Source: a virus | Taxonomy: Duplodnaviria > Caudoviricetes | IMG/VR virus record: IMGVR_UViG_3300036859_000414 | Location: 1-62,434 of that record | Strand: one strand, 5' to 3' | Length of the DNA: 62,434 bases | Shown here: positions 1 to 62,434 of the stretch, piece by piece | Numbering within the stretch: the first letter of the stretch is position 1 | How the letters are laid out: every line of letters begins with the position of its first letter | The notes under the pieces: model-generated | What the model saw: the letters and a program-made list of their open reading frames with translations, nothing else | Database searches by the model: none | What the model was told of the DNA's origin: nothing | Translations under genes and position numbers: made by a program

Positions 1-3000
1 ATGGAACGCCGCCTACTGTCACGATTGGCGGATTTGCCTGCACGAGTGTCGTGGTTGTGGATGCGCACACGATCACGTGTCTTTCGCCTGTGTCGAGCGA
101 GGTTGGCACGTTCGACGTCGTAGTCACAACGATCGGCGGAAGTGCGACAGCGTATCAGGTCTTCACGTTCTATGCGTCCACGATGGCGTCTCTGTCTCCT
201 GCGTACGCGAACATCGCAGGTGGCGTAGACATCACGATCGAAGGGTACAACTTCGTAACGGGTGCCACGATCACCTTCGGCGGAGTCGCAGTCACTTCTT
301 CGACCTTCATCGACAGTGAGCACTACGTCGTTACCATTCCGAGTCACGGACAGGGGTGGGTCGATGTGGTGATGGTGGATCCTGGAGGAGCGTCGAACAC
401 GCTCACACAGGCTTTCCAGTACACTCTCTTCACTCGTGGTGAGGACATTCGGAGACAGCCTGGGATTACGATCCAGGATGCACTAGGAGCTCAACCGAAC
501 ACGTGCGCTGCGACTGTGGACGGAAGGAGTAACATTCCGATCGAAGGTGAGGAGTTCCAGATCACCGACTCGGAAGACGGGAACAGACTGCTCTTCAAGG
601 GCACGGTGCAGAGCGTTCTTACGAGGTACGAAGGTCTCACGAGTCAGCTCGTACACGATGTCACGGCTGTAGACTTTACGTTCACGCTGAACAAGTACCG
701 ACCGTTCGGACGGTACCAGAGCGTCTCGGCTACAGATATCGTCAAAGACCTTCTCGCACGCTACGCTCCGGACTTCGACCGAGAGACCTTCGTCCAGACC
801 AACCTCGTACGAGTGTCCTTCCTGTTCGATGGGAGTCAGGATCTGGCTTCCTGTCTGAGCATGATTGCACAGCAGATCGGAGGCGGGCATTGGTATGTGG
901 ACTATGACCGAAAGGTCCACTTCTTCCACGTCGTGCCTCCAGGCCTTTTCCTTCCTGCGAATCCGCAAAGCGTTGTCAACATCGCAGCAGGGACGGCTCC
1001 GACGGTTGTGCAAGGTGCTGTGATCCAGTCGACGTTCTCGTACCCTCCAGGGTGGTACTTCTTCCAGGTCACGAACGTCTACAGCAACAATCTGGAGAGC
1101 GTCCTCGGCCCTCTGAGCAATCCTGTCTACCTGGACGGGTCGCATAAAATCGACTTCTCGAACGTCGCAGTGGGAGCGACAGTTGGAACCTTCACGGTCT
1201 CGAAGCGTCGCATCTACATGCGACAGATGAGACGGCAGCCTTCCAACCAGCCCTTCGAGACCATTCTCCGATTCGCTCAGGTCGACGACAACGTTACGAC
1301 CAGCTTCACGGTTGATGGGCCTTCTGGAGGGTCCGTACTAAATCCAACGTCAGCAGCGGTCGTGAACATTCCTGGGACGGAGCCGCTTCCGAAGCAGTCC
1401 TTCGCAGCGAGACCTGAGGCTCCTCCTGCGCCAGCTCTGAGCTACACTGCGAGTGGAGGATCGAACGGAGGAGTGTTCGGAGCTCGAGTGGCGTACGTGT
1501 ATCGAGATGGAACGGTCTCGTATGCGAGCTTGCCGTCGAACACCTTGCGGATCTATCTCATTGCAGGGCAGGGAGTAGACCATTTCACGATCACAGGTCT
1601 CGTGCCTGGACCCGATGTGAACGGGACGCCTGTCATTGCACGCTTTATCCAGATCGCCATTGGCAACCCTGGCGTTGTGGCGAGTATGGAGGACGCGAAC
1701 ACGTTCATCTCGACTGGTGAGCCTGATTGGTCTGTGCCGAACGTGGTGTACGTGGTTGGAGACAACACGTCTACGACCTTCTCGACACCGAGTGCGTACG
1801 GAGTGCTGTGGCCTCCACCAGCGTCCGATCCTCTGTGGGCTGTAGGCAGAACGACGAAGTTCTACTACAACGCAGCGCAGCAGGCTGCGATCGAGCCTGA
1901 TCCTGTTCCTGTGTGGCCCAACCCAGACGGACCCTTCCTAGAAGACACAGATACACCTGCCCTCATCGACGACAGCAACGTTCTCCTGCTGAGAGATCCA
2001 CAGCTCGAGATCTTCCGCGACATGTCGCAGTTGCGGAATAGGGTCTTCGTTAAAGGACGAGGAAGTGTCACCACAGCAGCGGTGTCGATCGGAGCGGCGT
2101 CGGTCTTCGTGGCGGATGGCAATGCGTTCTCGCCGAATGGCGGTAAGGTCCTCATCGACAACCTCACTGTGATCGAGTACCTGACGGTCACGGGTGATGA
2201 GACGACGTATCTCCTATCCTTTGCAGAGTCCCTTCCAGTCGCAGTACGCAGTGGCGCTGAGATCTGTAACTTCCTCCAACTGGACGATGTCGAAGCCCAA
2301 AAGTCCCTTGGCAAGATCGAACGAGACTCTAGTGGCAACGTTACGGACGGCGTGCACGAGTACACAGTCGTAGACACGAGTCTGCGCACAGAGTTCCAGC
2401 TTTACATGCGAGCTGCTGCAGAACTCGAACTCTTCGCTCGTCCGATCATAAAGGTACGGTACGCGACACGAGATCCTCTGGCTCGGAGCGGAAAGATTCA
2501 GTCGTTCGATCTGAGCAACCCTCCTCTCAAGGGAGACTTCCTGATCCAGAGTGTCACGATCGATCAGATCCACGATGACTCGGATCAACTGCTCCCGAGA
2601 TATAATGTCGACGCTTCGAGTGTGCGGTACGAGCTCAATGACCTCCTGCTCTCGATCATCGCGAAGGGTCTGATCTCCGGAGGCTCGTCTTCCGTAGGTG
2701 TAGCTGCGACTGCTACTGCGGATGCAGTTAGCAGTCTGCACACGTGGACGACACTCGTTAAGGCGAACGACGAAGGTCGTATCAGTAACACGACACTCGC
2801 GATCGACACAGAGCTCCGGTTCAGCGGTCTGGCTGGCAGACGGTACAGAGTCCGAGGCTCCATGTACGGAACTGCTCCAGGAGCAGCCGACATAAAGTAC
2901 ACGATAGGAGGTCCGACCCTCTCACGGATCATCGCGTACCAGTTGGGTATCACGAACGCTAACGCGTTCTCAGGACCCACCAGTCCGACCGTGTACACGG

Positions 3001-3194
3001 CAAATCCTCACACCACGTACCCAACGGCTGTTGCGATCAACACGTCTACGGACGAGTACATCTGGATGAACATGGACGCTGTGATCGAGCTAGCTGCAGA
3101 CGGCGTAGTCGGTTTCTCGTGGGCTCAGAACACCTCGAACCCTACTGCAACGACCGTAGCACGAGGATCGTACCTTGAATACATAGAGTTCTAG
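1..3194 (+). CDS. Large minor tail / baseplate-hub / host-binding protein with N-terminal IPT/TIG repeats (5' part lies at 62284-62434)
   Basis: Frame is open from position 3. Two IPT/TIG-like repeats, a tail-hub-like segment (WYVDYDRKVHFF; RNRVFVKG) and a beta-rich C-terminus. Follows tape measure and distal tail genes across the circular junction. Confidence 0.75.
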   Translation, partial: GTPPTVTIGGFACTSVVVVDAHTITCLSPVSSEVGTFDVVVTTIGGSATAYQVFTFYASTMASLSPAYANIAGGVDITIEGYNFVTGATITFGGVAVTSSTFIDSEHYVVTIPSHGQGWVDVVMVDPGGASNTLTQAFQYTLFTRGEDIRRQPGITIQDALGAQPNTCAATVDGRSNIPIEGEEFQITDSEDGNRLLFKGTVQSVLTRYEGLTSQLVHDVTAVDFTFTLNKYRPFGRYQSVSATDIVKDLLARYAPDFDRETFVQTNLVRVSFLFDGSQDLASCLSMIAQQIGGGHWYVDYDRKVHFFHVVPPGLFLPANPQSVVNIAAGTAPTVVQGAVIQSTFSYPPGWYFFQVTNVYSNNLESVLGPLSNPVYLDGSHKIDFSNVAVGATVGTFTVSKRRIYMRQMRRQPSNQPFETILRFAQVDDNVTTSFTVDGPSGGSVLNPTSAAVVNIPGTEPLPKQSFAARPEAPPAPALSYTASGGSNGGVFGARVAYVYRDGTVSYASLPSNTLRIYLIAGQGVDHFTITGLVPGPDVNGTPVIARFIQIAIGNPGVVASMEDANTFISTGEPDWSVPNVVYVVGDNTSTTFSTPSAYGVLWPPPASDPLWAVGRTTKFYYNAAQQAAIEPDPVPVWPNPDGPFLEDTDTPALIDDSNVLLLRDPQLEIFRDMSQLRNRVFVKGRGSVTTAAVSIGAASVFVADGNAFSPNGGKVLIDNLTVIEYLTVTGDETTYLLSFAESLPVAVRSGAEICNFLQLDDVEAQKSLGKIERDSSGNVTDGVHEYTVVDTSLRTEFQLYMRAAAELELFARPIIKVRYATRDPLARSGKIQSFDLSNPPLKGDFLIQSVTIDQIHDDSDQLLPRYNVDASSVRYELNDLLLSIIAKGLISGGSSSVGVAATATADAVSSLHTWTTLVKANDEGRISNTTLAIDTELRFSGLAGRRYRVRGSMYGTAPGAADIKYTIGGPTLSRIIAYQLGITNANAFSGPTSPTVYTANPHTTYPTAVAINTSTDEYIWMNMDAVIELAADGVVGFSWAQNTSNPTATTVARGSYLEYIEF

Positions 3195-3196
3195 CT

Positions 3197-3721
3197 ATGT
3201 CTGACCACCTCATTCCGCAACGCAGATCCGGAGACCAGGACCGAATGCTCCACGACCGGTTGAGCCATCTCGAGCGGGATCTCGCAGAGCTTAAAGTCAC
3301 GATCGGAGAGCTCCAGAATGGGTTGAGTCTTGTGAAGGTTGAGCAAGGGCATGCGAAGGAGCTGGTGTCGTCGAGGCTTAGCCTGATCGACAAGAGCATA
3401 GAGCTCCTAGGCTCGAAACTCGAGTCCTTGAGCCGAGACATCCTCACGATGGCGTCCGATGCGGACAAGACGCCTGCAGGTAGATCGCTTCTGTCCATCG
3501 TAAACCAGACCAACGCACTCTCTGCTGAGAACGCAGACACGATCGAGGCGAACGCACAGAAGACCGTTACTGCTGTGAACGAGCAGCAGGACCAGATCGA
3601 CGAGCTCAAGACCTGGAAGAACAACATTGAGGGAGTGGTCTACTTTCTCAAGTGGCTAGGTGCAGCAGGCGCCATTGCACTACTAGCTACGATTCTCAGA
3701 GCGCTGAAGATAATCCCATGA
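3197..3721 (+). CDS. Coiled-coil protein with a C-terminal transmembrane helix (lysis-associated, holin-like candidate)
   Basis: Heptad-rich body ending in VVYFLKWLGAAGAIALLATILRAL; immediately upstream of the endolysin. Confidence 0.5.
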   Translation: MSDHLIPQRRSGDQDRMLHDRLSHLERDLAELKVTIGELQNGLSLVKVEQGHAKELVSSRLSLIDKSIELLGSKLESLSRDILTMASDADKTPAGRSLLSIVNQTNALSAENADTIEANAQKTVTAVNEQQDQIDELKTWKNNIEGVVYFLKWLGAAGAIALLATILRALKIIP

Positions 3722-4254
3722 CGTACACAAGTGAGGTGTTAACGACAGCATCGCAGTTCAAGCTTGAGCCGGAGCTCGTTCTGGCACAGGTGTCGGTTGA
3801 GAGTGATGGGAATCCATATGCCTGGAACCCAGAGCCGGTGTATCGATATCTCTGGAACGTCAAGCAAGGAAAGCCGTTTAGACCGCTCACTCCAGCAGAG
3901 ATCCTGTCGGAGAGGCCTCCGAAGGACTTTCCGTGCTTGGTAGGGGATCCGGACCAGGAGTTCTGGGCACAGCAGGCGTCCTGGGGTCTCATGCAGGTGA
4001 TGGGTGCGGTTGCGAGAGAGCGTGGGTTCACAGAGTCGTATCTGACAGAGCTCACAGTTCCTACCCTCAACCTCAGCGTCGGATGCAGCCTCCTCGCACA
4101 TCTGCTGCGCTGGAGCAAGAACAATAAGATCCAAGCACTTGCCGCCTACAACGGTGGGAAAGGCGGCAACTCGACTCCACCCTATCGCAACACGTCGTAT
4201 GCGCTCAAGGTCCAAAGCAAGTACCACGAACTCACGGGGAGGTTGTTCGTATGA
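3718..4254 (+). CDS. Endolysin, SLT-family lytic transglycosylase
   Basis: Motifs VSVESDGNP (catalytic Glu), SWGLMQV and ALAAYNGG. ATG at 3718 overlaps the upstream stop. Confidence 0.9.
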   Translation: MTYTSEVLTTASQFKLEPELVLAQVSVESDGNPYAWNPEPVYRYLWNVKQGKPFRPLTPAEILSERPPKDFPCLVGDPDQEFWAQQASWGLMQVMGAVARERGFTESYLTELTVPTLNLSVGCSLLAHLLRWSKNNKIQALAAYNGGKGGNSTPPYRNTSYALKVQSKYHELTGRLFV

Positions 4255-4715
4255 AGGCAACACTGACATTGTTTGTTCTACTGCTGAGCGTGGGAAGCGC
4301 TTCGGCTCAACTCCGTCCGACTGTTGTTCTAGGAGACACGGAGAAGTTCGCATGGACAGCGTCACCTGACAACGACACAACGGTTGGCAGTCCTGCTGTA
4401 CCAGTCGTCTCGTCGTACAAAGTCCAGTTCTTCCTCAGGACAGACGTCGTGAACCAGACGACCATCCCTGTCCCGAGTCCAACCGCGGTTCCTCAGTTCA
4501 CGGTCGACGTCGGCAAGCCTCCAAAGGACGGAACAGGAACTCAACTGAGCACTCCCGTCAAGCCAATGCTCGGCACGAACGTGAACAAAGAGTACGTTGC
4601 GTTCATCGTCACGAGCGGTCCAGCAGGAGACTCACCAAGGAGTGAAGCTTCCGACCCTTTCGTCTTGCTGGGTCCGCCCCGACCTGTGGTGGGTCCAGTT
4701 CGAACCCGGCCGTAA
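4251..4715 (+). CDS. Secreted Ig/FN3-like protein
   Basis: Signal peptide MKATLTLFVLLLSVGSASA followed by a beta-strand-rich domain. Confidence 0.7.
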   Translation: MKATLTLFVLLLSVGSASAQLRPTVVLGDTEKFAWTASPDNDTTVGSPAVPVVSSYKVQFFLRTDVVNQTTIPVPSPTAVPQFTVDVGKPPKDGTGTQLSTPVKPMLGTNVNKEYVAFIVTSGPAGDSPRSEASDPFVLLGPPRPVVGPVRTRP

Positions 4716-4990
4716 CAATACAGGTCGAGACGTGGAACACACCTGTCGCGATTGGGACGAGAGGGAAGGTCCTTTTCAAGCTCATCGCGCCGCAGAACAT
4801 CATAAAGATCGAAGTGCTGTTCTCCGTACAGGTGGTAGGAGAGGTGAGGGGAGAGGATCTTCGAGACTCGGCAGGGCTGTACTTTAGCGTTCCGAGAACT
4901 CCAGGCGATTACTCTCTGTACGTACGTGCGACAACAGTGGATGGCTGCACCACGCAGACAACTGCGGCCAGGATAGTGAGGGTGCAGTGA
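4655..4990 (+). CDS. -1 frame extension (Ig-like domain) of the 4251 protein, reached by a probable programmed frameshift
   Basis: -1 frame is open 4646-4990 with no start codon near its 5' end; slippery C CCT TTC at 4655-4661; product ends PGDYSLYVRATTVDGCTTQTTAARIVRVQ. Confidence 0.6.
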   Translation, partial: PFRLAGSAPTCGGSSSNPAVTIQVETWNTPVAIGTRGKVLFKLIAPQNIIKIEVLFSVQVVGEVRGEDLRDSAGLYFSVPRTPGDYSLYVRATTVDGCTTQTTAARIVRVQ

Positions 4991-5451
4991 AGCTCGAAGC
5001 ACAAGTGCACGTCCACATTCACAAGCACAAGCCGCCGAAGAAGAAGCACAAGGTGGCAGTCATCCTCTGGACGTTTGGTCCCGTCCAGGAACAAGGAGCA
5101 TCAGGACCTTCTGTTGTGAGGAGAACAAAACCCATGAACCAGCTGACCGAAACTCAGTTCGTCGAAGGCGTCGTCGTTCCGAAGACCAAGAAGGGAAATC
5201 CCGCGGAGGTGCAGGATCCCGTCTTCTCGTCCTCGAACGATGCCGTCATCGCCGTCACGACCGACCCTGCCAACCCGCTTGGCGTGAAGGTGAGTGCCGT
5301 TGCGCCTGGCGCAGCACAGGTCCTTCTGTCGTTCGATGCGGATCTCGGGGATGGAGTCGAGACCGTGAACCTTGCGGCTGACTTCACCGTCATCGCCGGC
5401 AAGGCCGTCACGGCCGACTTCAACTTCGGCGCGCCGCAGGAGCAGCCGTAG
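4987..5451 (+). CDS. Ig-like (BIG2-type) domain protein with a possible internal start at 5134
   Basis: FSSSNDAVIAV...AVAPGAAQV resembles BIG2. GAGGAG RBS precedes ATG 5134. Confidence 0.6.
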   Translation: MKLEAQVHVHIHKHKPPKKKHKVAVILWTFGPVQEQGASGPSVVRRTKPMNQLTETQFVEGVVVPKTKKGNPAEVQDPVFSSSNDAVIAVTTDPANPLGVKVSAVAPGAAQVLLSFDADLGDGVETVNLAADFTVIAGKAVTADFNFGAPQEQP

Positions 5452-5462
5452 GCACAAAGGAA

Positions 5463-5496
5463 GAGCCCCTAGAGCTGGTGAGTGCTCTAGGGGCTC
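5463..5496 (+). terminator. Perfect 13-bp hairpin (terminator-like, no U-tract)
   Basis: GAGCCCCTAGAGC-tggtgagt-GCTCTAGGGGCTC directly after the 5451 stop. Confidence 0.6.
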
Positions 5497-5517
5497 GACC
5501 TGTATAGGAGGGTTGAT

Positions 5518-5716
5518 ATGAAGATGATGCTCTGGCGGTTGATCTATGCCGTCCTCGTGTTCGCACTGGTGGTTCGTGCTCCTGCCACCTGTGCTGGACA
5601 TACTGGGACTGCAGAACCTGATGGCAGGGAGTGCGTTAGCCTTGATCAGGCTTGTGTCTGGAGTCCTCGCACTGCTGTTCATTGTGTGGGGACCGGAGGT
5701 AAAGACGCTCTTCTAA
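5518..5716 (+). pseudogene. Small two-TM membrane protein (holin-like) interrupted by a single-base frameshift near 5569
   Basis: GGAGG RBS. MKMMLWRLIYAVLVFAL continues in the +1 frame as WFVLLPPVLDILGLQNLMAGSALALIRLVSGVLALLFIVWGPEVKTLF*. Confidence 0.6.
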
Positions 5717-6400
5717 GGCGTCGGCCAGGTCTCGGCGAGGCTGAGAGCATAGTCACGTCGGGTGCTAGGAGAGAGGTAGTCGATCTGCACAATCCCAACG
5801 CCGGGTGCAAGCCAGTAGTCCATCGTCCAGATGCTCTGGCCGGTTGGATAGGAGCATCCGGCGTTCGCGCACCAGGACTGGAAGATGTGGAGCTTGACGA
5901 CGTTGCTGAAGACGAGGCCTGCGTCGGTCGTGAACGAAGAGTAGAACGCGCTGAACGTGATCTGCTGAGTCCCGTAGTTCCAGTAGCCAGAAGACACACC
6001 TGTTGAAGCTGAGACATCCACTTGCAGTGAGCGACTGACGACGTCGTAGAGGTTCATCACGCCGCCCCACTGGATTTCCTTCCCAACGACATAAACCTTG
6101 TGCACGGAGCCGTTCCAGGTTCCGACCCTCGAGGATCTGAGAGCCGTCGTCACGATACTCCCATGCGTCCAGCCAGCCGCTACTCGAGTATTCGTCGAGG
6201 CGCGTTACTGCGTTACCACGGACAGTCCCACGAAGCACGTAGCGTCGAAGGATCGTCTTTGTCGGAGAGCCGTAGGCCGATGTATGGTCCTGAGCGATAA
6301 GCTGCTCGGTAGTAGGCAGAGGCCAGTAGTCTCGAAGATCGACAGTCTGAGCCTCTGCGCTCGAAGCCAGTAAGAGCAAGAGCAGTAGTGTTGCTTTCAT
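5713..6400 (-). pseudogene. Secreted beta-rich protein split by a one-base frameshift near 6127
   Basis: Signal peptide MKATLLLLLLLASSAEA. Removing one G from GAG-G-GTC joins ...SQILE to VGTWNGSVHKV... of ORF 5713-6153. Confidence 0.6.
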
Positions 6401-6597
6401 CGCTTAGGAACCTCTCCTCGTAGGAACAGCTCGAAGTAGGTCTGGATCGTGTCTTCCAGGAGCTGAAGCTGGATCACGAGTGCGAGCGACGTGTTCGCTT
6501 GGTCCTGTGCGTGTCGAATCTCAGTTCTGTCGTCTGTGGAACGCTCTTTCAGTTGATCGCGATACACTTCGAGTGCTTGTCGGTCCTTGGATTCCAT
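6397..6597 (-). CDS. Hypothetical protein
   Basis: Overlapping start/stop with its neighbour; helical composition. Confidence 0.55.
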   Translation of the reverse strand: MESKDRQALEVYRDQLKERSTDDRTEIRHAQDQANTSLALVIQLQLLEDTIQTYFELFLRGEVPKR

Positions 6598-6919
6598 CTA
6601 CGAACCTCACATTCAGTTCCGGCACACGGTAGTGCACGTATGACTCAGCCGGCCGGTACGACTGTGTCAGCGGAAGCGTCTCGTCCCTCCGTCCAACGGA
6701 CACGCTTCGTTGCTCTGGCAGCCGTGTAAGCGACCAGACGTTCGTACGGTTTAGCTCGCTCCGAGATCTGAGCAGAATCTCTACCGCTTTCTGGGGAGAA
6801 TTCTCCTGTGCCTCCGCTCGATAGCTAAGTGCGAACAGGATGAACAACACTCCCAAGAGTACTACGATCAAGAGCTTGACGTACGACGTGCCGAGCGAGT
6901 CGTCATCTTCGTCTTCCAT
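6521..6919 (-). CDS. Hypothetical membrane-anchored protein
   Basis: TM segment LLIVVLLGVLFILFALS. Confidence 0.5.
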   Translation of the reverse strand: MEDEDDDSLGTSYVKLLIVVLLGVLFILFALSYRAEAQENSPQKAVEILLRSRSELNRTNVWSLTRLPEQRSVSVGRRDETLPLTQSYRPAESYVHYRVPELNVRFVDGIQGPTSTRSVSRSTERAFHRRQN

Positions 6920-7178
6920 ACTTCAGCCCTCCCACAGGCTTCGAAGCTTCTACAGCCTCCGGCGGGAAGATGATCCCTTCCTCCCGCTTCCACTCCCACG
7001 CAATGCTATCACCCTTGTCGGTGATGATGACACGCACGGTTGTTCCGAACTGAGCGCCGACGGACGTGCTGTAGTGGATCGCTGCGTCCACAGCTTCCTT
7101 CGCAGTCACGTTCCGTCGGACGTATTCGTACTGCTCGTCTACGAAGAACTGACACACATCGTAGAGATCGTCAGGCAC
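6903..7178 (-). CDS. Hypothetical protein
   Basis: AGGAG RBS before GTG; globular-looking sequence. Confidence 0.65.
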   Translation of the reverse strand: MPDDLYDVCQFFVDEQYEYVRRNVTAKEAVDAAIHYSTSVGAQFGTTVRVIITDKGDSIAWEWKREEGIIFPPEAVEASKPVGGLKYGRRR

Positions 7179-7274
7179 TCTTTACTCTCCTTCTACGCCT
7201 TCTAGGTGCGAAGTGAGTAGGCATGGGCGAGAGGTCTAGTCTCATCACCCATCGCCAGAACCTCCTCCACCGAC

Positions 7275-8201
7275 CTAAGTTGCGCTGTCCCAATGGTCCC
7301 ACCGTGGGTGTCGGTACGACCCGTCGGGTGTGCGGCTCTGGTACTCGATCCAGAGCTTCCGGCCGACGGAGGGATGGTTCGTACGGTACTTCACCTTGCG
7401 AGCTCCGAGCTTCACTTCTGCGTATTGAGCTTCGCCCTTGACCATCTTACTCTGCAGGTTGAGCTGCGTGAGCTCGAAGTCGTTCAGCGTCTTCACGACG
7501 GTCACGAACCCTTCAGGGTCTTCGACTACGGCGCATGCGAACTCGCCACGGTCCATGATCTCGCCTTGCGTAGGAGTGAAGCCGATGACGGTCATGCACT
7601 CGCTCTGAAGCTCTTTCACTTTGAGCCACGTCTTGCGCCGCTTGCCAGGTTCGTAACGAGAGCTGATCTCCTTGAGGATGATCCCTTCGCCGCCTTGATC
7701 CCAGATCGCTCCGACCATCTCTGTCACGTGGTCCCAGTCGCGTACGGTCATGTACGTCGAGAGTCGAACAGCACTCTCGGGAGAGACACGACCGTCGGTG
7801 AAGAGCTTCTCGAGCATCATCCTCCTCTCCTGCCACGGGTGCATGATGACAGAATCCTCGTGCCGTTCGACCACGTCGAACGCGATGTAGTGGAGGAGCT
7901 TCTCGTTCGAGAGGTCCGTGACGTTCGAACTGTAGCCTCGTGGTACGACGAGCTCTCCGTCATAGAGTGCCGGTGGCAGCATAGAGAGGATCTCGATGAG
8001 ATGCTTCGGCAGATTGCGATAGTTGCCAAGACGACTCCACGCCAGCACGTTGAGCTGGTTGGAGGAGTATGTCTTGCCTTCTACCCTCGGATGCACTCGC
8101 ACGAGCATTCGATGCCCGTCGAACTTCTCTTCTGCGACCCACTTACCCTTTGGGAGCTTGTCGGTCGCGGTTGCGAGCATTGGTTGTAGTAAGCCGTTCA
8201 C
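7275..8201 (-). CDS. lig: ATP-dependent DNA ligase
   Basis: PMLA, EEKFDGHR (adenylated Lys), YDGEL, FDVV, EGIILK, WLKVK and C-terminal OB fold YRHPRW. Confidence 0.93.
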   Translation of the reverse strand: MNGLLQPMLATATDKLPKGKWVAEEKFDGHRMLVRVHPRVEGKTYSSNQLNVLAWSRLGNYRNLPKHLIEILSMLPPALYDGELVVPRGYSSNVTDLSNEKLLHYIAFDVVERHEDSVIMHPWQERRMMLEKLFTDGRVSPESAVRLSTYMTVRDWDHVTEMVGAIWDQGGEGIILKEISSRYEPGKRRKTWLKVKELQSECMTVIGFTPTQGEIMDRGEFACAVVEDPEGFVTVVKTLNDFELTQLNLQSKMVKGEAQYAEVKLGARKVKYRTNHPSVGRKLWIEYQSRTPDGSYRHPRWDHWDSAT

Positions 8202-8339
8202 GTTCTCTCCCTTCAAGCTGCTCGAGACCTTCTCGGAGCTTACGCTGCGCGTTCAGTTGTGATGGTGTTAGAGGACTGTGCGACGCTCGTTCGTCGAGCG
8301 CCGACAGTGCTCCTTCGATCTGGCTGCGTGTGAGTTTCC

Positions 8340-8870
8340 TCATGACAGTATCTTCTTGGCGAAGCGCCGAAGTGCATCTGGGTCGCTTCGAGCCTTGAGC
8401 GCTCGTTCGGTCTTGATACGCTGAGACGCTCTGATGTAGATGTCGATGCCGAGCCGTTGTGCCTTTTGCTCGTAGGACCGAAGGCCGTGCAGCTTGACAT
8501 GCTCCATCTCGTTGTTCCACTCGAGTGCGTTCGCTTCTGCCCACTCCCAAGCTGAGCGCTCACGAAGCACTTCGAGCCGGTCGAACTCATCCTGATCCGA
8601 CGTCTGCATAATCCCAAGTGGGTGCAGATGATGTCCGAGCTCGTGCAACGCGATTGCGTACGTCGCGTGGTTTGTGATCGGTGCGACAGCGATACCTCGA
8701 ACCTTCACAGGACGGATCTCTCCTGTGATGAGGTTCTGAGCCATCATCTCTACGTCGACCGCCATTGCTGCTTCGGCCGAGACCTTCTGTCCTGCAACTT
8801 CGAAGAGCAGTTGGATCTGGAAGGCCTTGCCGAGCGCTTCGATATGTGCCGAGAGTTGGTCGATGGTCAT
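8340..8870 (-). CDS. Zn metallopeptidase-like protein
   Basis: ALHELGH motif with downstream ERSAWEWA. Confidence 0.65.
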   Translation of the reverse strand: MTIDQLSAHIEALGKAFQIQLLFEVAGQKVSAEAAMAVDVEMMAQNLITGEIRPVKVRGIAVAPITNHATYAIALHELGHHLHPLGIMQTSDQDEFDRLEVLRERSAWEWAEANALEWNNEMEHVKLHGLRSYEQKAQRLGIDIYIRASQRIKTERALKARSDPDALRRFAKKILS

Positions 8871-8998
8871 CTCTTCACCGAGTGCACCACTCGCACTCCG
8901 CACGAGCAGTACGAGACGAGCACAGGATGGCCATTCTCCACACCAGCGACTGGCTCAGGTAGTTCCTTCTGACACTCAGGGCATTTTAGTGCTGGCAT
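8867..8998 (-). CDS. Small zinc-ribbon protein
   Basis: CPEC...CSC; GGAGG RBS. Confidence 0.5.
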   Translation of the reverse strand: MPALKCPECQKELPEPVAGVENGHPVLVSYCSCGVRVVHSVKR

Positions 8999-9437
8999 CT
9001 TGTCCTCCTGTGTTGTAGATCTCGACGAGTACTTCTGCCGCTTTGCGTCGTGTAGAGCGCTCACCGAAGTTCTCTCCCTTCATGGTCTTCCACTTCCACT
9101 GCTGCTGTGTGCACCAGATGTAGCCGATTGGAGTGCCGCTCTTCATGCGCACGAGGAAGCCACCTCCGATCTCACCATCGATGTCAACTGTGTGGTCGTG
9201 GAGCGTGTATGGCAGATCGCTCTTCTGAGCTGACATAACTGGTCCACGGTTCATCGACTCGATGCGAGTCAAAAGGCCGTCTGTCTTGGCGGACTCAACA
9301 ACAACCTTTTGGTTCTTCGCTCTCCGCTCTGGTGAGGGAGGTGGAGGAGCTGGTTCAGGAGGAGGTGTGTATGGCACCTTCTCCTTCACCGTGTCGTCCT
9401 TCAAGAGCTTGCCGACGAGGTCGCGAACGTTGGCCAC
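8976..9437 (-). CDS. Hypothetical protein
   Basis: Contiguous with the VWA gene; Pro-rich linker. Confidence 0.6.
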   Translation of the reverse strand: MANVRDLVGKLLKDDTVKEKVPYTPPPEPAPPPPSPERRAKNQKVVVESAKTDGLLTRIESMNRGPVMSAQKSDLPYTLHDHTVDIDGEIGGGFLVRMKSGTPIGYIWCTQQQWKWKTMKGENFGERSTRRKAAEVLVEIYNTGGQDASTKMP

Positions 9438-10048
9438 TAGTCGTCGTCCTCGTCGTCTGAGTCCTTGCCGTCGGTCAGGAGAGCTACGACTCCACGTGTG
9501 AGTTGTTTCGGCTCGGAGAGGTCGCCAGTGAACGACTCACCGCCAGTGCTCATGGCCAAGCGCTTCAAGAACTCTTCGCCAGGGTCGCCAGGATCTCCTA
9601 CGAACACGACGTCGATCCTTCCGCCGAAGCGAACTGCGGCATCGAGGTGCTGCTGTTGAGGGTAGTCAGGCTGTCCGTCCGAGATCACGATGCACCGCGA
9701 GCACTCGAGCTTGCGTGCAAGGTCGATGGCTTGGCCGAGAGGAGTTCCACCTGATGGGTTGGGAATCGAATCGACGATCACGCTCGGCTCCGGATCCTGT
9801 CCGAACTGGATCATCGACATCCGCTTCTCCGTCTGGATGCCATCGACAGCTTCGCGAAGGCCCTGGATGCGCGACTTGCCGTTCTTCATCCTCGTGCTCA
9901 TCGAACCGCTGCAGTCCAGTAAGAGCCAGATGTTCTGTGCCTTCTGCACACGCACAAGGTCATCGAGCCCACCGATCTGAAGGCTCTTGTTGAGCTGCTT
10001 GGCGATGCTGCCTCCACGGACAGCGAGTGACTTGGTTTCGTCGGACAT
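9437..10048 (-). CDS. von Willebrand factor A (VWA) domain protein
   Basis: MIDAS motif LLLDCSGSM, GGTPL, VISDGQP, LAMSTGG. Confidence 0.9.
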   Translation of the reverse strand: MSDETKSLAVRGGSIAKQLNKSLQIGGLDDLVRVQKAQNIWLLLDCSGSMSTRMKNGKSRIQGLREAVDGIQTEKRMSMIQFGQDPEPSVIVDSIPNPSGGTPLGQAIDLARKLECSRCIVISDGQPDYPQQQHLDAAVRFGGRIDVVFVGDPGDPGEEFLKRLAMSTGGESFTGDLSEPKQLTRGVVALLTDGKDSDDEDDD

Positions 10049-10058
10049 AAAGAGCCTC

Positions 10059-10502
10059 CTAGAAGATGAGCTTCACGAGTGAGATAACTGCCTGGCGGAG
10101 AGCGTTCTGCTCTTCACCCTTCGTCTGAGCGCCCAGTGCGAGCGCTTTGATCTTCTGATACCGGTTGAACCCATCACGCATCAGAGGCGTGATGCCGTTC
10201 TTCGTGGCTCGAATGACAAGTGCGTTCTCGAGAGCCGTGAGGGCATGTAGAGCTGCCTCATCAGGATCGAGCGTCGTGGGATCGACTGCGTCACCGAGGC
10301 GCTTGATCAGACCTGCTCGACGCAGCTCAGAAAGATAGAACCATACTCGCTGCTTCGGCAGATTGGTCTTCGTGCAGATGTCGATACGGTCGATGCCTTC
10401 TGCACCTGCTGCTTTGATCGCGTTGTACGTTTGCGCCTTCTGTGTCTTGTCCCACGAGTCGAATGGTGAGCGCACGGTTGTGCACGCGTAGAGTTTAGCC
10501 AC
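10059..10502 (-). CDS. Winged-helix DNA-binding protein
   Basis: GIDRIDICTKTNLPKQRVWFYLSELRRAGLIKR. Confidence 0.6.
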   Translation of the reverse strand: MAKLYACTTVRSPFDSWDKTQKAQTYNAIKAAGAEGIDRIDICTKTNLPKQRVWFYLSELRRAGLIKRLGDAVDPTTLDPDEAALHALTALENALVIRATKNGITPLMRDGFNRYQKIKALALGAQTKGEEQNALRQAVISLVKLIF

Positions 10503-10767
10503 GTGGCACTCCGGCGTCGAGCTTGAGGAGATTGTACGCGTCCTCGTCTCGAAGGTTGGCTTCTGGCGCTCCGAACTTCACGTCAGCAGGAACGTTCGTT
10601 CGGTCGAACACGTCTAGCTCGATCGTCGAGCCTTCGTGGCCGTATGTGCTCAGGAAGTCGAGGAGACGCTTGGCGCCGTTCGTTCCAGCTCGACCTCCTG
10701 TCTGCCAGTAGGTCTCGCCATCGACGGACATAATAGTGAGGACGTAGTGCGTAGCGTTGTAAGGCAC
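10495..10767 (-). CDS. Hypothetical protein
   Basis: AAGGAG RBS; first gene after the promoter at 10823-10851. Confidence 0.6.
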   Translation of the reverse strand: MPYNATHYVLTIMSVDGETYWQTGGRAGTNGAKRLLDFLSTYGHEGSTIELDVFDRTNVPADVKFGAPEANLRDEDAYNLLKLDAGVPRG

Positions 10768-10822
10768 GTGGTTGCTCCTTGCGCTTTCGCGCGTTGAGTG
10801 TTTCTGCGCAGATTACTCGGAG

Positions 10823-10851
10823 ATTCTACTTCAAAACACTACAGAAATCAA
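10823..10851 (-). promoter_or_regulatory. Sigma70-type promoter TTGATT-N17-TAGAAT
   Basis: Read directly on the minus strand in an AT-rich intergenic stretch. Confidence 0.7.
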
Positions 10852-11014
10852 CGATTTTCGTCCTGCAGATCAGACTGCGTAGCATTTCCTGCGGCGTGTT
10901 TCGTGTGCGGATTCTAGCGTGTGAGACCTCCTGGAATGGTAAGGTGCCAGGCGCTTTACGATCGACGTTCTACGACGATCCTACGCAGCCTAGACACGTG
11001 TGTAGAATGTGGCG

Positions 11015-11152
11015 TTATTGGCATTCGAAGTCCACGTTTTTCGCACTGTTTATCCACACCTGTTTCACCAGCCGCCACACGCCGGAGTAGCACGTGTGGA
11101 TCTCCAGCAACGTGCCTAGCGGCGTGGGCGGGTAGAACGTGTAGCGAGTCAG
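11015..11152 (-). CDS. Small hypothetical protein with a possible CTG start
   Basis: 45-aa frame LTRYTFYPPTPLGTLLEIH...FECQ; CTGA overlap with the upstream stop; GGAG upstream. Confidence 0.35.
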   Translation of the reverse strand: MTRYTFYPPTPLGTLLEIHTCYSGVWRLVKQVWINSAKNVDFECQ

Positions 11153-11319
11153 TGGCTGTCTCCGATCGTGACGCGTACGATGATGTCTTCTGGCTCTTCA
11201 CCAGTGCAGTCTTCGACGGCTGTGTTCACAGCGCTCTCGACCTCGTTGCTGAGAGGGATGAGATCGAGTGAGCGGACCTCTTCTGCCAGCTCGACGACGA
11301 TCGTGAAGGTGAGTCTCAT
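11149..11319 (-). CDS. Small acidic hypothetical protein
   Basis: MRLTFTIVVELAEE...; abuts the upstream stop. Confidence 0.55.
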   Translation of the reverse strand: MRLTFTIVVELAEEVRSLDLIPLSNEVESAVNTAVEDCTGEEPEDIIVRVTIGDSH

Positions 11320-11990
11320 CACAGCACTCCTGGAACAGGACGGAGTGTTGGAGTGCCTTGCGGCTTGTGCGGCAGGCCCCAGTGCTTGGCACAGATGGGA
11401 CCGTAGCCAACCTCGACCGAGCCTGCGTCTGTGAGTTCGAGGCCACAGAAGGAACAACGGCACTTGAGCGCGGCGTATTCCTTTGCTGCTGTGATCGGGT
11501 CGGACGCGACGGCAGCGAGGCGCTTCTTGAGATCGATGCTCGTGATGAGCGTGCCAGTTGGTGTGCCGTCAGGACGGACTAGACCGATGAACGTGCCGTT
11601 GCGGACCACGCTCAGAGAGCCTGGTGCAGCTCCGTGGACCGTAAGCCCAAGTGCGATCTCTGACTGTCCGTCAGCGTCGAGCACTCGGAGCTTCGGACGT
11701 TTGAGACCTCTGTCCTGTGCATCCTTGAGGAACTGACGGATCGGCTTGAGGTCGATGGCTTCGTGACCAGCAGAGCGCTCCGATGCGAGCTTCGCTGCAA
11801 GCATCTCTTCCTTCGCCGCGTCACAGTCCTTAATGAACTGGTGGCGTGCCGAGCCTCTGTTGTGTCCGACGCCAGGGATGAATGTGATTGGCTGTCCAGC
11901 TTTGATCTTGCCACTGCAAGCCGAGCAGCGACTGTCGAACTTCGCTTCCATGTTGCGTGGTCGTGGTGAACCGTGTGCTCCGTAACCCAT
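11319..11990 (-). CDS. Zn-finger protein (DUF6011-like C-terminus)
   Basis: CSFCGLELTDAGSVEVGYGPICA and N-terminal CSAC...GQPI; AAGGAG RBS. Confidence 0.75.
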   Translation of the reverse strand: MGYGAHGSPRPRNMEAKFDSRCSACSGKIKAGQPITFIPGVGHNRGSARHQFIKDCDAAKEEMLAAKLASERSAGHEAIDLKPIRQFLKDAQDRGLKRPKLRVLDADGQSEIALGLTVHGAAPGSLSVVRNGTFIGLVRPDGTPTGTLITSIDLKKRLAAVASDPITAAKEYAALKCRCSFCGLELTDAGSVEVGYGPICAKHWGLPHKPQGTPTLRPVPGVL

Positions 11991-12044
11991 GTCCAATCTC
12001 CTTGCGCGTAGGCGCGTTGAGGTTGTAAGTACTGAGTACATGAC

Positions 12045-12494
12045 TTAACCGCTCGAGTCCCAGCGTGCTCTCCACACGCTTACATTGCCCTTCTCGTCCT
12101 TGCGGTATGCGGTTGTGCTCATCTCCAGTCTGTGCAGGTCGTCGACCTTCGTAACGATCGGGTGCTTGGGATAGCCGCCGTCGTAGGTGCCTTTCGCGAT
12201 CGACTCGAGGAACTCGTCCCACTTGTACGGTGTGCCCATCTGTTCGAGGCGTTGAAGCTCGTACGGAGTCGGTCCTCTGAACTGGTCGATGATGATCGTG
12301 GTCTCTTCGCCGTGCAGCTCGACACGCATCTTTGCGAGCTGGGCTTCACTAAACGTGCCGTGCGTGCACCACTTGTTGAACAGCTTGACGTGGATCTCGA
12401 CGACGTGTGTGCCTTCGACGAGACCAGGCTTTTGGATACGGAACGCTTCGCCTGGGTGCGTGTTGAGGCCGAACGCGCCTTCGGGGATGCTCAT
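12045..12494 (-). CDS. Hypothetical protein
   Basis: GGAGG RBS; ATGA overlap. Confidence 0.6.
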   Translation of the reverse strand: MSIPEGAFGLNTHPGEAFRIQKPGLVEGTHVVEIHVKLFNKWCTHGTFSEAQLAKMRVELHGEETTIIIDQFRGPTPYELQRLEQMGTPYKWDEFLESIAKGTYDGGYPKHPIVTKVDDLHRLEMSTTAYRKDEKGNVSVWRARWDSSG

Positions 12495-12697
12495 GAAGTC
12501 CTCCGTATGGACTCTGGCACAATCGTGTACTCGACTGTCTCGTCTACTCCGAGATCGCTGTAGTCGATGAGACGAGCTTCAAGTACGTCTGTCGAGTCGC
12601 GTACTTGTCGGTTGATGTCGTTGAGGAGTTGAAGCACTTCGTCCTTCTCTCCTTTGGGTACCTTGTACGTAGTAGTTCGGATGACTCGGATCTTCAC
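12491..12697 (-). CDS. Hypothetical protein
   Basis: GTG start overlapping the HNH stop; MKIRVIRTTTYKVP... Confidence 0.5.
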   Translation of the reverse strand: MKIRVIRTTTYKVPKGEKDEVLQLLNDINRQVRDSTDVLEARLIDYSDLGVDETVEYTIVPESIRRTS

Positions 12698-13014
12698 GGC
12701 TTCCTGCTCCTTGCAAGGTTCGCTTCCTTGCGGTGGTGGCTCTTGTGGCATGAGGCGTGACAGAGAGCCTTGTTCATCATGTCGTTGTTGCCGTGGTTGC
12801 CGTCGATGTGGTGTATGGAGATGGAGGCGTTGAACTTCGGACCGGTGCTGTTGCCGTGTCGGATGAAGTCCAAGTCGTGCATGAGCTTCTTGCAGAAGTA
12901 GCAACAGAAGTGGCCTGCTGGTGTGTGAGGTGTTGCACCTGCTCCAGCGAGGAGGAAGTGCACGATCTCTCTGAGCTTGTACAGCTCCTTCCTCGACTGA
13001 AGTGTCATTGCCAT
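12694..13014 (-). CDS. HNH endonuclease
   Basis: CYFC...IHHIDGNHGNN...LCHASCHKSHH. Confidence 0.85.
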   Translation of the reverse strand: MAMTLQSRKELYKLREIVHFLLAGAGATPHTPAGHFCCYFCKKLMHDLDFIRHGNSTGPKFNASISIHHIDGNHGNNDMMNKALCHASCHKSHHRKEANLARSRKP

Positions 13015-13129
13015 ACGTGTGAGTGCTCCTGGTAGAGGTGTGGGTAGCGACGGCTGACCAGATGCCAGTAGAGCGCATCGTAGGCCAGACGACGGAACCA
13101 GTTTGTAAGACCTGTTCGACGACGGTTGA

Positions 13130-13330
13130 TCACAGCCCTTCCTCCTTCATGACCTTAAGTGCACACGTGGCGCAGTAGCCGTGTGAGACGAGACGTCCTG
13201 TCGCTTGTGCCTCAGCAATGAGCCGATCACGGTCTGGACAGGTCATACAAATGATGATCGGCTCGAGTGTGTCTCGAACCGACTTGATGAGGTCGAAGAT
13301 CCGTTTGTCCTCAGACGGTGGGAGGTTCAT
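13130..13330 (-). CDS. Small Zn-binding protein
   Basis: CMTC...VSHGYCATC. Confidence 0.55.
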   Translation of the reverse strand: MNLPPSEDKRIFDLIKSVRDTLEPIIICMTCPDRDRLIAEAQATGRLVSHGYCATCALKVMKEEGL

Positions 13331-13463
13331 CGCTTAATCCCTTGCCGTGTGAGCTCCGCCATCGCAGCGGAGGCCTCCGCCTGGCTGAAGTAGCCAGTGC
13401 GGAAGGCCTCCGTGATGAGCTCGAAGCGCCGATTGTACTCAGCGAGTGTGATCCACATGGCTC

Positions 13464-13709
13464 TTACTTGACGAAGTAGAGCCGCAGGATGCCGTTGTCG
13501 AGCGTGACCTTGTCGGCCATCTCGACCACACGCTTCGTCGCGTCCGACGCCAGTTCCGTCGCACGCTCGATCACAAGCACGATGTGCTTCGGCGTGCGGT
13601 AGCGCCGGTAGGTCGCCTTCACGGTGTTGCCCACCTGGTGAGCGAAGCGCGAACGGCCCTTCAGGATGGAACGAACCTTCGCGTAGTTGGTCGTGGTCTT
13701 GAGAGTCAT
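13464..13709 (-). CDS. Basic hypothetical protein
   Basis: GAAAGGAC RBS after a leader hairpin. Confidence 0.65.
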   Translation of the reverse strand: MTLKTTTNYAKVRSILKGRSRFAHQVGNTVKATYRRYRTPKHIVLVIERATELASDATKRVVEMADKVTLDNGILRLYFVK

Positions 13710-13791
13710 GTTCTTCTGTCCTTTCGATGGGAGCGGTAGTGCTCCAGGAGAAGAGAGGACATCCCTGCCCTCTCCCTCCCTGCAGAACTAC

Positions 13792-14166
13792 CTACTTCGT
13801 GGGCTGGCTGTGCGCCGGCTTCGCAGCAGAAGGGCGAGCACCCTTCGTCGGCGCGTCGGGCAGTTCGACGAACGCGTTGCGCGAACCGACGCTCTGGCTG
13901 ATCTCGTTCCAGCCGTGCTTCTCAGCCGCAGCCTTTACGAGAGTGTCGAAGGCCTTCTGGCCCTTCTCGATGGTGTCGAAGCTCTCGCGAGCGCCCGTCT
14001 GTGCCTTCGGCGCGTCCTCCGTGAGCTGCTTGATCGACGCCTTCAGGTTGAAGCGGTTCTTGCCTTCCTGAAGCGTGATCGTCAGACGCTCCTGTCGGTT
14101 CGGCGAATCGAAACGAGCAGTGCGGAGCTTCTTGCCAGCGACGTAGGTGCTCTTGTTCTTGGCCAT
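13792..14166 (-). CDS. Basic hypothetical protein
   Basis: GAAAGGAC RBS; Lys/Arg-rich globular-looking sequence. Confidence 0.7.
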   Translation of the reverse strand: MAKNKSTYVAGKKLRTARFDSPNRQERLTITLQEGKNRFNLKASIKQLTEDAPKAQTGARESFDTIEKGQKAFDTLVKAAAEKHGWNEISQSVGSRNAFVELPDAPTKGARPSAAKPAHSQPTK

Positions 14167-14242
14167 GTGCGTTGTGTCCTTTCAGTGGGAGCAGAAGTGC
14201 TCCAGGAGAAGGAGGAGTGATGTCCTCCTCTCCCTGTAGAAC

Positions 14243-14371
14243 TTAGTTCCCAACGATCTCGGCGATCTGCGCGTCACGCTTCTGGGCAAGCTCGGTCACG
14301 CCGTTCACCGCCTGGTAGCCTAAGTAGAGTGCCGTGATGACGAATACGAAGAGCACGATGGTCTTGGTCAT
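14243..14371 (-). CDS. Small membrane protein (42 aa)
   Basis: MTKTIVLFVFVITALYLGYQAVNG...; GAAAGGAC RBS. Confidence 0.6.
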   Translation of the reverse strand: MTKTIVLFVFVITALYLGYQAVNGVTELAQKRDAQIAEIVGN

Positions 14372-14826
14372 GTAAGTGTCCTTTCGGAAGGAGCAGAAGT
14401 GCTCCGTAGAGGTTGGGAAGGTTTACAAACTGGCCCTGATTTCAAACTGCCTTTCGGCTCGTTCGGAACCGCGTTATTCCTCAACCTCTACGCAGCACTC
14501 CTGCGGGTAGTCGTTCTAGAAGTTCTTGCTGCGCTGTCCGCTTGCGCTTTCGCGCTTTGACATTGCATGACGTCCTGCCGCTGTGAGGTCCCTGAGGCCG
14601 TGCGAGCTTCCCAGCTTCGCGCCCTTCACCATACACCAGCAGGCCCTACTGCGTCCTGCGGACTGTGTGTCGCGGTGGCGGCCGTATTGGTGGCTCGCGA
14701 ACCCGCTCTCCGATATTGTGGCCTACCGTGTTACCGGCCGCTTGCTTTTCAAACCGTGGCTGCAACAACCAACCACCCACATATCATCCCTCTTCCATAG
14801 GTGTCGGGCAACAGGCTCTAAACCAC

Positions 14827-15195
14827 TCATTCTAAAGTGGATACATCCACACCGGGATGCTCCGAAATCCACTGCTGAATTCGCGTGTAGAGTCGCCCTT
14901 CTGACACGCCAAGCCGCGTAGATACAGCAGGAATCCCGTCTTTCGCAATCTCCTTCAAAAGCGCGTTGGTCAGCACGACTTTCACGTTGTTTGCGCCGCC
15001 GCGTTTGCGTAGTGGGATTCCGTAGCGCGCAAGGTGCTTTCGCACTCGGAGCTGCGAAATGTGGAGTCTTTCTGCGAGTTCCTCGAGAGAGACCCCGTCG
15101 ATCTTGTACCACTGCTCGAGGAGGGACTTGTAGTCCGAGAATCCTGCGTGTTTCGCAACGTTCTCGAGTTCGTAGAGGTAGAGCCGGAGAGCCAT
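14827..15195 (-). CDS. HTH DNA-binding protein (tandem HTH)
   Basis: SLEELAERLHISQLRVRKHLARYGIPLR and GIPAVSTRLGVSEGRLYTRI. Confidence 0.7.
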   Translation of the reverse strand: MALRLYLYELENVAKHAGFSDYKSLLEQWYKIDGVSLEELAERLHISQLRVRKHLARYGIPLRKRGGANNVKVVLTNALLKEIAKDGIPAVSTRLGVSEGRLYTRIQQWISEHPGVDVSTLE

Positions 15196-16589
15196 TAGAG
15201 GAGTGCTCTCCCTGCAGGAAGGATGTAGTACTTCTTCTTGTCCTTCGACGCTGCAACCATGCCTGCTTGTATGAGCGTATCGACGGCTTGTTTGAATGAG
15301 ACAGCGTTCATCTTCGACGTGTTCTTACGAAGCCATTCGGAGTGCCCGAGCTCGCCATTCTTCGCGGCTCGAAGTTGACTCAGCAGTCGTAGTTGATCGT
15401 CGCCCATAGCGCTCTGTGCCAGTTGTTCGAATGCCGCTGGGAGGTAGTGCTCGATGTAGTTCAGGATCTTGTCTGCGAGGATGAGCATGTCCACGTCAAG
15501 GTCGAGGACACCTGGGTTCTGTGCTGCGTTGAGGACCATTGCGAGTTGGAGGATGCGGTCTGGCTTTCGTTCGAAGTATCCGGCGAATTGCTTTTCGAGC
15601 ACCGTCTTCGAACGGCCTGTGTACCACAGACGATACCACTTCTCGGCAGTTGGAGTGAGCTTTACCTCTCCGATCACGCGTTGGAGGATGAGGAGCCCAT
15701 CGACGAGCTTCTTGCCAAGAGTTTGATCGAGCGGAGGCGGGAGAGGAAAGGATCTTGGACTATCCTTCTGCACTACGAACAAGAGGCGTGACATAAAGCC
15801 TCCTGCGAACGCGTCCTTCGTGATCGAGCTCTGCATCCAGTCGATCGTTGTAGCAGCTAAGTGTGAGATCGCAACATTAGTGAGTTGAGTCTGTCCTCGC
15901 AGGAGCGTCGAAGACGACCAGACGTCTGGGCAGTCGAACAACGCGGTGAGCATTGGCACCAGCCCTTCTAGGTACTGCTGCTTTCCAAGGAAGACTGCCC
16001 ATTCGGGAGCGTAAATAAGGCCCGTTGCAGTAGGCTGAGTCTTGAAGGACTCGATGAGCGCTTCTGGTGTGACTTTGTCTGCAAGGACGTTTCCTCCTAT
16101 GCGACGGAAGAGGTTGACAGCAAGGTTGCACGCTGTAGTCTTCTTGCACATCCCTGCTGGCGCAACAAGCACAGCACAGATGTTCGGGAAGATGTTCCCA
16201 TTTCCTCGTGGGAAGTAGACTCTTCGAGCAATAGTGGAACCGAGGACCACCAGTCCTGCGAAGAAGTGGAACACTGTCGGCGGTTCGGTCTCTCTCGTGT
16301 ACTCGATGTAGTCACGTAGCCACCCAGTCTTCGGAACGAGAGTATCGAAGTCTACGACGCGGCCTTTACCGCCTCCTTTCACTGCTTGCTCTATGAGCTG
16401 CTCGTCGACGGAAAAGGTCTGTGCGACCTTTTGTACGAAGTCCGTCGGAAGGAACTGCTCAGGGATCCCTTCTGCATAACTGAGGAACTCTGTCAGCCCT
16501 TTGTCGTTCAGTTGAGAGGGCTTCAGAAGCGTGAGCAGCCGTACGAGCTGGTCTACACGCTCGTCAAAATCTAGGTCCTGGAAGCGCAA
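15195..16589 (-). CDS. DUF3987-type P-loop helicase-like replication protein
   Basis: WLRDYIEYTRETEPPTVFH, APAGMCKKTT (Walker A-like), VTPEAL, GGFMSRLLFV. Confidence 0.75.
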   Translation of the reverse strand: MRFQDLDFDERVDQLVRLLTLLKPSQLNDKGLTEFLSYAEGIPEQFLPTDFVQKVAQTFSVDEQLIEQAVKGGGKGRVVDFDTLVPKTGWLRDYIEYTRETEPPTVFHFFAGLVVLGSTIARRVYFPRGNGNIFPNICAVLVAPAGMCKKTTACNLAVNLFRRIGGNVLADKVTPEALIESFKTQPTATGLIYAPEWAVFLGKQQYLEGLVPMLTALFDCPDVWSSSTLLRGQTQLTNVAISHLAATTIDWMQSSITKDAFAGGFMSRLLFVVQKDSPRSFPLPPPLDQTLGKKLVDGLLILQRVIGEVKLTPTAEKWYRLWYTGRSKTVLEKQFAGYFERKPDRILQLAMVLNAAQNPGVLDLDVDMLILADKILNYIEHYLPAAFEQLAQSAMGDDQLRLLSQLRAAKNGELGHSEWLRKNTSKMNAVSFKQAVDTLIQAGMVAASKDKKKYYILPAGRALL

Positions 16590-16599
16590 CTAGTGCCTC

Positions 16600-16956
16600 C
16601 TACTCGTCATTTGGGTCTTCGTCGTCATCGACTTGCTCGCCCGTCTCGATCTGTTTCATCAGAAGGGCAAGGCCGACGGCGCTCATTTCTTCTCCACTCG
16701 AGACATGCTCTCGCAGAATCTCGAATGCGGACTGTGCTCGCTCGGACCAAAGAGTGCCGATGTTCGCATCGACAGGTCGTTCGTTCTCTTTAGACGCGAG
16801 CGCTCTGATTCGAACGTTGTAGTGACCTGAAGCTACGAATGTGATACGCATAGGTCCAAGTATGTACTGGTCGTTGTGGGTCGTGACATCGATTGTCGAG
16901 CGGCGGCGCTGTGGGTGGATCACTGGAGCTTCGAGCGACACCTCGACGATGATCAC
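16600..16956 (-). CDS. Hypothetical protein
   Basis: GTGA overlap with the polymerase stop. Confidence 0.45.
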   Translation of the reverse strand: MIIVEVSLEAPVIHPQRRRSTIDVTTHNDQYILGPMRITFVASGHYNVRIRALASKENERPVDANIGTLWSERAQSAFEILREHVSSGEEMSAVGLALLMKQIETGEQVDDDEDPNDE

Positions 16957-19433
16957 GCGGCCATTCCTAGATACTTGCGGAGCGCCTTCTCCGTCTGCTT
17001 CTCTTCGTCCGTGTCCGGCTTGCACGCACGCCAGTTGAGTCCGACTGCACCATCACTTGCACATGACCACCCTTGTGGGTAGTAGTGTCGAACGATGTCT
17101 GGATAGCGTGACGCCTGTTCGATCTCAGGGAACCTGCGCTCCATGATATCCCGCATACACTCGTCTGCCTGCTTCGCGACATCCTTGTGCGCCATGACGA
17201 CGCACTCGTCGTGCACGCTCATACGGAGCGTTGCGCCCTTCGGAAGCTGTGCTTCGAGAAGGATGAGTGCGATGTACATCATGTGTGCCGCATTGCCCTG
17301 CATCGGGAAGTTGAATGCTTCAGGGAGCTGTTGGTTCGTGAACCACCAACGCCTACGACCCCAGGCTGTTGGGTAGTAGTGGTTCTTCAGCACATAGCTC
17401 TTGATCGAGTCTCGGAACTCGAAGTACTGTTTCAACTCGCGTTTCAGGTTCGCGACATAAAGATCGACGCGATCGAGGGGGATGTACGTGTCTGGCTGTC
17501 CTGCGCGTCCTTCCGAGACGCTCTTGTTGCTACGACCGTAGAGAAGACCGTAGTTGATTGCTTTTGCCTCGAAGCGTTCGCGCTTCGTGACTTCCTCATA
17601 GGCCTTTTGGAATGCTTTGGACCACGCGTCGCTGTGAGGATCTCTTCCACGAATGATCGCGTCGAGCCCTGTCTCATCTCCTGCAAGGGTCATTGCAATA
17701 CGCCACTCGATGCCCGACCAGTCACGAGAGATGATCACGTGGTCTGGAGTGTCTGGGACGATGATCTCTCGGACTTCGTTCGGCCAGTTCTGTAGGTTCG
17801 GACCCATGCTGTTCAGACGGCCTGTGGCTGCTTTCGCGCTGCCGAATGTCGAGTGTACGAAGTAGTTCTCGTCTTGAGGACAGCACACGAAGGTACTATC
17901 CCATTTGCGCAGCGTCCGTATGGACCTTACGAGCTTGAAGATCGGGCTGAGAGCTTTCATCGACGGATCGGTGCTCTGATCCATGATGAGCGCGAGAGCG
18001 TCTAGAGCATCTGCGTCGACAGATGGGCGCATTCCGAACTGTCTGTCTGTCACGTACTGGACGGGCAGGCCCATCTGGTCGTACAGGAGATGCTTGAGCT
18101 GCTTCGGCGAGTCTACGTTGAACGAGGCGTCACCAAGACCTCTCTTCAGCTTAATCTCGTACTCATCCGCTTTGCGATTGAGGATGATGTGCCACCCTGC
18201 TGCACGCTGTTGGTCTTTTTTCACTCCCCTCTGTCGCATGTGTCGCAGGACAGGCTGCAACGGCATAATCTGGTTGAAGTACAGAGCAGTCTGTCCCAAC
18301 TGCTCCATTTCTTTGTACTCGTCTTCGAAACCGCGCACCGTTGCGTGCACGTCCTTGCAGCAGCCGATCTGGAGGGCATCCTCTCCAGACTTGTACATCG
18401 AGTCGTCTTTCCAGTACTTCTCGTCCGTGACCGAAGCGCCGATGAAGCCCAAGTCTTTCGGGAGTGCAGAGTTGAGCAGATGCCATCCGATCATCGTGTC
18501 GAACGTCGGTCCGTTGAACGTGAAGCCTTTGGCCTCTTGGAACGGGATGTCGAACGCTTCGCTGTTCTGTCCGACAGTCAACAGGTCTGGATCCGCATGA
18601 AGCTTCGCGACGAAGGCTTTGACATCCGGCGTCATATCAAAGCAGAAGATCTCGTCTGCGTCTGCTGCGATGCCGATGCAACGGAACGCGTCCACTTTCG
18701 GGTCGAGACCTGTAGTCTCCAAGTCGTGTCCGTAGTACCTCAGTCCGCCGACTCGTGGCGTGCGAATGCGTCGCTCGAGATACTCACCTACTTGATCGAG
18801 CTGAGCGTGGATCGTATACTTCCAGGGACGTCGGCGGATGTCCTCGTAAGCACTTTCTGCCTTTGCACGCGCGAGATCGAACACAGCAGCCGGCCACAAG
18901 TGCTGCTGCCTCATAATCCCTGCTGGGTGGAACGTTCCGACGACCTTGTATCTCTCTGGACCTGTGCCTTCTGGTCCTCTGCGCTTCGGACCTTCTGTCG
19001 GAACTGATCGAACCTGCAGAATGCCTTTCTTCGTCCCAGTGATGGTCTGGTGCGCAATGTTCCCAAGAGTGAGGATGACGTTCGGCTTGACTGTATTCAG
19101 CTCCTTCAAGAGGAACGGAGCACAGCACCGTATCTCCGTCTCGGTCGGTGTCCTATTGACAATCTTGCCATTCGCACCACGCGCTGTCGGACGACACTTC
19201 ACGACGTTCGTCAGAAAGATCTTCTTGCGTTCGATCCCTGCGTGGATGAACTGAGCGTTGAGGACTCGACCACTTCCTCCTTGAAACGGCTTGAGAGAGA
19301 CACCTTCGTCCTCTCCTGGCGCTTCTCCGACAGCGAAGATCGTAGCGTCCTTCGGTCCTTCACCCCACACGATCCCTTCGGTAGAGGTGTACAACGGACA
19401 CACTTTGCACGAGTCAGGTTTCGGATTGCTCAT
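16953..19433 (-). CDS. polA: DNA polymerase, family A, with N-terminal family-4 uracil-DNA-glycosylase-like domain and 3'-5' exonuclease
   Basis: UDG: CKVCPL, VGEAPGEDE, TNVVKCRP, FHPA. Exonuclease: DLET, FDTM. Polymerase: ATGRLNS...NLQN, DWSGIEWR, KAINYGLLYG, VHDE. Confidence 0.95.
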   Translation of the reverse strand: MSNPKPDSCKVCPLYTSTEGIVWGEGPKDATIFAVGEAPGEDEGVSLKPFQGGSGRVLNAQFIHAGIERKKIFLTNVVKCRPTARGANGKIVNRTPTETEIRCCAPFLLKELNTVKPNVILTLGNIAHQTITGTKKGILQVRSVPTEGPKRRGPEGTGPERYKVVGTFHPAGIMRQQHLWPAAVFDLARAKAESAYEDIRRRPWKYTIHAQLDQVGEYLERRIRTPRVGGLRYYGHDLETTGLDPKVDAFRCIGIAADADEIFCFDMTPDVKAFVAKLHADPDLLTVGQNSEAFDIPFQEAKGFTFNGPTFDTMIGWHLLNSALPKDLGFIGASVTDEKYWKDDSMYKSGEDALQIGCCKDVHATVRGFEDEYKEMEQLGQTALYFNQIMPLQPVLRHMRQRGVKKDQQRAAGWHIILNRKADEYEIKLKRGLGDASFNVDSPKQLKHLLYDQMGLPVQYVTDRQFGMRPSVDADALDALALIMDQSTDPSMKALSPIFKLVRSIRTLRKWDSTFVCCPQDENYFVHSTFGSAKAATGRLNSMGPNLQNWPNEVREIIVPDTPDHVIISRDWSGIEWRIAMTLAGDETGLDAIIRGRDPHSDAWSKAFQKAYEEVTKRERFEAKAINYGLLYGRSNKSVSEGRAGQPDTYIPLDRVDLYVANLKRELKQYFEFRDSIKSYVLKNHYYPTAWGRRRWWFTNQQLPEAFNFPMQGNAAHMMYIALILLEAQLPKGATLRMSVHDECVVMAHKDVAKQADECMRDIMERRFPEIEQASRYPDIVRHYYPQGWSCASDGAVGLNWRACKPDTDEEKQTEKALRKYLGMAA

Positions 19434-19870
19434 TTTGTGATGACGTGGAAACGATCGTCGAGTAGTGGGCTAAGAACGGGTTCGACTTGCTCCCATAAGA
19501 GCTGGCCGTTACCGCATCCAGGACGTGGAAGAACAATCGTAGAGTCGTTCGACATGTAGAACGAGTCGATCAGTGCAACGAGCTCAGTAGCACTCCGCTT
19601 GATGAGCTCAAGGTCTGCAGGCTCTCGCCAATGGTGCTTTACGGGAAACGTGAAGAGCTTCGTCGGACCGAACGTGATGTAGTGACAGTGGTTTCCAAAA
19701 CCTCGAATCGTAGAGCCGATACGGTACTCGATTCCAGGATAGCGCGTCTTCGCTTCCAAAGCGCATCCTCTTCCCATTACCGCTCCACCGTTCTGACGGA
19801 CTGCTCCGTTCGTCGTGATAACACGATAGTGAGCTGGATAGGTCCAGAGGTCACCGAAGACGACTCTCAC
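19430..19870 (-). CDS. Macrodomain protein (Poa1p/DarG-like ADP-ribose processing)
   Basis: GDLW, ITTNG...VMGRGCA, FPVKHHWR, LPRPGCGNGQL. Confidence 0.85.
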   Translation of the reverse strand: MRVVFGDLWTYPAHYRVITTNGAVRQNGGAVMGRGCALEAKTRYPGIEYRIGSTIRGFGNHCHYITFGPTKLFTFPVKHHWREPADLELIKRSATELVALIDSFYMSNDSTIVLPRPGCGNGQLLWEQVEPVLSPLLDDRFHVITK

Positions 19871-19871
19871 G

Positions 19872-20009
19872 TTAGTGACTGCTCCACAGGTTCGTTGACC
19901 ACCAGACACCTGCACAGAATCCGACTACGAGTCCGACGATCCCTCCAATGACGAAGAGGAGTCCTCCTCCACCGCTATCCTGTCGACGGTCGAGTGTTTG
20001 GGCTTCCAT
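19872..20009 (-). CDS. Small membrane protein
   Basis: LLFVIGGIVGLVVGFCAGVWW. Confidence 0.5.
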   Translation of the reverse strand: MEAQTLDRRQDSGGGGLLFVIGGIVGLVVGFCAGVWWSTNLWSSH

Positions 20010-20631
20010 GACGTTCTTCCTCCAGTTCGTAGAACATTCGAGGTGAGTCTTCCGTAGCCCACTTGTCGCCTTTGTTCTCGACAGAGTAGAGCTGGTAGTT
20101 CGTTTGGTAGTCGGGACGTTCGAGCATTGGTACGGTGATGAAGGACGGTTCATACCAGCGCAGCCGGTTGTTCGGCTGAGCACAAAATGTTCCGTTGTTC
20201 AGACGGATCACGTGTGCACACTTGTGACCGCCTTCTCCGGGGTTGTCAGCGAGAGACGAGTTGTGCCAGTCGAGGGTGAAGAGGTAGATGCCCTGTTCGA
20301 CCTGGTGGTTCTTGAGGATCACGTCGACTCGAAGGCCTTTTAGGAACGAGTACTCGTTGCACACAATGTCTGAGGACAGACAGTCCCACAGCTCGAGAAG
20401 ATCGAGCGCCATGACAGGTGCGTCCGGCTTATGGACGAAGGCACTGATGGGCATTCGGTGGATCAGTGCACCGTTGTGAAGCATGCAGTGGAAGCCGATT
20501 GCTCGGCTTTGGACGCTCGAGGCGCCGAAGATCGCACACGGGATAAACTCTCCGTGGTGCGCTTCGAGGTTATAGAGATACTCGCTGCGTAGTGCGCAGT
20601 AGACGATCGGAGTATCGACGTTCAGTTCCAC
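19975..20631 (-). CDS. Conserved-type phage hypothetical protein
   Basis: RMPISAF, LWDCLS, YLFTLDW, HKCAH, AQPNNRL. Confidence 0.7.
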   Translation of the reverse strand: MELNVDTPIVYCALRSEYLYNLEAHHGEFIPCAIFGASSVQSRAIGFHCMLHNGALIHRMPISAFVHKPDAPVMALDLLELWDCLSSDIVCNEYSFLKGLRVDVILKNHQVEQGIYLFTLDWHNSSLADNPGEGGHKCAHVIRLNNGTFCAQPNNRLRWYEPSFITVPMLERPDYQTNYQLYSVENKGDKWATEDSPRMFYELEEERHGSPNTRPSTG

Positions 20632-20633
20632 TC

Positions 20634-21134
20634 TCAGCCCTCCGACGATTCGAACTCCAGCAGACAGCCGTTCTCATTATCCTCGAGTACTTCGACCATC
20701 ACACGACGAAACAGACCGTCCGGACGTCGCATTGACTCCCCAGCGTACTCTGCTCGAGCGTGTGTGCCAATCACCTGTGCAATGTGCTCGCAGGAGGACG
20801 AGAGGTCCCACTGTGTCGTCTTGCAACGATGCTCGAGCCACTTGCGCAGCAGGATGTACTCGACATCCCGCTCGTTGTGGAACTGTTCGACATAAAGCAC
20901 GATGTGGAAGATGTGGCGATGTGGGTGTCGAAGGAATGAGACTGCTTCTGGTGCGTCGGGATAGTGATGGATCCCTTCCATCGTGTACTTCACTTGCGCC
21001 CAACGGATGATCTTGTTCACGACTCCTATCCCTCCATGGAAAGGACATACGTCCGTCCCTTCAACTGATCGAAGATGCTGGTGACACTTCTCTCCACAGC
21101 ACGGTGTTCGCTTGTGAGGCGTGCAGTAGCACAT
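20634..21134 (-). CDS. dpdL: QueD-like T-fold protein, DpdL-type (CDG decarboxylase candidate)
   Basis: LRHPHRHIF fits LxxxHRHxF; also RDVEYI, SCEHIA, VLEDNENG. Adjacent to folE. Confidence 0.7.
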   Translation of the reverse strand: MCYCTPHKRTPCCGEKCHQHLRSVEGTDVCPFHGGIGVVNKIIRWAQVKYTMEGIHHYPDAPEAVSFLRHPHRHIFHIVLYVEQFHNERDVEYILLRKWLEHRCKTTQWDLSSSCEHIAQVIGTHARAEYAGESMRRPDGLFRRVMVEVLEDNENGCLLEFESSEG

Positions 21135-21451
21135 CAGCTAAGAGCCTTTCGAACCTTGTTGTTCCACTCCTCCGCTTCACAGTTGCACTTTCCAGGTATC
21201 CGATCTGGGTTGGCACTGCTAAGCTCTCCGTGATCTGGGTGGACACAAGCGCCGCAGCAATACCACGAGTCGTCGCAGTGGTAGTGCTCTCGAGGCTGTA
21301 ACAGGTCCAGCGCAGGCTTGAGAAACGTCACGATGATCGCTGCGAGACGGCTTTGCGAGACTGTCCTGTCCGTCGAGTACACTTCGTCCTGAATCTGCCT
21401 CGCAGCTTTCGCTGCCCAGTCCTCGACCGTGCCTTTCTCCTTCTTCGCCAT
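21134..21451 (-). CDS. Cys/His-rich hypothetical protein
   Basis: HYHCDDSWYCC...CNC. Confidence 0.55.
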   Translation of the reverse strand: MAKKEKGTVEDWAAKAARQIQDEVYSTDRTVSQSRLAAIIVTFLKPALDLLQPREHYHCDDSWYCCGACVHPDHGELSSANPDRIPGKCNCEAEEWNNKVRKALS

Positions 21452-21541
21452 CCCACAACCTCCTGAACTCTGTTGGAGAAACGCTCCCTCCAGCGGAGAT
21501 GTGTCCTCGAAGCCAGAACCTTGCCTCCCACGAGCCAGGCT

Positions 21542-22093
21542 TCATGGTCTTCCGATCGTCGAGTCGAGTTCCTCTCGTGCTGCGGGTGAGTGGAGGAAGA
21601 GGCCTCGGAGACAGCGTGTCACGACGTCGCCAGTGGTCTCAATACCTCGGTAGCGCATACACCCATGCGAGCCTGAGAGGATCACTGCGACGCCTTGAGG
21701 TTGAAGAGCGTCCATGAGCGAATCGGCAGTCTTCTCTCCCAGCTCTTCTTGCATAATCGGCTCGGTGAGGTGCTGCTCGACTACTCGTGCGAGCTTTGAG
21801 AGCCCAAGAACCTTGTCGCCGGTGATGTACGCGACATGCGCTTTGAGCTCTACGGGCAAGAGATGGTGCGGACAGAGCGCGAAGACCGTGTGGTTCCGTA
21901 GGACGATCATGCCCTTTGTCGGAGACGGGAACGTGCGCCAGTTGTTCTCTTGTGGAGTGAGGAGCTGTGCGTACATTCGTGCGACCCGTTTTGGAGTATC
22001 TTTGAAGTTCGAGTCCTTCAGGTCGACACCCATGCCTTGCAGGAGAGTCAGAGCTCCTTTCTCGAGGAGCTTCATGTTCAGTTTCGGGTTCAC
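21542..22093 (-). CDS. folE: GTP cyclohydrolase I
   Basis: TPKRVARMY, LCPHHLLP, GLSKLAR, QE, HGCMRYRG. Confidence 0.95.
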   Translation of the reverse strand: MNPKLNMKLLEKGALTLLQGMGVDLKDSNFKDTPKRVARMYAQLLTPQENNWRTFPSPTKGMIVLRNHTVFALCPHHLLPVELKAHVAYITGDKVLGLSKLARVVEQHLTEPIMQEELGEKTADSLMDALQPQGVAVILSGSHGCMRYRGIETTGDVVTRCLRGLFLHSPAAREELDSTIGRP

Positions 22094-22293
22094 TTCGGAT
22101 CTCCTTCGTTCCACGAGCTCTTGGTGTTTGTTCTTCGACCACCAGTACCTCGGTGCTCGTACACAGTAACCTTCGACACGTACACTCCACCAACGTCGTC
22201 GAGAGTGGTCCTATCGAGAAGCTTCGCAAGAGCTTTTGCGATCTCCTCGCACGTTCCTTTCTCCGTCTGGAGTGAGATATAGACGGTCTTCAC
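22090..22293 (-). CDS. Hypothetical protein
   Basis: Coupled start/stop overlaps on both sides. Confidence 0.55.
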   Translation of the reverse strand: MKTVYISLQTEKGTCEEIAKALAKLLDRTTLDDVGGVYVSKVTVYEHRGTGGRRTNTKSSWNEGDPK

Positions 22294-23075
22294 AGCACCC
22301 TCCTCAGAACACCAACGTTGTACCGAAAGAGCATTTCCTGCTGCGGCGTGATCTCTTCTGCCTTCAATGTAAGGAGCTGTTGAGAGGCGACGGACGGTTC
22401 GCCTTTCGAGGTCGTGTCTTCGCTGCTACGGAGTGACTTGAGCTCGTCGAGCTTTCGACCCTTCATCGCCCACTTGAGCGCTTTCCCAGTATCCACACTC
22501 CACTTGATCGTTCGACCTTCGATGTGGAAGAGGTGCTTCGCAAGGAAGGTCCACTCCTGTAGCTCTTTGAGCGAGTCGACGCCAAGAAGATGGACGCGTG
22601 AGAAATGCGAAGCACGTTCACTATCGATGAAGTACTGCAGTCGGTCCTTCAGCTTGAAGGTGCAGCACAGCATGTCTGCGTCAGTGACGTGAGACAGAAA
22701 CGCTTCGCGCTCTTGCCACGACGCTCGATCCTGGAAGCCTGTCCACACTACTGCGATCTTGTAGCCCTTCACGTTCGCTCGGAGGTGCTTGTACGACTCG
22801 ATCGTGAAGTCGACGTCGTTCACATTATCCGGCGAGATGATGTAGTCGGCGCGGCAACGCTGAGCTGCTTCGACGAGGTCCTTCGAAGAGAGTGCGTAGC
22901 CGAGCTCGTGATAGGAGTTGTCGAGAATAAGCTCTCGTCCAGCAGGCCTGTTCGCGAAGTGCTGCGCATAATCCTTCTCTGCGAGGACCGTGTGAGCGAG
23001 GATAAAGTCCAGATCCGCAAGCTCGGTCCACTCTGCGAGCTTCGACGTTGGCAGTTCCATTGCGAGTTGAATCAA
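22290..23075 (-). CDS. dpdA: TGT-fold deazapurine transglycosylase-like protein (DpdA-like)
   Basis: LILDNSYHE, ISPD, VHLLG and SVDT match TGT-barrel motifs; embedded in the folE/queE/queD cluster. Confidence 0.65.
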   Translation of the reverse strand: MIQLAMELPTSKLAEWTELADLDFILAHTVLAEKDYAQHFANRPAGRELILDNSYHELGYALSSKDLVEAAQRCRADYIISPDNVNDVDFTIESYKHLRANVKGYKIAVVWTGFQDRASWQEREAFLSHVTDADMLCCTFKLKDRLQYFIDSERASHFSRVHLLGVDSLKELQEWTFLAKHLFHIEGRTIKWSVDTGKALKWAMKGRKLDELKSLRSSEDTTSKGEPSVASQQLLTLKAEEITPQQEMLFRYNVGVLRRVL

Positions 23076-23245
23076 GCTTCTACCTCCTGTATTCTACGGC
23101 GTTGGATATGTCCGCACTGGACACACTCTCGCTGCTGTCTGTCTCCTTCTGTCGTACCGAGAGGACCGAAGAGCCGCTCACGTACTACGTGCCACTTTGT
23201 GAACTCTGGATGCAGGCACGTGAACCGTCGGAACCATGCGAACAT
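23072..23245 (-). CDS. Small Zn-binding hypothetical protein
   Basis: CLH...QQRECVQCG. Confidence 0.5.
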   Translation of the reverse strand: MFAWFRRFTCLHPEFTKWHVVRERLFGPLGTTEGDRQQRECVQCGHIQRRRIQEVEA

Positions 23246-23247
23246 CG

Positions 23248-23613
23248 TTACACTCCTCTGATCTCCTTTGGCTTCGCCTGGTGTTTGAGTCGGATCTTCT
23301 CGATCACTTGCCAGCACCGAGCAAGCTCCGTTGTGGCTGCCAGGAACATGTCGACACCGAGCGACCCTTCGCACAAGGCTGCAAGAGTGACCATCACTCC
23401 GCCTACTTCTTGTGAAGGTCGCCCTGTGGGTCTTCGGTAGACGTACTGCACGACAGCTGCAACTTCTTCAAGCGTGAGATCGCAGGACTGAGCCAGCTCT
23501 ACTGCCTCTTCAAGGAAGCGCATGGAGCGCTCTTTCCTGTCCGTTGCACCTTCTACTCCGAAGCAGTCGACGGCCCATTCGTGCACGTCGGATTGATACG
23601 TCTCATCGTTCAT
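23248..23613 (-). CDS. MazG-like nucleotide pyrophosphohydrolase
   Basis: RFLEEAVELAQ...QEVGGVMVTLAALC. Confidence 0.7.
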   Translation of the reverse strand: MNDETYQSDVHEWAVDCFGVEGATDRKERSMRFLEEAVELAQSCDLTLEEVAAVVQYVYRRPTGRPSQEVGGVMVTLAALCEGSLGVDMFLAATTELARCWQVIEKIRLKHQAKPKEIRGV

Positions 23614-23813
23614 CTCACCACATCTCCTGACATCACGACTGGAATAGTCACAACCTTCACTTCCTTGATCCCTGGCATTCCTTGCACCACAGTCCCTACT
23701 GCTTTCGCCATCGTGCCAGGAAGCTGGGGCGTGACATTCGGCAGATTCGCTCCGAACTGCGTCACGAGGAACTGTGGGTCCATGTCGATCTCAACGAACA
23801 ATCGAAGCCTCAT
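23610..23813 (-). CDS. Hypothetical protein
   Basis: MRLRLFVEIDMDP...; ATGA overlaps. Confidence 0.5.
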   Translation of the reverse strand: MRLRLFVEIDMDPQFLVTQFGANLPNVTPQLPGTMAKAVGTVVQGMPGIKEVKVVTIPVVMSGDVVR

Positions 23814-23992
23814 GTCGTAACCGCCTTCACTGCTGCTTTCGCTCCGAAGATCAGAGCGACCATCGCGTACCACAGACCGAAGCTGTCCCACGTCCATGCT
23901 GGCGCTCCTAACCAGTGGTAGAACGTTGCTGCGAAGGCCCAGATCTGCAGGATAGCGATGAGAAGGGCTGCGACAGCTCTCACTGTTCCCAC
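23810..23992 (-). CDS. Small two-TM membrane protein
   Basis: Two hydrophobic segments. Confidence 0.55.
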   Translation of the reverse strand: MGTVRAVAALLIAILQIWAFAATFYHWLGAPAWTWDSFGLWYAMVALIFGAKAAVKAVTT

Positions 23993-24192
23993 CTGCGTTT
24001 GTTCGCCTTCTCTCGTCGCTCAGAAGGCGTTAGAGGCTCTTCGTCCTCACGAGGAGAACGAGTCGAGTCCTTCCCGAAGCGGTTACGTGTCCCTCGGCAC
24101 TTCGGGAAGTTCTTACAACCGTAGAACTCGTACTCCATTCCGACTCGGTGGATCATCGGACCTTCGTCGCAGAGAGGGCAGTCGTAGTCCAT
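23980..24192 (-). CDS. Topoisomerase-type C4 zinc-finger protein
   Basis: CPLC...PM...FYGCKNFPKCRGTR. Confidence 0.75.
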   Translation of the reverse strand: MDYDCPLCDEGPMIHRVGMEYEFYGCKNFPKCRGTRNRFGKDSTRSPREDEEPLTPSERREKANKRRWEQ

Positions 24193-24356
24193 TATTGTCC
24201 TCCTCCCAACCGCATCCCACACCACGGACAGTAGATGATTGGGATCTCGTACTCATCGTTCACGTCGATCACCCACACACCGTGCTTGTTCAGACGGATA
24301 GGTGGGTCTGGAAGGACCCAAGTTTGGGGACGAGGAACGATACAGAGATGCGTCAT
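24192..24356 (-). CDS. Small Zn-ribbon protein
   Basis: Hand translation MTHLC...IPIIYCPWCGMRL; overlaps the queE stop. Confidence 0.55.
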   Translation of the reverse strand: MTHLCIVPRPQTWVLPDPPIRLNKHGVWVIDVNDEYEIPIIYCPWCGMRLGGGQ

Positions 24357-25093
24357 TGGACTTTGAGGATCTTGTGCATCTGGGTAGATAGATTGAGCTC
24401 CGGATGCTCCTTCAGCACGTCGAGGCAGTACATCAAGTTCTGCTTCTCGATCTCGAACTTGCCGTTTCTCGGCTGGATGAAGACCTTCTTGCCTTCATTC
24501 GCCCAGCGGATTGCGTCAGAGAGGTCAGGCCATTTCTTGAGTTCGCCGTTCTGCGACTCGTTCGCAGTCTTGTAGCCTTCTGGTAAGACTCTCCAATGAG
24601 TCGAGTCGCTGCGGTTGATCTCTCCAAGCCCTGGCACAATAACTTTCACTTCGTGTGCCTTAAAGATCATCTCTTCGAGGAAGCCTGGCTTCGGTGATAC
24701 ACAGAGCCACACAGCGCCTGAGTACGCTCGAACAAAATCGGGCGAGAGTGTAGCTTCGCCAAGCATCTTAGTACCGCTCGTCTCGATGTGGATCATCGGC
24801 GGGTGCGCCAGCTTGTTGAATGCTCGGAAGAGAGGGTCAAGCTCTTGGTCGAGAGGCTCGCCACCTGTGAGACATACGTGCCTGTACGGCTCGGTCCAGG
24901 TAGCCAACTCTAACTCTCCCAGCTCTCCACCGCCTCTCCAACCGGGTCCGACTTTGTCGAAATCCGTGTCGCAGTGCTGGCAGATTCTCTTGCCAACAGA
25001 GCACCCGACGAAGCGGATGAAGGCCATAGGAGTGCCTGTGTAGACGCCTTCGCCCTGCAGCGACTTAAACCGTTCAGCGATCTTGTACTTCAT
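24353..25093 (-). CDS. queE: 7-carboxy-7-deazaguanine synthase (radical SAM)
   Basis: FKSLQGEGVYTG, FIRFVGC-x6-CQHCDT, LTGGEP, IETSGT, VSPK, LSTQMHK. Confidence 0.93.
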   Translation of the reverse strand: MKYKIAERFKSLQGEGVYTGTPMAFIRFVGCSVGKRICQHCDTDFDKVGPGWRGGGELGELELATWTEPYRHVCLTGGEPLDQELDPLFRAFNKLAHPPMIHIETSGTKMLGEATLSPDFVRAYSGAVWLCVSPKPGFLEEMIFKAHEVKVIVPGLGEINRSDSTHWRVLPEGYKTANESQNGELKKWPDLSDAIRWANEGKKVFIQPRNGKFEIEKQNLMYCLDVLKEHPELNLSTQMHKILKVQ

Positions 25094-25392
25094 CAGTACA
25101 CCTTGACCCTTCCGACGACTTCCTTGATAAGCTTGTCGAGTGCTTCGGCCGTGAGATGCTTCTGAATCGCTAGGTCGATCTCGAGCATCTTCTCTCCGAG
25201 CAGTTGCTGTGTCAGCCGCACGACTTCCTGCTCGATGATCTTTTTCACAGGATGGTCGTATTGCTTCGTGATGTTGGCGACATACTCGTTAACCATCTTG
25301 ACGAGTGTCTCACCGAGAACGCTATGCAAGACAGCTTCTGCGATGGCTCGATTGATGTCTTCTGCTTTCAGCTCGACTCGGATTTCGCTCAT
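25093..25392 (-). CDS. Hypothetical helical protein
   Basis: MSEIRVELKAEDIN...; overlaps the queD stop. Confidence 0.6.
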   Translation of the reverse strand: MSEIRVELKAEDINRAIAEAVLHSVLGETLVKMVNEYVANITKQYDHPVKKIIEQEVVRLTQQLLGEKMLEIDLAIQKHLTAEALDKLIKEVVGRVKVY

Positions 25393-25796
25393 CGCACCCT
25401 CTCGATCCTCTGGTCCTGTCTCTCTGCAATAGCCGCGTACTTCGCAGTCTCGTGCACGACGACCTTCTCGACGTTGTAGTCTCGGTCGAGTACTTGGTTG
25501 AAGATCAGGGTCGCGATGTTCTCTGTCGTCGGCTCGACGTTCAGAACTACGACTCGAAAGTGCATAGCGTCGAGCGTGTCGATGAGAGGGTCCTCTTCGT
25601 AGAGTACCATCGCATGATCTAGATCCTCTAAGAGGCTCCACAACATGTCATCGGCTCTCTTGAAGTCGATGAACTCACCCATGGTGTGGATGTGTACTTC
25701 GACCGTCACGTTATGCCCATGCGGAGACGAGCAGATGCCGTCATAAGACGGAAGGCGATGGCCCATCGAGATCGTGCGTTGGATCTTGATCTTCAC
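25389..25796 (-). CDS. queD: 6-carboxytetrahydropterin synthase
   Basis: GHRL...CSSPHGHN, IDF, LDH, PTTENIA, VHET. Confidence 0.93.
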   Translation of the reverse strand: MKIKIQRTISMGHRLPSYDGICSSPHGHNVTVEVHIHTMGEFIDFKRADDMLWSLLEDLDHAMVLYEEDPLIDTLDAMHFRVVVLNVEPTTENIATLIFNQVLDRDYNVEKVVVHETAKYAAIAERQDQRIERVR

Positions 25797-25975
25797 TTCG
25801 GCTCTCCTTGTGGGAAGAGACGCTCCACGCAGTTCTGTCGAACGACAGAGTCATCTGCGTTGATCACACAGAGCTCGAGGTCCTTGAGCTGGGGGATCGT
25901 GAGCTTGACGGTCTTCTGGCCACAGGCAAGACTCAGCGCTGTGACGAGAAGGACGAGCCTGAGTAGGTCTCGCAT
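25793..25975 (-). CDS. Small lipoprotein
   Basis: Lipobox-like LSLAC after a hydrophobic stretch. Confidence 0.55.
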   Translation of the reverse strand: MRDLLRLVLLVTALSLACGQKTVKLTIPQLKDLELCVINADDSVVRQNCVERLFPQGEPK

Positions 25976-25983
25976 GGGTCCTC

Positions 25984-26316
25984 CTAGAACGGGATGTCGG
26001 TGTCTGGAACGGGTAGTGCTTCTTCGATGAGAGGCGATCGGACTCTTTCGAAGTTCGGCACAAAGAGCCTCGAGATCAACGGTCCGAAGGCCGCGTTGCC
26101 TGTCACGAGTGCGACTGGCTTCGAGTAGCGCTCTCGACTTCCTTCGTACTGTTTCGTTGCGTATGTCGTACCCGTCTGCGGCGTGACGACAATCAGTTCG
26201 TGGCTACACGAACAGAGGCCTGGAAGGCATTGGATCGGATTCTCGCCTTTCGGATCGCAGTAGGCGCAGTACCGCCACGTCTTCGCCATCAGTTCGAAGT
26301 TCCTCAGATCAGCCAT
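25984..26316 (-). CDS. Hypothetical Zn-binding protein
   Basis: CAYC...CSC; C-terminal DIPF. Confidence 0.55.
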   Translation of the reverse strand: MADLRNFELMAKTWRYCAYCDPKGENPIQCLPGLCSCSHELIVVTPQTGTTYATKQYEGSRERYSKPVALVTGNAAFGPLISRLFVPNFERVRSPLIEEALPVPDTDIPF

Positions 26317-26831
26317 GGTCCTACCTTCCTTTCGACGCTCGTCATCAGTGAGACAAGAGCGTCCTGGTCATTGCGTACGATCTCATCTGGTGCGACGTAC
26401 TGCAGACCACCCTCAGCAGGATGGTTCTCGTCTCGGTCACCTTTGACATAAACCGTCCCGTCTCGGTTGAACCGTTCGACCCTGAGGATCTTTCCGCCTA
26501 CAGCTCGGATCATGTCTGCTTCTTCGGGAAAGCGGACACCTGCGATCACAGCGATCGGAGGTTGGTGATCGACCATCGCCCAGTAGACACAATCTACCCA
26601 GACTGAAGGTGTAGTAGCTCGAAGAGCCATTCCTACCTTCTGTAGAGTGCTCGGATCTCTATGGAGCATCACGCCCTGTATCCGTGCGTAGGAAGCTATC
26701 GCATCGCTGAACGTGTAGCGGCGAACGTCTCGGTGGAGCCACGAGATCATCCTCGCGACTTCATCCTTCCCGTGTCCAGCTCGGCCTGTGATGCCAATCA
26801 CTTTCGTGTTGCCGATAGGAGAGTACGTCAC
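26304..26831 (-). CDS. Deoxynucleoside monophosphate kinase
   Basis: IGITGRAGHGKD, LQKVG, VRFPEEADMIRAVGG, HPAE. Confidence 0.85.
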   Translation of the reverse strand: MTYSPIGNTKVIGITGRAGHGKDEVARMISWLHRDVRRYTFSDAIASYARIQGVMLHRDPSTLQKVGMALRATTPSVWVDCVYWAMVDHQPPIAVIAGVRFPEEADMIRAVGGKILRVERFNRDGTVYVKGDRDENHPAEGGLQYVAPDEIVRNDQDALVSLMTSVERKVGPWLI

Positions 26832-27205
26832 GCTGCCTCCTTGAGCATGAGGATCTTGCGAAGGCAGAGGGCGTGCTCGATAAGGCTCTTCTGGGCTTCG
26901 AGGATGAACGCATAATCTGCTGCGTCGATGCTCGATTCGAAGATGATGCCTTCTCCGTACGCTATCGCATCGAGGATCTCTTCGTACTGGTCACGTACGA
27001 ACGATCTGCCGTTGAACGGTTGCAGAGGCTGACCGTAGCGTTGAATGCCGAGCTGGAGACGAGCCTGCAGATCTAGAGCAACCGCATCTGTAAGTTCATT
27101 AATCTGCCACAGCCGACGAAGTCGAATGGTCGCTTGTACATGACACACTCGACCGTCTGTGCTGTTTGGAAGAGGCTGATCTCCGTCTCGCTCTTTCAGG
27201 CTCAC
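26828..27205 (-). CDS. All-alpha NTP pyrophosphatase-like protein
   Basis: RLQLGIQRYGQPLQPFNGR...QYEEILDAIAY. Confidence 0.6.
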   Translation of the reverse strand: MSLKERDGDQPLPNSTDGRVCHVQATIRLRRLWQINELTDAVALDLQARLQLGIQRYGQPLQPFNGRSFVRDQYEEILDAIAYGEGIIFESSIDAADYAFILEAQKSLIEHALCLRKILMLKEAA

Positions 27206-27393
27206 TCTACTCCCTCCAGTTCCTTCATCAAACGATCAATGGTCCTCTGCGCAGAGTCTCGATGGTGAATCGCCATTTCGAGCACTGTTCGCTTCGCTCG
27301 GATCTCATCGACCGTGTACGTCTTCGTAGTCTGCAGCGGAGAGGCTACAGGCACGAGTGTGATGATCCTCTGATTGAACTGTCTTTCGTTCAT
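27202..27393 (-). CDS. Hypothetical protein
   Basis: MNERQFNQ...; RBS lies just after the structured element. Confidence 0.5.
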   Translation of the reverse strand: MNERQFNQRIITLVPVASPLQTTKTYTVDEIRAKRTVLEMAIHHRDSAQRTIDRLMKELEGVE

Positions 27394-27404
27394 CTTCCCA
27401 CCTC

Positions 27405-27498
27405 TACGAGCCTGTCGACAGTGATCGCGAGAGTGCGTAACGCTCTCACACCCCATTGCTGGGTAAGGGTCTCCCAACCCACTACCGACAAGCTCGTA
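27405..27498 (-). ncRNA. Structured multi-branch RNA element
   Basis: About 19-bp closing stem with G-U pairs on the minus strand enclosing small hairpins, one with a GCAA tetraloop. Confidence 0.5.
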
Positions 27499-27707
27499 CA
27501 GATGCCCCGAATATCGCATCGGGGCCACCGCGAGAGGTCTTACTTTGCTCCTACCCGGATCAGCAGTTCATCGAGAGTCCTAGAAAAGCTTTGAACGGAT
27601 TCTCGATCCATCCCTCCTCGGATCATGGGAGCAGCGCCTTTCCTCATTGGCTCTTCGCGACTAGACTCATCAAACAGTGTACTCAGCAACAGCAGTAGAC
27701 GTTCTTC

Positions 27708-28106
27708 TTACACGAGCGCAATGTGCTTCTTCACCTCGTTCTTGTCGGGATAGCCTCCCGTTCCCTTCTGGATCACGACCGCGGCACCGAACTCGAGACC
27801 GACCAACTGGTCCGAATCCGTCACACGGAAGTCGTCGGGATGCCCCGTGATCTTCAGCATCTCGCGAAGACGGAAAGATCCATCTCCCGTCAGCGAGTAG
27901 TTCTGAAAGACGTACCGTCCCAGCTCCTTGATGTCGCCGGGACCCGTGACGATGAGCTGGGCCTTGATGTACGGGCCTTTCGCGTCCTGGCTCTTCGGCG
28001 TCGCCACGTACTCCGCCTTGTGCACGCGGAGGTTGTACGTTGCTTCGGGGATGGTGGAAAGGCCTTCGGACATTTCGCCCACAGCAGGTGCGTTCGGAAT
28101 AAGCAT
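27708..28106 (-). CDS. ssDNA-binding protein (DUF669-like)
   Basis: IPEATY...GRYVFQN...NEVKK; downstream of the Sak4-like ATPase. Confidence 0.75.
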   Translation of the reverse strand: MLIPNAPAVGEMSEGLSTIPEATYNLRVHKAEYVATPKSQDAKGPYIKAQLIVTGPGDIKELGRYVFQNYSLTGDGSFRLREMLKITGHPDDFRVTDSDQLVGLEFGAAVVIQKGTGGYPDKNEVKKHIALV

Positions 28107-28121
28107 GACTTCTCTTCTCTC

Positions 28122-29027
28122 CTAGGGTTTTGCCGGCTGAACTGCCGGCGTTGTGGTTCGTGCAGCCGCAGCGATTTGCTGAGGCGTCTTGGCGACTTCG
28201 GGTGCTGTCACCGTGAGCTGAGGAATGAGATGGTACTCTCCCTGCAGCACACGGAGAATCAGTCCGAGGTCAGGCTTGCAGTACTTCGGAACGCGTGCCC
28301 CTTCCTTCAAACGGACACGTGCGACAATATCACCCTCGTTCTCGGTCACGAACTGTCGCACGCCGTTGATCATGCGAAGACGCATTGTGGCTTCAGGCCA
28401 CCCAGGAAGCTCTTTCGGGAGTTTTGCTCCTGGCAGTTCAGGTCCTGGATACTCCTTCTGGTTCGGAACCTGTCCTTCTGTGATACTCTGCTCCCGACAC
28501 GTTAGGATGAGAGGGACGGGAAGGCTCATAAGGTCTCTGACGACCTTCCGTCCTCTCTCAGCGATGTAGGGATACGCTGTTCTCGGGTCTTTGTGACCTC
28601 CGCTCTTCGCATCCCAGATCATGTCCCAGCCCTTCATCGCGATTGCAGCAGCTTCGAGCATGGGACCTACGCCTGTGAGAGAGTCGACCGCCAGACAACG
28701 GAACGGTCCGTGTGCCTGATAGTACAGCTCTCCAGGTTTCGCTCTTGCCTTCAACTCTGCAGTCACAGCGACTAGCTGGTTCAAGAAGTCGATCGGGACG
28801 GCACCGAGGCGCAAGTCGCCCAACGTGCTCATCCCTTTCGTGTTCCCGTCCTCTGTGGCTAGGACGAGAGGGTCTAAGTGCTTCAGAGTCCGCAACGCGT
28901 TCGTCTTCCCTGCGCCAGCAATGGCGTAGTAGAAGATCGTCGGCCACATCCGACGACCGTCCATCTCGTCTGTGAAGAACAGAGCAGGAAGAGATGAACG
29001 TACTGCTGGTGCGGGAGGTGTGCCCAT
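28122..29027 (-). CDS. AAA_24 / Sak4-like ATPase (single-strand annealing recombinase)
   Basis: YAIAGAGKT, LAVDSLT, ILTCRE, PELPG. Confidence 0.8.
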   Translation of the reverse strand: MGTPPAPAVRSSLPALFFTDEMDGRRMWPTIFYYAIAGAGKTNALRTLKHLDPLVLATEDGNTKGMSTLGDLRLGAVPIDFLNQLVAVTAELKARAKPGELYYQAHGPFRCLAVDSLTGVGPMLEAAAIAMKGWDMIWDAKSGGHKDPRTAYPYIAERGRKVVRDLMSLPVPLILTCREQSITEGQVPNQKEYPGPELPGAKLPKELPGWPEATMRLRMINGVRQFVTENEGDIVARVRLKEGARVPKYCKPDLGLILRVLQGEYHLIPQLTVTAPEVAKTPQQIAAAARTTTPAVQPAKP

Positions 29028-29213
29028 CTAACCCTTTGCGGAAGCCGCTTCTTCCTCGTCTGCCTCGTCCTGGACTTCGTCGAGGGAATCTGCGATCCCA
29101 GGAATCGTGGTCTCGACGATCGCATCGACCTCTTCGGCCATGAGCTCGCGGTTCTCGGGATACGCTTCCCGGATACCGTTTGCGATCTCGAGGATCAGTT
29201 CGTCACGTGTCAT
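29028..29213 (-). CDS. Small acidic protein
   Basis: GGAG RBS; very Glu/Asp-rich. Confidence 0.6.
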   Translation of the reverse strand: MTRDELILEIANGIREAYPENRELMAEEVDAIVETTIPGIADSLDEVQDEADEEEAASAKG

Positions 29214-29297
29214 CTGTCTACTCCGCTTTGAGATGGCCGCTACATTGTCGGCCGGTTTACGCTCAATGTGGTCGCTAAGGCGTTCCCACGAATGTCG

Positions 29298-29741
29298 TTA
29301 GTGATCCTGTCGTTCTTTGAGCTTCTCGACGAGCCACGGCTCTCCGTGCAGGTAGAGGTTCTCTGAGTCCGACGGAAGCTCGGTCTTCTCTTCCGGAAGC
29401 TTGTGTAAGAGGTCCCAGTAGAGCTGTTTCACTCTCGGTCCGAAGTGCTTCACGATCTCGTCGATGTTCGGTTGAGCACCTTCGTACCAGGACATCTCAG
29501 GCGGACGGTTCGCAAGAATGTCTTCGACGACCTCGAGGCCCTGCTTCTGGTACTCAGGCGGTGGCTCGGTACTCGTCTTCGGAGGTCGTGCAAGCGCAAC
29601 TGCGCCAGCGATTTCCGGATGTCCAGCGATGGTCGCAACGGTCGCGATCACTTCTGGATGATCCGAGACGTACTTCGCGCCGAGGATGAGGCCTTTACCG
29701 GCTGTCGCCAGACCCTTACCAAGCTTGCTCATAAAGCTCAT
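29298..29741 (-). CDS. Hypothetical protein with an amphipathic N-terminus
   Basis: MSFMSKLGKGLATAGKGL...; AAGGAG RBS. Confidence 0.6.
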   Translation of the reverse strand: MSFMSKLGKGLATAGKGLILGAKYVSDHPEVIATVATIAGHPEIAGAVALARPPKTSTEPPPEYQKQGLEVVEDILANRPPEMSWYEGAQPNIDEIVKHFGPRVKQLYWDLLHKLPEEKTELPSDSENLYLHGEPWLVEKLKERQDH

Positions 29742-29751
29742 ACGGACTCCT

Positions 29752-30093
29752 TCACTTCTTCTTCACCGTCAAGATGTACGCTCTGTCCGAGGCAAGGTCA
29801 TCGAGGTGAAGTTCGTAGTCCTCTGCCTTGTGAAGATCGTCGTAGGAGAATGTGATGCACTCATCCTCACTGCGTAACACGGCAGCAACGAGCATCATCC
29901 ACTGACGGTTCTGTCGCTGTGGAGAGATTCTCGAGTCGTTGCCATCGATGTCTCTCGTACCCGTGCACGACGGAAAGTCTAGACAGCCCTGAAACCAATT
30001 CAGCGTGCGACGATTCTGCTTCCACTGCATCGGTCCGTTGCAAGAGGGACACAGTCCTACTGCCTTCGTGGGTTGAGGTGGTCCTGGCATCAC
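29752..30093 (-). CDS. Topoisomerase-type C4 zinc-finger protein
   Basis: CPSCNGPM...FQGCLDFPSCTGTR. Confidence 0.75.
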   Translation of the reverse strand: MMPGPPQPTKAVGLCPSCNGPMQWKQNRRTLNWFQGCLDFPSCTGTRDIDGNDSRISPQRQNRQWMMLVAAVLRSEDECITFSYDDLHKAEDYELHLDDLASDRAYILTVKKK

Positions 30094-30377
30094 TGCACGC
30101 TCTTCGGAATCACAATAAGCCTTTCTGGATCATCGGTCCTCTGCAACTGGTACGCGCCAGGAGGCAGTGGAACACCGAGTGCATCTACGAGGTCTTCAAC
30201 GTAGAACGCGTATCCATCTGTCCGCGTGTAGCCCTGTCCGATGATCGTTCCGCTCTCATCGTAGACGACTACACGCTGCTGCACTCCTACCGAGATGGCT
30301 GGAAGGGCAGGTGCCTTTCGGTTCTTGGCCTTCTTAATCGTCACTTTCCTCGAAAGATCCATCGCCACCTTTGCCAC
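30090..30377 (-). CDS. Hypothetical protein
   Basis: Operon-like overlaps. Confidence 0.5.
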   Translation of the reverse strand: MAKVAMDLSRKVTIKKAKNRKAPALPAISVGVQQRVVVYDESGTIIGQGYTRTDGYAFYVEDLVDALGVPLPPGAYQLQRTDDPERLIVIPKSVQ

Positions 30378-30727
30378 CAGTGCTCCATCGTCGGCACGAC
30401 TTCGTTCCAGCCGTTTATCCGAATGAGCTTACCATCGTCGTCGAAGACCAGTTCAACCGTGCCGTTTCGATCAATTCGGCTAAACGGATCTCGTGTCCCG
30501 TTGATGAAGTACCGACACGAGTCTCTCGTCAGCACGATGTTGTATCTGAAGTTCTCGTTCGCTAAGAGCTCTTGCAGTACTTCTCGTGAGGTCGTGCCCA
30601 CTTCGAGATATGCTCTATCCGCCTTGAACGGACAGAACCGCTTCAGCATATCCACGATCGCAACCTTGCGAAGCGGATCTTCCGTCACTGCATCGACGAA
30701 CTCCTGCATCCAGTTCGAGGTGTACAT
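30341..30727 (-). CDS. Hypothetical protein
   Basis: GAGG RBS; globular-looking sequence. Confidence 0.55.
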   Translation of the reverse strand: MYTSNWMQEFVDAVTEDPLRKVAIVDMLKRFCPFKADRAYLEVGTTSREVLQELLANENFRYNIVLTRDSCRYFINGTRDPFSRIDRNGTVELVFDDDGKLIRINGWNEVVPTMEHWWQRWRWIFRGK

Positions 30728-30916
30728 CTAGTCCTCGACGTGTGAGGAGACTACAGAGACGTCCGCTTCGACGCCTAAGGCATCAAGGAAGTCCTGTTTG
30801 ACTTGCTCTGCAAGCTCTTTAGGACTCGGCAGGACCGTCGAGACCTTCGCCTCCGGGTCCACGTCCTTCAGTTGGTCCTCCTCCACCGTCACTCTCAACG
30901 TCACTTCGTATCTCAT
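30728..30916 (-). CDS. Hypothetical protein
   Basis: GGAGG RBS. Confidence 0.55.
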   Translation of the reverse strand: MRYEVTLRVTVEEDQLKDVDPEAKVSTVLPSPKELAEQVKQDFLDALGVEADVSVVSSHVED

Positions 30917-32036
30917 TGAGTGTCCTCCCAGCAGCGTCGTCTACGTAATCATTCCCGCGTTTCACGAAGATCATCCTTCGTGTCTCGTTGTCCTTCACGC
31001 AGAGGTCTCTGTGCGAGCACGTCCCGTACTGGAAACATTGCTGCGTGTTCTTCGGGAACGTGATCTTCCAACCGCCTTGGCGTCCTAGCTGGTACATTCG
31101 ATCCGCGTAGTAGTTGTACTTCGCACGGTCGTCGTCTACGATAGCGTGCTTCGCAGCGATCTCCCACGCCTTCATGCAGAACTCGAGCTCGAACTCTCTC
31201 AGATCATCGATCGTGCGAGTATAGATCTCTCTGTGGAACTGAGGCACTTGGGTCTTCACCATCCCGTCGATGATCGCACCTCGGATCATCACAGGCTTGG
31301 CGCCACGTGCAAGAGCGTCGATGCTCAATTGCTTCGTGCCGCCGTAGATGTAAGCTGTCAGCTGTATGTCGATCTCGAACTGGAGAAAGTTGCGCATGTC
31401 CATCTTCTTCATCGTCTTATAATCGACGATGTAGAGTCCGTTCATGAACGTGACGAGATTATCCAGACGACCGACGAGGTAGACGCCTGTCTGTTCTCCC
31501 ACCTCCACACAAAAGGCAAGCTCCATACCGAGCGGCTTCCAGAGCTGGCCACGTCCTGCGTAGTGGGCACGATACGCTGGTAGGAGACGTCGAACAGTAT
31601 CCAGATTCTCTGTAAGCTCTTCTTCATCCTCGACGCCTTTCATGAGAGACTGAGGCGTTTCGCGTCGGATGCTTTCCTCTGCGATCTTCAGACCTTCGGC
31701 AAAGGCTTCTGGTGTTCCTCCACCTTCATGCGCGACGACTTGTGCAGCATGGACAGCAGTCCCGACCTTGAAGTGCTTCTTCACTCGCTCTGGTGCGAGC
31801 ATCTCGATATTCCACCAGCCGTAGTATCGGTCGCACGTCTGATAGCTCTTCCAACGTGATTGGTTGAGGAAGAACTTCGGTGGTGCTTCGATAAAAACGG
31901 CTTGAGGGTTCTCGCGTTTGAGGCTTTCGATGTGCGAACGGACGTTGAGATGGTTATAGTCATGCTCTTTCAAGAAGAGCAGAGCAGATTCGATGTCGTG
32001 TCCGAGATCTAGAGCCTTTTGCGGATCGGCTGTCAT
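30819..32036 (-). CDS. PD-(D/E)XK exonuclease (RecB/Cas4-like)
   Basis: YQTCDR, GTAVH, GRLD, IVDYKT, QLTAY, CFQYGTCSHRDLC. Confidence 0.88.
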   Translation of the reverse strand: MTADPQKALDLGHDIESALLFLKEHDYNHLNVRSHIESLKRENPQAVFIEAPPKFFLNQSRWKSYQTCDRYYGWWNIEMLAPERVKKHFKVGTAVHAAQVVAHEGGGTPEAFAEGLKIAEESIRRETPQSLMKGVEDEEELTENLDTVRRLLPAYRAHYAGRGQLWKPLGMELAFCVEVGEQTGVYLVGRLDNLVTFMNGLYIVDYKTMKKMDMRNFLQFEIDIQLTAYIYGGTKQLSIDALARGAKPVMIRGAIIDGMVKTQVPQFHREIYTRTIDDLREFELEFCMKAWEIAAKHAIVDDDRAKYNYYADRMYQLGRQGGWKITFPKNTQQCFQYGTCSHRDLCVKDNETRRMIFVKRGNDYVDDAAGRTLNEIRSDVESDGGGGPTEGRGPGGEGLDGPAES

Positions 32037-32197
32037 CTCACACCTGGCGCTCTCGGAACAGGAATGGTCTGCGGACAGATTGGAAAGAGTATGTAGCCTC
32101 TCTTCAAGCAGTCGTTCGAGTACCATGCCACGTTGTACACGAACCACAAGCAGAAGGAAGCTGCGAGCACGATCACAAGAGCGTCTTTGAATCGCAT
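32033..32197 (-). CDS. Small membrane protein
   Basis: Hand translation MRFKDALVIVLAASFCLWFVYNVAWY... Confidence 0.5.
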   Translation of the reverse strand: MRFKDALVIVLAASFCLWFVYNVAWYSNDCLKRGYILFPICPQTIPVPRAPGVR

Positions 32198-32198
32198 G

Positions 32199-32726
32199 TT
32201 AGACACCTGGTCCTGTGCACGTATCGAGCTGGTTGTTCAGAGCGAGTTGCACCTTGCGCTTCTGACACTTGAGACAGATGTCCGACATGCCAAAGACGTG
32301 CTTTGTGCCAAGGACACTGTCTTCTTCTCTCCGCAGGAGCATCAGCAGTCCGTAGGACAGAGCTTTCATGTCCTCCTGGACGCGAGTCACCGCTGCGACG
32401 AGATCGATATCCTCAACGTCTCGCTCCATAATCTCTTCGAGACGAACGAGCAGCTCAGCCTCGGCTGTGCTTGTACTTCGAAGTGCCATGGTCTGCCTTA
32501 TCGCTTGGACAGCTTGCTGTCCAAACTGGAGAAACGAGTTCTGTAGTTGCTCGAGCTCTTTCGAGAGCTCCGTTGCTGCATCTGCAATGGCTCTTAAGCC
32601 TTCTTCCGTCGAGTGCACTGCGCAAAAGAGCTCGTCGACCGTTCCGTCCTTTGAGACCGTAGTGCAACATCCACACACGAAGTTGTACTGGACGCCAGCT
32701 CGATAGTCGACTCCTGTCCCTTTCAC
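32199..32726 (-). CDS. Hypothetical coiled-coil/Cys protein
   Basis: CGC...C..H; C-terminal CLKC. Confidence 0.55.
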   Translation of the reverse strand: MKGTGVDYRAGVQYNFVCGCCTTVSKDGTVDELFCAVHSTEEGLRAIADAATELSKELEQLQNSFLQFGQQAVQAIRQTMALRSTSTAEAELLVRLEEIMERDVEDIDLVAAVTRVQEDMKALSYGLLMLLRREEDSVLGTKHVFGMSDICLKCQKRKVQLALNNQLDTCTGPGV

Positions 32727-32939
32727 TTCTGTTTTACCGTGAGAACGGTCGCTCCGTCCTCTGGAATCACGGTCGTGACGAGTGTGTAACCTTCTGCTCC
32801 GACGAGATCCGCTTCTGTGACGATGATCGCTTCGTCCTCCTCATGCTGCATGTGAAGAATCACGCCTATAAGAAGCTTCTGCAGCTCTCTCGGCGTCCCT
32901 CCTGCCAGAAGCTGTGCTGCGAGCGGGATCTGAGCCATG
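32723..32939 (-). CDS. Hypothetical protein
   Basis: MAQIPLAAQLL...; resembles the C-terminus of the 29752 protein. Confidence 0.55.
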
Positions 32940-33281
32940 TCACCCTCTGAGAAGAGCAGTGGTCTTCGAAACGCGCCCTTGTAGGTCGTAGGTCTCTGTA
33001 AGTTCGCGTTCAGAGGGCCTTTTACGTTGAGCCATGACGGACTGAACGAAACGGACGATATCCCTATCGGAGGAGGCGCCAACTGCGTATAGGAGATAGG
33101 TCTCGATGTCGTCCAGCCTACGAATCTCTTCCAGAGCGTACTCAATCGCAGAGATCTCCTTCCGCTGCTTGGTGACATCTTTCTTCCTTTCGAGCTTCAA
33201 GACTACACGCTCTCGCAGCATGAGAGAACGAGCTTCGAGTCGTTCTCGACGCGCCTTCACTCTTGATGCGAAACGTCTCAT
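32940..33281 (-). CDS. Hypothetical basic protein
   Basis: Operon overlaps. Confidence 0.55.
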   Translation of the reverse strand: MRRFASRVKARRERLEARSLMLRERVVLKLERKKDVTKQRKEISAIEYALEEIRRLDDIETYLLYAVGASSDRDIVRFVQSVMAQRKRPSERELTETYDLQGRVSKTTALLRG

Positions 33282-33436
33282 AGTCCCATCCGAACGACGA
33301 GGATCGATAGCAAGATAGCCACAGCCGTGAAGAGGATACCGTTCCGAGGGCTCAGTCGGTGTACTACAGCATCACGACAGAACTCCTGCAGCGTGAGTGC
33401 AACTATGATCGCTATGACTTCCGTCCAGAAGGGCAT
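33278..33436 (-). CDS. Small two-TM membrane protein
   Basis: Hand translation MPFWTEVIAIIVALTL...ILFTAVAILLSILVV. Confidence 0.5.
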   Translation of the reverse strand: MPFWTEVIAIIVALTLQEFCRDAVVHRLSPRNGILFTAVAILLSILVVRMGL

Positions 33437-33688
33437 CTAGCTTTTCTCCTCTTCTCTCTTCGCGTCGAGACGACCCAGAAGTACGACTCCGAACTTCTCG
33501 TACATTCGTTGCTTCGTGCGATTGATCCCTCTAAACTTCTTGCACGAGCACTTCTTGCCGTTGCAACTGCCTGTGCCGTTCCAGTTATGGGCTCCGTTCA
33601 CGTGTCCACACAAGCACTGTGTGAATTCTGGTCCAGAAGAGAACTCGATCGCTACTTCTCGCAGAAGAGCGAACGTCTTCTCGTCCAC
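33437..33688 (-). CDS. Cys-rich Zn-binding protein
   Basis: CLCGH...H...C...CSCKKF. Confidence 0.55.
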   Translation of the reverse strand: MDEKTFALLREVAIEFSSGPEFTQCLCGHVNGAHNWNGTGSCNGKKCSCKKFRGINRTKQRMYEKFGVVLLGRLDAKREEEKS

Positions 33689-34158
33689 TATTTCTCCTCT
33701 AAGAGGGACATAATGTGCGCCGCCAGAGCTTCGAAGTTCGAACCTCGATGCGTGTGTCGAAGGACGTCTAGCACTCTCTGTCTTACTTCGTACGACGTAT
33801 ACTTGCTAAGTAGCCAGTCGATGTAGTCCTGTGTGTCTTTGTCGGACCAGGAGACCGACTTGCTGCTGAGAGAGTACATGCCGTGCGGGAGTGTGTTCGT
33901 GATCTTGAGTGCGAGAGCATACTCCTTCGTATCTTGCTGGACTCTTTTCCTTCCTTGGCACTCTATGCACTTGTAGACGATGCCGTATCCCTTTCCCGAA
34001 TCCTCCTCTGTCTCACCTACTCCATCGCACGTCTCGCACTTCTTCCACTCACCTGCGATCTTTCGCACCCAGACGCCTTGGTGTCTCACCCAGAGGTCTG
34101 GCCGCTCTGCGAGATGTTCTTCGAGCTCCTGGACCTCCGAGCGAGACAGTATCTTCAT
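33688..34158 (-). CDS. Hypothetical protein with DnaJ-like CxxCxGxG motifs
   Basis: CETCDGVG...CIECQG. Confidence 0.6.
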   Translation of the reverse strand: MKILSRSEVQELEEHLAERPDLWVRHQGVWVRKIAGEWKKCETCDGVGETEEDSGKGYGIVYKCIECQGRKRVQQDTKEYALALKITNTLPHGMYSLSSKSVSWSDKDTQDYIDWLLSKYTSYEVRQRVLDVLRHTHRGSNFEALAAHIMSLLEEK

Positions 34159-34167
34159 CGTGTTCTC

Positions 34168-34395
34168 CTACGATGCCCTTCGTGCAAGTTGTAGACGCTT
34201 TCTCTTCCTTTCGAGATATGCAGGAGGAGTAAGGCCCAAGACGCGCAGCATCTTCTGCTCCATGAGCCAATTGGCAGAGACACCATGCGCTCTCGCCGCA
34301 AGCTTGATCCCTTCCTTGACAGAGTGCGGAAAGGCGCAGTAGACCCTCTCACGCACTTTGCCACTTCTCAGCTTCGGAGCGATTTCGCGAGACAT
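34168..34395 (-). CDS. Ribbon-helix-helix-like DNA-binding protein
   Basis: RVYCAFPHSVKEGIKLAARAHGVSANWLME. Confidence 0.55.
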   Translation of the reverse strand: MSREIAPKLRSGKVRERVYCAFPHSVKEGIKLAARAHGVSANWLMEQKMLRVLGLTPPAYLERKRKRLQLARRAS

Positions 34396-34397
34396 GA

Positions 34398-34613
34398 TCA
34401 GAGTGCCTTGAGGAAGACGCGAAGCACGTTGCCTTCCTGCTCGATCTCAGCGATCCGGACCTTCGCTCCGATCTTCGCGAGTTCGATCAGCTTGGCTCTC
34501 GGCGTCTTCTTCAGAAGGTAGTCGATACGCTGCGTTTTCGACGTTCTCTTCGCTTCCCGTGCCATCTTGGCTCGAGTCTTCGCAGCTTTCTTCGACATCG
34601 CCTTCACCTTCAT
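34398..34613 (-). CDS. Small basic protein
   Basis: Lys/Arg-rich ORF in the operon. Confidence 0.5.
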   Translation of the reverse strand: MKVKAMSKKAAKTRAKMAREAKRTSKTQRIDYLLKKTPRAKLIELAKIGAKVRIAEIEQEGNVLRVFLKAL

Positions 34614-34656
34614 TCGGGACGCTGTGTCCAGTGCACTGCCATCTTCTCATCCTTCT

Positions 34657-34893
34657 TCATGACCTTCGTCCTTCCTTCAAGAGGCCTCGATCTCTCGCCG
34701 CACGGAGAACTGCGCTGTCACGCGCTTTCTCAGCCGCGCTGGCAGAAATCGCCTCGACGTCGAGCGTGATCTTCGGAGTGAGCGTCCCAGTGATATTCAC
34801 CACATGAGACGTAGTCTGAGCGTGCTGTTCAGCCTTCTCTAACGCACCGCTAGAGAAGCCGCACTTACAGGCGTAGAAGAGCGTAATCGCCAT
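34657..34893 (-). CDS. C2H2-like Zn-finger protein
   Basis: CKCGF...AEQHAQTTSH. Confidence 0.55.
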   Translation of the reverse strand: MAITLFYACKCGFSSGALEKAEQHAQTTSHVVNITGTLTPKITLDVEAISASAAEKARDSAVLRAARDRGLLKEGRRS

Positions 34894-34908
34894 GACGCCA
34901 AGTCCTTT

Positions 34909-35091
34909 CTAGCGCCGTGACGATGAACTTACGAGCTCAGGTCTCCGAGGAGGTGGGCGTCGTGCAGTGTCGTTTTCGTACGACGATGGAGAGCCGTAGA
35001 AGACGCCTCCATGTCTGCGACACAACCCGTTTGAAGGAAGGTGACGTGCTCTGCGGACTTTCTGGCACGTCTTACAGAAGAACCGTTTCAT
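34909..35091 (-). CDS. Small Cys-containing basic protein
   Basis: CKTC...CRRH; GAAAGGAC RBS. Confidence 0.5.
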   Translation of the reverse strand: MKRFFCKTCQKVRRARHLPSNGLCRRHGGVFYGSPSSYENDTARRPPPRRPELVSSSSRR

Positions 35092-35097
35092 AGCCTC

Positions 35098-35786
35098 GTC
35101 CTTTCGGAGCTAGAGGTGTTACGTTAACAGTAAAGGACCGTCGAGACTCCAATGGTATCTGCACCTACCTCGCCTCGACGGGAGACATCGAAGGAATGCA
35201 GCCCTCGATGAATAACGTGAGCCTCTTAGAGAGCCACTCAGGTTGATAAGACCTTTCGTGCCTTTCTAGCTCGTCTCCGACTTGGTTATCAGCCGCCTCT
35301 TCGACGCGTTGATTCTTTTTCTCGACCCAGGGCTCACAGCAAGGTCATGTGGGTCTTCTCGTGGTTTCGGAAGGGCTGTTCGACACAGTTCCCATCACTC
35401 GCCTTACCAACCTAGACCATCATCGCATCAGGGCCGCACCTGTGGATCCGAGTTACAGTCCAACTCTTCCTCACTCTGTAAACCCTGGAGTGACTTATGT
35501 CATCGGCTCTATACGCGAGACGACTTCGTTCCCTTCTGCTCTTACGAACCTGGCACCCACTGCCATCGTCGGGGATGTCCCCGATCTTTCGAGCTCTCGT
35601 ACGCTCAATAGACCTCTCCAAGCCCTCCCGCCGTGCCAGGACGGAATGTCCCAGGACAGCAGCCCGAAGAGGTCCACTCAACGTACGAGAGACGGAAAGC
35701 CGAATGGAGTGACTCATTCGAACCTTCCGTCTCCCAACCCCGTATTCGTCGCGTATCGTTCCGCGAGACTTGCCGAGGAGGCCTTT
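35098..35786 (-). ncRNA. Candidate large structured non-coding RNA (about 690 nt)
   Basis: No convincing ORF. Many nested helices, most extended by G-U pairs only on the minus strand. Confidence 0.6.
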
Positions 35787-36050
35787 CTAGGCCGTGACAG
35801 CCGCCGGAGCCGCTTCCGTGCTCTCGGCAGGAATGAGACCCTTCTGCTTCGCCAGCGCGAGAATCGCGGCATTGGTCTTGCGCCGCTTCGCTTCACGCTC
35901 ACGCATCTTCGCCTTCGCCTCGGGCGTCTGCCGCTGCTTCGCGCGATCGCGAGCCGCCGCGTTCCTCGCCTGAATCTCCAGTGCGGCCTTCGCGAGGTCC
36001 TCGTCGCTGAGCTGGCCGACTTCCGATGCAATCTCGTCGAGCATGTTCAT
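35787..36050 (-). CDS. Small Ala/Lys/Arg-rich helical protein
   Basis: GAGGAG RBS; first gene after the promoter at 36110-36138. Confidence 0.7.
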   Translation of the reverse strand: MNMLDEIASEVGQLSDEDLAKAALEIQARNAAARDRAKQRQTPEAKAKMREREAKRRKTNAAILALAKQKGLIPAESTEAAPAAVTA

Positions 36051-36109
36051 GTTGTGTAACTCCTCTTGAGGTTGTGCTCTCCCACGAACTTGTGGTCCAG
36101 ACGAAAGTG

Positions 36110-36138
36110 ATTGTCCTTCCTTTCAAAACGAAAGTCAA
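36110..36138 (-). promoter_or_regulatory. Sigma70-type promoter TTGACT-N17-GACAAT
   Basis: Read directly on the minus strand. Confidence 0.7.
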
Positions 36139-36929
36139 GCGTTTTCTTCAGAAATTTCGTTCTCAACCTCCTCGGGGAGGGCTACTCTGTTTGGCAAACC
36201 GAGGACTGCATCGCGTGCCTGTTTGAGCGCCTCTTCCATCTCGACACCGCCAACGGTATGAAGGAGTTCGGCCTGAGAGAGGATCTTCTTCATCACGTCG
36301 GGATCGGACAGAAGTTGTGCGAGCTTGTCGTCGATGTCCGTGATACGAGGAAAGAGGATCTGCTTCGCAAGCGCTTCTACTTCCTCGGGTGGGAGCGAGT
36401 CCTTTGCGCTTCTCAGAACCTGACGACTCTTCGCAGCGCTCTTTCTCGCAGCTTGCTTCCTCTTCTCTCTGTTCACGGGATCGTTGTAGTACCTCTTTCT
36501 ATACTCCACCGTTCCAGCAGGCACGCCATACTTGTTCCTCTTAGTCCTTCCGTCTCCTTCTTCTCTCGCTCCAGGTATCTGGACGAGCATAACGTTCTCG
36601 ATCTTGTTGTGAACTGGATTCCCATCCAGCCACTTCGGCTCAAGGATGAGAGGTAGCAGACCGTAACGAAGCGTCGCAAGCAGAAAGAGTTCAGGAGCAC
36701 ATCTCCCGTCTGACTCTCTCCTACACCACAAGGACCTTCGGTACGGAGATCGATACTTGTACTCCTCGAGCGCAGCGTACGCCGTGAAGCCTTGGGCTCG
36801 AAGAGCTTCATCGAACAGATCGACCTCTTGATGAACAGCGCTCGAGAACGTAGGCTTCCCTTCGTTCGTGAGGAGGTCGATGACTTGTAGTTCCTGCTCG
36901 CCAATCGGGTGGAGGGTGGTGTCAGTCAT
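36135..36929 (-). CDS. Hypothetical protein with a degenerate HNH-like motif
   Basis: KWLDGNPVHNKIENVML followed by a basic helix. Confidence 0.6.
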   Translation of the reverse strand: MTDTTLHPIGEQELQVIDLLTNEGKPTFSSAVHQEVDLFDEALRAQGFTAYAALEEYKYRSPYRRSLWCRRESDGRCAPELFLLATLRYGLLPLILEPKWLDGNPVHNKIENVMLVQIPGAREEGDGRTKRNKYGVPAGTVEYRKRYYNDPVNREKRKQAARKSAAKSRQVLRSAKDSLPPEEVEALAKQILFPRITDIDDKLAQLLSDPDVMKKILSQAELLHTVGGVEMEEALKQARDAVLGLPNRVALPEEVENEISEENA

Positions 36930-37129
36930 TTGAAAGCGATTTTACATGATTCCACTGCGGAAATCAACTCGATTAGTTCTCTATGATCAACCCGACGAGG
37001 ATTCTTGTTCGTCGAGAGGACACCTATCTTTCTGCGAAAGCACGGAGAGTTGCAGGACGCCTTACTACGAAGCAGTTCGAACAAAGTTCTCTCGTTCTCT
37101 GCCGTTAGATCATAGAGCACAAAGTCCTC

Positions 37130-37500
37130 CTGGGTCGATCAACTTCCGTCGAATAACCCGCGTAAAATGCGGCGATTTTTCACGTTTCGCAACTTTCGAA
37201 AGTATGCTCTACCGAGGACGCGAGGACGCCTAGTGCTTCTATCGAAGTTCTCGCGCCTTTAGGTCTAGATATAGATAAATATATTTATATATACCTATTC
37301 TTCGTTCGACGTGGGAATTATCTCTCACGGGCACACGGGACGTCCTCGATCCTTCGGGTGGTAAACATTAGAAGTTTGCCCAACCCGTAAAATCCGTACG
37401 GATTTCATCGATTTTGGCGTGAAAGTTCCCAACCCAGCGTCGAACATTCATCTCGTTCTCTAACAATTGAGCACAGAGAATCCTTCGGAAAGATGATCGA
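37130..37500. other. AT-rich divergence region (origin or packaging-site candidate)
   Basis: Strand switch point; palindrome ATAAATATATTTAT at 37275-37288. Confidence 0.45.
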
Positions 37501-37517
37501 GCTACCACTGCGGACGG

Positions 37518-37546
37518 TTGACCTTTTGGCCCAGACCCTGTATAAT
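37518..37546 (+). promoter_or_regulatory. Near-consensus sigma70 promoter TTGACC-N17-TATAAT
   Basis: Exact 17-nt spacing; ATG follows 7 nt after the -10 box. Confidence 0.85.
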
Positions 37547-37553
37547 GTGTATC

Positions 37554-37979
37554 ATGAGTCGAGGTGTAGTCCAGAGTTACGTTGACAGGCTCCTTCGAAG
37601 GAGCAAGAGAGTCGGCTTCGCTGTGTACTTCGTAGTGCAGAGCGAGCAGGTGATCTACGTAGGATGCACTTCGAGTCTCACTCAAAGGACTCGAGCCCAT
37701 CGGAAGCGATGGGGAGCTGCTGTAGACGTTCGAACACAGTGCGTCGTCGAGACTCAAGCTGAAGGAGAACGACTCGAGTGGGAACTGGTGCAGAAGCTAC
37801 GAGGTCGAGGAGTGTTCCTTTGGAATGACGTTATTCCACGAGGCGGTAGATCTCCAAATGCAGCTGGTGGGAGACGGCTTGTAGACGGTCATCTGCGTAG
37901 AGTACAAACGGCAGAGGATCGTGCTGCAGTTCGACGAGGCATAGAAGGCGGAGCCATGATGGCTCTGATAGACAAATGA
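37554..37979 (+). CDS. GIY-YIG nuclease-family protein
   Basis: AVYFV...IYVGCT...QRTRAH...E...N. Confidence 0.75.
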   Translation: MSRGVVQSYVDRLLRRSKRVGFAVYFVVQSEQVIYVGCTSSLTQRTRAHRKRWGAAVDVRTQCVVETQAEGERLEWELVQKLRGRGVFLWNDVIPRGGRSPNAAGGRRLVDGHLRRVQTAEDRAAVRRGIEGGAMMALIDK

Positions 37980-38284
37980 CTTCCTTTGACAAACTCTCCG
38001 ACGTGCATGTGGTTGCGAGAGAAAGAGCGAGAGAGGACTTCGCGTACTTTGCGAATCACGTGATGGGCGCTGGTCTTCCGGACGAGGCCTGTGTGGTCGT
38101 GCAGAAGTGTATCGAAAGAGGATCGGTCTCCTCGATCATCCAGTTCGACCTGCCAAAGCACAAGCTCAATGCCCTTCAGAACGCAGCGCATGGATGGGCA
38201 TCTCTGATCGAGAGAGACCTGCCGACGGACTACTCCTTCCAGCCGTCTTCGACGTACGTCTGGCTTTTCGGAGAAGCAGCATGA
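37976..38284 (+). CDS. Hypothetical protein
   Basis: ATGA overlaps on both sides. Confidence 0.6.
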   Translation: MTSFDKLSDVHVVARERAREDFAYFANHVMGAGLPDEACVVVQKCIERGSVSSIIQFDLPKHKLNALQNAAHGWASLIERDLPTDYSFQPSSTYVWLFGEAA

Positions 38285-38682
38285 GCGAGCCGTTCTATTC
38301 TCTGAAAGGTGGAGCGACGGCTCTCACGCGCGGAGAGGGTCAGGCCTTCGCGCGTAGCATCCTGAACTCTCAGGCCTATCGCGACGACTTGAAGCTTCGC
38401 GCGTCGCAGGGAAAGCTCGCTCCTGCTGTGGAAGTGATGCTGTGGCACTATGGTTACGGGAAGCCCGTTGAGCAGGTGAACATCAACGTCACTCCGGGCA
38501 CCGAAGACCTTGCATCTCTTCCCATCGACGAACTACACCGCAGAGCTCTCGAGCTCGAACGGTATCTCGCAGAGGCAGTGCAACTGGCTGAAGCGATTCC
38601 GGCAGAGATCCTGTACGGGACTGCACCAGGAGCTGCTTCTGCGAACTACGACTCGAAAGACACTACAAACGTCACTCACTAG
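38281..38682 (+). CDS. terS: Terminase small subunit (putative)
   Basis: LWHYGYGKPVEQV; directly upstream of TerL. Confidence 0.65.
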   Translation: MSEPFYSLKGGATALTRGEGQAFARSILNSQAYRDDLKLRASQGKLAPAVEVMLWHYGYGKPVEQVNINVTPGTEDLASLPIDELHRRALELERYLAEAVQLAEAIPAEILYGTAPGAASANYDSKDTTNVTH

Positions 38683-38685
38683 TCG

Positions 38686-40362
38686 TTGCTGACTCAAACG
38701 TCTCCCTCCCTCTTCGAGTCACTCGACCCGGCCCGCAAGAAACTCGCTTACGAGCGAGCAGCGGAACGGGTCCGAGAGATCCTTTCTTCCGCACCTCCTC
38801 TGCTCGCCGCTTACCAGCTCGAGATGCGGAGGAGAAGGTGGTTCGATGATCCAGGTCTCTGGGCCAAAGAGCGGTTAGGAGACGTGCTCTGGTCTGGTCA
38901 GCTGAAGATCATCCAGTCCGTTCACGATCATCGAAAGACTGCAGCGCCCACCTGCCATGAGATCGGAAAGAGTTACGGCGCTTCTATCGTAGCCGGTTGG
39001 TGGCTAGACGTCCACAATCCCGGTGACGCATTCGTCGTCACTACAGCACCCACAAACCCACAGGTCCGAGTCATTCTCTGGAAGGAGATCGGACGAGTCC
39101 ACTCTCGCGGCAACCTCAAAGGCCGTGTCAACCAGACAGAGTGGAAGATGGACGTACGAGATCCGAAGACAGGTCTCGTGAAGGAAGAGACTGTTGCGAT
39201 GGGCAGGAAGCCCAACGACTACTCTCCTACGTCCTTTCAGGGCATTCATGCGCCCTTTGTTCTTGTCATCGTGGATGAAGCGAATGGCGTACGAGGTTTG
39301 TGGGAAGCTCTGGACAGTGTGATCGCGAACGACAACTCGAAGCTCCTCGCCATCGGCAACCCCGACGATCCTTCCGGCGAGTTCTACGAAGCCTGTAAAC
39401 CGAACAGCGGCTACAACGTCGTGTCCATCTCTGCCTTCGACTCTCCGAACTTTACAGGAGAGCCGATGCCGAAGGCGGTACTCGACCAGCTCGTAGGAAA
39501 GAAGTATGTCGAAGAGAAGAGGGCGAAGTGGGCTCCCTCTTGGACTTGGACCCCAGACGGACGGAGGTGTGTGCCTCCTGCCGATGGTAAGCTCGAGGAT
39601 ACCCATCCCTTCTGGCAGAGCAAGGTCCTGGGCCAATTCCCTGTACAGTCCTCAGTCGGGTCTCTCATCCCCTTGTCGTGGATTCGCCTCGCTCAGGAGA
39701 GGGATCTTGTCCCTTCCGGGCCGAATGTGCTCAGCCTCGACGTGGGAGCTTCTGAAGGCGGAGATCCTTCCTGCTGTGGGCTCAATCAGAACGGACACTT
39801 CCGTATCCTCTATGAGGAAAGGGAGCCCGATACGATGAAGACCACGGGGCGCTTCATCCGTACGTTCGCAGATCCTCGCTACTCTGCTGCGCTTGCGAAA
39901 GTCGACTACATCGGTGTGGGAAGAGGCGTAGTGGATCGGGCCAGAGAACAGAACCTCCCAGTCTTTCCCGTGCAGGTCGGAGAGGGCTCTACGATCGTGC
40001 GCTGCTTGGTCTGCAAGCACGAGTGGGACCACGCTGAGTACTACTCGATGAAGCGGCAGCAGAACAAAGAGCGGTGTCCGCAGTGCGCGAGTGACCTGTT
40101 GATGAAGGTCTTTGCGGATCTTCTCTCACAGATCTGGTGGAAGGTGAGAGAGGAGTTCGAGGCTGGGCGTATCGATCTCGATCCTACAGACGAAGACCTT
40201 GCGGAGCAACTGCTCACCGTGTCTTGGGCGCCAAACTCCAAAGGACAGATCAAGGTCTCGTACGGGACAGGTCCTTCTCCCAACAGGGCGGATGCGCTTA
40301 TGATCTCCTACGCGCCGCAGAATACCTTGGCGCAGATGGACGATGGGATGGTCTCGTGGTAA
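38686..40362 (+). CDS. terL: Terminase large subunit
   Basis: CHEIGKS, TAPT, VIVDEA, IGNP, LDVG, VDYIGVG, SPNRADA. Confidence 0.93.
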   Translation: MLTQTSPSLFESLDPARKKLAYERAAERVREILSSAPPLLAAYQLEMRRRRWFDDPGLWAKERLGDVLWSGQLKIIQSVHDHRKTAAPTCHEIGKSYGASIVAGWWLDVHNPGDAFVVTTAPTNPQVRVILWKEIGRVHSRGNLKGRVNQTEWKMDVRDPKTGLVKEETVAMGRKPNDYSPTSFQGIHAPFVLVIVDEANGVRGLWEALDSVIANDNSKLLAIGNPDDPSGEFYEACKPNSGYNVVSISAFDSPNFTGEPMPKAVLDQLVGKKYVEEKRAKWAPSWTWTPDGRRCVPPADGKLEDTHPFWQSKVLGQFPVQSSVGSLIPLSWIRLAQERDLVPSGPNVLSLDVGASEGGDPSCCGLNQNGHFRILYEEREPDTMKTTGRFIRTFADPRYSAALAKVDYIGVGRGVVDRAREQNLPVFPVQVGEGSTIVRCLVCKHEWDHAEYYSMKRQQNKERCPQCASDLLMKVFADLLSQIWWKVREEFEAGRIDLDPTDEDLAEQLLTVSWAPNSKGQIKVSYGTGPSPNRADALMISYAPQNTLAQMDDGMVSW

Positions 40363-40673
40363 CACCTGTGGTAGGTCGAGCTCGTGCACATCAAGAGATG
40401 TGGGAAGACTCTGTGCAAGCCGGAGACTTCTGCATCAACGAGAACGGCACGTACATCCTGTGCGTCTGTCCTTGTGGGTGTGCAGGCATGATGAACCTGA
40501 AGATCTATCCCGAAGGGACTGAAACGGTCTCGCATCCTGCTTGGTCCTGGGACGGGAACAGAGAGCATCCGACTCTCAAGCCGAGCATCCGCGACCTGAG
40601 CAGTTGTCGCTTTCACGGCTTCCTTACACAGGGCACCTGGACGTTCGAAGGCGATAGTGGAGTGAAGAGCTGA
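40356..40673 (+). CDS. DUF6527-like Cys/His protein
   Basis: CPCGC, WSWDGNREHPTLKPSI, CRFHGFLTQG. Confidence 0.7.
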   Translation: MVTPVVGRARAHQEMWEDSVQAGDFCINENGTYILCVCPCGCAGMMNLKIYPEGTETVSHPAWSWDGNREHPTLKPSIRDLSSCRFHGFLTQGTWTFEGDSGVKS

Positions 40674-42469
40674 TGGACCCATATCTCCAGAGCGTCATCG
40701 ACGCAGGTAGGATTCGAGCTGCTTCGCAAGCGGCACCGAGTCCTTCTGCGCCTTCGCCTACTCCGAACCGAGACATCCTCGAAGCCCTTCAGTCCGACAA
40801 CCATGAGATCCGTGCAGCGGCGAGTGTCGTACTCGACCGTATCATGTTTCTCAGGCAGGCTGGCATCACGTTCAATGGTGCGAGAGACCTCTACGCCGTA
40901 CTAGGGTACGATCGGCTCATCACGACTCGGCAGTACAGAGATCGCTATGCTCGAGGTGGCATCGCAGGTCGGATCATCGACACGCCAGTGAATGCGACGT
41001 GGCGTGGTGTGATGGAGGTTGTCGAGGACAAGAACGATAAGAACGATACCGAGTTCGAGAAGGCGTGGAAGACTGCGAATCAACGTCTTCAGATCCAGGC
41101 CAAGCTTCAAAGAGCTGATCGTCTTGCAGGCCTCTCGACGTACAGCGTGATCCTCCTCGGCGTGAGGGGACAAGGCGTTCAGGGAGAGGACATCCTCTCT
41201 CAAGAGCTGCCGAAAGGCCGTCCTGAAGACCTGATGTACCTCGCGCCCTTCCTCGGTGGTGGAGGTCCTGGAGGGGATACACGTTCTCGCGCAGCAGCGG
41301 TTGATGCGGACTGCACGATCATGGAGTACGAGACCGATGTCTCTTCTCCTCGGTTCGGACTGCCGAAGCTCTACCAGCTCAGACGGACGGACATCTCGAG
41401 TCCAGCCTTTCAACGCCCAGTCCACTGGTCGCGAATCATCCACGTCGCTGAAGGCATCTTGGACAACGAGGTCTACGGCCTTCCTGCTCTCGAGCGCGTG
41501 TGGAACCTCCTCGATGATCTTGACAAGGTGACAGGTGGAGGTGCCGAGGCCTTCTGGCTTCGTGCGAACCAGGGCCTCCACATGAACATTGACAAGGACA
41601 TGGCACTGCCTGTTGCAGCAGGACAGACGGCGGCACAAGCTGCTGCGGCGCAGGTCGAATCCTTGAAACAACAGAGTGAGGAATACAAGCATCAACTCAC
41701 TCGGTGGCTGCGTACGCGTGGCGTCGAAGTCAACACACTCGGAAGTGATACAGCGGACTTCGCCAATCCAGCCGATGCCATTCTCACCCAGATCGCTGGT
41801 AGCAAGGCCATTCCGAAGCGCATTCTCACTGGGAGTGAGATGGGCGAGCTTGCGTCCTCTCAGGACCGAGACAACTGGAAGGATCAGGTTAACGGGAGAC
41901 AGACGCAGTACGCTGGGCCTTACATCGTACGCCAGTTGGTCGATCGGCTCATCGACTACGGGTATCTTCCACCTCCCTCCAAAGGACAGCACGAGTATAC
42001 CGTCAAGTGGCCGAACGTGCAGACGCTCACAGAGGAAGAGAAAGCACAAGGTGCGAAGCAGTGGGCGTCTACGAACGCGACACAGGGCATGACGGTCTTC
42101 ACCGAAGAAGAGATCCGCGACAAGTGGTATGGGATGGAGCCGCTGAAGCCTGAACTCAAAGTGCCCGTCAAAGGCAGGATGAGCACGCCGCAGCCGGAGG
42201 ATGGTGGAGAAGAGCCTCCGCAGCCTCGTACACTCGAAGAGGGCACTCTTCTGCGTCAGCTCGAAAGTGCTCTCGAAGAGAACGACTTCGAAGCAGTCGG
42301 ACGCCTCATAGGAGGAAGGGCATCTTCCACTCAGAACATCGAGGTCCATGTTCCTGCTCCGGTCGTGAACGTCAAGGTCGATCAGGGGTCCAGAAGGACC
42401 ACAGTCACAAAGCGCGACAGAGATAGCGGCGCGATCATCGAGACGGTGTCGGAGGGCGTAGGTGCTTAA
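40673..42469 (+). CDS. Portal protein (DUF1073-like)
   Basis: YARGGIAGRIIDTP, SPRFGLPKLY, VHWSRIIH, IPKRILTGSEMGELAS; follows TerL. Confidence 0.9.
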   Translation: MDPYLQSVIDAGRIRAASQAAPSPSAPSPTPNRDILEALQSDNHEIRAAASVVLDRIMFLRQAGITFNGARDLYAVLGYDRLITTRQYRDRYARGGIAGRIIDTPVNATWRGVMEVVEDKNDKNDTEFEKAWKTANQRLQIQAKLQRADRLAGLSTYSVILLGVRGQGVQGEDILSQELPKGRPEDLMYLAPFLGGGGPGGDTRSRAAAVDADCTIMEYETDVSSPRFGLPKLYQLRRTDISSPAFQRPVHWSRIIHVAEGILDNEVYGLPALERVWNLLDDLDKVTGGGAEAFWLRANQGLHMNIDKDMALPVAAGQTAAQAAAAQVESLKQQSEEYKHQLTRWLRTRGVEVNTLGSDTADFANPADAILTQIAGSKAIPKRILTGSEMGELASSQDRDNWKDQVNGRQTQYAGPYIVRQLVDRLIDYGYLPPPSKGQHEYTVKWPNVQTLTEEEKAQGAKQWASTNATQGMTVFTEEEIRDKWYGMEPLKPELKVPVKGRMSTPQPEDGGEEPPQPRTLEEGTLLRQLESALEENDFEAVGRLIGGRASSTQNIEVHVPAPVVNVKVDQGSRRTTVTKRDRDSGAIIETVSEGVGA

Positions 42470-42863
42470 CACAAAGCTCTCTGTTGCATGCGCGAACGCG
42501 AGTGTCGACGCTCAGACTGCCCTTCTGAACGGCGGAGAAATGCGGCTTTACACAGCACCTCAACCTGCGGATGCGGACACTGCGATCACGACTCAGACCC
42601 TCCTCGCCACCTTCACCTTCGGCACTCCTGCTTTCGCAGCAGCGATGAGCCGAGTCGCACTGGCGAATACGATGGGCTCGGATCTTGACGCACCTGCAAC
42701 AGGAGACGCTGCTTGGTTTCGTCTTAGGACCTCTGGTGGCGCTTCTGTGATGGACGGCTCGGTTGGGACTGTCGACGCGAACTTCATCATGAACGATCCT
42801 CACGTCGTTCAGCACGCTCGTGTAGACGCAGACGCATTCGCAATAACGGCACCTCTTGGCTGA
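42462..42863 (+). CDS. Virion structural protein
   Basis: MRLYTAPQPADADT...ATGDAAWFRL...DGSVG, a motif set typical of phage virion proteins. Confidence 0.65.
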   Translation: MLNTKLSVACANASVDAQTALLNGGEMRLYTAPQPADADTAITTQTLLATFTFGTPAFAAAMSRVALANTMGSDLDAPATGDAAWFRLRTSGGASVMDGSVGTVDANFIMNDPHVVQHARVDADAFAITAPLG

Positions 42864-43551
42864 TTCGAAGATCTCTGCGCTTGTCGACGAGCCAGCACCG
42901 GCTCAGGACGCTCTGGTCGTGATTGTCAACGACCCAGCGGGGAGTCCTGTCAACCGGAAGAGCACCTTAAGGCATCTGTACGACTCCTTCGTCTCGTGGT
43001 TGGACAGCGTAGGCCTCGCAGCCATCCGCATCATCGGAGGAAGCACTCCTTCGACTCCTGCGGCGGGAGAGCTCAAGCTCTTCGTCGATGCAAGTGGGAA
43101 CCTCTCGGTCGTAGATGCGAACGGGGATGTCACGAAGATCGTACCTCTAGGCCTTACAGCTGGACGTGTGCCCTTCAGGGGAGCGGCTAGGATCTTAGAC
43201 GATGACGCAGAGCTGAACTGGGATGATACGCAGAAGGCTCTGATCGTTGGTACGGGGACTCCCGTCTCGAAGTTCCAAGTCAACGGCAATGCAAGGTTCG
43301 GTTTTGGTCTGCCGGTCTCGTACCAGACGACGATCAGCATCATAGGCGGGATCAGCGCTGGAGATACGACAATCGCAGTCGTGTCTACAACTGGCTTCCC
43401 GACGATGGGAGTCGTCAAGTGCCAGGGTGAGCTGATCACGTATACGGGAAAGACGGGCACTTCTTTTACAGGCTGTGTTCGAGGCCGGTTCAATACCACG
43501 GCTGCGACGTTGCTCCTCAGCTGGTTGCGCCGCCTAGCTTCAGTGGAGTAG
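42856..43551 (+). CDS. Fibre/appendage-like virion protein, apparently truncated near 43505
   Basis: MADSKISAL start; STTGFPT...ELITYTGKT...VRGRFNTTAAT, then out-of-character residues. Confidence 0.6.
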   Translation: MADSKISALVDEPAPAQDALVVIVNDPAGSPVNRKSTLRHLYDSFVSWLDSVGLAAIRIIGGSTPSTPAAGELKLFVDASGNLSVVDANGDVTKIVPLGLTAGRVPFRGAARILDDDAELNWDDTQKALIVGTGTPVSKFQVNGNARFGFGLPVSYQTTISIIGGISAGDTTIAVVSTTGFPTMGVVKCQGELITYTGKTGTSFTGCVRGRFNTTAATLLLSWLRRLASVE

Positions 43552-43739
43552 GACGGGTTGCTACGCAGATCGTTGCAACGGGAGTCGGCAGGACGATCTC
43601 GCCACGAAGCGGTGTTGGGTGGATGAGCACGAGAGGAACGACTACGAGGGGAGAAGGACGTGTGGTTCTTTCGCGTCCTCGTCGCACCACTTCCATTCGA
43701 TTCGACGAACTTCTTGAAGACGCGGAGCTGTTTTCATGA
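43506..43739 (+). pseudogene. Orphan 3' fragment of another gene (no start codon at its 5' end)
   Basis: Open frame DVAPQLVAPPSFSGVGRV...FDELLEDAELFS*, coupled by ATGA to the next ORF. Confidence 0.45.
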
Positions 43740-43882
43740 CACGCAGTGAGCTGTGGGCGGCGTGGATCTCAGACAAGAAGGTCACCTTCACGCCTGAGGA
43801 GCGAGAGCAGTTGCAGCAGATGTTGGTGGAGCGAGAGCTTAGAGTGCTCAAGCTCATGAAGGACCGAAGAGACGCAGCGTGA
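43736..43882 (+). CDS. Small hypothetical protein (48 aa)
   Basis: MTRSELWAAWISDKK...; coupled overlaps on both sides. Confidence 0.55.
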   Translation: MTRSELWAAWISDKKVTFTPEEREQLQQMLVERELRVLKLMKDRRDAA

Positions 43883-45243
43883 CGAAGTATCACCGAGAGC
43901 TGATGCTGAAAGGCCTCGTCGTGAGTGCCGAGCGTCGCTCTCTGCTCGAAGTCCTGGAGGCTCATGCGTATTCGTCGACGCAAGTGCAGTTGCCACAATA
44001 TCTTGCGAGTGCGATCAAGGGTATTCAAGACCTCGTTCCGGAAGAGGACTTGGCGGAGGATGGGAAAGAGAGTGACTACCACATCACCGTGAAGTACGGG
44101 CTTCATACGAACGAGTGGATGGAAGTTGCGGAGGCACTGTCGGACGAGTCGGATCCGATCGAGTTCACCTTCGGGGAGCTCGCACTCTTTACAACAGTAG
44201 AGAAATACGATGTCCTCATCGTGCGGGTGCAGAGTGAGTGCCTCCATCGTCTCAATAAGAAGCTTTCTGAGAGGCTTGACGTAACAGATACACATCCGGT
44301 CTACTTCCCACATGCTACGGTCGCGTACATCAAGAAGGGCAGAGGCGTCCTGCTCAATGGGCGCCAGGACCTGAATGGACAGTCGGGCACCGTGTACGGT
44401 ATTCGCTTCTTTTCGAAGGGTGGAACGAACACGGACATCTTGACGGCTTCGCCGAAGGCTCTTACGGCGCGTCCTGAAAGCGAACTCGTCATGCAAGCAG
44501 CGGCTGATGAGCACCTCAAGAAGCTCGTGAAGTTGTACGAATATGCCTTCAAAATGGGCCGCCTTGGTGTTGATCGAGGAGCACTTGAGACGGCGATTCT
44601 CGCTAGGAGTGAAGAGAGCGTTCTTGCAGCGATGGCTAACGCGCCTGGCGCTGTGGGTGCTGCGATGGAGGAGTTCCTTGAAGGTGTGATCCTCAAAGCC
44701 CTAAAGGCTGGAGGGGACGCAGGTATCCGACTTCTCAAGAAGAGGATGCGCGCCGCCTCGAGCCTTCGTAGTGCTGCAGGAGAAGACGACTTCCTCACGA
44801 TGGCCTTCGACGTCTCGAATAAGAACGCTGTTGCTTGGGCGAAGAAGTACGCCGCACAGGAAGTCACGAACATTACGGAGTCAACAAGAAAGAAGATCAA
44901 GGACGTAGTCGTCAAGGCTTTGAAGGGCGAGGAAGGACCACGCGAGCTCTACAAGAGCATCCTGGAGTCTATCGGCAACAAGGATCGAGCACAGGCCATC
45001 TCGCGCTTCGAGCTGATGCAAGCGTCCAACGAAGGACAACGACAAGGCTGGTCTCAGGCGGTCGACAAAGGTCTTCTGAACGGAGATGAGAAGCGCGTCT
45101 GGATTGCGACAGAAGGCGCATGCTCTCTGTGCGAAGGGCTCGACGGACAGACCGCTCCGCTTGGCGAGGAATATCCAAACGACGGAGGAGACGGGCCTCC
45201 TCTTCACGTAGGTTGTCGGTGCACGGAAGGGCTGACAGCATGA
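43879..45243 (+). CDS. MuF/gp7-like head morphogenesis protein with N-terminal 2H phosphoesterase (Acb1/T4 57B-like) domain
   Basis: HITVKYG and PHATVAY (two HxT motifs); C-terminal RAQAISRFE, KRVW, CSLC, PPLHVGCRC. Confidence 0.85.
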   Translation: MTKYHRELMLKGLVVSAERRSLLEVLEAHAYSSTQVQLPQYLASAIKGIQDLVPEEDLAEDGKESDYHITVKYGLHTNEWMEVAEALSDESDPIEFTFGELALFTTVEKYDVLIVRVQSECLHRLNKKLSERLDVTDTHPVYFPHATVAYIKKGRGVLLNGRQDLNGQSGTVYGIRFFSKGGTNTDILTASPKALTARPESELVMQAAADEHLKKLVKLYEYAFKMGRLGVDRGALETAILARSEESVLAAMANAPGAVGAAMEEFLEGVILKALKAGGDAGIRLLKKRMRAASSLRSAAGEDDFLTMAFDVSNKNAVAWAKKYAAQEVTNITESTRKKIKDVVVKALKGEEGPRELYKSILESIGNKDRAQAISRFELMQASNEGQRQGWSQAVDKGLLNGDEKRVWIATEGACSLCEGLDGQTAPLGEEYPNDGGDGPPLHVGCRCTEGLTA

Positions 45244-47636
45244 TCAAGAAGGTCGGAGAGAAGTGGGTACTCTTCACAAAGGACGGCTCGAAGCGTCTTG
45301 GCACCCACGACACTCGAGAAGAAGCAGTCGCACAAGAGCGTGCGATCGAGATCTCCAAACACAGGAGTGCTGAGATGAATCCTGAGCTGAGAGAGTACAT
45401 CCTCATCGGCGCGACAGGAAAGGTCGAGACCAAGCAGTACAATGGTCGAGACTTCTACGTCGTGCCGGTAGTGGCCTTGATGGAAGGAGTCATCCATGCC
45501 GTCAATGCTGAGACGCCTGAGTTCGTCTCCGAAGAGTGCCTTGCAGCAGCGGCACATACTTGGAACGGACGGCCTCTGGTCATAAACCATCCGACGAAGG
45601 ATGGTGTGCAGATCAGTGCGAACAATCCGACCGTGCTCGAGCAGCAGGGGATTGGACACATTTTCGAGAGCCGCATGAACGGGAAGAGACTGGGCATGCA
45701 GGCTTGGGTCGATCCGACGAGGCTTGAGACCCTAGGGCATCATGACCTTCTGAAGCGGATCAAGGAAGGCAAGAAGATCGAAGTCAGTGTAGGCGCTTTC
45801 GTCCGTACGATGGCCGAAGACGGCGAGCACAACAAGAAGAAGTACAAGGCAAAGTGGGCCGTCGCAGCTGGTGACCATCTTGCTATCCTTCCGAATTCGC
45901 GTGGTGCGTGCTCGGTCGAGATGGGGTGTGGACTTCATCGGCATGCGGAGGCCTTCGAGCTCACGGACGAGGGCATGAGGAGCTTGGGTGGGCCGGGAAG
46001 TGGCTGGTCTGCCGAAGGTGGACACGTCCCAGGCTCTCAGGGCGGAGGCTCTTCAAGCGGCGGAAAGGGTGGAAAGCTCGACGCCATGCAGAGCGAGCTC
46101 CACCACAAGGACGCAGCGAAGGCCTATCAAGACGCAGCGTCTGCTGTAGACCATCTTGCGTACTCCACCGAGCCTACGAAAGAGGTCATCAAGGGAGCCA
46201 AGGACGCCGTCAAGAAGGCGATCGCTGCAACGAAGAAGACTGGCGCTCAGCCGTACGCGATGCAAGCCGCTCAGGCGTACCTTCGGATGGCGGACAAAGC
46301 CAAGGATTCGGAGACGCGCGAGAAGCATCTGAAGGAAGCCCAGAAGATGCTCAACCAGGCTGCGTCGTGGCACAAGAGCGCTGCGAAGACGGTGATGAAG
46401 GAACCTCCTGTCGAACACAAGCCGAAAGAGAGTCCTTCGGAGTTCCAGAAGCGTCTCGAGAAAGAAGCGAACTGGGGACCTCGTCCAAAGGCGCTTCCCT
46501 CCGACTGGGGCACTCTTCCTGGCGGCCAGAGAGTGAAAGGATCGAAGAAGATGCGAGGCTATGCTGAGAACTTCCGTGCAGGTCTTCTGCGCCTGCTGGG
46601 AGAGCAGGAAGAGGACACGATCGTCTTTCTCACTCTCGCAGAGGCTTCTCTTGACGATCGCATCTCTGCGGTGAACGAAGCTGTAAGAGCGATGTACGCG
46701 GACGACAAGGAGAACAAGTACGCGTACGCTCGCTGCGTCTACGACGACTACGTCATCATTTCCTGCGACGGAAAGCTGTGGAGGATGGCGTACGAAGTGG
46801 ACGAGACGAACAAGGTCACGCTCACGGGTGAGAAGACCGAAGTTCGTCAACTCCCACCAAAATTCGTCCCCGTCGACTACGAAGAGGATGACGACGAGGA
46901 CTACGATCTCGAAGACCTCGAGAGGTTCGTGGCCGCCGCCGGCGCACGACACTCGGCGTCTGACCGAAAGGCTCTTCAGACCATCCACGACAACGTGGTT
47001 GAGCTGGGTGCCGAGTGTAAGGAGATGAAAGCAGCGGCGGCAAACCCTGGATGCAAGTGTGGCGGGCATCGCTCCGCCGAAGGAGGAGACAACATGGACC
47101 GTATTGCCCGTATCAAGGCCTTGACGGAGAACAAGCACAACCCCGTCAAGGTGCTGAAGGCGCTGGAGGCGATGAGCGACGAGGAGCTCACTGCTCTCGA
47201 GACGCACTGCACCACAGTCGAGAAGGCCGAGAAGGACAGCACCGAAAAGGTGACTGCTCTCACGACCGAGGTCGAGACGTTGAAGGCTGCTGCAGCCAAG
47301 ACGCCGACCGACGAGGAGTATCTGAAGACGGCTCCTCCGGCGATCAAGACGCTTGTCGAGACTGCGAGAGCGGCCGAGACGAAGCGAAAGGACGAGCTCG
47401 TCGAGGTGCTGAAGACAGCACAGAGCCTGCACAAGGAAGAGGCTCTGAAGACCTTCGACCTTGCTCGTCTCGAGGAGATCGCGGCCCTCGTCGGCGCGAA
47501 GCCGGCTGTCGACTACAGCGGTGCGAGACTGGTTCCTCGCGCGGCTGGAGAGAACGATCCGTACCTCAACCCGCCGAACCCGTATGGAGACGAGGCGCTC
47601 AAGGCGTACGCGTCGCGCACGGGCATCGCTCACTAG
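45240..47636 (+). CDS. Prohead protease/scaffold (DUF2213-like) with internal insertions
   Basis: VALMEGV, WNGRPLVINHP, EVSVG, DHLAILPNSRGACS...GCG; coiled-coil C-terminus. Confidence 0.85.
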   Translation: MIKKVGEKWVLFTKDGSKRLGTHDTREEAVAQERAIEISKHRSAEMNPELREYILIGATGKVETKQYNGRDFYVVPVVALMEGVIHAVNAETPEFVSEECLAAAAHTWNGRPLVINHPTKDGVQISANNPTVLEQQGIGHIFESRMNGKRLGMQAWVDPTRLETLGHHDLLKRIKEGKKIEVSVGAFVRTMAEDGEHNKKKYKAKWAVAAGDHLAILPNSRGACSVEMGCGLHRHAEAFELTDEGMRSLGGPGSGWSAEGGHVPGSQGGGSSSGGKGGKLDAMQSELHHKDAAKAYQDAASAVDHLAYSTEPTKEVIKGAKDAVKKAIAATKKTGAQPYAMQAAQAYLRMADKAKDSETREKHLKEAQKMLNQAASWHKSAAKTVMKEPPVEHKPKESPSEFQKRLEKEANWGPRPKALPSDWGTLPGGQRVKGSKKMRGYAENFRAGLLRLLGEQEEDTIVFLTLAEASLDDRISAVNEAVRAMYADDKENKYAYARCVYDDYVIISCDGKLWRMAYEVDETNKVTLTGEKTEVRQLPPKFVPVDYEEDDDEDYDLEDLERFVAAAGARHSASDRKALQTIHDNVVELGAECKEMKAAAANPGCKCGGHRSAEGGDNMDRIARIKALTENKHNPVKVLKALEAMSDEELTALETHCTTVEKAEKDSTEKVTALTTEVETLKAAAAKTPTDEEYLKTAPPAIKTLVETARAAETKRKDELVEVLKTAQSLHKEEALKTFDLARLEEIAALVGAKPAVDYSGARLVPRAAGENDPYLNPPNPYGDEALKAYASRTGIAH
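47094..47636 (+). CDS. Nested in-frame scaffold protein
   Basis: AGGAGGAG RBS before in-frame ATG 47094. Confidence 0.55.
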   Translation: MDRIARIKALTENKHNPVKVLKALEAMSDEELTALETHCTTVEKAEKDSTEKVTALTTEVETLKAAAAKTPTDEEYLKTAPPAIKTLVETARAAETKRKDELVEVLKTAQSLHKEEALKTFDLARLEEIAALVGAKPAVDYSGARLVPRAAGENDPYLNPPNPYGDEALKAYASRTGIAH

Positions 47637-47682
47637 GCCAGTTCGACGGCGCCTATGAGCGCTGTCAGAAGGAGTAGCACAC

Positions 47683-48120
47683 ATGGCAGTCACACAGAAG
47701 GATCCCAACACGATCTGGTTGGGTGGGCCGAGGACGGAGATCGGAGATCTTGCGGCCGAAGAGGCGATCACTCCTGGTCACCTCGTCGAACGTCACGTCA
47801 GCGCTGGCGTGATCCGCTGGAGGAAGCACGCTACCGCAGCCGTTGCGACCGCACGCGCAGTGGCGACCGAACAGTCGATGCTCAACCAGGGTGTCGATGA
47901 CGCCTACGCCGCTGGAGACCTCATGGAGGTGTCCGAAGGCGCCGGCGGTTCGACGTTCTGGATGCTGATCGCGTCTGGTCAGACCATCGTCGCAGGCGAC
48001 AAGCTCGAGAGCGCGGGTAACGGTACGCTGCGCGTTCTCGCATCGGGCGTCGCTCTGTTCTCGGCTCTCGAAGCCAAAACCGCAACCGCTCTGACGCGCA
48101 TCCGCGTCGAAGTCGTCTAG
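47683..48120 (+). CDS. Head decoration / cement protein
   Basis: AITPGHLVE...YAAGD...GDKLESAGNGTLR; located between scaffold and MCP. Confidence 0.8.
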   Translation: MAVTQKDPNTIWLGGPRTEIGDLAAEEAITPGHLVERHVSAGVIRWRKHATAAVATARAVATEQSMLNQGVDDAYAAGDLMEVSEGAGGSTFWMLIASGQTIVAGDKLESAGNGTLRVLASGVALFSALEAKTATALTRIRVEVV

Positions 48121-48153
48121 CATCGACGCCACATAGCGTCAGGAGGAATCTAC

Positions 48154-49200
48154 ATGTTCGATCAGATGCGTTGGACAGCCGGCAACGGCAAGAGCCCGAT
48201 CGCAGGAGCGCTTCTCCGGTCTCTCGGAGAACAGGGGGAACTGTCCATTCCCGCCTTGCGCGCTCTGTCGCCGTTGAGCGACAAGGCACAGGTCATGGTG
48301 GACAAGGCTGTCGTCGAGGTGGGTCTCGAACGGCTGGTGTTCGCGGCGGACCTGATGGCGGAAGGGCTGACGTACAGTCTCCCCGATCCTCTCAGCGTGA
48401 CACAGCTCGAGTGGGACCAGGGGAACAAGATCGGCACTGCCCAGAGGACGATGAGTCCTGCGGCTCGTGGAGAGAACCAGCTCCAGGATCGCAAGCACAA
48501 GCGGTTGCCGATCTACCTCACCACGGATGACTTCTCGCTCGGCATCAGAACACTGAAGATGTCCGAGAGGGTCGGTCAGCCGCTGGACACGGCGATGATC
48601 AAGCAGTCGGTTCGTCGGGTGAACGAGAGCATCGAGGACGCCGCCATCAACGGTGCCACGACTCTCGACGGCCAGGCGTTGACCGTTGCGGGTTACGGTG
48701 CGCCGGGTCTCCTGAACGCGCCGAATGCCAACACGCAGGCTCTGAGCGTCGACTGGACGGCAGCGAACGTCGTGGGCACCACGGGTCCTGCGATGATCAA
48801 CGACGTTCTTGCGATGATCGCGAAGGCTCAGGCGGACCTGAAGTACGGGCCTTACAACCTGTACATCGGGACGACGGCTGGGACGGTCATCGAAGGCGAC
48901 TTCAAGGTCAACACGACCGACACCATTCGGGAGCGTCTCGAGCGCATCCAGGTTGGTGGTCGGCCGCTGCGGATCAGGATCGCCGACAGGATGCCGAACA
49001 GCGCGACGGGGACCCAGATCGCGCTCGTGCAGATGACCAGCGACGTGGTCGAGATGGTGAACGGACAGCCGCCGACGGTGATTCCGTGGACCTCGCTCGA
49101 CGGGTTCACGTTGTACTGGCTGATCATGGCCATCATGGTCCCGCGCGTACGCGACGACTACGACGGCAACTCGGGCGTCGTGCTCGGAGTCAAGAGCTAG
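48154..49200 (+). CDS. Major capsid protein (HK97 fold, encapsulin/linocin-like family)
   Basis: 348 aa; strong RBS; LPIYLTTDDFSL, GLLNAPN, YGPYNLY, IMAIMVPRVR. Confidence 0.88.
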   Translation: MFDQMRWTAGNGKSPIAGALLRSLGEQGELSIPALRALSPLSDKAQVMVDKAVVEVGLERLVFAADLMAEGLTYSLPDPLSVTQLEWDQGNKIGTAQRTMSPAARGENQLQDRKHKRLPIYLTTDDFSLGIRTLKMSERVGQPLDTAMIKQSVRRVNESIEDAAINGATTLDGQALTVAGYGAPGLLNAPNANTQALSVDWTAANVVGTTGPAMINDVLAMIAKAQADLKYGPYNLYIGTTAGTVIEGDFKVNTTDTIRERLERIQVGGRPLRIRIADRMPNSATGTQIALVQMTSDVVEMVNGQPPTVIPWTSLDGFTLYWLIMAIMVPRVRDDYDGNSGVVLGVKS

Positions 49201-49209
49201 TAGGGACGA

Positions 49210-49240
49210 GGGTTGGAGGAGAGTAGGTCTCCTCCAGCCC
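49210..49240 (+). terminator. Hairpin after MCP (attenuator or mRNA stabiliser)
   Basis: GGGTTGGAGGAGA-gtagg-TCTCCTCCAGCCC. Confidence 0.55.
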
Positions 49241-49266
49241 GTACTTCACAGCCTTGGGAGGGCAAA

Positions 49267-49539
49267 ATGAGTACACCAACACCACCAGTACCGCCGACAC
49301 CACCAACGCCTGCAAAGCCGTTCGTGTCTGACTTCGTCTTCACAGGACTACCAGGCACACCGTTCAACATCGAGCGTAAGGCAGGAGGGTTCGGCAAGCC
49401 TGGAAGCGTGAGCGTCGGAGGCACGATCGTCTCACTCTCTTCGTGGACGGATCAGAAGATCAAGGGTGAGATTCCCAAGAGCGCCAAGATGGGTCCTGTC
49501 GTCGTGACTACGGAAGACGGCGTGACCTTCAAAGGATAG
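49267..49539 (+). CDS. Small IPT/TIG-like virion protein with a Pro/Thr-rich N-terminus
   Basis: GFGKPGSVSVGG...SWTDQKIKGEIP...GPVVVTT. Confidence 0.7.
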   Translation: MSTPTPPVPPTPPTPAKPFVSDFVFTGLPGTPFNIERKAGGFGKPGSVSVGGTIVSLSSWTDQKIKGEIPKSAKMGPVVVTTEDGVTFKG

Positions 49540-49542
49540 ACG

Positions 49543-50154
49543 ATGCCAACCATTGACGCCGCAGTTGGTGGTGCGAGTTCGAACTCGTACGAGACGCACG
49601 CAGAAGCGAACACGTACTTCGACGAGAGGCTCCCTCTTAATCCTCCGTGGGTGACGAGCGGACAGGAAGCCGTGTTGATCATGGCGACGAGGCTATTGGA
49701 CGCGCTCGCACAGCCGTTCAAGACCTTCTTCCCAGCCATGAATGGCTCTCCTGCGTACTACCGAGTGCGGCGTCAGTGGACTGGTAGTCCCGCCACAGCG
49801 ACCCAAAGGCTCGCATGGCCTCGCGTCGGAATGTATGACTCGAACGGCAATGCAATTGCGAGCAACGTTATTCCCATCGAGCTCAAGTGGGCAGAGAGTG
49901 AGCTTGCGGGACAGCTTCTCAAGGCCGATAGGACTCTCGACAACGATGTGATCGTGCAGGGCGTTACGAGTGTGAAGGCTGGGAGCGTTGCTCTGACCTT
50001 CAAGGAGAACATCATCCCGCAGGTGATACCGGATGCCGTGTACAACCTGCTGCCACAGAGCTGGTTGACCGACGAGCTCTACGTGATGGCCAACTCCGCA
50101 CAGTTCGACGTCGTGAGTGAAAGGCCTCCGGTGCTCGGAGAGGAGTCACTATGA
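49543..50154 (+). CDS. Head-tail adaptor (DnaT-like family)
   Basis: SNSYETHAEANTYF, ATRLLD, QRLAWPR, IPIELKWAESELA. Confidence 0.85.
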   Translation: MPTIDAAVGGASSNSYETHAEANTYFDERLPLNPPWVTSGQEAVLIMATRLLDALAQPFKTFFPAMNGSPAYYRVRRQWTGSPATATQRLAWPRVGMYDSNGNAIASNVIPIELKWAESELAGQLLKADRTLDNDVIVQGVTSVKAGSVALTFKENIIPQVIPDAVYNLLPQSWLTDELYVMANSAQFDVVSERPPVLGEESL

Positions 50155-50534
50155 GCCTCTTGGACGTCGTGAGAGCTGGTGTGGCTCTTGCGAATACGAT
50201 CACACAGCCTTTGCAGGCTACGGTCGTGTACGAGAGACGTCTTACGTCTGATGATCAGGGGACTGGCGCCTTCGCCGCTCCAGTGAACCTCAAGGCCATC
50301 GTCGACTGGAAGCAGAAGCAGATCAGAACGCCGACTGGCGAGCTGTCTGTGAGTCGATCATACGTGATGTTCCTCGACATCGTTGCACTTGTTGCAGCTA
50401 CCGGCGGAGAAGGCATCAACGACCAGGACCTGATCACTCTGCCAGACGGGACTACGGGACCGATCTTGGACATGAGTGGGTTCATTGATGCAGGGACAGG
50501 ACACCCCGTGGCGACCGAACTGTGGCTGGGATGA
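50151..50534 (+). CDS. Head closure protein (putative)
   Basis: Position after the adaptor; DLITLPDG. Confidence 0.7.
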   Translation: MSLLDVVRAGVALANTITQPLQATVVYERRLTSDDQGTGAFAAPVNLKAIVDWKQKQIRTPTGELSVSRSYVMFLDIVALVAATGGEGINDQDLITLPDGTTGPILDMSGFIDAGTGHPVATELWLG

Positions 50535-51298
50535 TCACCATTTGCATGACCTACTTCAAGAGTCTCCAGCTTGCAAACCTCGAAGCTGCTCTCTACTCGG
50601 TAGGGAGGCAGAGGCTGGATCACGTGCAGGAGATCATCCTGCTGGACAACAACACGGAGGACACGTACGAGGATGTGAAGTGGGCCGTTGAGCATGCGAA
50701 GGTTCCGAAGCCTGTCAGTATCATACAGGCGAAGCATGGGGATAGGACTAAGACGCACGCGTGGTCGAGCAATAGAGTCATCGGACAAGCGAAGACGCCT
50801 TGGGTCTTCTTCACGCGAGCAGATTACATCCTGGACTTCAGGCTCCTGGACAAGTGCATGATGGTCATAGAGCAGTATCCGAGAGACGACTGGGACGGGT
50901 TCATCACTGGACACGTCTATCATCTCGGAGTCGACATCGGCGTCGTGAATCACGCAGCGTGGCGGCAAGAAGGCCCACAGGTTCTGAAGGGCCTGCCTGG
51001 CGTGGAGAACGACTATACGAGTATCGATTCTGGCGTCTGGATGGGACGGAGAGCGTCTTGGGAGAGGGTCGGAGGACTCGACGAGCGGCTTACGGCATGG
51101 GGGCATGCTCAGACAGACTTCCAGCACCGACTCTACGAGACTGGGACTGAGTTCGTGAAGATCCACGAGGCTCTGTTCTACCACCCTCAGCACAGCGCGG
51201 AGCGCGATATAAACGCAGCACACGAGCAGTTGAAGGCACAGGGTAGAGACATTCGTGAGATGTGGAAGAGATACGACGGAAAGAAGCCTTACTCATGA
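50531..51298 (+). CDS. Glycosyltransferase, GT2/GT-A fold
   Basis: EIILLDNNTED, FFTRADYIL, VGGLDERLTAWGHAQTDF. Confidence 0.85.
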   Translation: MITICMTYFKSLQLANLEAALYSVGRQRLDHVQEIILLDNNTEDTYEDVKWAVEHAKVPKPVSIIQAKHGDRTKTHAWSSNRVIGQAKTPWVFFTRADYILDFRLLDKCMMVIEQYPRDDWDGFITGHVYHLGVDIGVVNHAAWRQEGPQVLKGLPGVENDYTSIDSGVWMGRRASWERVGGLDERLTAWGHAQTDFQHRLYETGTEFVKIHEALFYHPQHSAERDINAAHEQLKAQGRDIREMWKRYDGKKPYS

Positions 51299-52011
51299 GA
51301 CCTTACAACCGCTCGCTCCACCCTGACGACTACGCCTTTCTCGCGAAGTGGGATACGGAGCTCCATGCGTTTCTGGATACGATGGTGAGGAGAAAGGTGC
51401 CGCATCGTGAGTGGCACCCACATCGGTTCTGGGAGTACGCGTCGATGATGCAGCAGATGGAGGAGCTCGGAATGAAGAGCGACATCGAGCTCATCGATGT
51501 GGGAGCAGGAGCGTCTTTCTTCGATCCGTTCTGCGCCTTCTACTATCCTCGTCTGTGCTGCACCGACTCCATGAAGTACGGAGACGTGACCCCGATGGTC
51601 GAGGCGCAGAGAAGAGCGTATGACGTTGCTCTTCCCCTCTACGACCTGATGCTCGAGGACATGAGTCCGAAGTGGGAAATTGGCTGGGGCGGAGCGACGA
51701 ACAAGTTCGATGTGACGATGTGCATCTCGACCATCGAGCATGTAGACGGGCACGACCAAGCGATGAAAGAGCTGATCAGGATCACGAAGCCAGGCGGTTA
51801 CATCTTCATCACCAGTGACTACTTCAGGGACCACGCTCAGTGGGAGGCCTCTCCGTCCAGGCATCTTCAAGTCACACCCTACATGCAAGAGAGCGTTGAA
51901 GCACTTCCTGCAAAGTTCGGCCTCGAGTTCGTAGGTCCCACGGACTTCGGGTATAAGGGAGACTTCGTTCACACGTACTCGTTCTGCAACCTCTGTCTTC
52001 GTAAACCATGA
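51295..52011 (+). CDS. Class I SAM-dependent methyltransferase
   Basis: RFWEY, LIDVGAG, FDVTMCISTIEHV, ITKPGG. Confidence 0.88.
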   Translation: MRPYNRSLHPDDYAFLAKWDTELHAFLDTMVRRKVPHREWHPHRFWEYASMMQQMEELGMKSDIELIDVGAGASFFDPFCAFYYPRLCCTDSMKYGDVTPMVEAQRRAYDVALPLYDLMLEDMSPKWEIGWGGATNKFDVTMCISTIEHVDGHDQAMKELIRITKPGGYIFITSDYFRDHAQWEASPSRHLQVTPYMQESVEALPAKFGLEFVGPTDFGYKGDFVHTYSFCNLCLRKP

Positions 52012-52061
52012 CCAGTATCCACTTGGCTCTTCGGAGCCATGACAACGGAAAAGGCCAATGA
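52008..52061 (+). CDS. 17-aa mini-ORF coupling the methyltransferase and radical SAM genes
   Basis: MTSIHLALRSHDNGKGQ*, ATGA overlaps at both ends. Confidence 0.35.
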   Translation: MTSIHLALRSHDNGKGQ

Positions 52062-53662
52062 GCAAAATCATACCTGTCTCGTCTCTCAACTCCGCTTACC
52101 AGATGAGCGGAGAGGGAAGCTGTTCGACTGTCACAACTTCGGGCCTTCCGATCAGGAAGATCCCACGCAAGAAGATTCACTGCATCCTGCCGTCGAGCCC
52201 GTGGCTGGCAGACTCGAAGACCAACGTGCCACTCGGTGTGCTGTACATCGCAGGCCTCCTGCGCGAGCAAGGACACGACGTACGAGTGACGTCGATGCTC
52301 GACAAGCGCTATGAGGGCAATATCCACCTGCCGGAAGAGGTGATGGACAGTGACGTTCACATGTTCGGGTTCTGCACGCCACAGTTCGGAGAGGCGCTCG
52401 AGCTCGCGGCGTACATCAAAGACAGGTGTCCTGAAGCGCTGCTGGTTGCTGGTGGTCCTCATCCGTCGTACGAGCCGAAAGAGGTCTACGAGGCAGGGAG
52501 ACAGGAGCATTACCATTACAAGGGTGTGCTGGCTCAGAGGAGAGACTATCGCGCGGCTGACGGACGCAGACTGTTCGACTCTGTCGTTGTGATGGAAGGA
52601 GAGGTCGCTGTGCTCCAGCTCCTGTCGGACTGGGATGCTGGAAAGCTCCAGCCGTACTACTACGGCGATAAGGCCGATGCGATGGACCTCGACGCCATTC
52701 CATTTCCGGCCTGGGATCTTCTGCCGAAGGACCACATCTACAACGACGGCGTCGCGGTCATGAAGAAGAGGTACTTCCCGTCCGATATCCATCCGGATGC
52801 GAGCGGTGCTGTCATGAGCCTCATCGGCACACGCGGATGTCCTTACAAGTGCACGTACTGCAGCACGCCGTGGATCGGACAGAAGCCACGCTATCGCTCG
52901 CCACACAACATCATCACTGAGATGAGCCTTGTCATGGACAAGGGCGTCCGGATGTTCAAGTTCCAGGACGACACCTACACGCTGCACAAGACCAAGCTGA
53001 GGGAGTTGGCCGATGCCATCGACAGTGCCTTTGGACGAGACGCTTTCGCTGCGAGAATCCATACACGAGTCAACACTATGGATGATCATGTCGCTGAGTC
53101 TCTCAAGCGCATGTCCTGCAAGGTTACGTGCTTTGGCATCGAGAGCGGATCACAGCGAGTTCTTGACGCGAATCAGAAGGGAACGAAGGTCGCGCAGAAC
53201 ACGGCTGCGATCATCAAGGCTAAGGAGCACGGCTTCTACACCATCGCGTTCCTCGTGATCGGCATGGCTGGAGAGACGCTGGAGACGATGAAGGAGACAC
53301 AGCAGTGGCTTCTCAGCGTCAAGCCCTACCTCGACTCGTGCAACCTCGCTGTCGGCATCCCGTATCCTGGCTCGAGGTGGTGGACCCATCCGCAAGAGAG
53401 CGGCATCGACATTAGGGATTACAACTACGACAACCAGTGGATCGTCGGGTTCTCGGCACGAGACGAGATCCTCGTTCGGCCACACGGAGCGACGGTCGAC
53501 GACATGTTCAAGATCAAGCGCGAGATGTTCGACTTCCTCGTGTATCACGGCTGGGCGAAGGCCGAGTGGGACGAGGATGTCAGAATCCGTAAGCAGCAAG
53601 AGCAGGCTGCTCTCGAAGGCACTCTGACGGCTGCGTCTGGCCTGACGTACGCGGGGCACTGA
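52058..53662 (+). CDS. Cobalamin (B12)-binding radical SAM enzyme
   Basis: PLGVLYIAG, VAGGPHPS, GEVA, TRGCPYKCTYC, FQDDT, FGIESGSQRVL, PYPGS. Confidence 0.93.
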   Translation: MSKIIPVSSLNSAYQMSGEGSCSTVTTSGLPIRKIPRKKIHCILPSSPWLADSKTNVPLGVLYIAGLLREQGHDVRVTSMLDKRYEGNIHLPEEVMDSDVHMFGFCTPQFGEALELAAYIKDRCPEALLVAGGPHPSYEPKEVYEAGRQEHYHYKGVLAQRRDYRAADGRRLFDSVVVMEGEVAVLQLLSDWDAGKLQPYYYGDKADAMDLDAIPFPAWDLLPKDHIYNDGVAVMKKRYFPSDIHPDASGAVMSLIGTRGCPYKCTYCSTPWIGQKPRYRSPHNIITEMSLVMDKGVRMFKFQDDTYTLHKTKLRELADAIDSAFGRDAFAARIHTRVNTMDDHVAESLKRMSCKVTCFGIESGSQRVLDANQKGTKVAQNTAAIIKAKEHGFYTIAFLVIGMAGETLETMKETQQWLLSVKPYLDSCNLAVGIPYPGSRWWTHPQESGIDIRDYNYDNQWIVGFSARDEILVRPHGATVDDMFKIKREMFDFLVYHGWAKAEWDEDVRIRKQQEQAALEGTLTAASGLTYAGH

Positions 53663-54327
53663 TGGCTTTCAGCAGAGTCAGTGTCTTGATCCCGACACGC
53701 AAGCGTCTTGATCGCCTCGGCAGGATGTTGGAGTCCTACGAGGCGACCACGAGAGGCGTAGAGGACAAGTCCGAGCTGGTCTTCCGAGCGGATGAGGATG
53801 ATCCAGAGACTGTCGAGTTCCTGAAGAGCAGAGGGTACTGGGTGGGAGTCGGACCGAGAGAGAACGGCTATCGGAGCCTCCCACTCTTCTTCAACCAGCT
53901 GCTCTCAGGAGCGACGGGCGATGTGCTCATGTGTGGGAACGATGACATGGTCTTCGTCACTCCAGGCTGGGCACCGAAGCTCTTGGCGACAGCGGATCTG
54001 TTCGTGGACGGAGTGTTCGATCTTGGAGTGCGCACACATAACGAGACACACTTTCCGTTCGCATGTGTCTCACGGCGTGTCGCAGACCAGATCGGCTTCC
54101 TCTTCGATCCTCGGATCTTCTGGGGAGACATCTATCTGCGAGACGTGATGGCGCACTTCGGACGGTGCGTCTACGTCCCGGATGTGCAGATCGATCATGA
54201 ATGGATGGGTCACGCACCTGATCCGACATTCCTCGAAGGCGAGAAGGCACGACGCGACTCGCACATGCAGTACCATGCGATTGCAGTGGACGAAGCAGTC
54301 CAGAAAGTGAGGGAGTTACTCCAATGA
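53662..54327 (+). CDS. Glycosyltransferase, GT2/GT-A fold
   Basis: SVLIPTRKR, DEDD, GNDDM, FWGD. Confidence 0.85.
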   Translation: MAFSRVSVLIPTRKRLDRLGRMLESYEATTRGVEDKSELVFRADEDDPETVEFLKSRGYWVGVGPRENGYRSLPLFFNQLLSGATGDVLMCGNDDMVFVTPGWAPKLLATADLFVDGVFDLGVRTHNETHFPFACVSRRVADQIGFLFDPRIFWGDIYLRDVMAHFGRCVYVPDVQIDHEWMGHAPDPTFLEGEKARRDSHMQYHAIAVDEAVQKVRELLQ

Positions 54328-54959
54328 TCCCGGTGTGTGTTCCTGTTCTGAACAGGCACGATCTCTTCGAGCGGCTTCGAGATTCTCTCGAGGCAGGAGA
54401 GGTCAAGCCTCCGCAGATCATCGTCATTGACAATGGTCAGAAGTGGTCGTGGAGACCAAAGGAGGGAACGATTCCGGTCGAGGTCTTTACACCCATGAGA
54501 CCGATGGGTGTGGCTGAGAGCTGGAACTGGTTCATCGATAGAGCGGATAGTGACGTGCTGCTCGCGAACGACGACATCGTCTTCGGACCTCAGTCCTACG
54601 GGACGCTGATCGCACAGCCGTCCTGCTTCGTGAGCTGCCACTACGGGTTCTCGTGCTTTGTGCTCAGGCGTGAGTGCGTGGAGAAAGTCGGACGATTCGA
54701 CGAGACCATCTCTCCCGGCTACGCCTACTACGAGGACCGAGACTACTACAACAGAATGCAGGTTGCGAGGATTCAGGACATCGTCGTGGAGTGTGGAGTC
54801 CTGCACGAGCACAGTGCAACCTTGCAGGTCTACACGCCCTTGCAGATGGAGGAGCATCATAGAAAGTTCGCGATCGCGCACAAGAACTTCTTGAAGAAGT
54901 GGGGAGAGTCGGAGTGGTCACCTTCATTGTCCCGACCGTCGGCCGTCGAAGCCTCGTGA
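54324..54959 (+). CDS. Glycosyltransferase, GT2 fold
   Basis: VPVLNR, VIDNG, SWN, ANDDI, VGRFDE, YYEDRDY. Confidence 0.88.
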   Translation: MIPVCVPVLNRHDLFERLRDSLEAGEVKPPQIIVIDNGQKWSWRPKEGTIPVEVFTPMRPMGVAESWNWFIDRADSDVLLANDDIVFGPQSYGTLIAQPSCFVSCHYGFSCFVLRRECVEKVGRFDETISPGYAYYEDRDYYNRMQVARIQDIVVECGVLHEHSATLQVYTPLQMEEHHRKFAIAHKNFLKKWGESEWSPSLSRPSAVEAS

Positions 54960-55480
54960 GGACACTCGAGAGCATTGAGTGCTGGCCAGGAGATGAGATT
55001 CTCCTTGTGGGAGATGGTGTCTACTCCAACGATCATCGGTGTCGGCATATCCTCGTGAACAGAGGGAACGACTGGGGACACTCGGAACGGAACCATGCGA
55101 TGAAGTTCGTACGAACTCCGTACATGGCCCATATCGACGACGATGACTGGTACGTGCCTGGGTCGAGGGCAGTGATCCAGGATGCCATTCACAAGATGGA
55201 GAAGCCTGCACCCATCCTGTTCCGTATGCAGTTCCCGTGCGGAATCGTGCTCTGGCAGGATAAGGATGTGCGGTGTGGCAACGTCGGGACACCGATGATG
55301 ATCATGCCGAACGAGCAGGAGAAGCTCGGGAAGTTCCTTCCGTTTGTGGGAGGGGACTGGGCCTTTCTCAGCGACTCAAAGTGGAACAAGGAGGACATCG
55401 TCTGGAGAGAAGAAGTCATAGCGCTCTTGGATCATGATCCAGGAGCACCGTCAAGTGCATATGCGTCTGGGAGGGCGTGA
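54914..55480 (+). CDS. Glycosyltransferase, GT2 fold
   Basis: IVPTVGR, LVGDG, GHSERN, IDDDD, GNVGT, GGDW. Confidence 0.85.
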   Translation: MVTFIVPTVGRRSLVRTLESIECWPGDEILLVGDGVYSNDHRCRHILVNRGNDWGHSERNHAMKFVRTPYMAHIDDDDWYVPGSRAVIQDAIHKMEKPAPILFRMQFPCGIVLWQDKDVRCGNVGTPMMIMPNEQEKLGKFLPFVGGDWAFLSDSKWNKEDIVWREEVIALLDHDPGAPSSAYASGRA

Positions 55481-55481
55481 T

Positions 55482-56651
55482 ATGAGAAAGAAACTGCTGT
55501 GGGTGGGAGACGCAGGAGTCCCAAGTGGGTTCGCGAAAGCGACTCACAATATCCTGCACTACGTGATGCGAGAGTACGACGTGACGGTCCTCGGGATCAA
55601 CTACCGAGGAGACCCACATGCGTACCCGTACGACATCTTCGCTGCGGCGCCAGGTGGAGACTTTCTGGGAGTCGGACGGCTTATTTGGATGTGTGATGCG
55701 GTCAAGCCGGACGTGGTCGTCATCCAGAACGATCCATGGCTCCTACCGCTGTACCTCAAGAAGCTGAAGAGCATCAAGGAGTACGCGAAGATCCCCGTCG
55801 TCGCTGCGTGTGCTGTCGATGGGAAAGGTCTCGAGTTCAAGCCGATGAACGGATTCGACCTTGCGATCTTCTGGACCCAGTTCGGCCTCGATGAGAGCAG
55901 AGCTGGAGGCTACGAGGGTGCGGCCTGTGTCATTCCGCTTGGTGTCGATACGAAGGTCTTCCACCCGATGGACAAAAAGGAAGCCAAGAACAAGAGGCTT
56001 CCAACCCTCGTCGACAACTTCATCGTTGGCAACGTGAACCGTAACCAAAGCAGGAAGCGCTTAGATCTTACGATAAAGTGCTTCTGCGAGTGGGTGAAGG
56101 ACACGAGGAACCATGATGCGCAGCTCTATCTGCACGTTGCGCCGACGGGTGATACGGGTGTCGATGTCGTCCGGCTTATGCGGTACTACGGGCTGCTCGA
56201 TCGACTTGCTCTTGTGCAGCCGGACACGTGGTACGGTATCACGGAAGAGGAGATGTGCCTCACGTACAACTGCTTCGATCTGCAGGTCACGACGTCGATC
56301 GGAGAAGGCTTCGGCCTTACGACGTTCGAAGGAGCAGCGTGCGAGGTCGCACAGATCCTTCCGAAGCACTCGGCTCTGCTGGAGTACTTCGAAGGCGCGG
56401 CGTGGCTTGTGGACTGCTCGTCCACGATGGTCCTCGATCCGAACAGCGCGATCGGAGGAGTGATCGACGAGCACAAGTTCATGAGCGCACTGGACGCCAT
56501 GTACAAGAATCCACGGTACATCGAGAACAATGGACAGGCTGCCAGAGAGCGTGCTGCTCAGACACGCTTTACCTGGGAGCACGTTGGTCAGATGTACCTC
56601 GACGCGCTGAAAGGCGTGTTCGAGCGAAAGGAAGAGGTCGTAGGAGCCTAA
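55482..56651 (+). CDS. Glycosyltransferase, GT4/GT-B fold
   Basis: SGFA, IPLGVD, NRNQSRKRLD, GEGFGLTTFEGAAC. Confidence 0.9.
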   Translation: MRKKLLWVGDAGVPSGFAKATHNILHYVMREYDVTVLGINYRGDPHAYPYDIFAAAPGGDFLGVGRLIWMCDAVKPDVVVIQNDPWLLPLYLKKLKSIKEYAKIPVVAACAVDGKGLEFKPMNGFDLAIFWTQFGLDESRAGGYEGAACVIPLGVDTKVFHPMDKKEAKNKRLPTLVDNFIVGNVNRNQSRKRLDLTIKCFCEWVKDTRNHDAQLYLHVAPTGDTGVDVVRLMRYYGLLDRLALVQPDTWYGITEEEMCLTYNCFDLQVTTSIGEGFGLTTFEGAACEVAQILPKHSALLEYFEGAAWLVDCSSTMVLDPNSAIGGVIDEHKFMSALDAMYKNPRYIENNGQAARERAAQTRFTWEHVGQMYLDALKGVFERKEEVVGA

Positions 56652-56652
56652 G

Positions 56653-57069
56653 ATGATCAAGGGGTCGATGGGCGGCGCAGACCAGGTAGTCTCGACGATC
56701 AAAAAGATCGCTGGCAAGTTTCCTGACCGAGTGGCGAAAGCCATCTATCAGGAAGCCCAGATCGAGATGACGGAAGCCAAGCGTCGTACCCCTGTCTCTC
56801 CTACTCCTGCACCGAAGGGAGTCGTTCCTGGTGCTCTACGAGCAAGTGGTACTGTGCATGAACCTCGACGCTCTGGGAACGACATTCACGTGCAGATGTC
56901 CTTCGGAAACTCTTCTATCGACTACGCAATCGTGCAGCACGAGAATCTGGACTACCATCACACCACAGGACAAGCAAAGTACCTCGAGAGCGTACTGAAC
57001 GAGTCCAGACCACACATGGCAGCACGAATCGCAAAACGCATCTCTCTCAACAATCCGGACGCGAAGTAA
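56653..57069 (+). CDS. Tail completion protein (HK97 gp10-like)
   Basis: AKRRTPV...GALRASG, YAIVQHE, AKYLE. Confidence 0.85.
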   Translation: MIKGSMGGADQVVSTIKKIAGKFPDRVAKAIYQEAQIEMTEAKRRTPVSPTPAPKGVVPGALRASGTVHEPRRSGNDIHVQMSFGNSSIDYAIVQHENLDYHHTTGQAKYLESVLNESRPHMAARIAKRISLNNPDAK

Positions 57070-57474
57070 ATGCCTATCCTCGACGAGATCAAAGCAAGGC
57101 TGGTTGCGCAAGCTGTGCTTCCTGACGCCTCGATCCTGAAGACGGGGAGAGCCGTGATCCCTCCAGGCGATGGTCCGTACATCAGTCTGGTAGAGACAGG
57201 CGGGACAGGCGCTGCAAGGACACAGAACGACACAGCGACCGAGCGTCCATCGGTGTCCATAACTTCTCGAGCGAAGACTGCTCAGGCCGCTCGAGCTGCT
57301 CTCAAAGCTGCGTACGATGCCTTGGGAGGTGCTAACGGGCTGACGAATGTCACACTGAGCGGAACGTTCTATCTGAGCATCACAGCAACACAAAACATCA
57401 CCGACATCGGAGAAGACGCGGCAGGAAGATTGATGTACGTCTTCAACATCGGTACGGAGAAGCAACCTTCGTAG
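57070..57474 (+). CDS. Tail terminator (putative)
   Basis: ETGG...ERPSVSI..RA; position before the tail tube gene. Confidence 0.75.
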   Translation: MPILDEIKARLVAQAVLPDASILKTGRAVIPPGDGPYISLVETGGTGAARTQNDTATERPSVSITSRAKTAQAARAALKAAYDALGGANGLTNVTLSGTFYLSITATQNITDIGEDAAGRLMYVFNIGTEKQPS

Positions 57475-57489
57475 AGGAGAGACACAGAC

Positions 57490-57933
57490 ATGACAATCGC
57501 AATCAGTTCACACGGAACAAAGGTTTCTCGAGCTCCGAGTGCTACTCCGACCACGTTCACGGAGATCGCTGAGCTGGGAGACTTGAAGCTACCCGAGCTC
57601 ATGCGCAATGAGTTCGACGCGTCGGTGCACAACAGGAACATCGACGACTACGTGCTGGGGATCATGAGAAGGAATGCCTTCTCCTTTCCCTTGAACTTCT
57701 TGCCGACGAACGCCACGCACGACCATCTGACTGGTCTGTACAAGGCGCTCATCGACAACTCGATCGACGGCTACAAAATCGTCTTTCCGGACGTGGCGCT
57801 GACGGAATGGATCCTCAGCGGCCAGGTCCAGACGATCGCACCGACAGCACCAGTGGATGGGAAGCTGAGTGCGGATGTCACCATTCGCTTCAGCGGTCCG
57901 ATGGTCGTCGGAGGTGTGGTGGTCGGTCTCTAG
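57490..57933 (+). CDS. Major tail tube protein
   Basis: FTEIAEL, LNFLP, YKIVFPD, APVDGKLSADVTIRFSG. Confidence 0.85.
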   Translation: MTIAISSHGTKVSRAPSATPTTFTEIAELGDLKLPELMRNEFDASVHNRNIDDYVLGIMRRNAFSFPLNFLPTNATHDHLTGLYKALIDNSIDGYKIVFPDVALTEWILSGQVQTIAPTAPVDGKLSADVTIRFSGPMVVGGVVVGL

Positions 57934-57940
57934 AGCTGCC

Positions 57941-58030
57941 CTCCCACAGCAGCCAGGAGAGGTAGGTCTGCCGGTCTCAGACCTCTTCTGGGCACGATTC
58001 GTGAGACCGGCGCATTCACTCTGTGGGAGG
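57941..58030 (+). promoter_or_regulatory. Structured intergenic element (pseudoknot candidate) covering the tail-chaperone RBS
   Basis: Helices 57941-49/58021-29, 57953-63/57981-91 and 57970-79/58002-11. Confidence 0.55.
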
Positions 58031-58039
58031 AGAAGAGAG

Positions 58040-58444
58040 ATGACAACGACGTTGAATGAGGTGCCTGTGGTTGCGAAGTCCAAGGTAGTCAGCCGGAACG
58101 AGTTCCTCGCGGAGGATACCACGTTCTACAAGAAGATTCCTGGCTTCAAGCCGGACACGCTCTTCTGTCTGAGGAGTGTCTCTGCCGGTGCGATCATCGA
58201 GTGGCAGGAGGCGAACGAGGAGGCGAAGAGGACTGCAGGGCTTCGTCTGATCATTGCTGCGCTGGTTGATGGAGAGCCGGGTGTGGACGAGGGTGCGAGC
58301 GGCATGCCTCTCCTGACCGACAAGGATCTGCCGATGCTGCGGAGCAAGGCGCACAAGATCACCGAGGGCATCGTGAAGGAGATCATCGACATGAACGCCA
58401 TGCAGGTCGTCGGCGCGAAGAAGGAGGAGTCAAAAAACTCCTAA
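58040..58444 (+). CDS. Tail assembly chaperone (G)
   Basis: Between tail tube and TMP; ends TCA AAA AAC TCC TAA. Confidence 0.85.
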   Translation: MTTTLNEVPVVAKSKVVSRNEFLAEDTTFYKKIPGFKPDTLFCLRSVSAGAIIEWQEANEEAKRTAGLRLIIAALVDGEPGVDEGASGMPLLTDKDLPMLRSKAHKITEGIVKEIIDMNAMQVVGAKKEESKNS

Positions 58445-58824
58445 GGCGGAGTCCTTTACGACGTCTCGCTCACCGGCTTGCTGAAATGGCGGGTGAGTGG
58501 GACGTCGATGGGATGCTCCGCCAAATGCCGATGCAGAAGCTCTTGAGCTGGATGGCGTACTGGGAACTACAGGAGGAAGAGCAAGGGACTCCAGAGTCGT
58601 TGAGAGCGGATTACCGCGCTGCTTCGATTCGAAAGACCATTGCGGATGTCTTCCGAGGCCAGAACAAGGCGCCGTATCCGCTGGAGAACTTTCGGCTGAA
58701 GTTTGACAAGGAAGTAGAGGCGAAGACTCCTCTCACTCCAGAGGAGAAGGTTAGTCAGAACGTTGCGATAGCCCACATCATCGCGATGGCACATAATACC
58801 AGTCTGAAAGAGACGGTGCACTAG
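58432..58824 (+). CDS. Tail assembly chaperone -1 frameshift extension (GT)
   Basis: Slippery A AAA AAC at 58432-58438; the -1 frame reads LLRRSPLRRLAHRLAEMAGEWDVDGML...WMAYWE. Confidence 0.8.
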   Translation, partial: KKLLRRSPLRRLAHRLAEMAGEWDVDGMLRQMPMQKLLSWMAYWELQEEEQGTPESLRADYRAASIRKTIADVFRGQNKAPYPLENFRLKFDKEVEAKTPLTPEEKVSQNVAIAHIIAMAHNTSLKETVH

Positions 58825-61706
58825 TGGATATCGGAACCCTTACAGGCCACATTGCCATCGAGGATCAGCTTACTGGCAAGCTGACTCAGATGGCCTTTCA
58901 GGTCAAGCAGTTCGCCCATGATGTCGATGGAGCCTTTGGCGCCATGGCTATTGGCGCGACTGCTGTCGTTGCTGCCTTCGCGAGTGTGGCGACTGGCATT
59001 GTGGCACTGGGCAGTAAGGGTTCTACGATCCTCGGAGTAGAGAATGCATTCAATCGACTGGCGAAAGCTGCTGGGTCGACAGGGGATGCGCTCATAGAGG
59101 GATTGGACAAAGGTCTGCGAAGCACCGTCGACTCCATGGAGGAGATGCAGGCAGTTTCGAATGCCATGACTGCGGGAGTGAGACTCTCTGCGGATGACCT
59201 CGAGCTGATGGGTAAGGCTGCGAGAGAGATGGGAAAGGCGACAGGCACCGATGCCACGCAAGGCTTGGAGACCTTGTCGACAGCGTTGACGACGGGAAGG
59301 ACACGAGCTCTTGCCATGGCAGGAATCGTAGTCGACCTGTCCACAGCAGAGCAGGACTACGCAGACAGTTTGGGCATCTCGGCTTCGCAGCTCACGGAGA
59401 ACCAGAAGCTCGAAGCGAAGAGAATTCAGATTCTCCAGGCGACTCAGGAGTACGTCGATCGGCTCGGTGATTCCCAGCTCTCGTTGAAGGAACGAGTGCA
59501 ACAGGTCGGAGTCGCTATCGGCAACTGGTTCGATGATCTAGCGAAAGGCATCGCACAGAGCCCTGCTGTCATTGAGGCCTTCGATACCATTCGAGATGCA
59601 ATGCAGGAGACCTTTGGAGAGTCGTCTCAGAGCCTCCTGAAGACCATCCTCGGCTGGGTGGACCAGTTCGCGAATGCCGTTACGGCGTACGGACCGACGG
59701 TTATAAAAGTCTTTGGTGGCATCTACGACTCCATTCGAGGGATCTGGACCACGGTAACCGAAGCCTGGAACACAATACCGGACTGGCTTAAGGCGATTGG
59801 ACGAGACGCTATCCTCGCAGGAGGAGCTCTACTCGTCGCAGGAAAGTCTCTAGGCACTCTCACCACTGTCATGGAGAAAGTGACAGGAGAGGAGATGACT
59901 GGAGGAGTGCGGAGTCTCGTAGGAGACTGGGGAGGTCTATCTTCCGCATTGGCTACTACTACTACTACGATCAGGAATCTGCCTGATGCCTTCGCGAAGG
60001 TAGGGGAAGGTATTTCGACTGCTCGAAAGAGCATCAACGCTCTTGCTGACGGTTTCGTAGCTGCGGCAGGTTCTTCTGCAACTTTCTTCGCACAGTTGGG
60101 AACCGGACTCGTAGTAGCTGCGTCTGTTGTAGCCGTGGGCACGGCAGGATACCAAGCGTGGAAGCTGTGGGGAGAGAGTGCTGAGAGAGCTGCAGCGGCT
60201 GAGCGTCAGGTCGAGTACGACACGGCGAATCTTGCACGCATCAACGAGAAGCTTGGCACGACGTACAACAACCTCGACGACGCAGTCGTTGCTGCAAGAG
60301 AGAAGCTTGGCGAGATGCAGGCAGAGACCGTGCAGCTTACCGAGGCTGAGAAGGCTGCCATGGAGGCTGCGAGACAGCACGAAGAAGCTGTTTCGAAGCT
60401 CTACGGTTCGTACGCGGATGCTGCTGCGAAGGTGGACCTTACTACAGAGGTCTTCGAGCGTCTCACAGGCGTCCAGAAGCTGAACTACGACGTACAGAAG
60501 CAGCTCATCGCTGCCTTTGACGAGCGGATCGAACGAGGCGGGCAGCTCACGGAGAAGGAGAAGGACTACTACGAAGCAGTGCTCATCAGCAACAAGAACC
60601 TCGACGACTCGCGCGTGAAGATGCTCGAGAAGAATAAGGTTACGCTCGAGCACATCCAATCCTTGAAGGCGATGGGCTTCTCGGAAGCCGAGATCGCGAT
60701 GAAGCTTGGCACGACAACGAAGGCTCTCAAGGACTACGAGTCTCAGCTCTCCTCGCTCGACAGGCTCCAGAAGCAGTACAACGACCAGCAAGCGAAGCTG
60801 AGCATGACGTCGCACGAGTACGCTGTGCGAGGGTATCAGCTTGAGTACGAGGAAGCCGTGAAGGCCCTCGACAAGACCTCTCTGTACTACCAGCAAACAG
60901 CAGACAAGCTCGCTGCGATCCGCAACGCGAAGATCGCTGCAGAAGGCTCCTCGTGGTCTACGATCGCAGAGCAGTCGAGAGAAGCCTTGCAGGCTCAGGC
61001 TGACGCAGCTCTCGAGGACTACAAGCGGATGCAGTACAGCGGTCTCACGTTCATGCACGAAGTGCTCGACGCGCAGCTCAAGAAGTACAGAGACCTCCAG
61101 GAGGCGACTCAGAACTGGGGCGGCGAGACCGAGAAGAAGGTCGAGGACATCACACAAAAAGTCACGATCCTCACTGGTGCCTGGGCGTCCTACAACAGCG
61201 GTCTGAATGAGTCCATCACCAAGGTCCAGACGTTGCACGGTGAGATCATCAGCCTTGCAGAAGCAGAGAGACGTCGTACCAGTGGCGGCTCGATGACGTA
61301 TGATCTTTCGACCGAACAGGGGATTCAAGAGTACTTCCAGCAGAACACGGCGGCACGCACGAACCTGACCAACCAGCAGATCATGGCAAGGGTAGAGAAG
61401 GGAGCCACTCTCGAAGACCTCGTAAAGTCTGGAGCCATCAATCCTTACGGTGGGTTCGGCAGTGGTTTGAACATCCCTGGTGCTGCATCGGGTGGTCTCG
61501 TTCGTGTAGGAGAGGACGGTCCCGAGATCGTCCAACTGCCTGGAGGTGCACAGGTCTATCCGACAGGCACCGGTCCTGGTGGTGGAGGTCCGACTGTCGT
61601 TGTGAACATCGGGCCTGTGAATGGAACAGCAGACCAGCTGGTCCAGGTAGTGAAATCTCGTCTGATGCGAGAGCTGAAGACGATCCGTCAATTCCCGTCG
61701 TCGTAG
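58824..61706 (+). CDS. Tape measure protein
   Basis: 960 aa, Ala-rich and helical; C-terminal ASGG...VGEDGPE. Confidence 0.92.
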   Translation: MDIGTLTGHIAIEDQLTGKLTQMAFQVKQFAHDVDGAFGAMAIGATAVVAAFASVATGIVALGSKGSTILGVENAFNRLAKAAGSTGDALIEGLDKGLRSTVDSMEEMQAVSNAMTAGVRLSADDLELMGKAAREMGKATGTDATQGLETLSTALTTGRTRALAMAGIVVDLSTAEQDYADSLGISASQLTENQKLEAKRIQILQATQEYVDRLGDSQLSLKERVQQVGVAIGNWFDDLAKGIAQSPAVIEAFDTIRDAMQETFGESSQSLLKTILGWVDQFANAVTAYGPTVIKVFGGIYDSIRGIWTTVTEAWNTIPDWLKAIGRDAILAGGALLVAGKSLGTLTTVMEKVTGEEMTGGVRSLVGDWGGLSSALATTTTTIRNLPDAFAKVGEGISTARKSINALADGFVAAAGSSATFFAQLGTGLVVAASVVAVGTAGYQAWKLWGESAERAAAAERQVEYDTANLARINEKLGTTYNNLDDAVVAAREKLGEMQAETVQLTEAEKAAMEAARQHEEAVSKLYGSYADAAAKVDLTTEVFERLTGVQKLNYDVQKQLIAAFDERIERGGQLTEKEKDYYEAVLISNKNLDDSRVKMLEKNKVTLEHIQSLKAMGFSEAEIAMKLGTTTKALKDYESQLSSLDRLQKQYNDQQAKLSMTSHEYAVRGYQLEYEEAVKALDKTSLYYQQTADKLAAIRNAKIAAEGSSWSTIAEQSREALQAQADAALEDYKRMQYSGLTFMHEVLDAQLKKYRDLQEATQNWGGETEKKVEDITQKVTILTGAWASYNSGLNESITKVQTLHGEIISLAEAERRRTSGGSMTYDLSTEQGIQEYFQQNTAARTNLTNQQIMARVEKGATLEDLVKSGAINPYGGFGSGLNIPGAASGGLVRVGEDGPEIVQLPGGAQVYPTGTGPGGGGPTVVVNIGPVNGTADQLVQVVKSRLMRELKTIRQFPSS

Positions 61707-61715
61707 GAGGATGAC

Positions 61716-62270
61716 ATGAGTCTTCAGTCTTGGCAGGAAACCCTCATCAGTACACAGGTTGATGGCAGTGCGCTTACAGCAGCTGCAGCGGCCACGTGCA
61801 TTCCGGCAGCAGCGAAGTACACCTTCCCTGCGAACTACTTCTCTATCGGCAAGCAACTACTCATCAAGGCTCATGGCAGGATCTCGAGCGTCATCACGAC
61901 GCCTGGTACAGCGAGGTACGATCTGAGGCTCGGTGGCACGGTGGTGTTCGATAGCCTCGCTATCCTCTTGGACACCGCAGCAGGTGCCACGAACGTGAAC
62001 TGGTACCTCGAGATGCTCTTGACCTGCAGAGCGATCGGTGCAGCAGCGAACTTCATGGGAGCAGGTACGTGGACGGCGTACAATATCCTCGGAACACCTG
62101 CCACGCCGCCGAAGGGCTCTCTCACTGCGAACCTTCCGTGGAACAGTGCTCCTGCCGTCGGCAGCAACGTCGACAGCACGACTTCTCTCCAGCTCGACAT
62201 GTTCTTCACGCAGACTGTGGCGACGGGCTCTATGACGCTGCACCAGTACAGCGTCTGGTCGTTGAACTAG
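61716..62270 (+). CDS. Minor tail / distal tail protein
   Basis: AGGAGG RBS; beta-rich; follows TMP. Confidence 0.65.
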   Translation: MSLQSWQETLISTQVDGSALTAAAAATCIPAAAKYTFPANYFSIGKQLLIKAHGRISSVITTPGTARYDLRLGGTVVFDSLAILLDTAAGATNVNWYLEMLLTCRAIGAAANFMGAGTWTAYNILGTPATPPKGSLTANLPWNSAPAVGSNVDSTTSLQLDMFFTQTVATGSMTLHQYSVWSLN

Positions 62271-62283
62271 AGTAGGAGCCGCC

Positions 62284-62434
62284 GTGCCTTCAGGAGCTTT
62301 TAACAAAGGTCCTCTCGAGTTCGGACCAGGTCGACGTCCGGTTCTCGTCGATACGAGGCCGCAGATCAAGTCTGTCACTCCGTCCATCGCGAGGTCTACT
62401 GGAGGCACGGCTCTTACTATCACTGGCTACGAGT
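62284..62434 (+). CDS. 5' end of the large tail protein (continues at position 1)
   Basis: AGGAG RBS, GTG start, PQIKSVTPSIARSTGGTALTITGYE begins an IPT repeat; no stop codon. Confidence 0.8.
   Translation, partial: MPSGAFNKGPLEFGPGRRPVLVDTRPQIKSVTPSIARSTGGTALTITGYE

What the first reader, a model, noticed from the sequence alone, without database searches (positions are those of the whole stretch)
35098..35786. Candidate large ornate non-coding RNA in the early operon
Seen: about 690 nt without a credible ORF in an otherwise gene-dense genome, packed with complementary segments. These include 35689-97/35725-33 with inner 35701-06/35715-20; 35594-603/35682-91 extending to 35611-17/35668-74; hairpin 35569-84; long-range 35511-18/35749-56; and a 3' domain 35138-45/35174-81, 35121-26/35213-18, 35112-16/35222-26. 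Segment 35633-40 lies in a loop and is complementary to 35549-56, a possible pseudoknot competing with a local hairpin. Most imperfect positions become G-U pairs only on the minus strand, which is the transcribed strand downstream of the promoter at 36110-36138. Inference: a large structured RNA in the size class of GOLLD/ROOL-type phage RNAs but not recognisable to me. The upstream basic 87-aa protein could be its partner.
Basis: partly seen in the sequence, partly recalled or inferred. Interest (0 to 1): 0.82.

Follow-up and report, generated by a model that had tools for sequence, protein, structure and literature searches.

The report
Long RNA hairpins after phage early gene
The supposed 690-base ornate RNA is really a 150-base pair of very long RNA hairpins sitting just behind a small early phage gene, followed by unstructured filler that a related phage lacks, so it looks like an ordinary message-processing or stop signal rather than a new giant RNA.

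Summary
The exceptional structure is confined to about 150 nt, 35585-35740 on the minus strand. It consists of two adjacent hairpins of 20 and 37 pairs. RNA fold z is -8.1 on minus and -3.5 on plus. There are 13 G-U pairs and no A-C oppositions. The 3' 440 nt (35098-35540) folds no better than shuffles (z -0.67). No Rfam family matches. No DNA homologue was found, so covariation could not be tested.

A syntenic IMG/VR contig (L056) has the 264-aa, 87-aa and 78-aa gene homologues. It has only 104 nt, with one 17-bp hairpin, between the last two, against 893 nt here. The window's gap is bracketed by a 17/18-nt direct repeat.

The 87-aa protein belongs to a small family. In 3 of 3 loci with DNA it follows a conserved sigma-70-like promoter and is followed by strong hairpins.

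Best reading: a cis-acting boundary element of the early transcript, most likely an RNase III site plus a 3' protective hairpin. It is not a GOLLD/ROOL-class RNA. Interest is low to moderate.

The parts
36110..36138 (-). sigma-70-like promoter (TTGACT-17-GACAAT) heading the 87-aa gene
   Evidence: 9 of 12 match. Counterparts stand upstream of the family gene in L056 (TTGACT-17-TATAAT, 11 of 12) and G005/L011 (TTGAGT-17-TATAAT, 10 of 12). The three upstream regions align with 34 invariant columns, including TTGAsTTTC and the -10.
35787..36050 (-). 87-aa basic helical protein gene (p87), member of a small uncharacterised phage family
   Evidence: Codon score +0.53. 18 proteins at E <= 0.001 in the representatives search, the query included. 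Alignment A5. G005 p84 joins by hhalign (93% probability, E 3.6e-7). No Pfam or PHROG family.
35738..35793 (-). two small local hairpins between the stop codon and hairpin A; the UAG stop (35787-35789) lies at the top of the first
   Evidence: Minimum-energy fold, pair list.
35687..35735 (-). hairpin A: 20 pairs (3 G-U), one bulged U, 8-nt loop; it encloses the SD-like GGAAGG and the AUG of the 101-aa ORF
35599..35686 (-). hairpin B: 37 pairs (10 G-U) with an 18-pair uninterrupted run, two 1x1 mismatches (G.G, C.C), a 5-nt bulge and loop AUUCC; it abuts hairpin A directly
   Evidence: Window 35601-35700 folds at -51.0 kcal/mol on minus against -22.7 on plus, the most asymmetric of 3117 windows.
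35569..35584 (-). short G+C hairpin UCGGGGACAUCCCCGA, no U tract behind it
   Evidence: no terminator-like site here.
35098..35568 (-). ORF-poor spacer without unusual folding; absent from the syntenic relative
   Evidence: z -0.67, 35 of 150 shuffles as good. No blastn or tblastx counterpart in L057.
35782..35798 (-). direct repeat copy 1 (GTCACGGC-CTAGAAAGG), spanning the p87 stop codon
   Evidence: 17 of 18 identical with one gap to 34904-34921. CTAGAAAGG occurs 3 times in the window, all here (expected 0.34; 0 of 100 shuffles reach 3).
35261..35269 (-). third copy of CTAGAAAGG inside the gap
34904..34921 (-). direct repeat copy 2; it holds the stop of the 60-aa ORF and the SD of the 78-aa gene
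34909..35091 (-). 60-aa ORF with a good SD but non-coding-like codon statistics; doubtful gene, part of the extra segment
   Evidence: Score -0.295 per codon, GC123 0.53/0.62/0.53. No Pfam or PHROG hit. No counterpart in L057.
34657..34893 (-). 78-aa gene (p78), the conserved downstream neighbour of p87
   Evidence: 45% identical to L056:1817-2086; tblastn 48% over 75 aa.

Best explanation
The finding is a composite.

(1) Its 5' 150 nt (35585-35740, minus strand) is a cis-acting RNA element of the early transcript. It consists of two abutting long hairpins placed about 50 nt behind the stop codon of a promoter-proximal small basic protein gene (p87). I take it to mark the 3' boundary of the p87 message. 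The 37-pair hairpin B is a substrate for the host's double-strand-specific RNase III. After the cut, the 20-pair hairpin A is left as a 3' cap that protects the upstream message, and the downstream genes are uncoupled. This is how the intercistronic signals of the T7 early precursor work.

It is part of an ~790-nt lineage-specific insertion between p87 and p78, bracketed by a 17/18-nt direct repeat of the old gene junction.

Shown here: the hairpins, their strand specificity, their place, the insertion, and the conserved promoter-p87-hairpin order. Inferred: transcription through the element, RNase III cleavage and the stabilising role. The confidence of 0.35 is for the specific RNase III and 3'-cap mechanism. 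That the thing is a short cis-acting hairpin element plus inserted filler, and not a large ornate RNA, I hold at about 0.75.
For: Structure and strand. 35585-35740 as RNA folds at -89.8 kcal/mol with z -8.10 on minus, against -51.9 and z -3.52 on plus (200 shuffles each). As DNA it gives only z -4.1 and -3.3. There are 13 G-U among the 57 pairs of hairpins A and B and no A-C opposition. The binomial for 14:0 over the whole fold is 1.2e-4. The region is the top minus-strand outlier of the 200-nt scan.

Substrate. Hairpin B has 37 pairs with an 18-pair uninterrupted run. The idealised E. coli RNase III substrate is 22 bp. [quoted passage not shown]

Place. The flanking genes are on the same strand. 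A promoter-like site lies upstream. No U-tract terminator lies between or behind.

Conservation of the arrangement. In 3 of 3 loci with DNA (window, L056, G005/L011), a conserved sigma-70-like promoter precedes a p87-family gene. Strong hairpin(s) begin 14-51 nt after its stop. G005 has two tandem hairpins, z -3.78, found by the covariance model at 23 bits. L056 has a 17-bp perfect stem, z -3.41.

A second structured intergenic element lies in the same operon at 27393-27537(-), z -5.14. This fits a multi-site processing scheme.

Insertion. L056/L057 has homologues of the 264-aa, p87, p78, 156-aa and 442-aa genes in the same order. It has 104 nt between p87 and p78, against 893 nt here. A direct repeat brackets the gap.
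Against: There is no homologue of the hairpin sequence, so no covariation test is possible, and conservation rests on three non-alignable loci. No RNA data exist. The host is unknown, so the presence and specificity of its RNase III are assumed.

The L056 hairpin has no G-U pairs and folds equally well on both strands, so there it could act at the DNA level or as a terminator. In G005 the second hairpin covers the SD of the next gene, which points to translational control rather than processing.

Fold outliers of z -4 to -5 also occur inside coding regions of this and a related genome (57651-57850; G004), so stability alone does not prove function. G-U enrichment could partly reflect C-to-U deamination of the non-template strand. 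The frame behind the UAG stays open for 124 codons (23 of 5000 shuffles reach this), which this reading leaves unexplained.
Confidence: 0.35

Rival explanations
1. Regulated termination/antitermination module. The hairpins are a pause or termination barrier, or an RNA recruitment site, at the end of an immediate-early unit. The basic p87 protein acts on the transcript or on RNA polymerase in cis to let transcription run on into the ~31-kb leftward gene array. This would work like lambda N/nut, or like the bipartite conAn1 protein and conAn2 RNA of pLS20.
For: A conserved promoter, small basic protein gene and hairpin(s) come in that order in 3 of 3 loci. The minus-strand gene array runs from about 37.1 kb to a strong terminator-like hairpin at 5496-5463.

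In conAn, the protein gene is followed directly by a 383-bp intergenic region that encodes the cis-acting RNA, and both are needed in cis (PMC8191782, abstract and sections 18 and 22). RNA-only antiterminators put, EAR and the 452-nt canT lie near operon starts in mobile elements (PMC11658703, passages).
Against: No U tract follows any of the three hairpins. Terminator-like sites downstream are no more frequent than in shuffles: 11 against 16.1 expected, and 13 against 11.4. p87 matches no Pfam or PHROG family. No Rfam family matches. The hairpins differ in number, length and sequence among the three loci, which is unlike a specific protein-binding site.
Confidence: 0.25
2. Functionless by-product of an insertion. 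The long imperfect inverted repeat came in with a ~790-nt inserted segment (a moron, a decayed small mobile element, or a recombination scar at a gene junction). It is merely tolerated in the transcript.
For: The whole stretch is absent from the syntenic relative. A 17/18-nt direct repeat brackets it, and a third copy of CTAGAAAGG lies inside it. L056 has a 28-nt tandem duplication across the same stop codon, so this junction is recombination-prone. The rest of the segment has neither structure nor coding signal.
Against: A count of 13 G-U to 0 A-C in 57 pairs is not what neutral decay of a DNA palindrome gives. A hairpin stands at the same place in both other loci, which lack the insertion. 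No terminal inverted repeats or transposase were seen.
Confidence: 0.15
3. One reading: a discrete large (about 690 nt) ornate non-coding RNA of the GOLLD/ROOL size class, perhaps bound by p87.
For: The whole 689 nt folds at z -5.45 on the minus strand. The stretch is ORF-poor. p87 is a basic neighbour.
Against: All the excess stability lies in the 5' 150-250 nt, while 35098-35540 gives z -0.67. The architecture is two plain hairpins. The long-range pairings are of chance length. No Rfam match was found. No promoter or terminator of its own was predicted. No tRNA genes are nearby. The stretch is absent from a syntenic relative.
Confidence: 0.05
4. Cryptic coding. Either the 101-aa ORF (35412-35717) is a real gene whose SD and AUG are locked in hairpin A, or the UAG of p87 is read through into the 124 open codons behind it.
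For: The frame behind the UAG is open for 124 codons, which only 23 of 5000 dinucleotide shuffles reach. GGAAGG lies 5 nt before the AUG, inside hairpin A. Structured RNA directly behind a stop codon is a known kind of read-through stimulator (recalled, not checked here).
Against: The codon score is -0.13 to -0.17 per codon with flat GC123 of 0.57/0.55/0.59, against 0.61/0.43/0.67 in genes. No relative was found, and the ORF is not in the protein collection. The Atlas recognition value of 1244 is in the range of shuffled sequences. No Pfam hit. All 18 family members are 70-101 aa except one of 156 aa, so none carries such an extension. L056 has no counterpart.
Confidence: 0.07

Closest known systems
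RNase III processing signals of the phage T7 early polycistronic precursor (PMC3867540, passages seen)
   Same: Irregular hairpins between cistrons of a phage early operon. The helix is longer than two turns, with mismatches and bulges that could direct single-strand cuts. A stable hairpin could remain at the 3' end of the upstream message.
   Different: Hairpin B is much longer, and it is paired with a second abutting hairpin. At most two such elements were seen in this genome (35.6 kb and 27.4 kb). Cleavage is untested and the host is unknown.
conAn bipartite antitermination system of pLS20 (PMC8191782) and RNA antiterminators put, EAR and canT (PMC11658703, passages)
   Same: A small protein gene near the start of a very long operon of a mobile element, followed directly by a long non-coding stretch containing stem-loops.
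   Different: No sequence or family match. The conAn2 stem-loops are weak (-10 and -6 kcal/mol by the paper), whereas these are extreme. No bypassed terminators were identified here.
GOLLD and ROOL large phage-associated RNAs (names and properties recalled; Rfam models searched)
   Same: Phage-borne, no ORF, several hundred nucleotides if the whole gap is counted.
   Different: No match to any Rfam model. Structure is limited to about 150 nt of simple hairpins. No adjacent tRNA genes.
Intrinsic terminators, including long-stem antitermination-resistant ones (PMC10325885, abstract only)
   Same: A strong hairpin at the end of a promoter-proximal cistron.
   Different: No U tract follows the hairpin in any of the three loci.

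Membership tests
GOLLD/ROOL-type large ornate RNAs | Match to the family covariance model | tested here: not met
   0 matches at gathering score in the whole window. In 34800-36200 only 4 matches at E 1.5-5.8, all far below gathering score and none to a large-RNA family.
GOLLD/ROOL-type large ornate RNAs | Multi-domain structure over the whole length, supported by covariation | tested here: not met
   35098-35540 gives z -0.67. Covariation is untestable because no homologue was found.
GOLLD/ROOL-type large ornate RNAs | Frequent neighbourhood of tRNA genes (feature recalled) | tested here: not met
   ARAGORN finds 0 tRNA genes in the window.
RNase III processing signal | About two helical turns (22 bp) of double-stranded RNA | tested here: met
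   Hairpin B has 37 pairs, 18 of them uninterrupted. Criterion taken from PMC3867540.
RNase III processing signal | Lies within a polycistronic transcript, between cistrons | tested here: inconclusive
   The gene layout and the lack of a predicted terminator fit this, but there is no RNA evidence.
RNase III processing signal | Cleavage by RNase III; no antideterminant pairs at the key positions | not testable with these tools
   The host and its enzyme are unknown.
Intrinsic terminator | G+C-rich hairpin followed by a U tract | tested here: not met
   No terminator-like site at 35560-35800, nor at the L056 or L011 hairpins.
Processive antitermination module (N/nut, conAn, put, EAR, canT) | Promoter-proximal position in a long operon, acting in cis | tested here: inconclusive
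   The position fits. Cis action is not testable here.
Processive antitermination module (N/nut, conAn, put, EAR, canT) | Downstream terminators that are read through | tested here: inconclusive
   Terminator-like sites are no more frequent than in shuffles. Rho-dependent sites cannot be predicted.
Processive antitermination module (N/nut, conAn, put, EAR, canT) | Sequence or profile similarity of the RNA or the protein to a known member | tested here: not met
   No Rfam match. p87 has no Pfam or PHROG family.
Small mobile element (MITE-like) | Terminal inverted repeats and multiple copies | tested here: not met
   One copy only in the record. No terminal inverted repeats were found. Flanking direct repeats are present.

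The most novel reading that the evidence does not exclude
The conserved unit of promoter, p87-family small basic protein gene and post-stop hairpin(s) is a new bipartite early-transcription switch of a group of uncultivated soil phages. In this reading p87 binds the nascent hairpin RNA, or RNA polymerase at it, and decides whether transcription or message stability extends into the 31-kb early/middle array. That would make it an N/nut- or conAn-like system with no sequence relation to either. The window's giant G-U-rich double hairpin would be an expanded version of the RNA half.
Probability: 0.2. Interest if true: 0.6.

Novelty: new member of a known kind. Interest (0 to 1): 0.3.

Why it matters
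As found, this is a corrective result. A candidate giant phage RNA shrinks to a 150-nt double hairpin plus inserted filler.

Three things remain useful. First, it is a clean example of an RNA-level, strand-specific structure, with G-U pairs only, at a defined place in an uncultivated phage's early operon. Second, there is a small uncharacterised protein family that, in every locus where DNA could be read, sits between a conserved promoter and strong hairpins. That is a testable candidate for an early regulatory module. Third, the same gene junction shows repeated rearrangement (insertion, direct repeats, tandem duplication), which illustrates how phage early regions gain sequence.

Tried and rejected
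DNA homologues of the element:
- blastn of 35000-36100 against 50,697 phage records found no match.
- blastn and nhmmer against 12 terminase-related IMG/VR loci gave only chance 13-18-mers.
- Five whole related records gave a best E of 0.24.
- An exact 22-mer scan of IMG/VR gave 0 matches.
- 26 metagenome loci found through the terminase gave none.
- L057 gave none.

Neighbour proteins as handles:
- In IMG/VR, the 264-aa, 87-aa and 156-aa proteins gave no relative. The 78-aa protein gave only an 11-residue chance match.
- The 264-aa alignment found none in metagenome or genome contigs.
- The p78 alignment found none in genome contigs.

Sequencing runs. 2 holders were listed, and no RNA holder was listed. 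Laid contigs of X1 (the probable source) and X2 were identical where they covered the stretch, so there was no natural variation to use.

Analogous outliers in a relative. The G004 scan found no comparable element in the early region. Its strongest windows (z -4.6 and -4.0) lie elsewhere.

Other checks that came back empty. No tRNA or tmRNA genes. No tandem repeats. No trans complementarity of the element to the rest of the genome beyond 15 nt, and that match is in the same sense, not antisense. BLASTP and phmmer did not link p87 and G005 p84; only the profile comparison did. Earlier findings of the scan: nothing on record. PMC4496710 held nothing on put RNA.

Considered from knowledge and rejected. 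A retron or DGR (no reverse transcriptase next to it; neighbours). A protelomerase or cos palindrome (the repeat is imperfect as DNA). An integron attC site (no R'/R'' ends seen by eye).

Full report
CONTEXT. The window is a whole IMG/VR virus record of 62,434 bp. It is linear and estimated 73% complete. It is a tailed phage with a portal protein, a family A DNA polymerase fused to a UDG domain, and a PD-(D/E)XK nuclease. Genes from about 37.1 kb down to about 6 kb lie on the minus strand, and late genes lie on the plus strand. The finding (35098-35786) lies in the minus-strand array. It sits between an 87-aa gene (p87, 35787-36050) and, further down, a 60-aa ORF (34909-35091) and a 78-aa gene (p78, 34657-34893).

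OBSERVATION: WHAT HOLDS. The stretch is ORF-poor. The minus-strand ORFs of 25 aa or more are 101, 60 and 30 aa. I built a codon log-odds score from 16 long genes of the window. Real genes score +0.32 +/- 0.18 per codon and off-frames score -0.37 +/- 0.25. On this scale the 101-aa ORF scores -0.17, the 60-aa overlapping ORF -0.02, p87 +0.53 and p78 +0.20. The 101-aa ORF has no relative and is not itself in the protein collection (7 candidates, none at E <= 1). Its Atlas recognition value of 1244 is in the range of shuffled sequences. The whole 689 nt folds at -280.8 kcal/mol on the minus strand, z -5.45, with 0 of 20 shuffles as good. On the plus strand it folds at -229.8, z -1.97, with 1 of 20 as good.

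OBSERVATION: WHAT DOES NOT HOLD. The excess stability is local. With 150 dinucleotide shuffles each:
- 35540-35800(-) gives z -6.93 (0 as good).
- 35098-35540(-) gives z -0.67 (35 as good).
- 35098-35300(-) gives z -1.95 (7 as good).
- 35300-35540(-) gives z +0.34 (91 as good).
- 34894-35098(-) gives z -0.14 (63 as good).
Strand folding gave z -6.72 for the first of these with 200 shuffles.

I also ran a 200-nt scan of the whole record on both strands, at step 50. That makes about 1,245 windows by arithmetic; the count was not printed. Energies were regressed on G+C. 35551-35750(-) is the top outlier at -108.2 kcal/mol, z -5.41, while the same window on plus gives -69.5, z +0.44. All windows within 35101-35500 lie between z -1.6 and +0.5. 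In a 100-nt scan of 3117 windows, 35601-35700 is the most strand-asymmetric window of the genome: -51.0 on minus against -22.7 on plus, 4.9 SD from the mean difference.

By my arithmetic about 3-4 perfect 8-mers are expected per 689 nt, and the self-comparison lists dozens of 8-10-mers. The minimum-energy fold uses 35749-35753 in a local hairpin instead.

ANATOMY OF THE STRUCTURED PART. The minimum-energy and centroid folds agree.
- Hairpin A (35735-35687) has 20 pairs, one bulged U and an 8-nt loop.
- Hairpin B (35686-35599) abuts it directly. It has 37 pairs in runs of 7, 18, 5 and 7. The runs are separated by a G.G mismatch, a 5-nt bulge (GGGAG) and a C.C mismatch. The loop is AUUCC.

Of the 57 pairs in A and B, 13 are G-U: 3 in A and 10 in B, by my count from the list. 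None of the non-paired oppositions is A-C, which would be G-U on the other strand. For the whole 92-pair fold the count is 14 G-U to 0 A-C, binomial p 1.2e-4.

The 156-nt core gives z -8.10 as minus-strand RNA and -3.52 as plus-strand RNA. As DNA it gives only -4.12 and -3.34. So the element is best explained as an RNA of the minus strand, which is the strand of the flanking genes. No Rfam family matches, at gathering score in the whole window or at E <= 10 in 34800-36200. In the latter search the four listed hits have E 1.5-5.8 and lie far below their gathering scores. No sigma-70-like promoter or U-tract terminator is predicted inside 35098-35800.

NO HOMOLOGUE OF THE RNA. Searches by DNA found nothing:
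- 50,697 phage records.
- 12 IMG/VR loci sharing the terminase at 25-71% identity.
- Five whole related records.
- An exact 22-mer scan of IMG/VR.
- 26 metagenome loci.

Two sequencing runs hold the stretch. One is probably the source, and the other has identical fragments. No variation was seen and no RNA run was listed.

COMPARATIVE EVIDENCE FROM THE NEIGHBOURS. A profile of p87 and its one close homologue found 18 small proteins at E <= 0.001 in 1.84 billion representatives, the query included. Seven of them are at E <= 1e-10, and most are 70-101 aa. The family has an acidic N-terminal helix (LDEIxAEVAxLSDEEL) and a Lys/Arg-rich C-terminal half ending in AKxKGL. No Pfam or PHROG family matches.

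L056 locus. A narrower alignment recovered one IMG/VR locus, L056/L057. It is syntenic with the window. tblastn finds, in the same order, homologues of the 264-aa protein (42% over 138 aa), p87 (45% over 86), p78 (48% over 75), the 156-aa protein (42% over 31) and the 442-aa nuclease (56% over 315) (p78 alignment 45% identical). In L056 only 104 nt separate p87 from p78. This spacer holds a 28-nt tandem duplication that spans the stop codon and one perfect 17-bp hairpin, with z -3.41 on the gene strand and -4.07 on the other. Nothing in L057 resembles the window's 893-nt gap by blastn or tblastx.

G005 locus. A covariance model was built from the window's two hairpins alone and searched over 567,375 bases of related loci. 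Besides itself, it found a 23-bit hit (rough E about 1e-3) in G005/L011 at 5830-5921. This hit consists of two tandem hairpins that begin about 14 nt after the stop of an 84-aa Lys/Arg-rich ORF. Their fold z is -3.78, against -2.14 on the other strand. BLASTP and phmmer do not link that ORF to p87. The profile comparison does, at 93% probability and E 3.6e-7 over 67 columns.

Promoters. All three loci have a sigma-70-like promoter upstream of the family gene: TTGACT-17-GACAAT in the window, TTGACT-17-TATAAT in L056 and TTGAGT-17-TATAAT in G005. The three upstream regions align with 34 invariant columns. So in 3 of 3 loci for which DNA could be read, the order is promoter, p87-family gene, strong hairpin(s). 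None of the three hairpins is followed by a U tract.

THE REST OF THE GAP IS AN INSERTION. CTAGAAAGG occurs three times in the 62-kb record, all on the minus strand within 34904-35790. The expectation is 0.34, and 0 of 100 shuffles reach three. The outer two copies extend to GTCACGGC(G)CTAGAAAGG, 17 of 18 identical with one gap. The first copy spans the p87 stop codon. The last holds the stop of the 60-aa ORF and the Shine-Dalgarno sequence of p78. Taken with the 104-nt spacing in L056, the simplest account is this. The ancestral junction was the p87 stop followed closely by the p78 start. About 790 nt were then inserted there, possibly in two steps given the third motif copy, with duplication of the junction sequence. 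The inserted sequence beyond the hairpins has neither fold nor coding signal. The 60-aa ORF has a good ribosome-binding site but scores -0.295 per codon, so I leave it as doubtful.

MECHANISM. What is shown is a strand-specific double hairpin about 50 nt behind the first cistron of a conserved promoter-driven unit. Its counterparts in two relatives stand at the same place but differ in sequence, number and length. What it does is inferred.

My preferred reading (0.35) is a processing and stability element. A near-continuous helix of 37 pairs exceeds the 22-bp idealised RNase III substrate. Mismatches and bulges in such sites can restrict cleavage to one strand and leave 3' ends that stabilise the upstream message. 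The T7 early precursor is processed at five such signals (PMC3867540, passages seen). Hairpin A would be the cap that remains. A second structured intergenic element in the same operon (27393-27537(-), z -5.14) fits a multi-site scheme.

The main rival (0.25) is a termination/antitermination switch in which p87 is the protein partner. It would be analogous to the conAn1 protein and conAn2 RNA of pLS20, where the protein gene is followed by a 383-bp intergenic RNA region acting in cis (PMC8191782, abstract and sections 18 and 22). It would also be analogous to put, EAR and canT (PMC11658703, passages).

Results against both readings:
- The L056 hairpin is strand-symmetric.
- The G005 second hairpin covers the next gene's ribosome-binding site.
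- Fold outliers of z -4 to -6 also occur inside coding sequence.
- Predicted terminators downstream are not enriched.

One observation is left unexplained. The reading frame behind the UAG of p87 stays open for 124 codons, a length reached by only 23 of 5000 shuffles, yet it has non-coding codon statistics.

VERDICT. The interpretation as a large ornate RNA is not supported. What is there is a new, orphan example of a known kind of thing: a cis-acting hairpin element at a cistron boundary in a phage early operon. It lies at the edge of a lineage-specific insertion. The conserved promoter-p87-hairpin unit is the part worth following up.

Noticed in passing
window 57600-57900, minus strand: Very stable fold antisense to a plus-strand 147-aa late gene (57490-57933). 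z is -6.07 with 100 shuffles. It ties with the finding as top minus-strand outlier of the 200-nt scan: -104.8 kcal/mol on minus against -82.2 on plus. It could be an antisense RNA or chance.
   Followed up: partly
window 58421-58540, plus strand: Strongest plus-strand 100-nt fold outlier (z -4.89). It lies at the junction of a 191-aa and a 112-aa ORF, just upstream of the 960-aa tape-measure-like ORF. By position it is a candidate tail-chaperone frameshift stimulator.
   Followed up: no
window 27393-27537, minus strand: Second structured intergenic element in the leftward operon: a long stem with a three-way junction just upstream of a GAGGUGG-AUG start. z is -5.14 on minus and -3.62 on plus. 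It was also a weak hit of the hairpin model at 15 bits.
   Followed up: partly
window 35782-35798, 35261-35269, 34904-34921: CTAGAAAGG occurs three times in the record, all here. The outer copies extend to a 17/18-nt direct repeat that brackets the 893-nt gap.
   Followed up: yes
L056 1691-1746: A 28-nt tandem duplication spans the TAA stop of the p87 homologue, directly before the 17-bp hairpin (read). This is the same gene junction that is rearranged in the window.
   Followed up: partly
window 35412-35789, minus strand: The frame behind the UAG stop of p87 stays open for 124 codons, which 23 of 5000 shuffles reach. Codon statistics are non-coding-like. The AUG and an SD-like GGAAGG of the 101-aa ORF sit inside hairpin A.
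   Followed up: partly
window 52058-53662: A B12-binding radical SAM protein is encoded among the late genes, which is unusual cargo for a structural region.
   Followed up: no
window 5463-5496, minus strand: Strong terminator-like hairpin (13 pairs, 9 G-C, T-rich tail). It probably marks the end of the ~31-kb leftward array.
   Followed up: no

Follow-up and report, generated by a model that had tools for sequence, protein, structure and literature searches.

The siphovirus contig IMGVR_UViG_3300036859_000414 from IMG/VR carries seven overlapping enzyme genes on one strand (+, 50531-56651) between two head-tail connector genes, and these most likely form a late-expressed, cytoplasmic glycan-building cassette that glycosylates at least one virion protein during assembly. 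On balance, we favor a late-expressed pathway that glycosylates the virion with a radical-tailored sugar; it would be an analogue, not a homologue, of the gp35-38 cassette of mycobacteriophage Corndog. The window, that is, the whole stretch of 62,434 nucleotides analyzed here, is a contig that is 73% complete. Its features are listed in Table 1.

Table 1. Cassette genes, slot borders and neighboring virion genes in the window.
Feature	Assignment	Position	Strand	Basis
Portal	portal protein	40673-42469		
Capsid	major capsid protein; candidate acceptor only	48154-49200	+	phrog_771 and phrog_264, given for capsid and small protein
Small protein	Pro/Thr-rich N-terminus; candidate acceptor only	49267-49539	+	phrog_771 and phrog_264, given for capsid and small protein
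conn1	head-tail connector; upstream slot border	50151..50534	+	phrog_3881, E 2.3e-5
GT2a	GT-A fold family 2 glycosyltransferase with Glyco_transf_7C C-terminal part	50531..51298	+	Pfam: Glycos_transf_2 27.9 bits (cut-off 23.3), Glyco_transf_7C 28 bits (cut-off 23)
MT	class I SAM-dependent methyltransferase	51295..52011	+	Methyltransf_11 32.2 bits (cut-off 21.2) and Methyltransf_23
Radical SAM	radical SAM enzyme, N-terminal B12-binding-type domain	52058..53662	+	Pfam: Radical_SAM 68.7 bits (cut-off 29.5), B12-binding 42.3 bits (cut-off 32.1); CxxxCxxC (CPYKCTYC) at C261/C265/C268
GT2b	small GT2-like glycosyltransferase, core member	53662..54327	+	PF00535 18.5 bits, below cut-off
GT2c	small GT2-like glycosyltransferase, group A only	54324..54959	+	PF00535 16.7 bits, below GT2 cut-off
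GT2d	small GT2 glycosyltransferase, core member	54899..55480	+	PF00535 (Glycos_transf_2) 25.9 bits
GT4	GT-B fold glycosyltransferase	55434..56651, or start at 55482	+	PF20706 (GT4-conflict) 32.5 bits (cut-off 26)
g138	neck-region gene; downstream slot border	56653..57069	+	syntenic in relatives
Connector	head-tail connector	57070-57474	+	phrog_2595
Tail tube	major tail protein	57490-57933	+	phrog_158

An ORF check recovered all seven genes at these positions, in the order GT2a, methyltransferase (MT), B12-domain radical SAM enzyme, GT2b, GT2c, GT2d and GT4, and the start of GT4 is likely the ATG at 55482. Within the cassette, neighboring genes overlap as ATGA or are separated by no more than 46 nt, and the stop of conn1 overlaps the GT2a start in the same ATGA manner. 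Upstream lie the Ad1 adaptor (phrog_477) and conn1; downstream lie the 138-aa gene g138, which has neither a PHROG nor a Pfam match, the second connector, the major tail protein, a tail assembly chaperone and the tape measure. The ORFs, the Pfam domains and the PHROG flanks confirm the seven tightly coupled enzyme genes between connector genes that a sequence-only reading of this DNA had described. Promoter-like and terminator-like sites between 47500 and 59000 do not exceed the shuffled expectation, and no promoter dedicated to the cassette stands out above chance. None of the cassette proteins contains a membrane-like segment (highest 19-residue hydropathy, 1.41), and the enzymes are predicted to be soluble. 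No feature marks this phage as an actinobacteriophage. Its capsid is nearest to those of Brevundimonas phages (33%), and the search of species genomes gave a single match, to a 54-kb contig that had been binned with a Sulfuricaulis MAG.

We counted the occupancy of the slot between conn1 and g138 in 24 capsid-relative loci containing both borders and found that it is graded. The slot is empty in three loci, where conn1 directly abuts the g138 homologue (gaps of 14-185 bp). GT4, the commonest occupant, is the sole detected cassette gene in 17/24 loci, together with 0-4.3 kb of unrelated extra DNA; one relative has GT2c and GT4, another has GT2c, GT2d and GT4, and the full cassette is present in two of the 24. 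A core of GT2a, the radical SAM gene, GT2b and GT2d recurs in the head-neck module of phages with an unrelated backbone, marked by TerL phrog_9, a fused protease-capsid protein (phrog_617) and portal phrog_2271. On this second backbone, the core is flanked by a collagen-repeat protein and the head-tail adaptor, and further glycosyltransferases occur on both sides of the adaptor; at locus L019 its place is between TerL and the capsid gene, at L023 behind the adaptor. The gene order GT2a-(MT)-radical SAM-GT2b is kept, and the radical SAM tree intermixes both backbones. By these sequence comparisons, the cassette has evidently been transferred between phage backbones. A virion-module homologue adjoins it in 31 of the 32 viral loci. 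Three genomes, complete and with terminal repeats, have it between the capsid and tail-tube genes. The earlier claims of a cassette lying within the neck section of the late structural operon and linked to structural genes are thus borne out by its conserved place in relatives and by the core in the structural module of the unrelated backbone. At L025, whose record of 116 kb is 76% complete, the neighbors of the radical SAM gene, which is accompanied by a methyltransferase and one weak GT2, are a primase zinc ribbon, PolA and a HerA-like ATPase; no recognizable structural genes lie alongside the radical SAM gene, and both GT-B genes are far from it.

No other gene of the cassette is as conserved as the radical SAM gene: its median identity is 84% (n=30), while the capsid reaches 51% and the glycosyltransferases 45-54%. 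Between backbones with no detectable relation among their structural proteins, the enzyme keeps an identity of 75-91%. Since this identity is kept despite saturated synonymous sites (four-fold sites 0.34-0.38 identical), the gene is, as judged from the alignments, functional and constrained. Some homologues carry inteins inside the CxxxCxxC motif, and no close cellular homologue was found among the 301 genomes searched. In the AF2 model (pLDDT 83.8), an N-terminal Rossmann domain is followed by a radical SAM barrel, as in AprD4, the radical SAM 1,2-diol dehydratase of apramycin biosynthesis, which acts on a sugar. AprD4 is the nearest solved relative both by profile (E 1.4e-26) and by fold (PDB 6FD2; Foldseek E 2.2e-21, TM 0.62 query / 0.72 target). 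However, the two enzymes are only 18-19% identical, the score for the AprD4 NCBIfam model is 63 bits where 500 are required, and no AprD3-like partner reductase turned up in the cassette variants examined. AprD4 is known to work without cobalamin. The cobalamin-dependent class B radical SAM methylases, such as MgmA (9CCB), TsrM, TokK, CysS and the GenK-type sugar C-methylases, share the two-domain architecture above Pfam cut-offs and rank directly after AprD4 in Foldseek, but their equivalog models (BchE, PhpK, HpnJ, MgmA family, HpnR) all score far below cut-off, as does every other NCBIfam match. The C-methylated glycan of the sequence-only reading is not established by these models because the nearest solved structure is a sugar diol-dehydratase.

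Many members of this radical SAM family carry the JGI label [quoted passage not shown]. Auxiliary metabolic genes named "bchE" (K04034) have been reported in viromes, and viral bchE is listed as heme/chlorophyll-related in the available part of PMC13452462. For the present enzyme, the BchE equivalog gives 108.9 bits (cut-off 481), and the surroundings of its gene are glycosyltransferases in virion operons.

MgmA, a glutamine C-methylase acting on methyl-coenzyme M reductase, is the second-best match by both structure and profile, and TIGR04014 and RiPP methylases are among the weak NCBIfam matches. The enzyme might then C-methylate or cross-link a side chain of a structural protein, with the glycosyltransferases serving a separate function that shares the slot. 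We regard this as very unlikely: the identity held between backbones whose structural proteins are not detectably related is more readily reconciled with a small universal substrate than with a protein specific to one lineage, the top match modifies a sugar, and GT2a always accompanies the radical SAM gene in the kept order (28/28 viral loci covering the upstream side, with only 32% identity at L025).

Of the enzyme labels given earlier, those of GT2a, MT, the radical SAM enzyme, GT2d and GT4 stand above Pfam cut-offs, whereas GT2b and GT2c fall below and are called GT2-like through relatives: the GT2b homologue at L004 scores 41.5 bits, and GT2c matches the "galactosyl transferase" gp15 of Synechococcus phage S-CBS4 (BLASTP, 27% identity, E 8.7e-14). 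GT2b and GT2d each occur in 31/32 viral loci and in L034. MT has a median identity of 64% in 22 loci and is missing from several others. For GT2a (AF2 pLDDT 94), tblastn found no match in 50,697 phage records, and the top Foldseek matches, chondroitin polymerase K4CP, SpsA and WrtF, are generic for the GT-A fold.

Among the Foldseek matches of GT2a are also TarS and TarP, enzymes that attach sugars to wall teichoic acid, and a lone GT4, as seen in 17/24 loci, would suffice for side-chain addition. These points agree with a conversion of the host envelope, in which the intracellular target of the soluble transferases would be a lipid-linked or polymeric precursor (LPS, capsule or a teichoic-acid-like polymer), so that the altered surface excludes competitors or stops re-adsorption of progeny. 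The available part of PMC7029224 offers this interpretation for pelagimyophages, whose tail-fibre region holds cassettes of glycosyltransferase and radical SAM genes. Yet a flippase, an initiating phosphoglycosyl transferase and membrane proteins are all missing from the present cassette; its late-operon expression, with no dedicated promoter above chance, falls just before lysis; and neither integrase nor repressor is found in the scanned ORFs, giving no sign of the lysogenic state in which surface conversion pays. Such a conversion is therefore unlikely in our judgment.

The best Pfam model for GT4 was built for "conflict systems", and phage glycosyltransferases are classically DNA-modifying according to the available parts of PMC12619734 and PMC7029224. 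Together with the replication genes beside the L025 radical SAM gene, this would suit transferases that glycosylate a modified base of the phage DNA, with the methyltransferase and the radical SAM enzyme tailoring the adduct and shielding the DNA from host nucleases. The phage does seem to modify its own DNA somehow, as the early module of the window holds FolE and a QueE-like radical SAM gene, but these deazaguanine genes are on the opposite strand, ~25 kb from the cassette, and FolE is found in 0/5 relatives' records. No thymidylate-synthase-like hydroxymethylase or Tet/JBP gene was detected in the window (larger ORFs and 46 further ORFs scanned, on a contig 73% complete). The sequence-only reading would have yielded to a cassette apart from structural genes and accompanied by base-hydroxylation genes; what was found is mostly otherwise, with PF00303 (thymidylate-synthase-like) in one of five relatives' records (including one of the three complete ones), PF12851 (Tet/JBP) in none of the five, where the positive control was also silent, and a structural-module location in 31/32 viral loci, while L025 lies outside structural genes. 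We consider DNA hypermodification distinctly unlikely.

For virion glycosylation, the acceptor, the sequence of reactions, the sugars used and the radical chemistry are inferred as follows. GT4 or GT2a would transfer a first sugar from a host nucleotide sugar to an exposed residue of a structural protein, the small GT2 enzymes would extend the chain, and the SAM methyltransferase may O- or N-methylate a sugar. The B12-domain radical SAM enzyme would modify a sugar by C-methylation or by an AprD4-like dehydration/deoxygenation or rearrangement. Its substrate is most likely small and universal, such as a nucleotide sugar or the chain's first sugar, which would explain why this enzyme hardly varies although the transferases have diverged at the same pace as the structural proteins. 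Within this reading, the radical step is optional tailoring, as one relative keeps the rest of the cassette without the radical SAM gene.

The position of a gene predicts the time of its expression and not the target of its product, and if a cassette moves among backbones that do not share related structural proteins, its acceptor must be a generic one, or there is none in the virion. The Pro/Ser/Thr-rich segments pointed out earlier in the 49267 protein and near the portal N-terminus do exist; Pro/Thr-rich segments are not conserved among relatives. The small protein has no Pfam family and a homologue in only 2/32 loci, the capsid and tail-tube C-termini of this phage are not Ser/Thr-rich, and in the collagen-like proteins of group B it is charged residues, not Thr, that are abundant. 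The context at L025, the "conflict systems" model of GT4 and the lack of homology to Corndog gp35-38 also count against virion glycosylation. Overall, the earlier interpretation is partly supported: it holds for the cassette, its position and its synteny; C-methylation and the acceptor are not supported, and L025 departs from the linkage to structural genes.

A literature search found no report of a B12 radical SAM enzyme within a phage glycosylation cassette, in keeping with the sequence-only reading, which knew of no described virion glycosylation pathway with a B12 enzyme. In the case of S-CBS4, gp14-gp16 comprise true homologues of GT4 (gp14, 34%, E 1.9e-55) and GT2c (27%) plus a SAM methyltransferase, placed in the head module between the portal and protease/capsid genes; this set has three genes only and no radical SAM enzyme. 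Che8 and Myrna presumably also carry mycobacteriophage virion glycosylation cassettes like that of Corndog. The experimentally studied Corndog cassette gp35-38 consists of a methyltransferase and three tandem glycosyltransferases on the late strand inside the structural operon, like the present cassette, and mycobacteriophage virion glycosylation is a parallel to it (Freeman et al. 2023, Cell Host Microbe, as cited in the available part of PMC11600133). Corndog gp35-38 lies in the head module between the gp34/portal region and the major head protein gene, whereas the present cassette is situated in the neck and adds a radical SAM enzyme. Sequence homology to Corndog gp35-38 was not detectable (best BLASTP E 0.064), the acceptor tails of mycobacteriophages are not seen in the present phage, and its host, unlike theirs, is not known as an actinobacterium. 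Read in this way, the cassette would be a larger relative of the known mycobacteriophage trick.

The seven enzyme genes of the cassette, namely GT2a, the methyltransferase (MT), the radical SAM gene, GT2b, GT2c, GT2d, and GT4, lie between a head-tail connector gene (conn1) and a 138-aa gene (g138). The enzyme cassette that the sequence-only reading had placed in the neck operon was borne out, with all seven genes found. GT2a, MT, the radical SAM protein with its B12-binding domain, GT2d, and GT4 score above the Pfam gathering cut-offs. The PF00535 scores of GT2a and GT2d (27.9 and 25.9 bits) are above the gathering cut-off and those of GT2b and GT2c (18.5 and 16.7 bits) are under it; the latter two are putatively GT2-like, supported indirectly through their relatives. 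Adjacent genes overlap by ATGA or are separated by no more than 46 nt, the GC content resembles that of the remainder of the contig, and no promoter or terminator signals exceeded the shuffled expectation. In addition, none of the cassette proteins contains a membrane-like hydrophobic segment. The cassette is real and conserved, and the slot that it occupies in the neck operon is variable.

The window, 62,434 bases long, is a linear IMG/VR virus record with an estimated completeness of 73%; it contains no tRNA genes, and no near-identical DNA exists among 50,697 deposited phage records. The 558-aa ORF is probably the large terminase, a guess based on its length and on its position immediately ahead of the portal gene. 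The 1047-aa protein and the lytic transglycosylase are probably tail fibre and lysis genes, with the late operon running on across the contig ends. The N-terminal domain of the Mu F-like minor head protein, of the 2',5' RNA ligase/2H-phosphoesterase type, scores 21.5 bits against the anti-CBASS Acb1 model, under the cut-off of 27, and the protein could be a virion-packaged counter-defence enzyme. In the early module, the FolE, QueE-like, and phrog_3704 'ferredoxin' genes suggest a 7-deazaguanine DNA modification pathway; neither DpdA/TGT nor QueC/QueD was recognised in the window ORFs scanned. The closest capsid proteins, at 33% identity, are those of two Brevundimonas phages, in whose structural operons a similar cassette is absent, and the one-genome-per-species contigs gave a single matching contig, which is 54 kb long and is binned with a Sulfuricaulis MAG. 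These matches give no sign of an actinobacterial host, the kind of host from which the sequence-only reading had drawn its precedent for virion glycosylation.

Coordinates of the features in the window and in the related viral loci
Feature	Coordinates	Strand	Remarks
Protein with IPT/TIG domain, 1047 aa	51-3194	+	Contig start
SLT lytic transglycosylase	3652-4254	+	After the 1047-aa IPT/TIG protein
Replication genes	6.5-37 kb	−	DNA ligase, PolA-UDG fusion, PD-(D/E)XK nuclease, GTP cyclohydrolase I, QueE-like radical SAM
Family A DNA polymerase	16953-19433	−	N-terminal uracil-DNA-glycosylase-superfamily domain fused on
phrog_3704 'ferredoxin'	19975-20631	−	Early module
GTP cyclohydrolase I (FolE)	21542-22114	−	Early module
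QueE-like radical SAM protein	24353-25093	−	Early module
Late operon	~37.5 kb to window end	+
558-aa ORF	38686-40362	+	Without Pfam family
Portal	40673-42469	+	Phage_portal_3
Mu F-like head protein	43879-45243	+	N-terminal 2H-phosphoesterase/Acb1-like part
Late genes upstream of cassette		+	In order: 838-aa protease/scaffold-like protein, decoration protein, major capsid protein, Ad1 adaptor, connector
Pro/Thr-rich small protein	49267-49539	+	The 49267 protein; in frame with the capsid gene over 49198-49539
conn1	50151-50534		Slot border
Cassette, seven genes	50531-56651	+
g138	56653-57069		Slot border
Late genes downstream of cassette		+	In order: 138-aa gene, second connector, major tail protein, chaperone, tape measure
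L011, collagen-repeat protein	6196-7119		PF01391, 117 bits; globular C-terminal domain
L020, radical SAM gene	9100-10704		Broken into 71- and 457-aa ORFs
L032, radical SAM gene with intein	9974-12850		Continuous 958-aa frame
L098, slot genes	15608-21090		GT2a, MT, GT2b (409 aa), GT2c, GT2d, GT4

The content of the slot was compared among relatives of the capsid. A capsid-profile scan gave 60 viral loci, 24 of which possess both slot borders; three pairs of these are near-duplicates, so the independent cases are fewer than 24. Scored by homology to the genes of the window, the slot is empty in three loci, with the borders 14-185 bp apart, and contains GT4 only, plus 0-4.3 kb of unrelated extra DNA, in 17. 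One locus contains GT2c and GT4, another contains GT2c, GT2d, and GT4, and two contain all seven genes. Five records with extra slot DNA showed GT2 domains in two and radical SAM domains in none. The locus L098 carries the other six genes without the radical SAM gene, indicating that the radical step is optional. The empty-slot relatives L052, L054, and L055, with capsids 64% identical, have the most divergent tail tubes (29-31% to the window), which hints that slot content co-varies with tail-tube type; the three are possibly one lineage.

With the radical SAM protein as query, 32 viral loci were retrieved. The 18 loci of group A have structural genes in common with the window, and the 13 of group B have the structural genes of the locus L011 instead; the structural proteins of group B did not match those of the window by tblastn at E 1e-5. 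The L011 backbone consists of TerL phrog_9, a fused protease-capsid protein of phrog_617, portal phrog_2271, and a collagen-repeat protein. The gene order in L011 is the collagen-like protein, three further transferase-like genes, and then the core (GT2a, radical SAM, GT2b, and GT2d), followed by the head-tail adaptor, two unknowns, and another GT-B gene. In L019, the core is flanked by TerL and the capsid gene, and in L023 it is located behind the adaptor. The collagen-repeat protein is situated in the portal-adaptor interval, directly before the glycosyltransferase block, in L011, L012, L014, L018, L022, L028, L029, and L032. The core is linked to virion genes in 31 of the 32 loci. The exception is L025, the one locus of group C, from a 116-kb record, where the radical SAM gene, a methyltransferase, and one weak GT2 have a primase zinc ribbon, PolA, and a HerA-like ATPase as neighbours; two GT-B genes are 59 and 77 kb off, and the downstream genes have no Pfam or phage match.

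Conservation in the cassette is by far the highest for the radical SAM gene, with a median identity to the window of 84% (n=30, range 59-91%) and 75-91% identity across lineages. The corresponding medians are 64% for MT, 45-54% for the glycosyltransferases, 51% for the capsid, and 57% for the tail tube. The third positions at four-fold degenerate codons of conserved residues are 0.34-0.38 identical, even in a 91%-identical pair, and the same level was observed in the capsid and transferase genes. Such saturated positions indicate strong purifying selection over a long divergence and not a recent transfer. A quick maximum-likelihood tree from a short search, with backbone labels taken from the tblastn grouping, mixes both backbones, and its well-supported branches force at least three backbone-label changes per group. 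Near-invariance across unrelated backbones would fit a substrate that is small and universal, for example a nucleotide sugar, and the transferases, which would have to suit lineage-specific acceptors, drift at the pace of the structural proteins.

Intein domains occur in seven of the best 120 listed radical SAM homologues (P0025, P0030, P0039, P0045, P0052, P0088, and P0093). The four inteins that we read are inserted before the first (P0093), second (P0025 and P0088), or third (P0039) Cys of the CxxxCxxC motif; the three sites are thus within eight residues, and at each of them the +1 residue is a cluster cysteine. The intein of L032 is at the third Cys site, and the copy in the window has none. 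The broken gene in L020 is a pseudogene or stems from a frameshift or an assembly error. A search of 301 genomes from the class to which the Sulfuricaulis MAG belongs gave one close cellular match, the contig of that MAG, with 902 bits, and the other 43 matching genomes, one of them flagged as unpublished, reach at most 169 bits. The look-alikes in the protein atlas are only unnamed clusters with the same two domains, mostly viral. The only relative among deposited phages, in Streptomyces phage SF3, is 26.5% identical over 42% of the protein, which is uninformative; it lies beside thymidylate kinase and NUDIX genes, unlike the cassette.

The radical SAM protein carries the motif CPYKCTYC at residues 261-268, its PF04055 score is 68.7 bits (cut-off 29.5), and its three motif Cys are invariant in 24 homologues. 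The B12-binding domain PF02310 spans residues 58-146 (42.3 bits, cut-off 32.1), and the predicted model (pLDDT 83.8) shows an alpha/beta domain ahead of the barrel. This domain architecture is of the class B radical SAM type, with putative cobalamin use. None of the NCBIfam equivalog cut-offs is reached: BchE gives 108.9 bits against 481, PhpK 100.5 against 600, HpnJ 98.4 against 578, the family TIGR04014 of MgmA (a glutamine C-methylase) 87.1 against 360, and AprD4 NF033070 63.1 against 500. AprD4, a sugar 1,2-diol dehydratase, is the top match in the PDB profile search (E 1.4e-26), with MgmA second, and also in the fold search with the model, followed by MgmA, TsrM, MiaB, CysS, OxsB, and TokK. 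AprD4 has the same N-terminal domain but is not known to bind or use cobalamin, and its dehydration of a sugar diol requires a partner reductase; no reductase of this kind was found in any cassette variant examined. The glycan had earlier been supposed to be C-methylated. The B12-domain radical SAM enzyme behind that proposal is present, but with AprD4 as its nearest solved relative and all equivalogs below cut-off, C-methylation is one possibility among several, and in our estimate methyl transfer is slightly less likely than not. We tentatively propose, with somewhat more doubt than belief, that a phage-restricted, near-invariant B12-domain radical SAM enzyme modifies a sugar in a way undescribed for virus particles, by C-methylation or radical deoxygenation, and that this enzyme and its partner GT2 form a mobile module passed among the structural operons of phages that are not related to one another.

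The cassette most probably serves virion glycosylation, in our estimate with a slightly better than even chance, because of the late structural operon position in two unrelated backbones, the soluble enzymes, the absence of base-hydroxylation co-occurrence, and the analogy with cultured phages. Counting against it are acceptors that are candidates only, the counter-example of L025, the absent homology to the virion glycosylation cassette of mycobacteriophage Corndog, and the generic acceptor that a mobile cassette requires. In mycobacteriophage virion glycosylation, a Ser/Thr-rich C-terminal extension serves as the acceptor on the capsid or tail-tube protein; no such extension exists in the capsid (...NSGVVLGVKS) or tail tube (...VVGGVVVGL) of the window. 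The Pro/Thr-rich stretches are confined to the 49267 protein and the portal N-terminus, and Pro/Thr-rich proteins are not conserved among the relatives. A conserved Pro/Ser/Thr-rich or collagen-like acceptor adjoining the cassette was rejected, as no low-complexity protein recurs consistently in group A and the repeats of the group B collagen-repeat proteins carry charged residues, not Thr. The acceptor type could not be read from the fold of GT2a, whose high-confidence model gives generic GT-A neighbours only, and phmmer searches of GT2a, GT2d, and MT against the PDB were uninformative. One stop codon and four codons separate the capsid gene from the Pro/Thr-rich small protein; read-through would yield a capsid-linker-domain fusion. 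The common frame is perhaps chance, and in relatives other genes intervene.

Two other targets of the cassette were weighed. DNA glycosylation of the hydroxymethyl-base type appears very improbable: the scanned ORFs of the window, itself 73% complete, yielded no base-hydroxymethylating or hydroxylating enzyme, and among the records of five relatives PF00303 occurs in one and PF12851 in none, the PF12851 control being silent. Envelope or serotype conversion of the Gtr-like or TarP-like kind resembles the proposal in the available part of a pelagimyophage paper, where radical SAM cassettes lie in the tail-fibre region and the transferases are read as host O-chain modifiers (PMC7029224). For the present cassette it is quite improbable, given proteins free of hydrophobic segments, the late-operon site, and no integrase in the scanned ORFs.

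To our knowledge, the experimentally known glycosylated phage particles are those of a few actinobacteriophages only. If the cassette glycosylates virions, the trait would reach a large uncultured phage group with at least two unrelated backbones, and the glycan complexity encoded in a defined genomic slot would vary between no enzyme at all and seven enzymes or more, the graded pattern expected where diversifying selection acts on a surface; virus-particle glycans would also gain radical SAM chemistry. Furthermore, if the module is mobile as proposed, virion glycan diversification would be a widespread arms-race trait, not an actinobacteriophage peculiarity, carried by environmental, probably proteobacterial phages, and many of the auxiliary metabolic genes called 'bchE' in viruses would in fact encode virion-glycan tailoring enzymes. 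The radical SAM enzyme is a good biochemical target, being conserved, intein-hosting at its iron-sulfur motif, and without a close cellular homologue in the 301 genomes beyond the Sulfuricaulis contig.

The JGI name 'bchE' is borne by many members of this radical SAM family, and viral 'bchE' matches should not be taken as porphyrin metabolism. Virome papers, in the portions retrieved, class viral 'bchE' (K04034) with the auxiliary genes related to heme or chlorophyll (PMC13452462). In the parts of the literature retrieved, no paper joins a B12-binding radical SAM enzyme with phage glycosyltransferases, and the titles and abstract openings of work on cobalamin-dependent radical enzymes and bacteriophages include none on phage glycan or glycosylation cassettes. 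The mycobacteriophage acceptors are described, in the available part of one paper, as a Ser/Thr-rich C-terminal extension on the capsid or tail-tube protein (PMC12619734). In both the window and Corndog, glycosyltransferase and methyltransferase genes stand in tandem within the operon for virion structural proteins; in Corndog, an MT and three glycosyltransferases (gp35-38) lie between gp34 and the major head protein. However, the enzymes of the window have no BLASTP match to gp35-38 better than E 0.064, and no mycobacteriophages are among the tblastn matches of GT2a or GT4. In the case of Synechococcus phage S-CBS4, true homologues of GT4 and GT2c, together with an MT, are located between the portal and protease genes.
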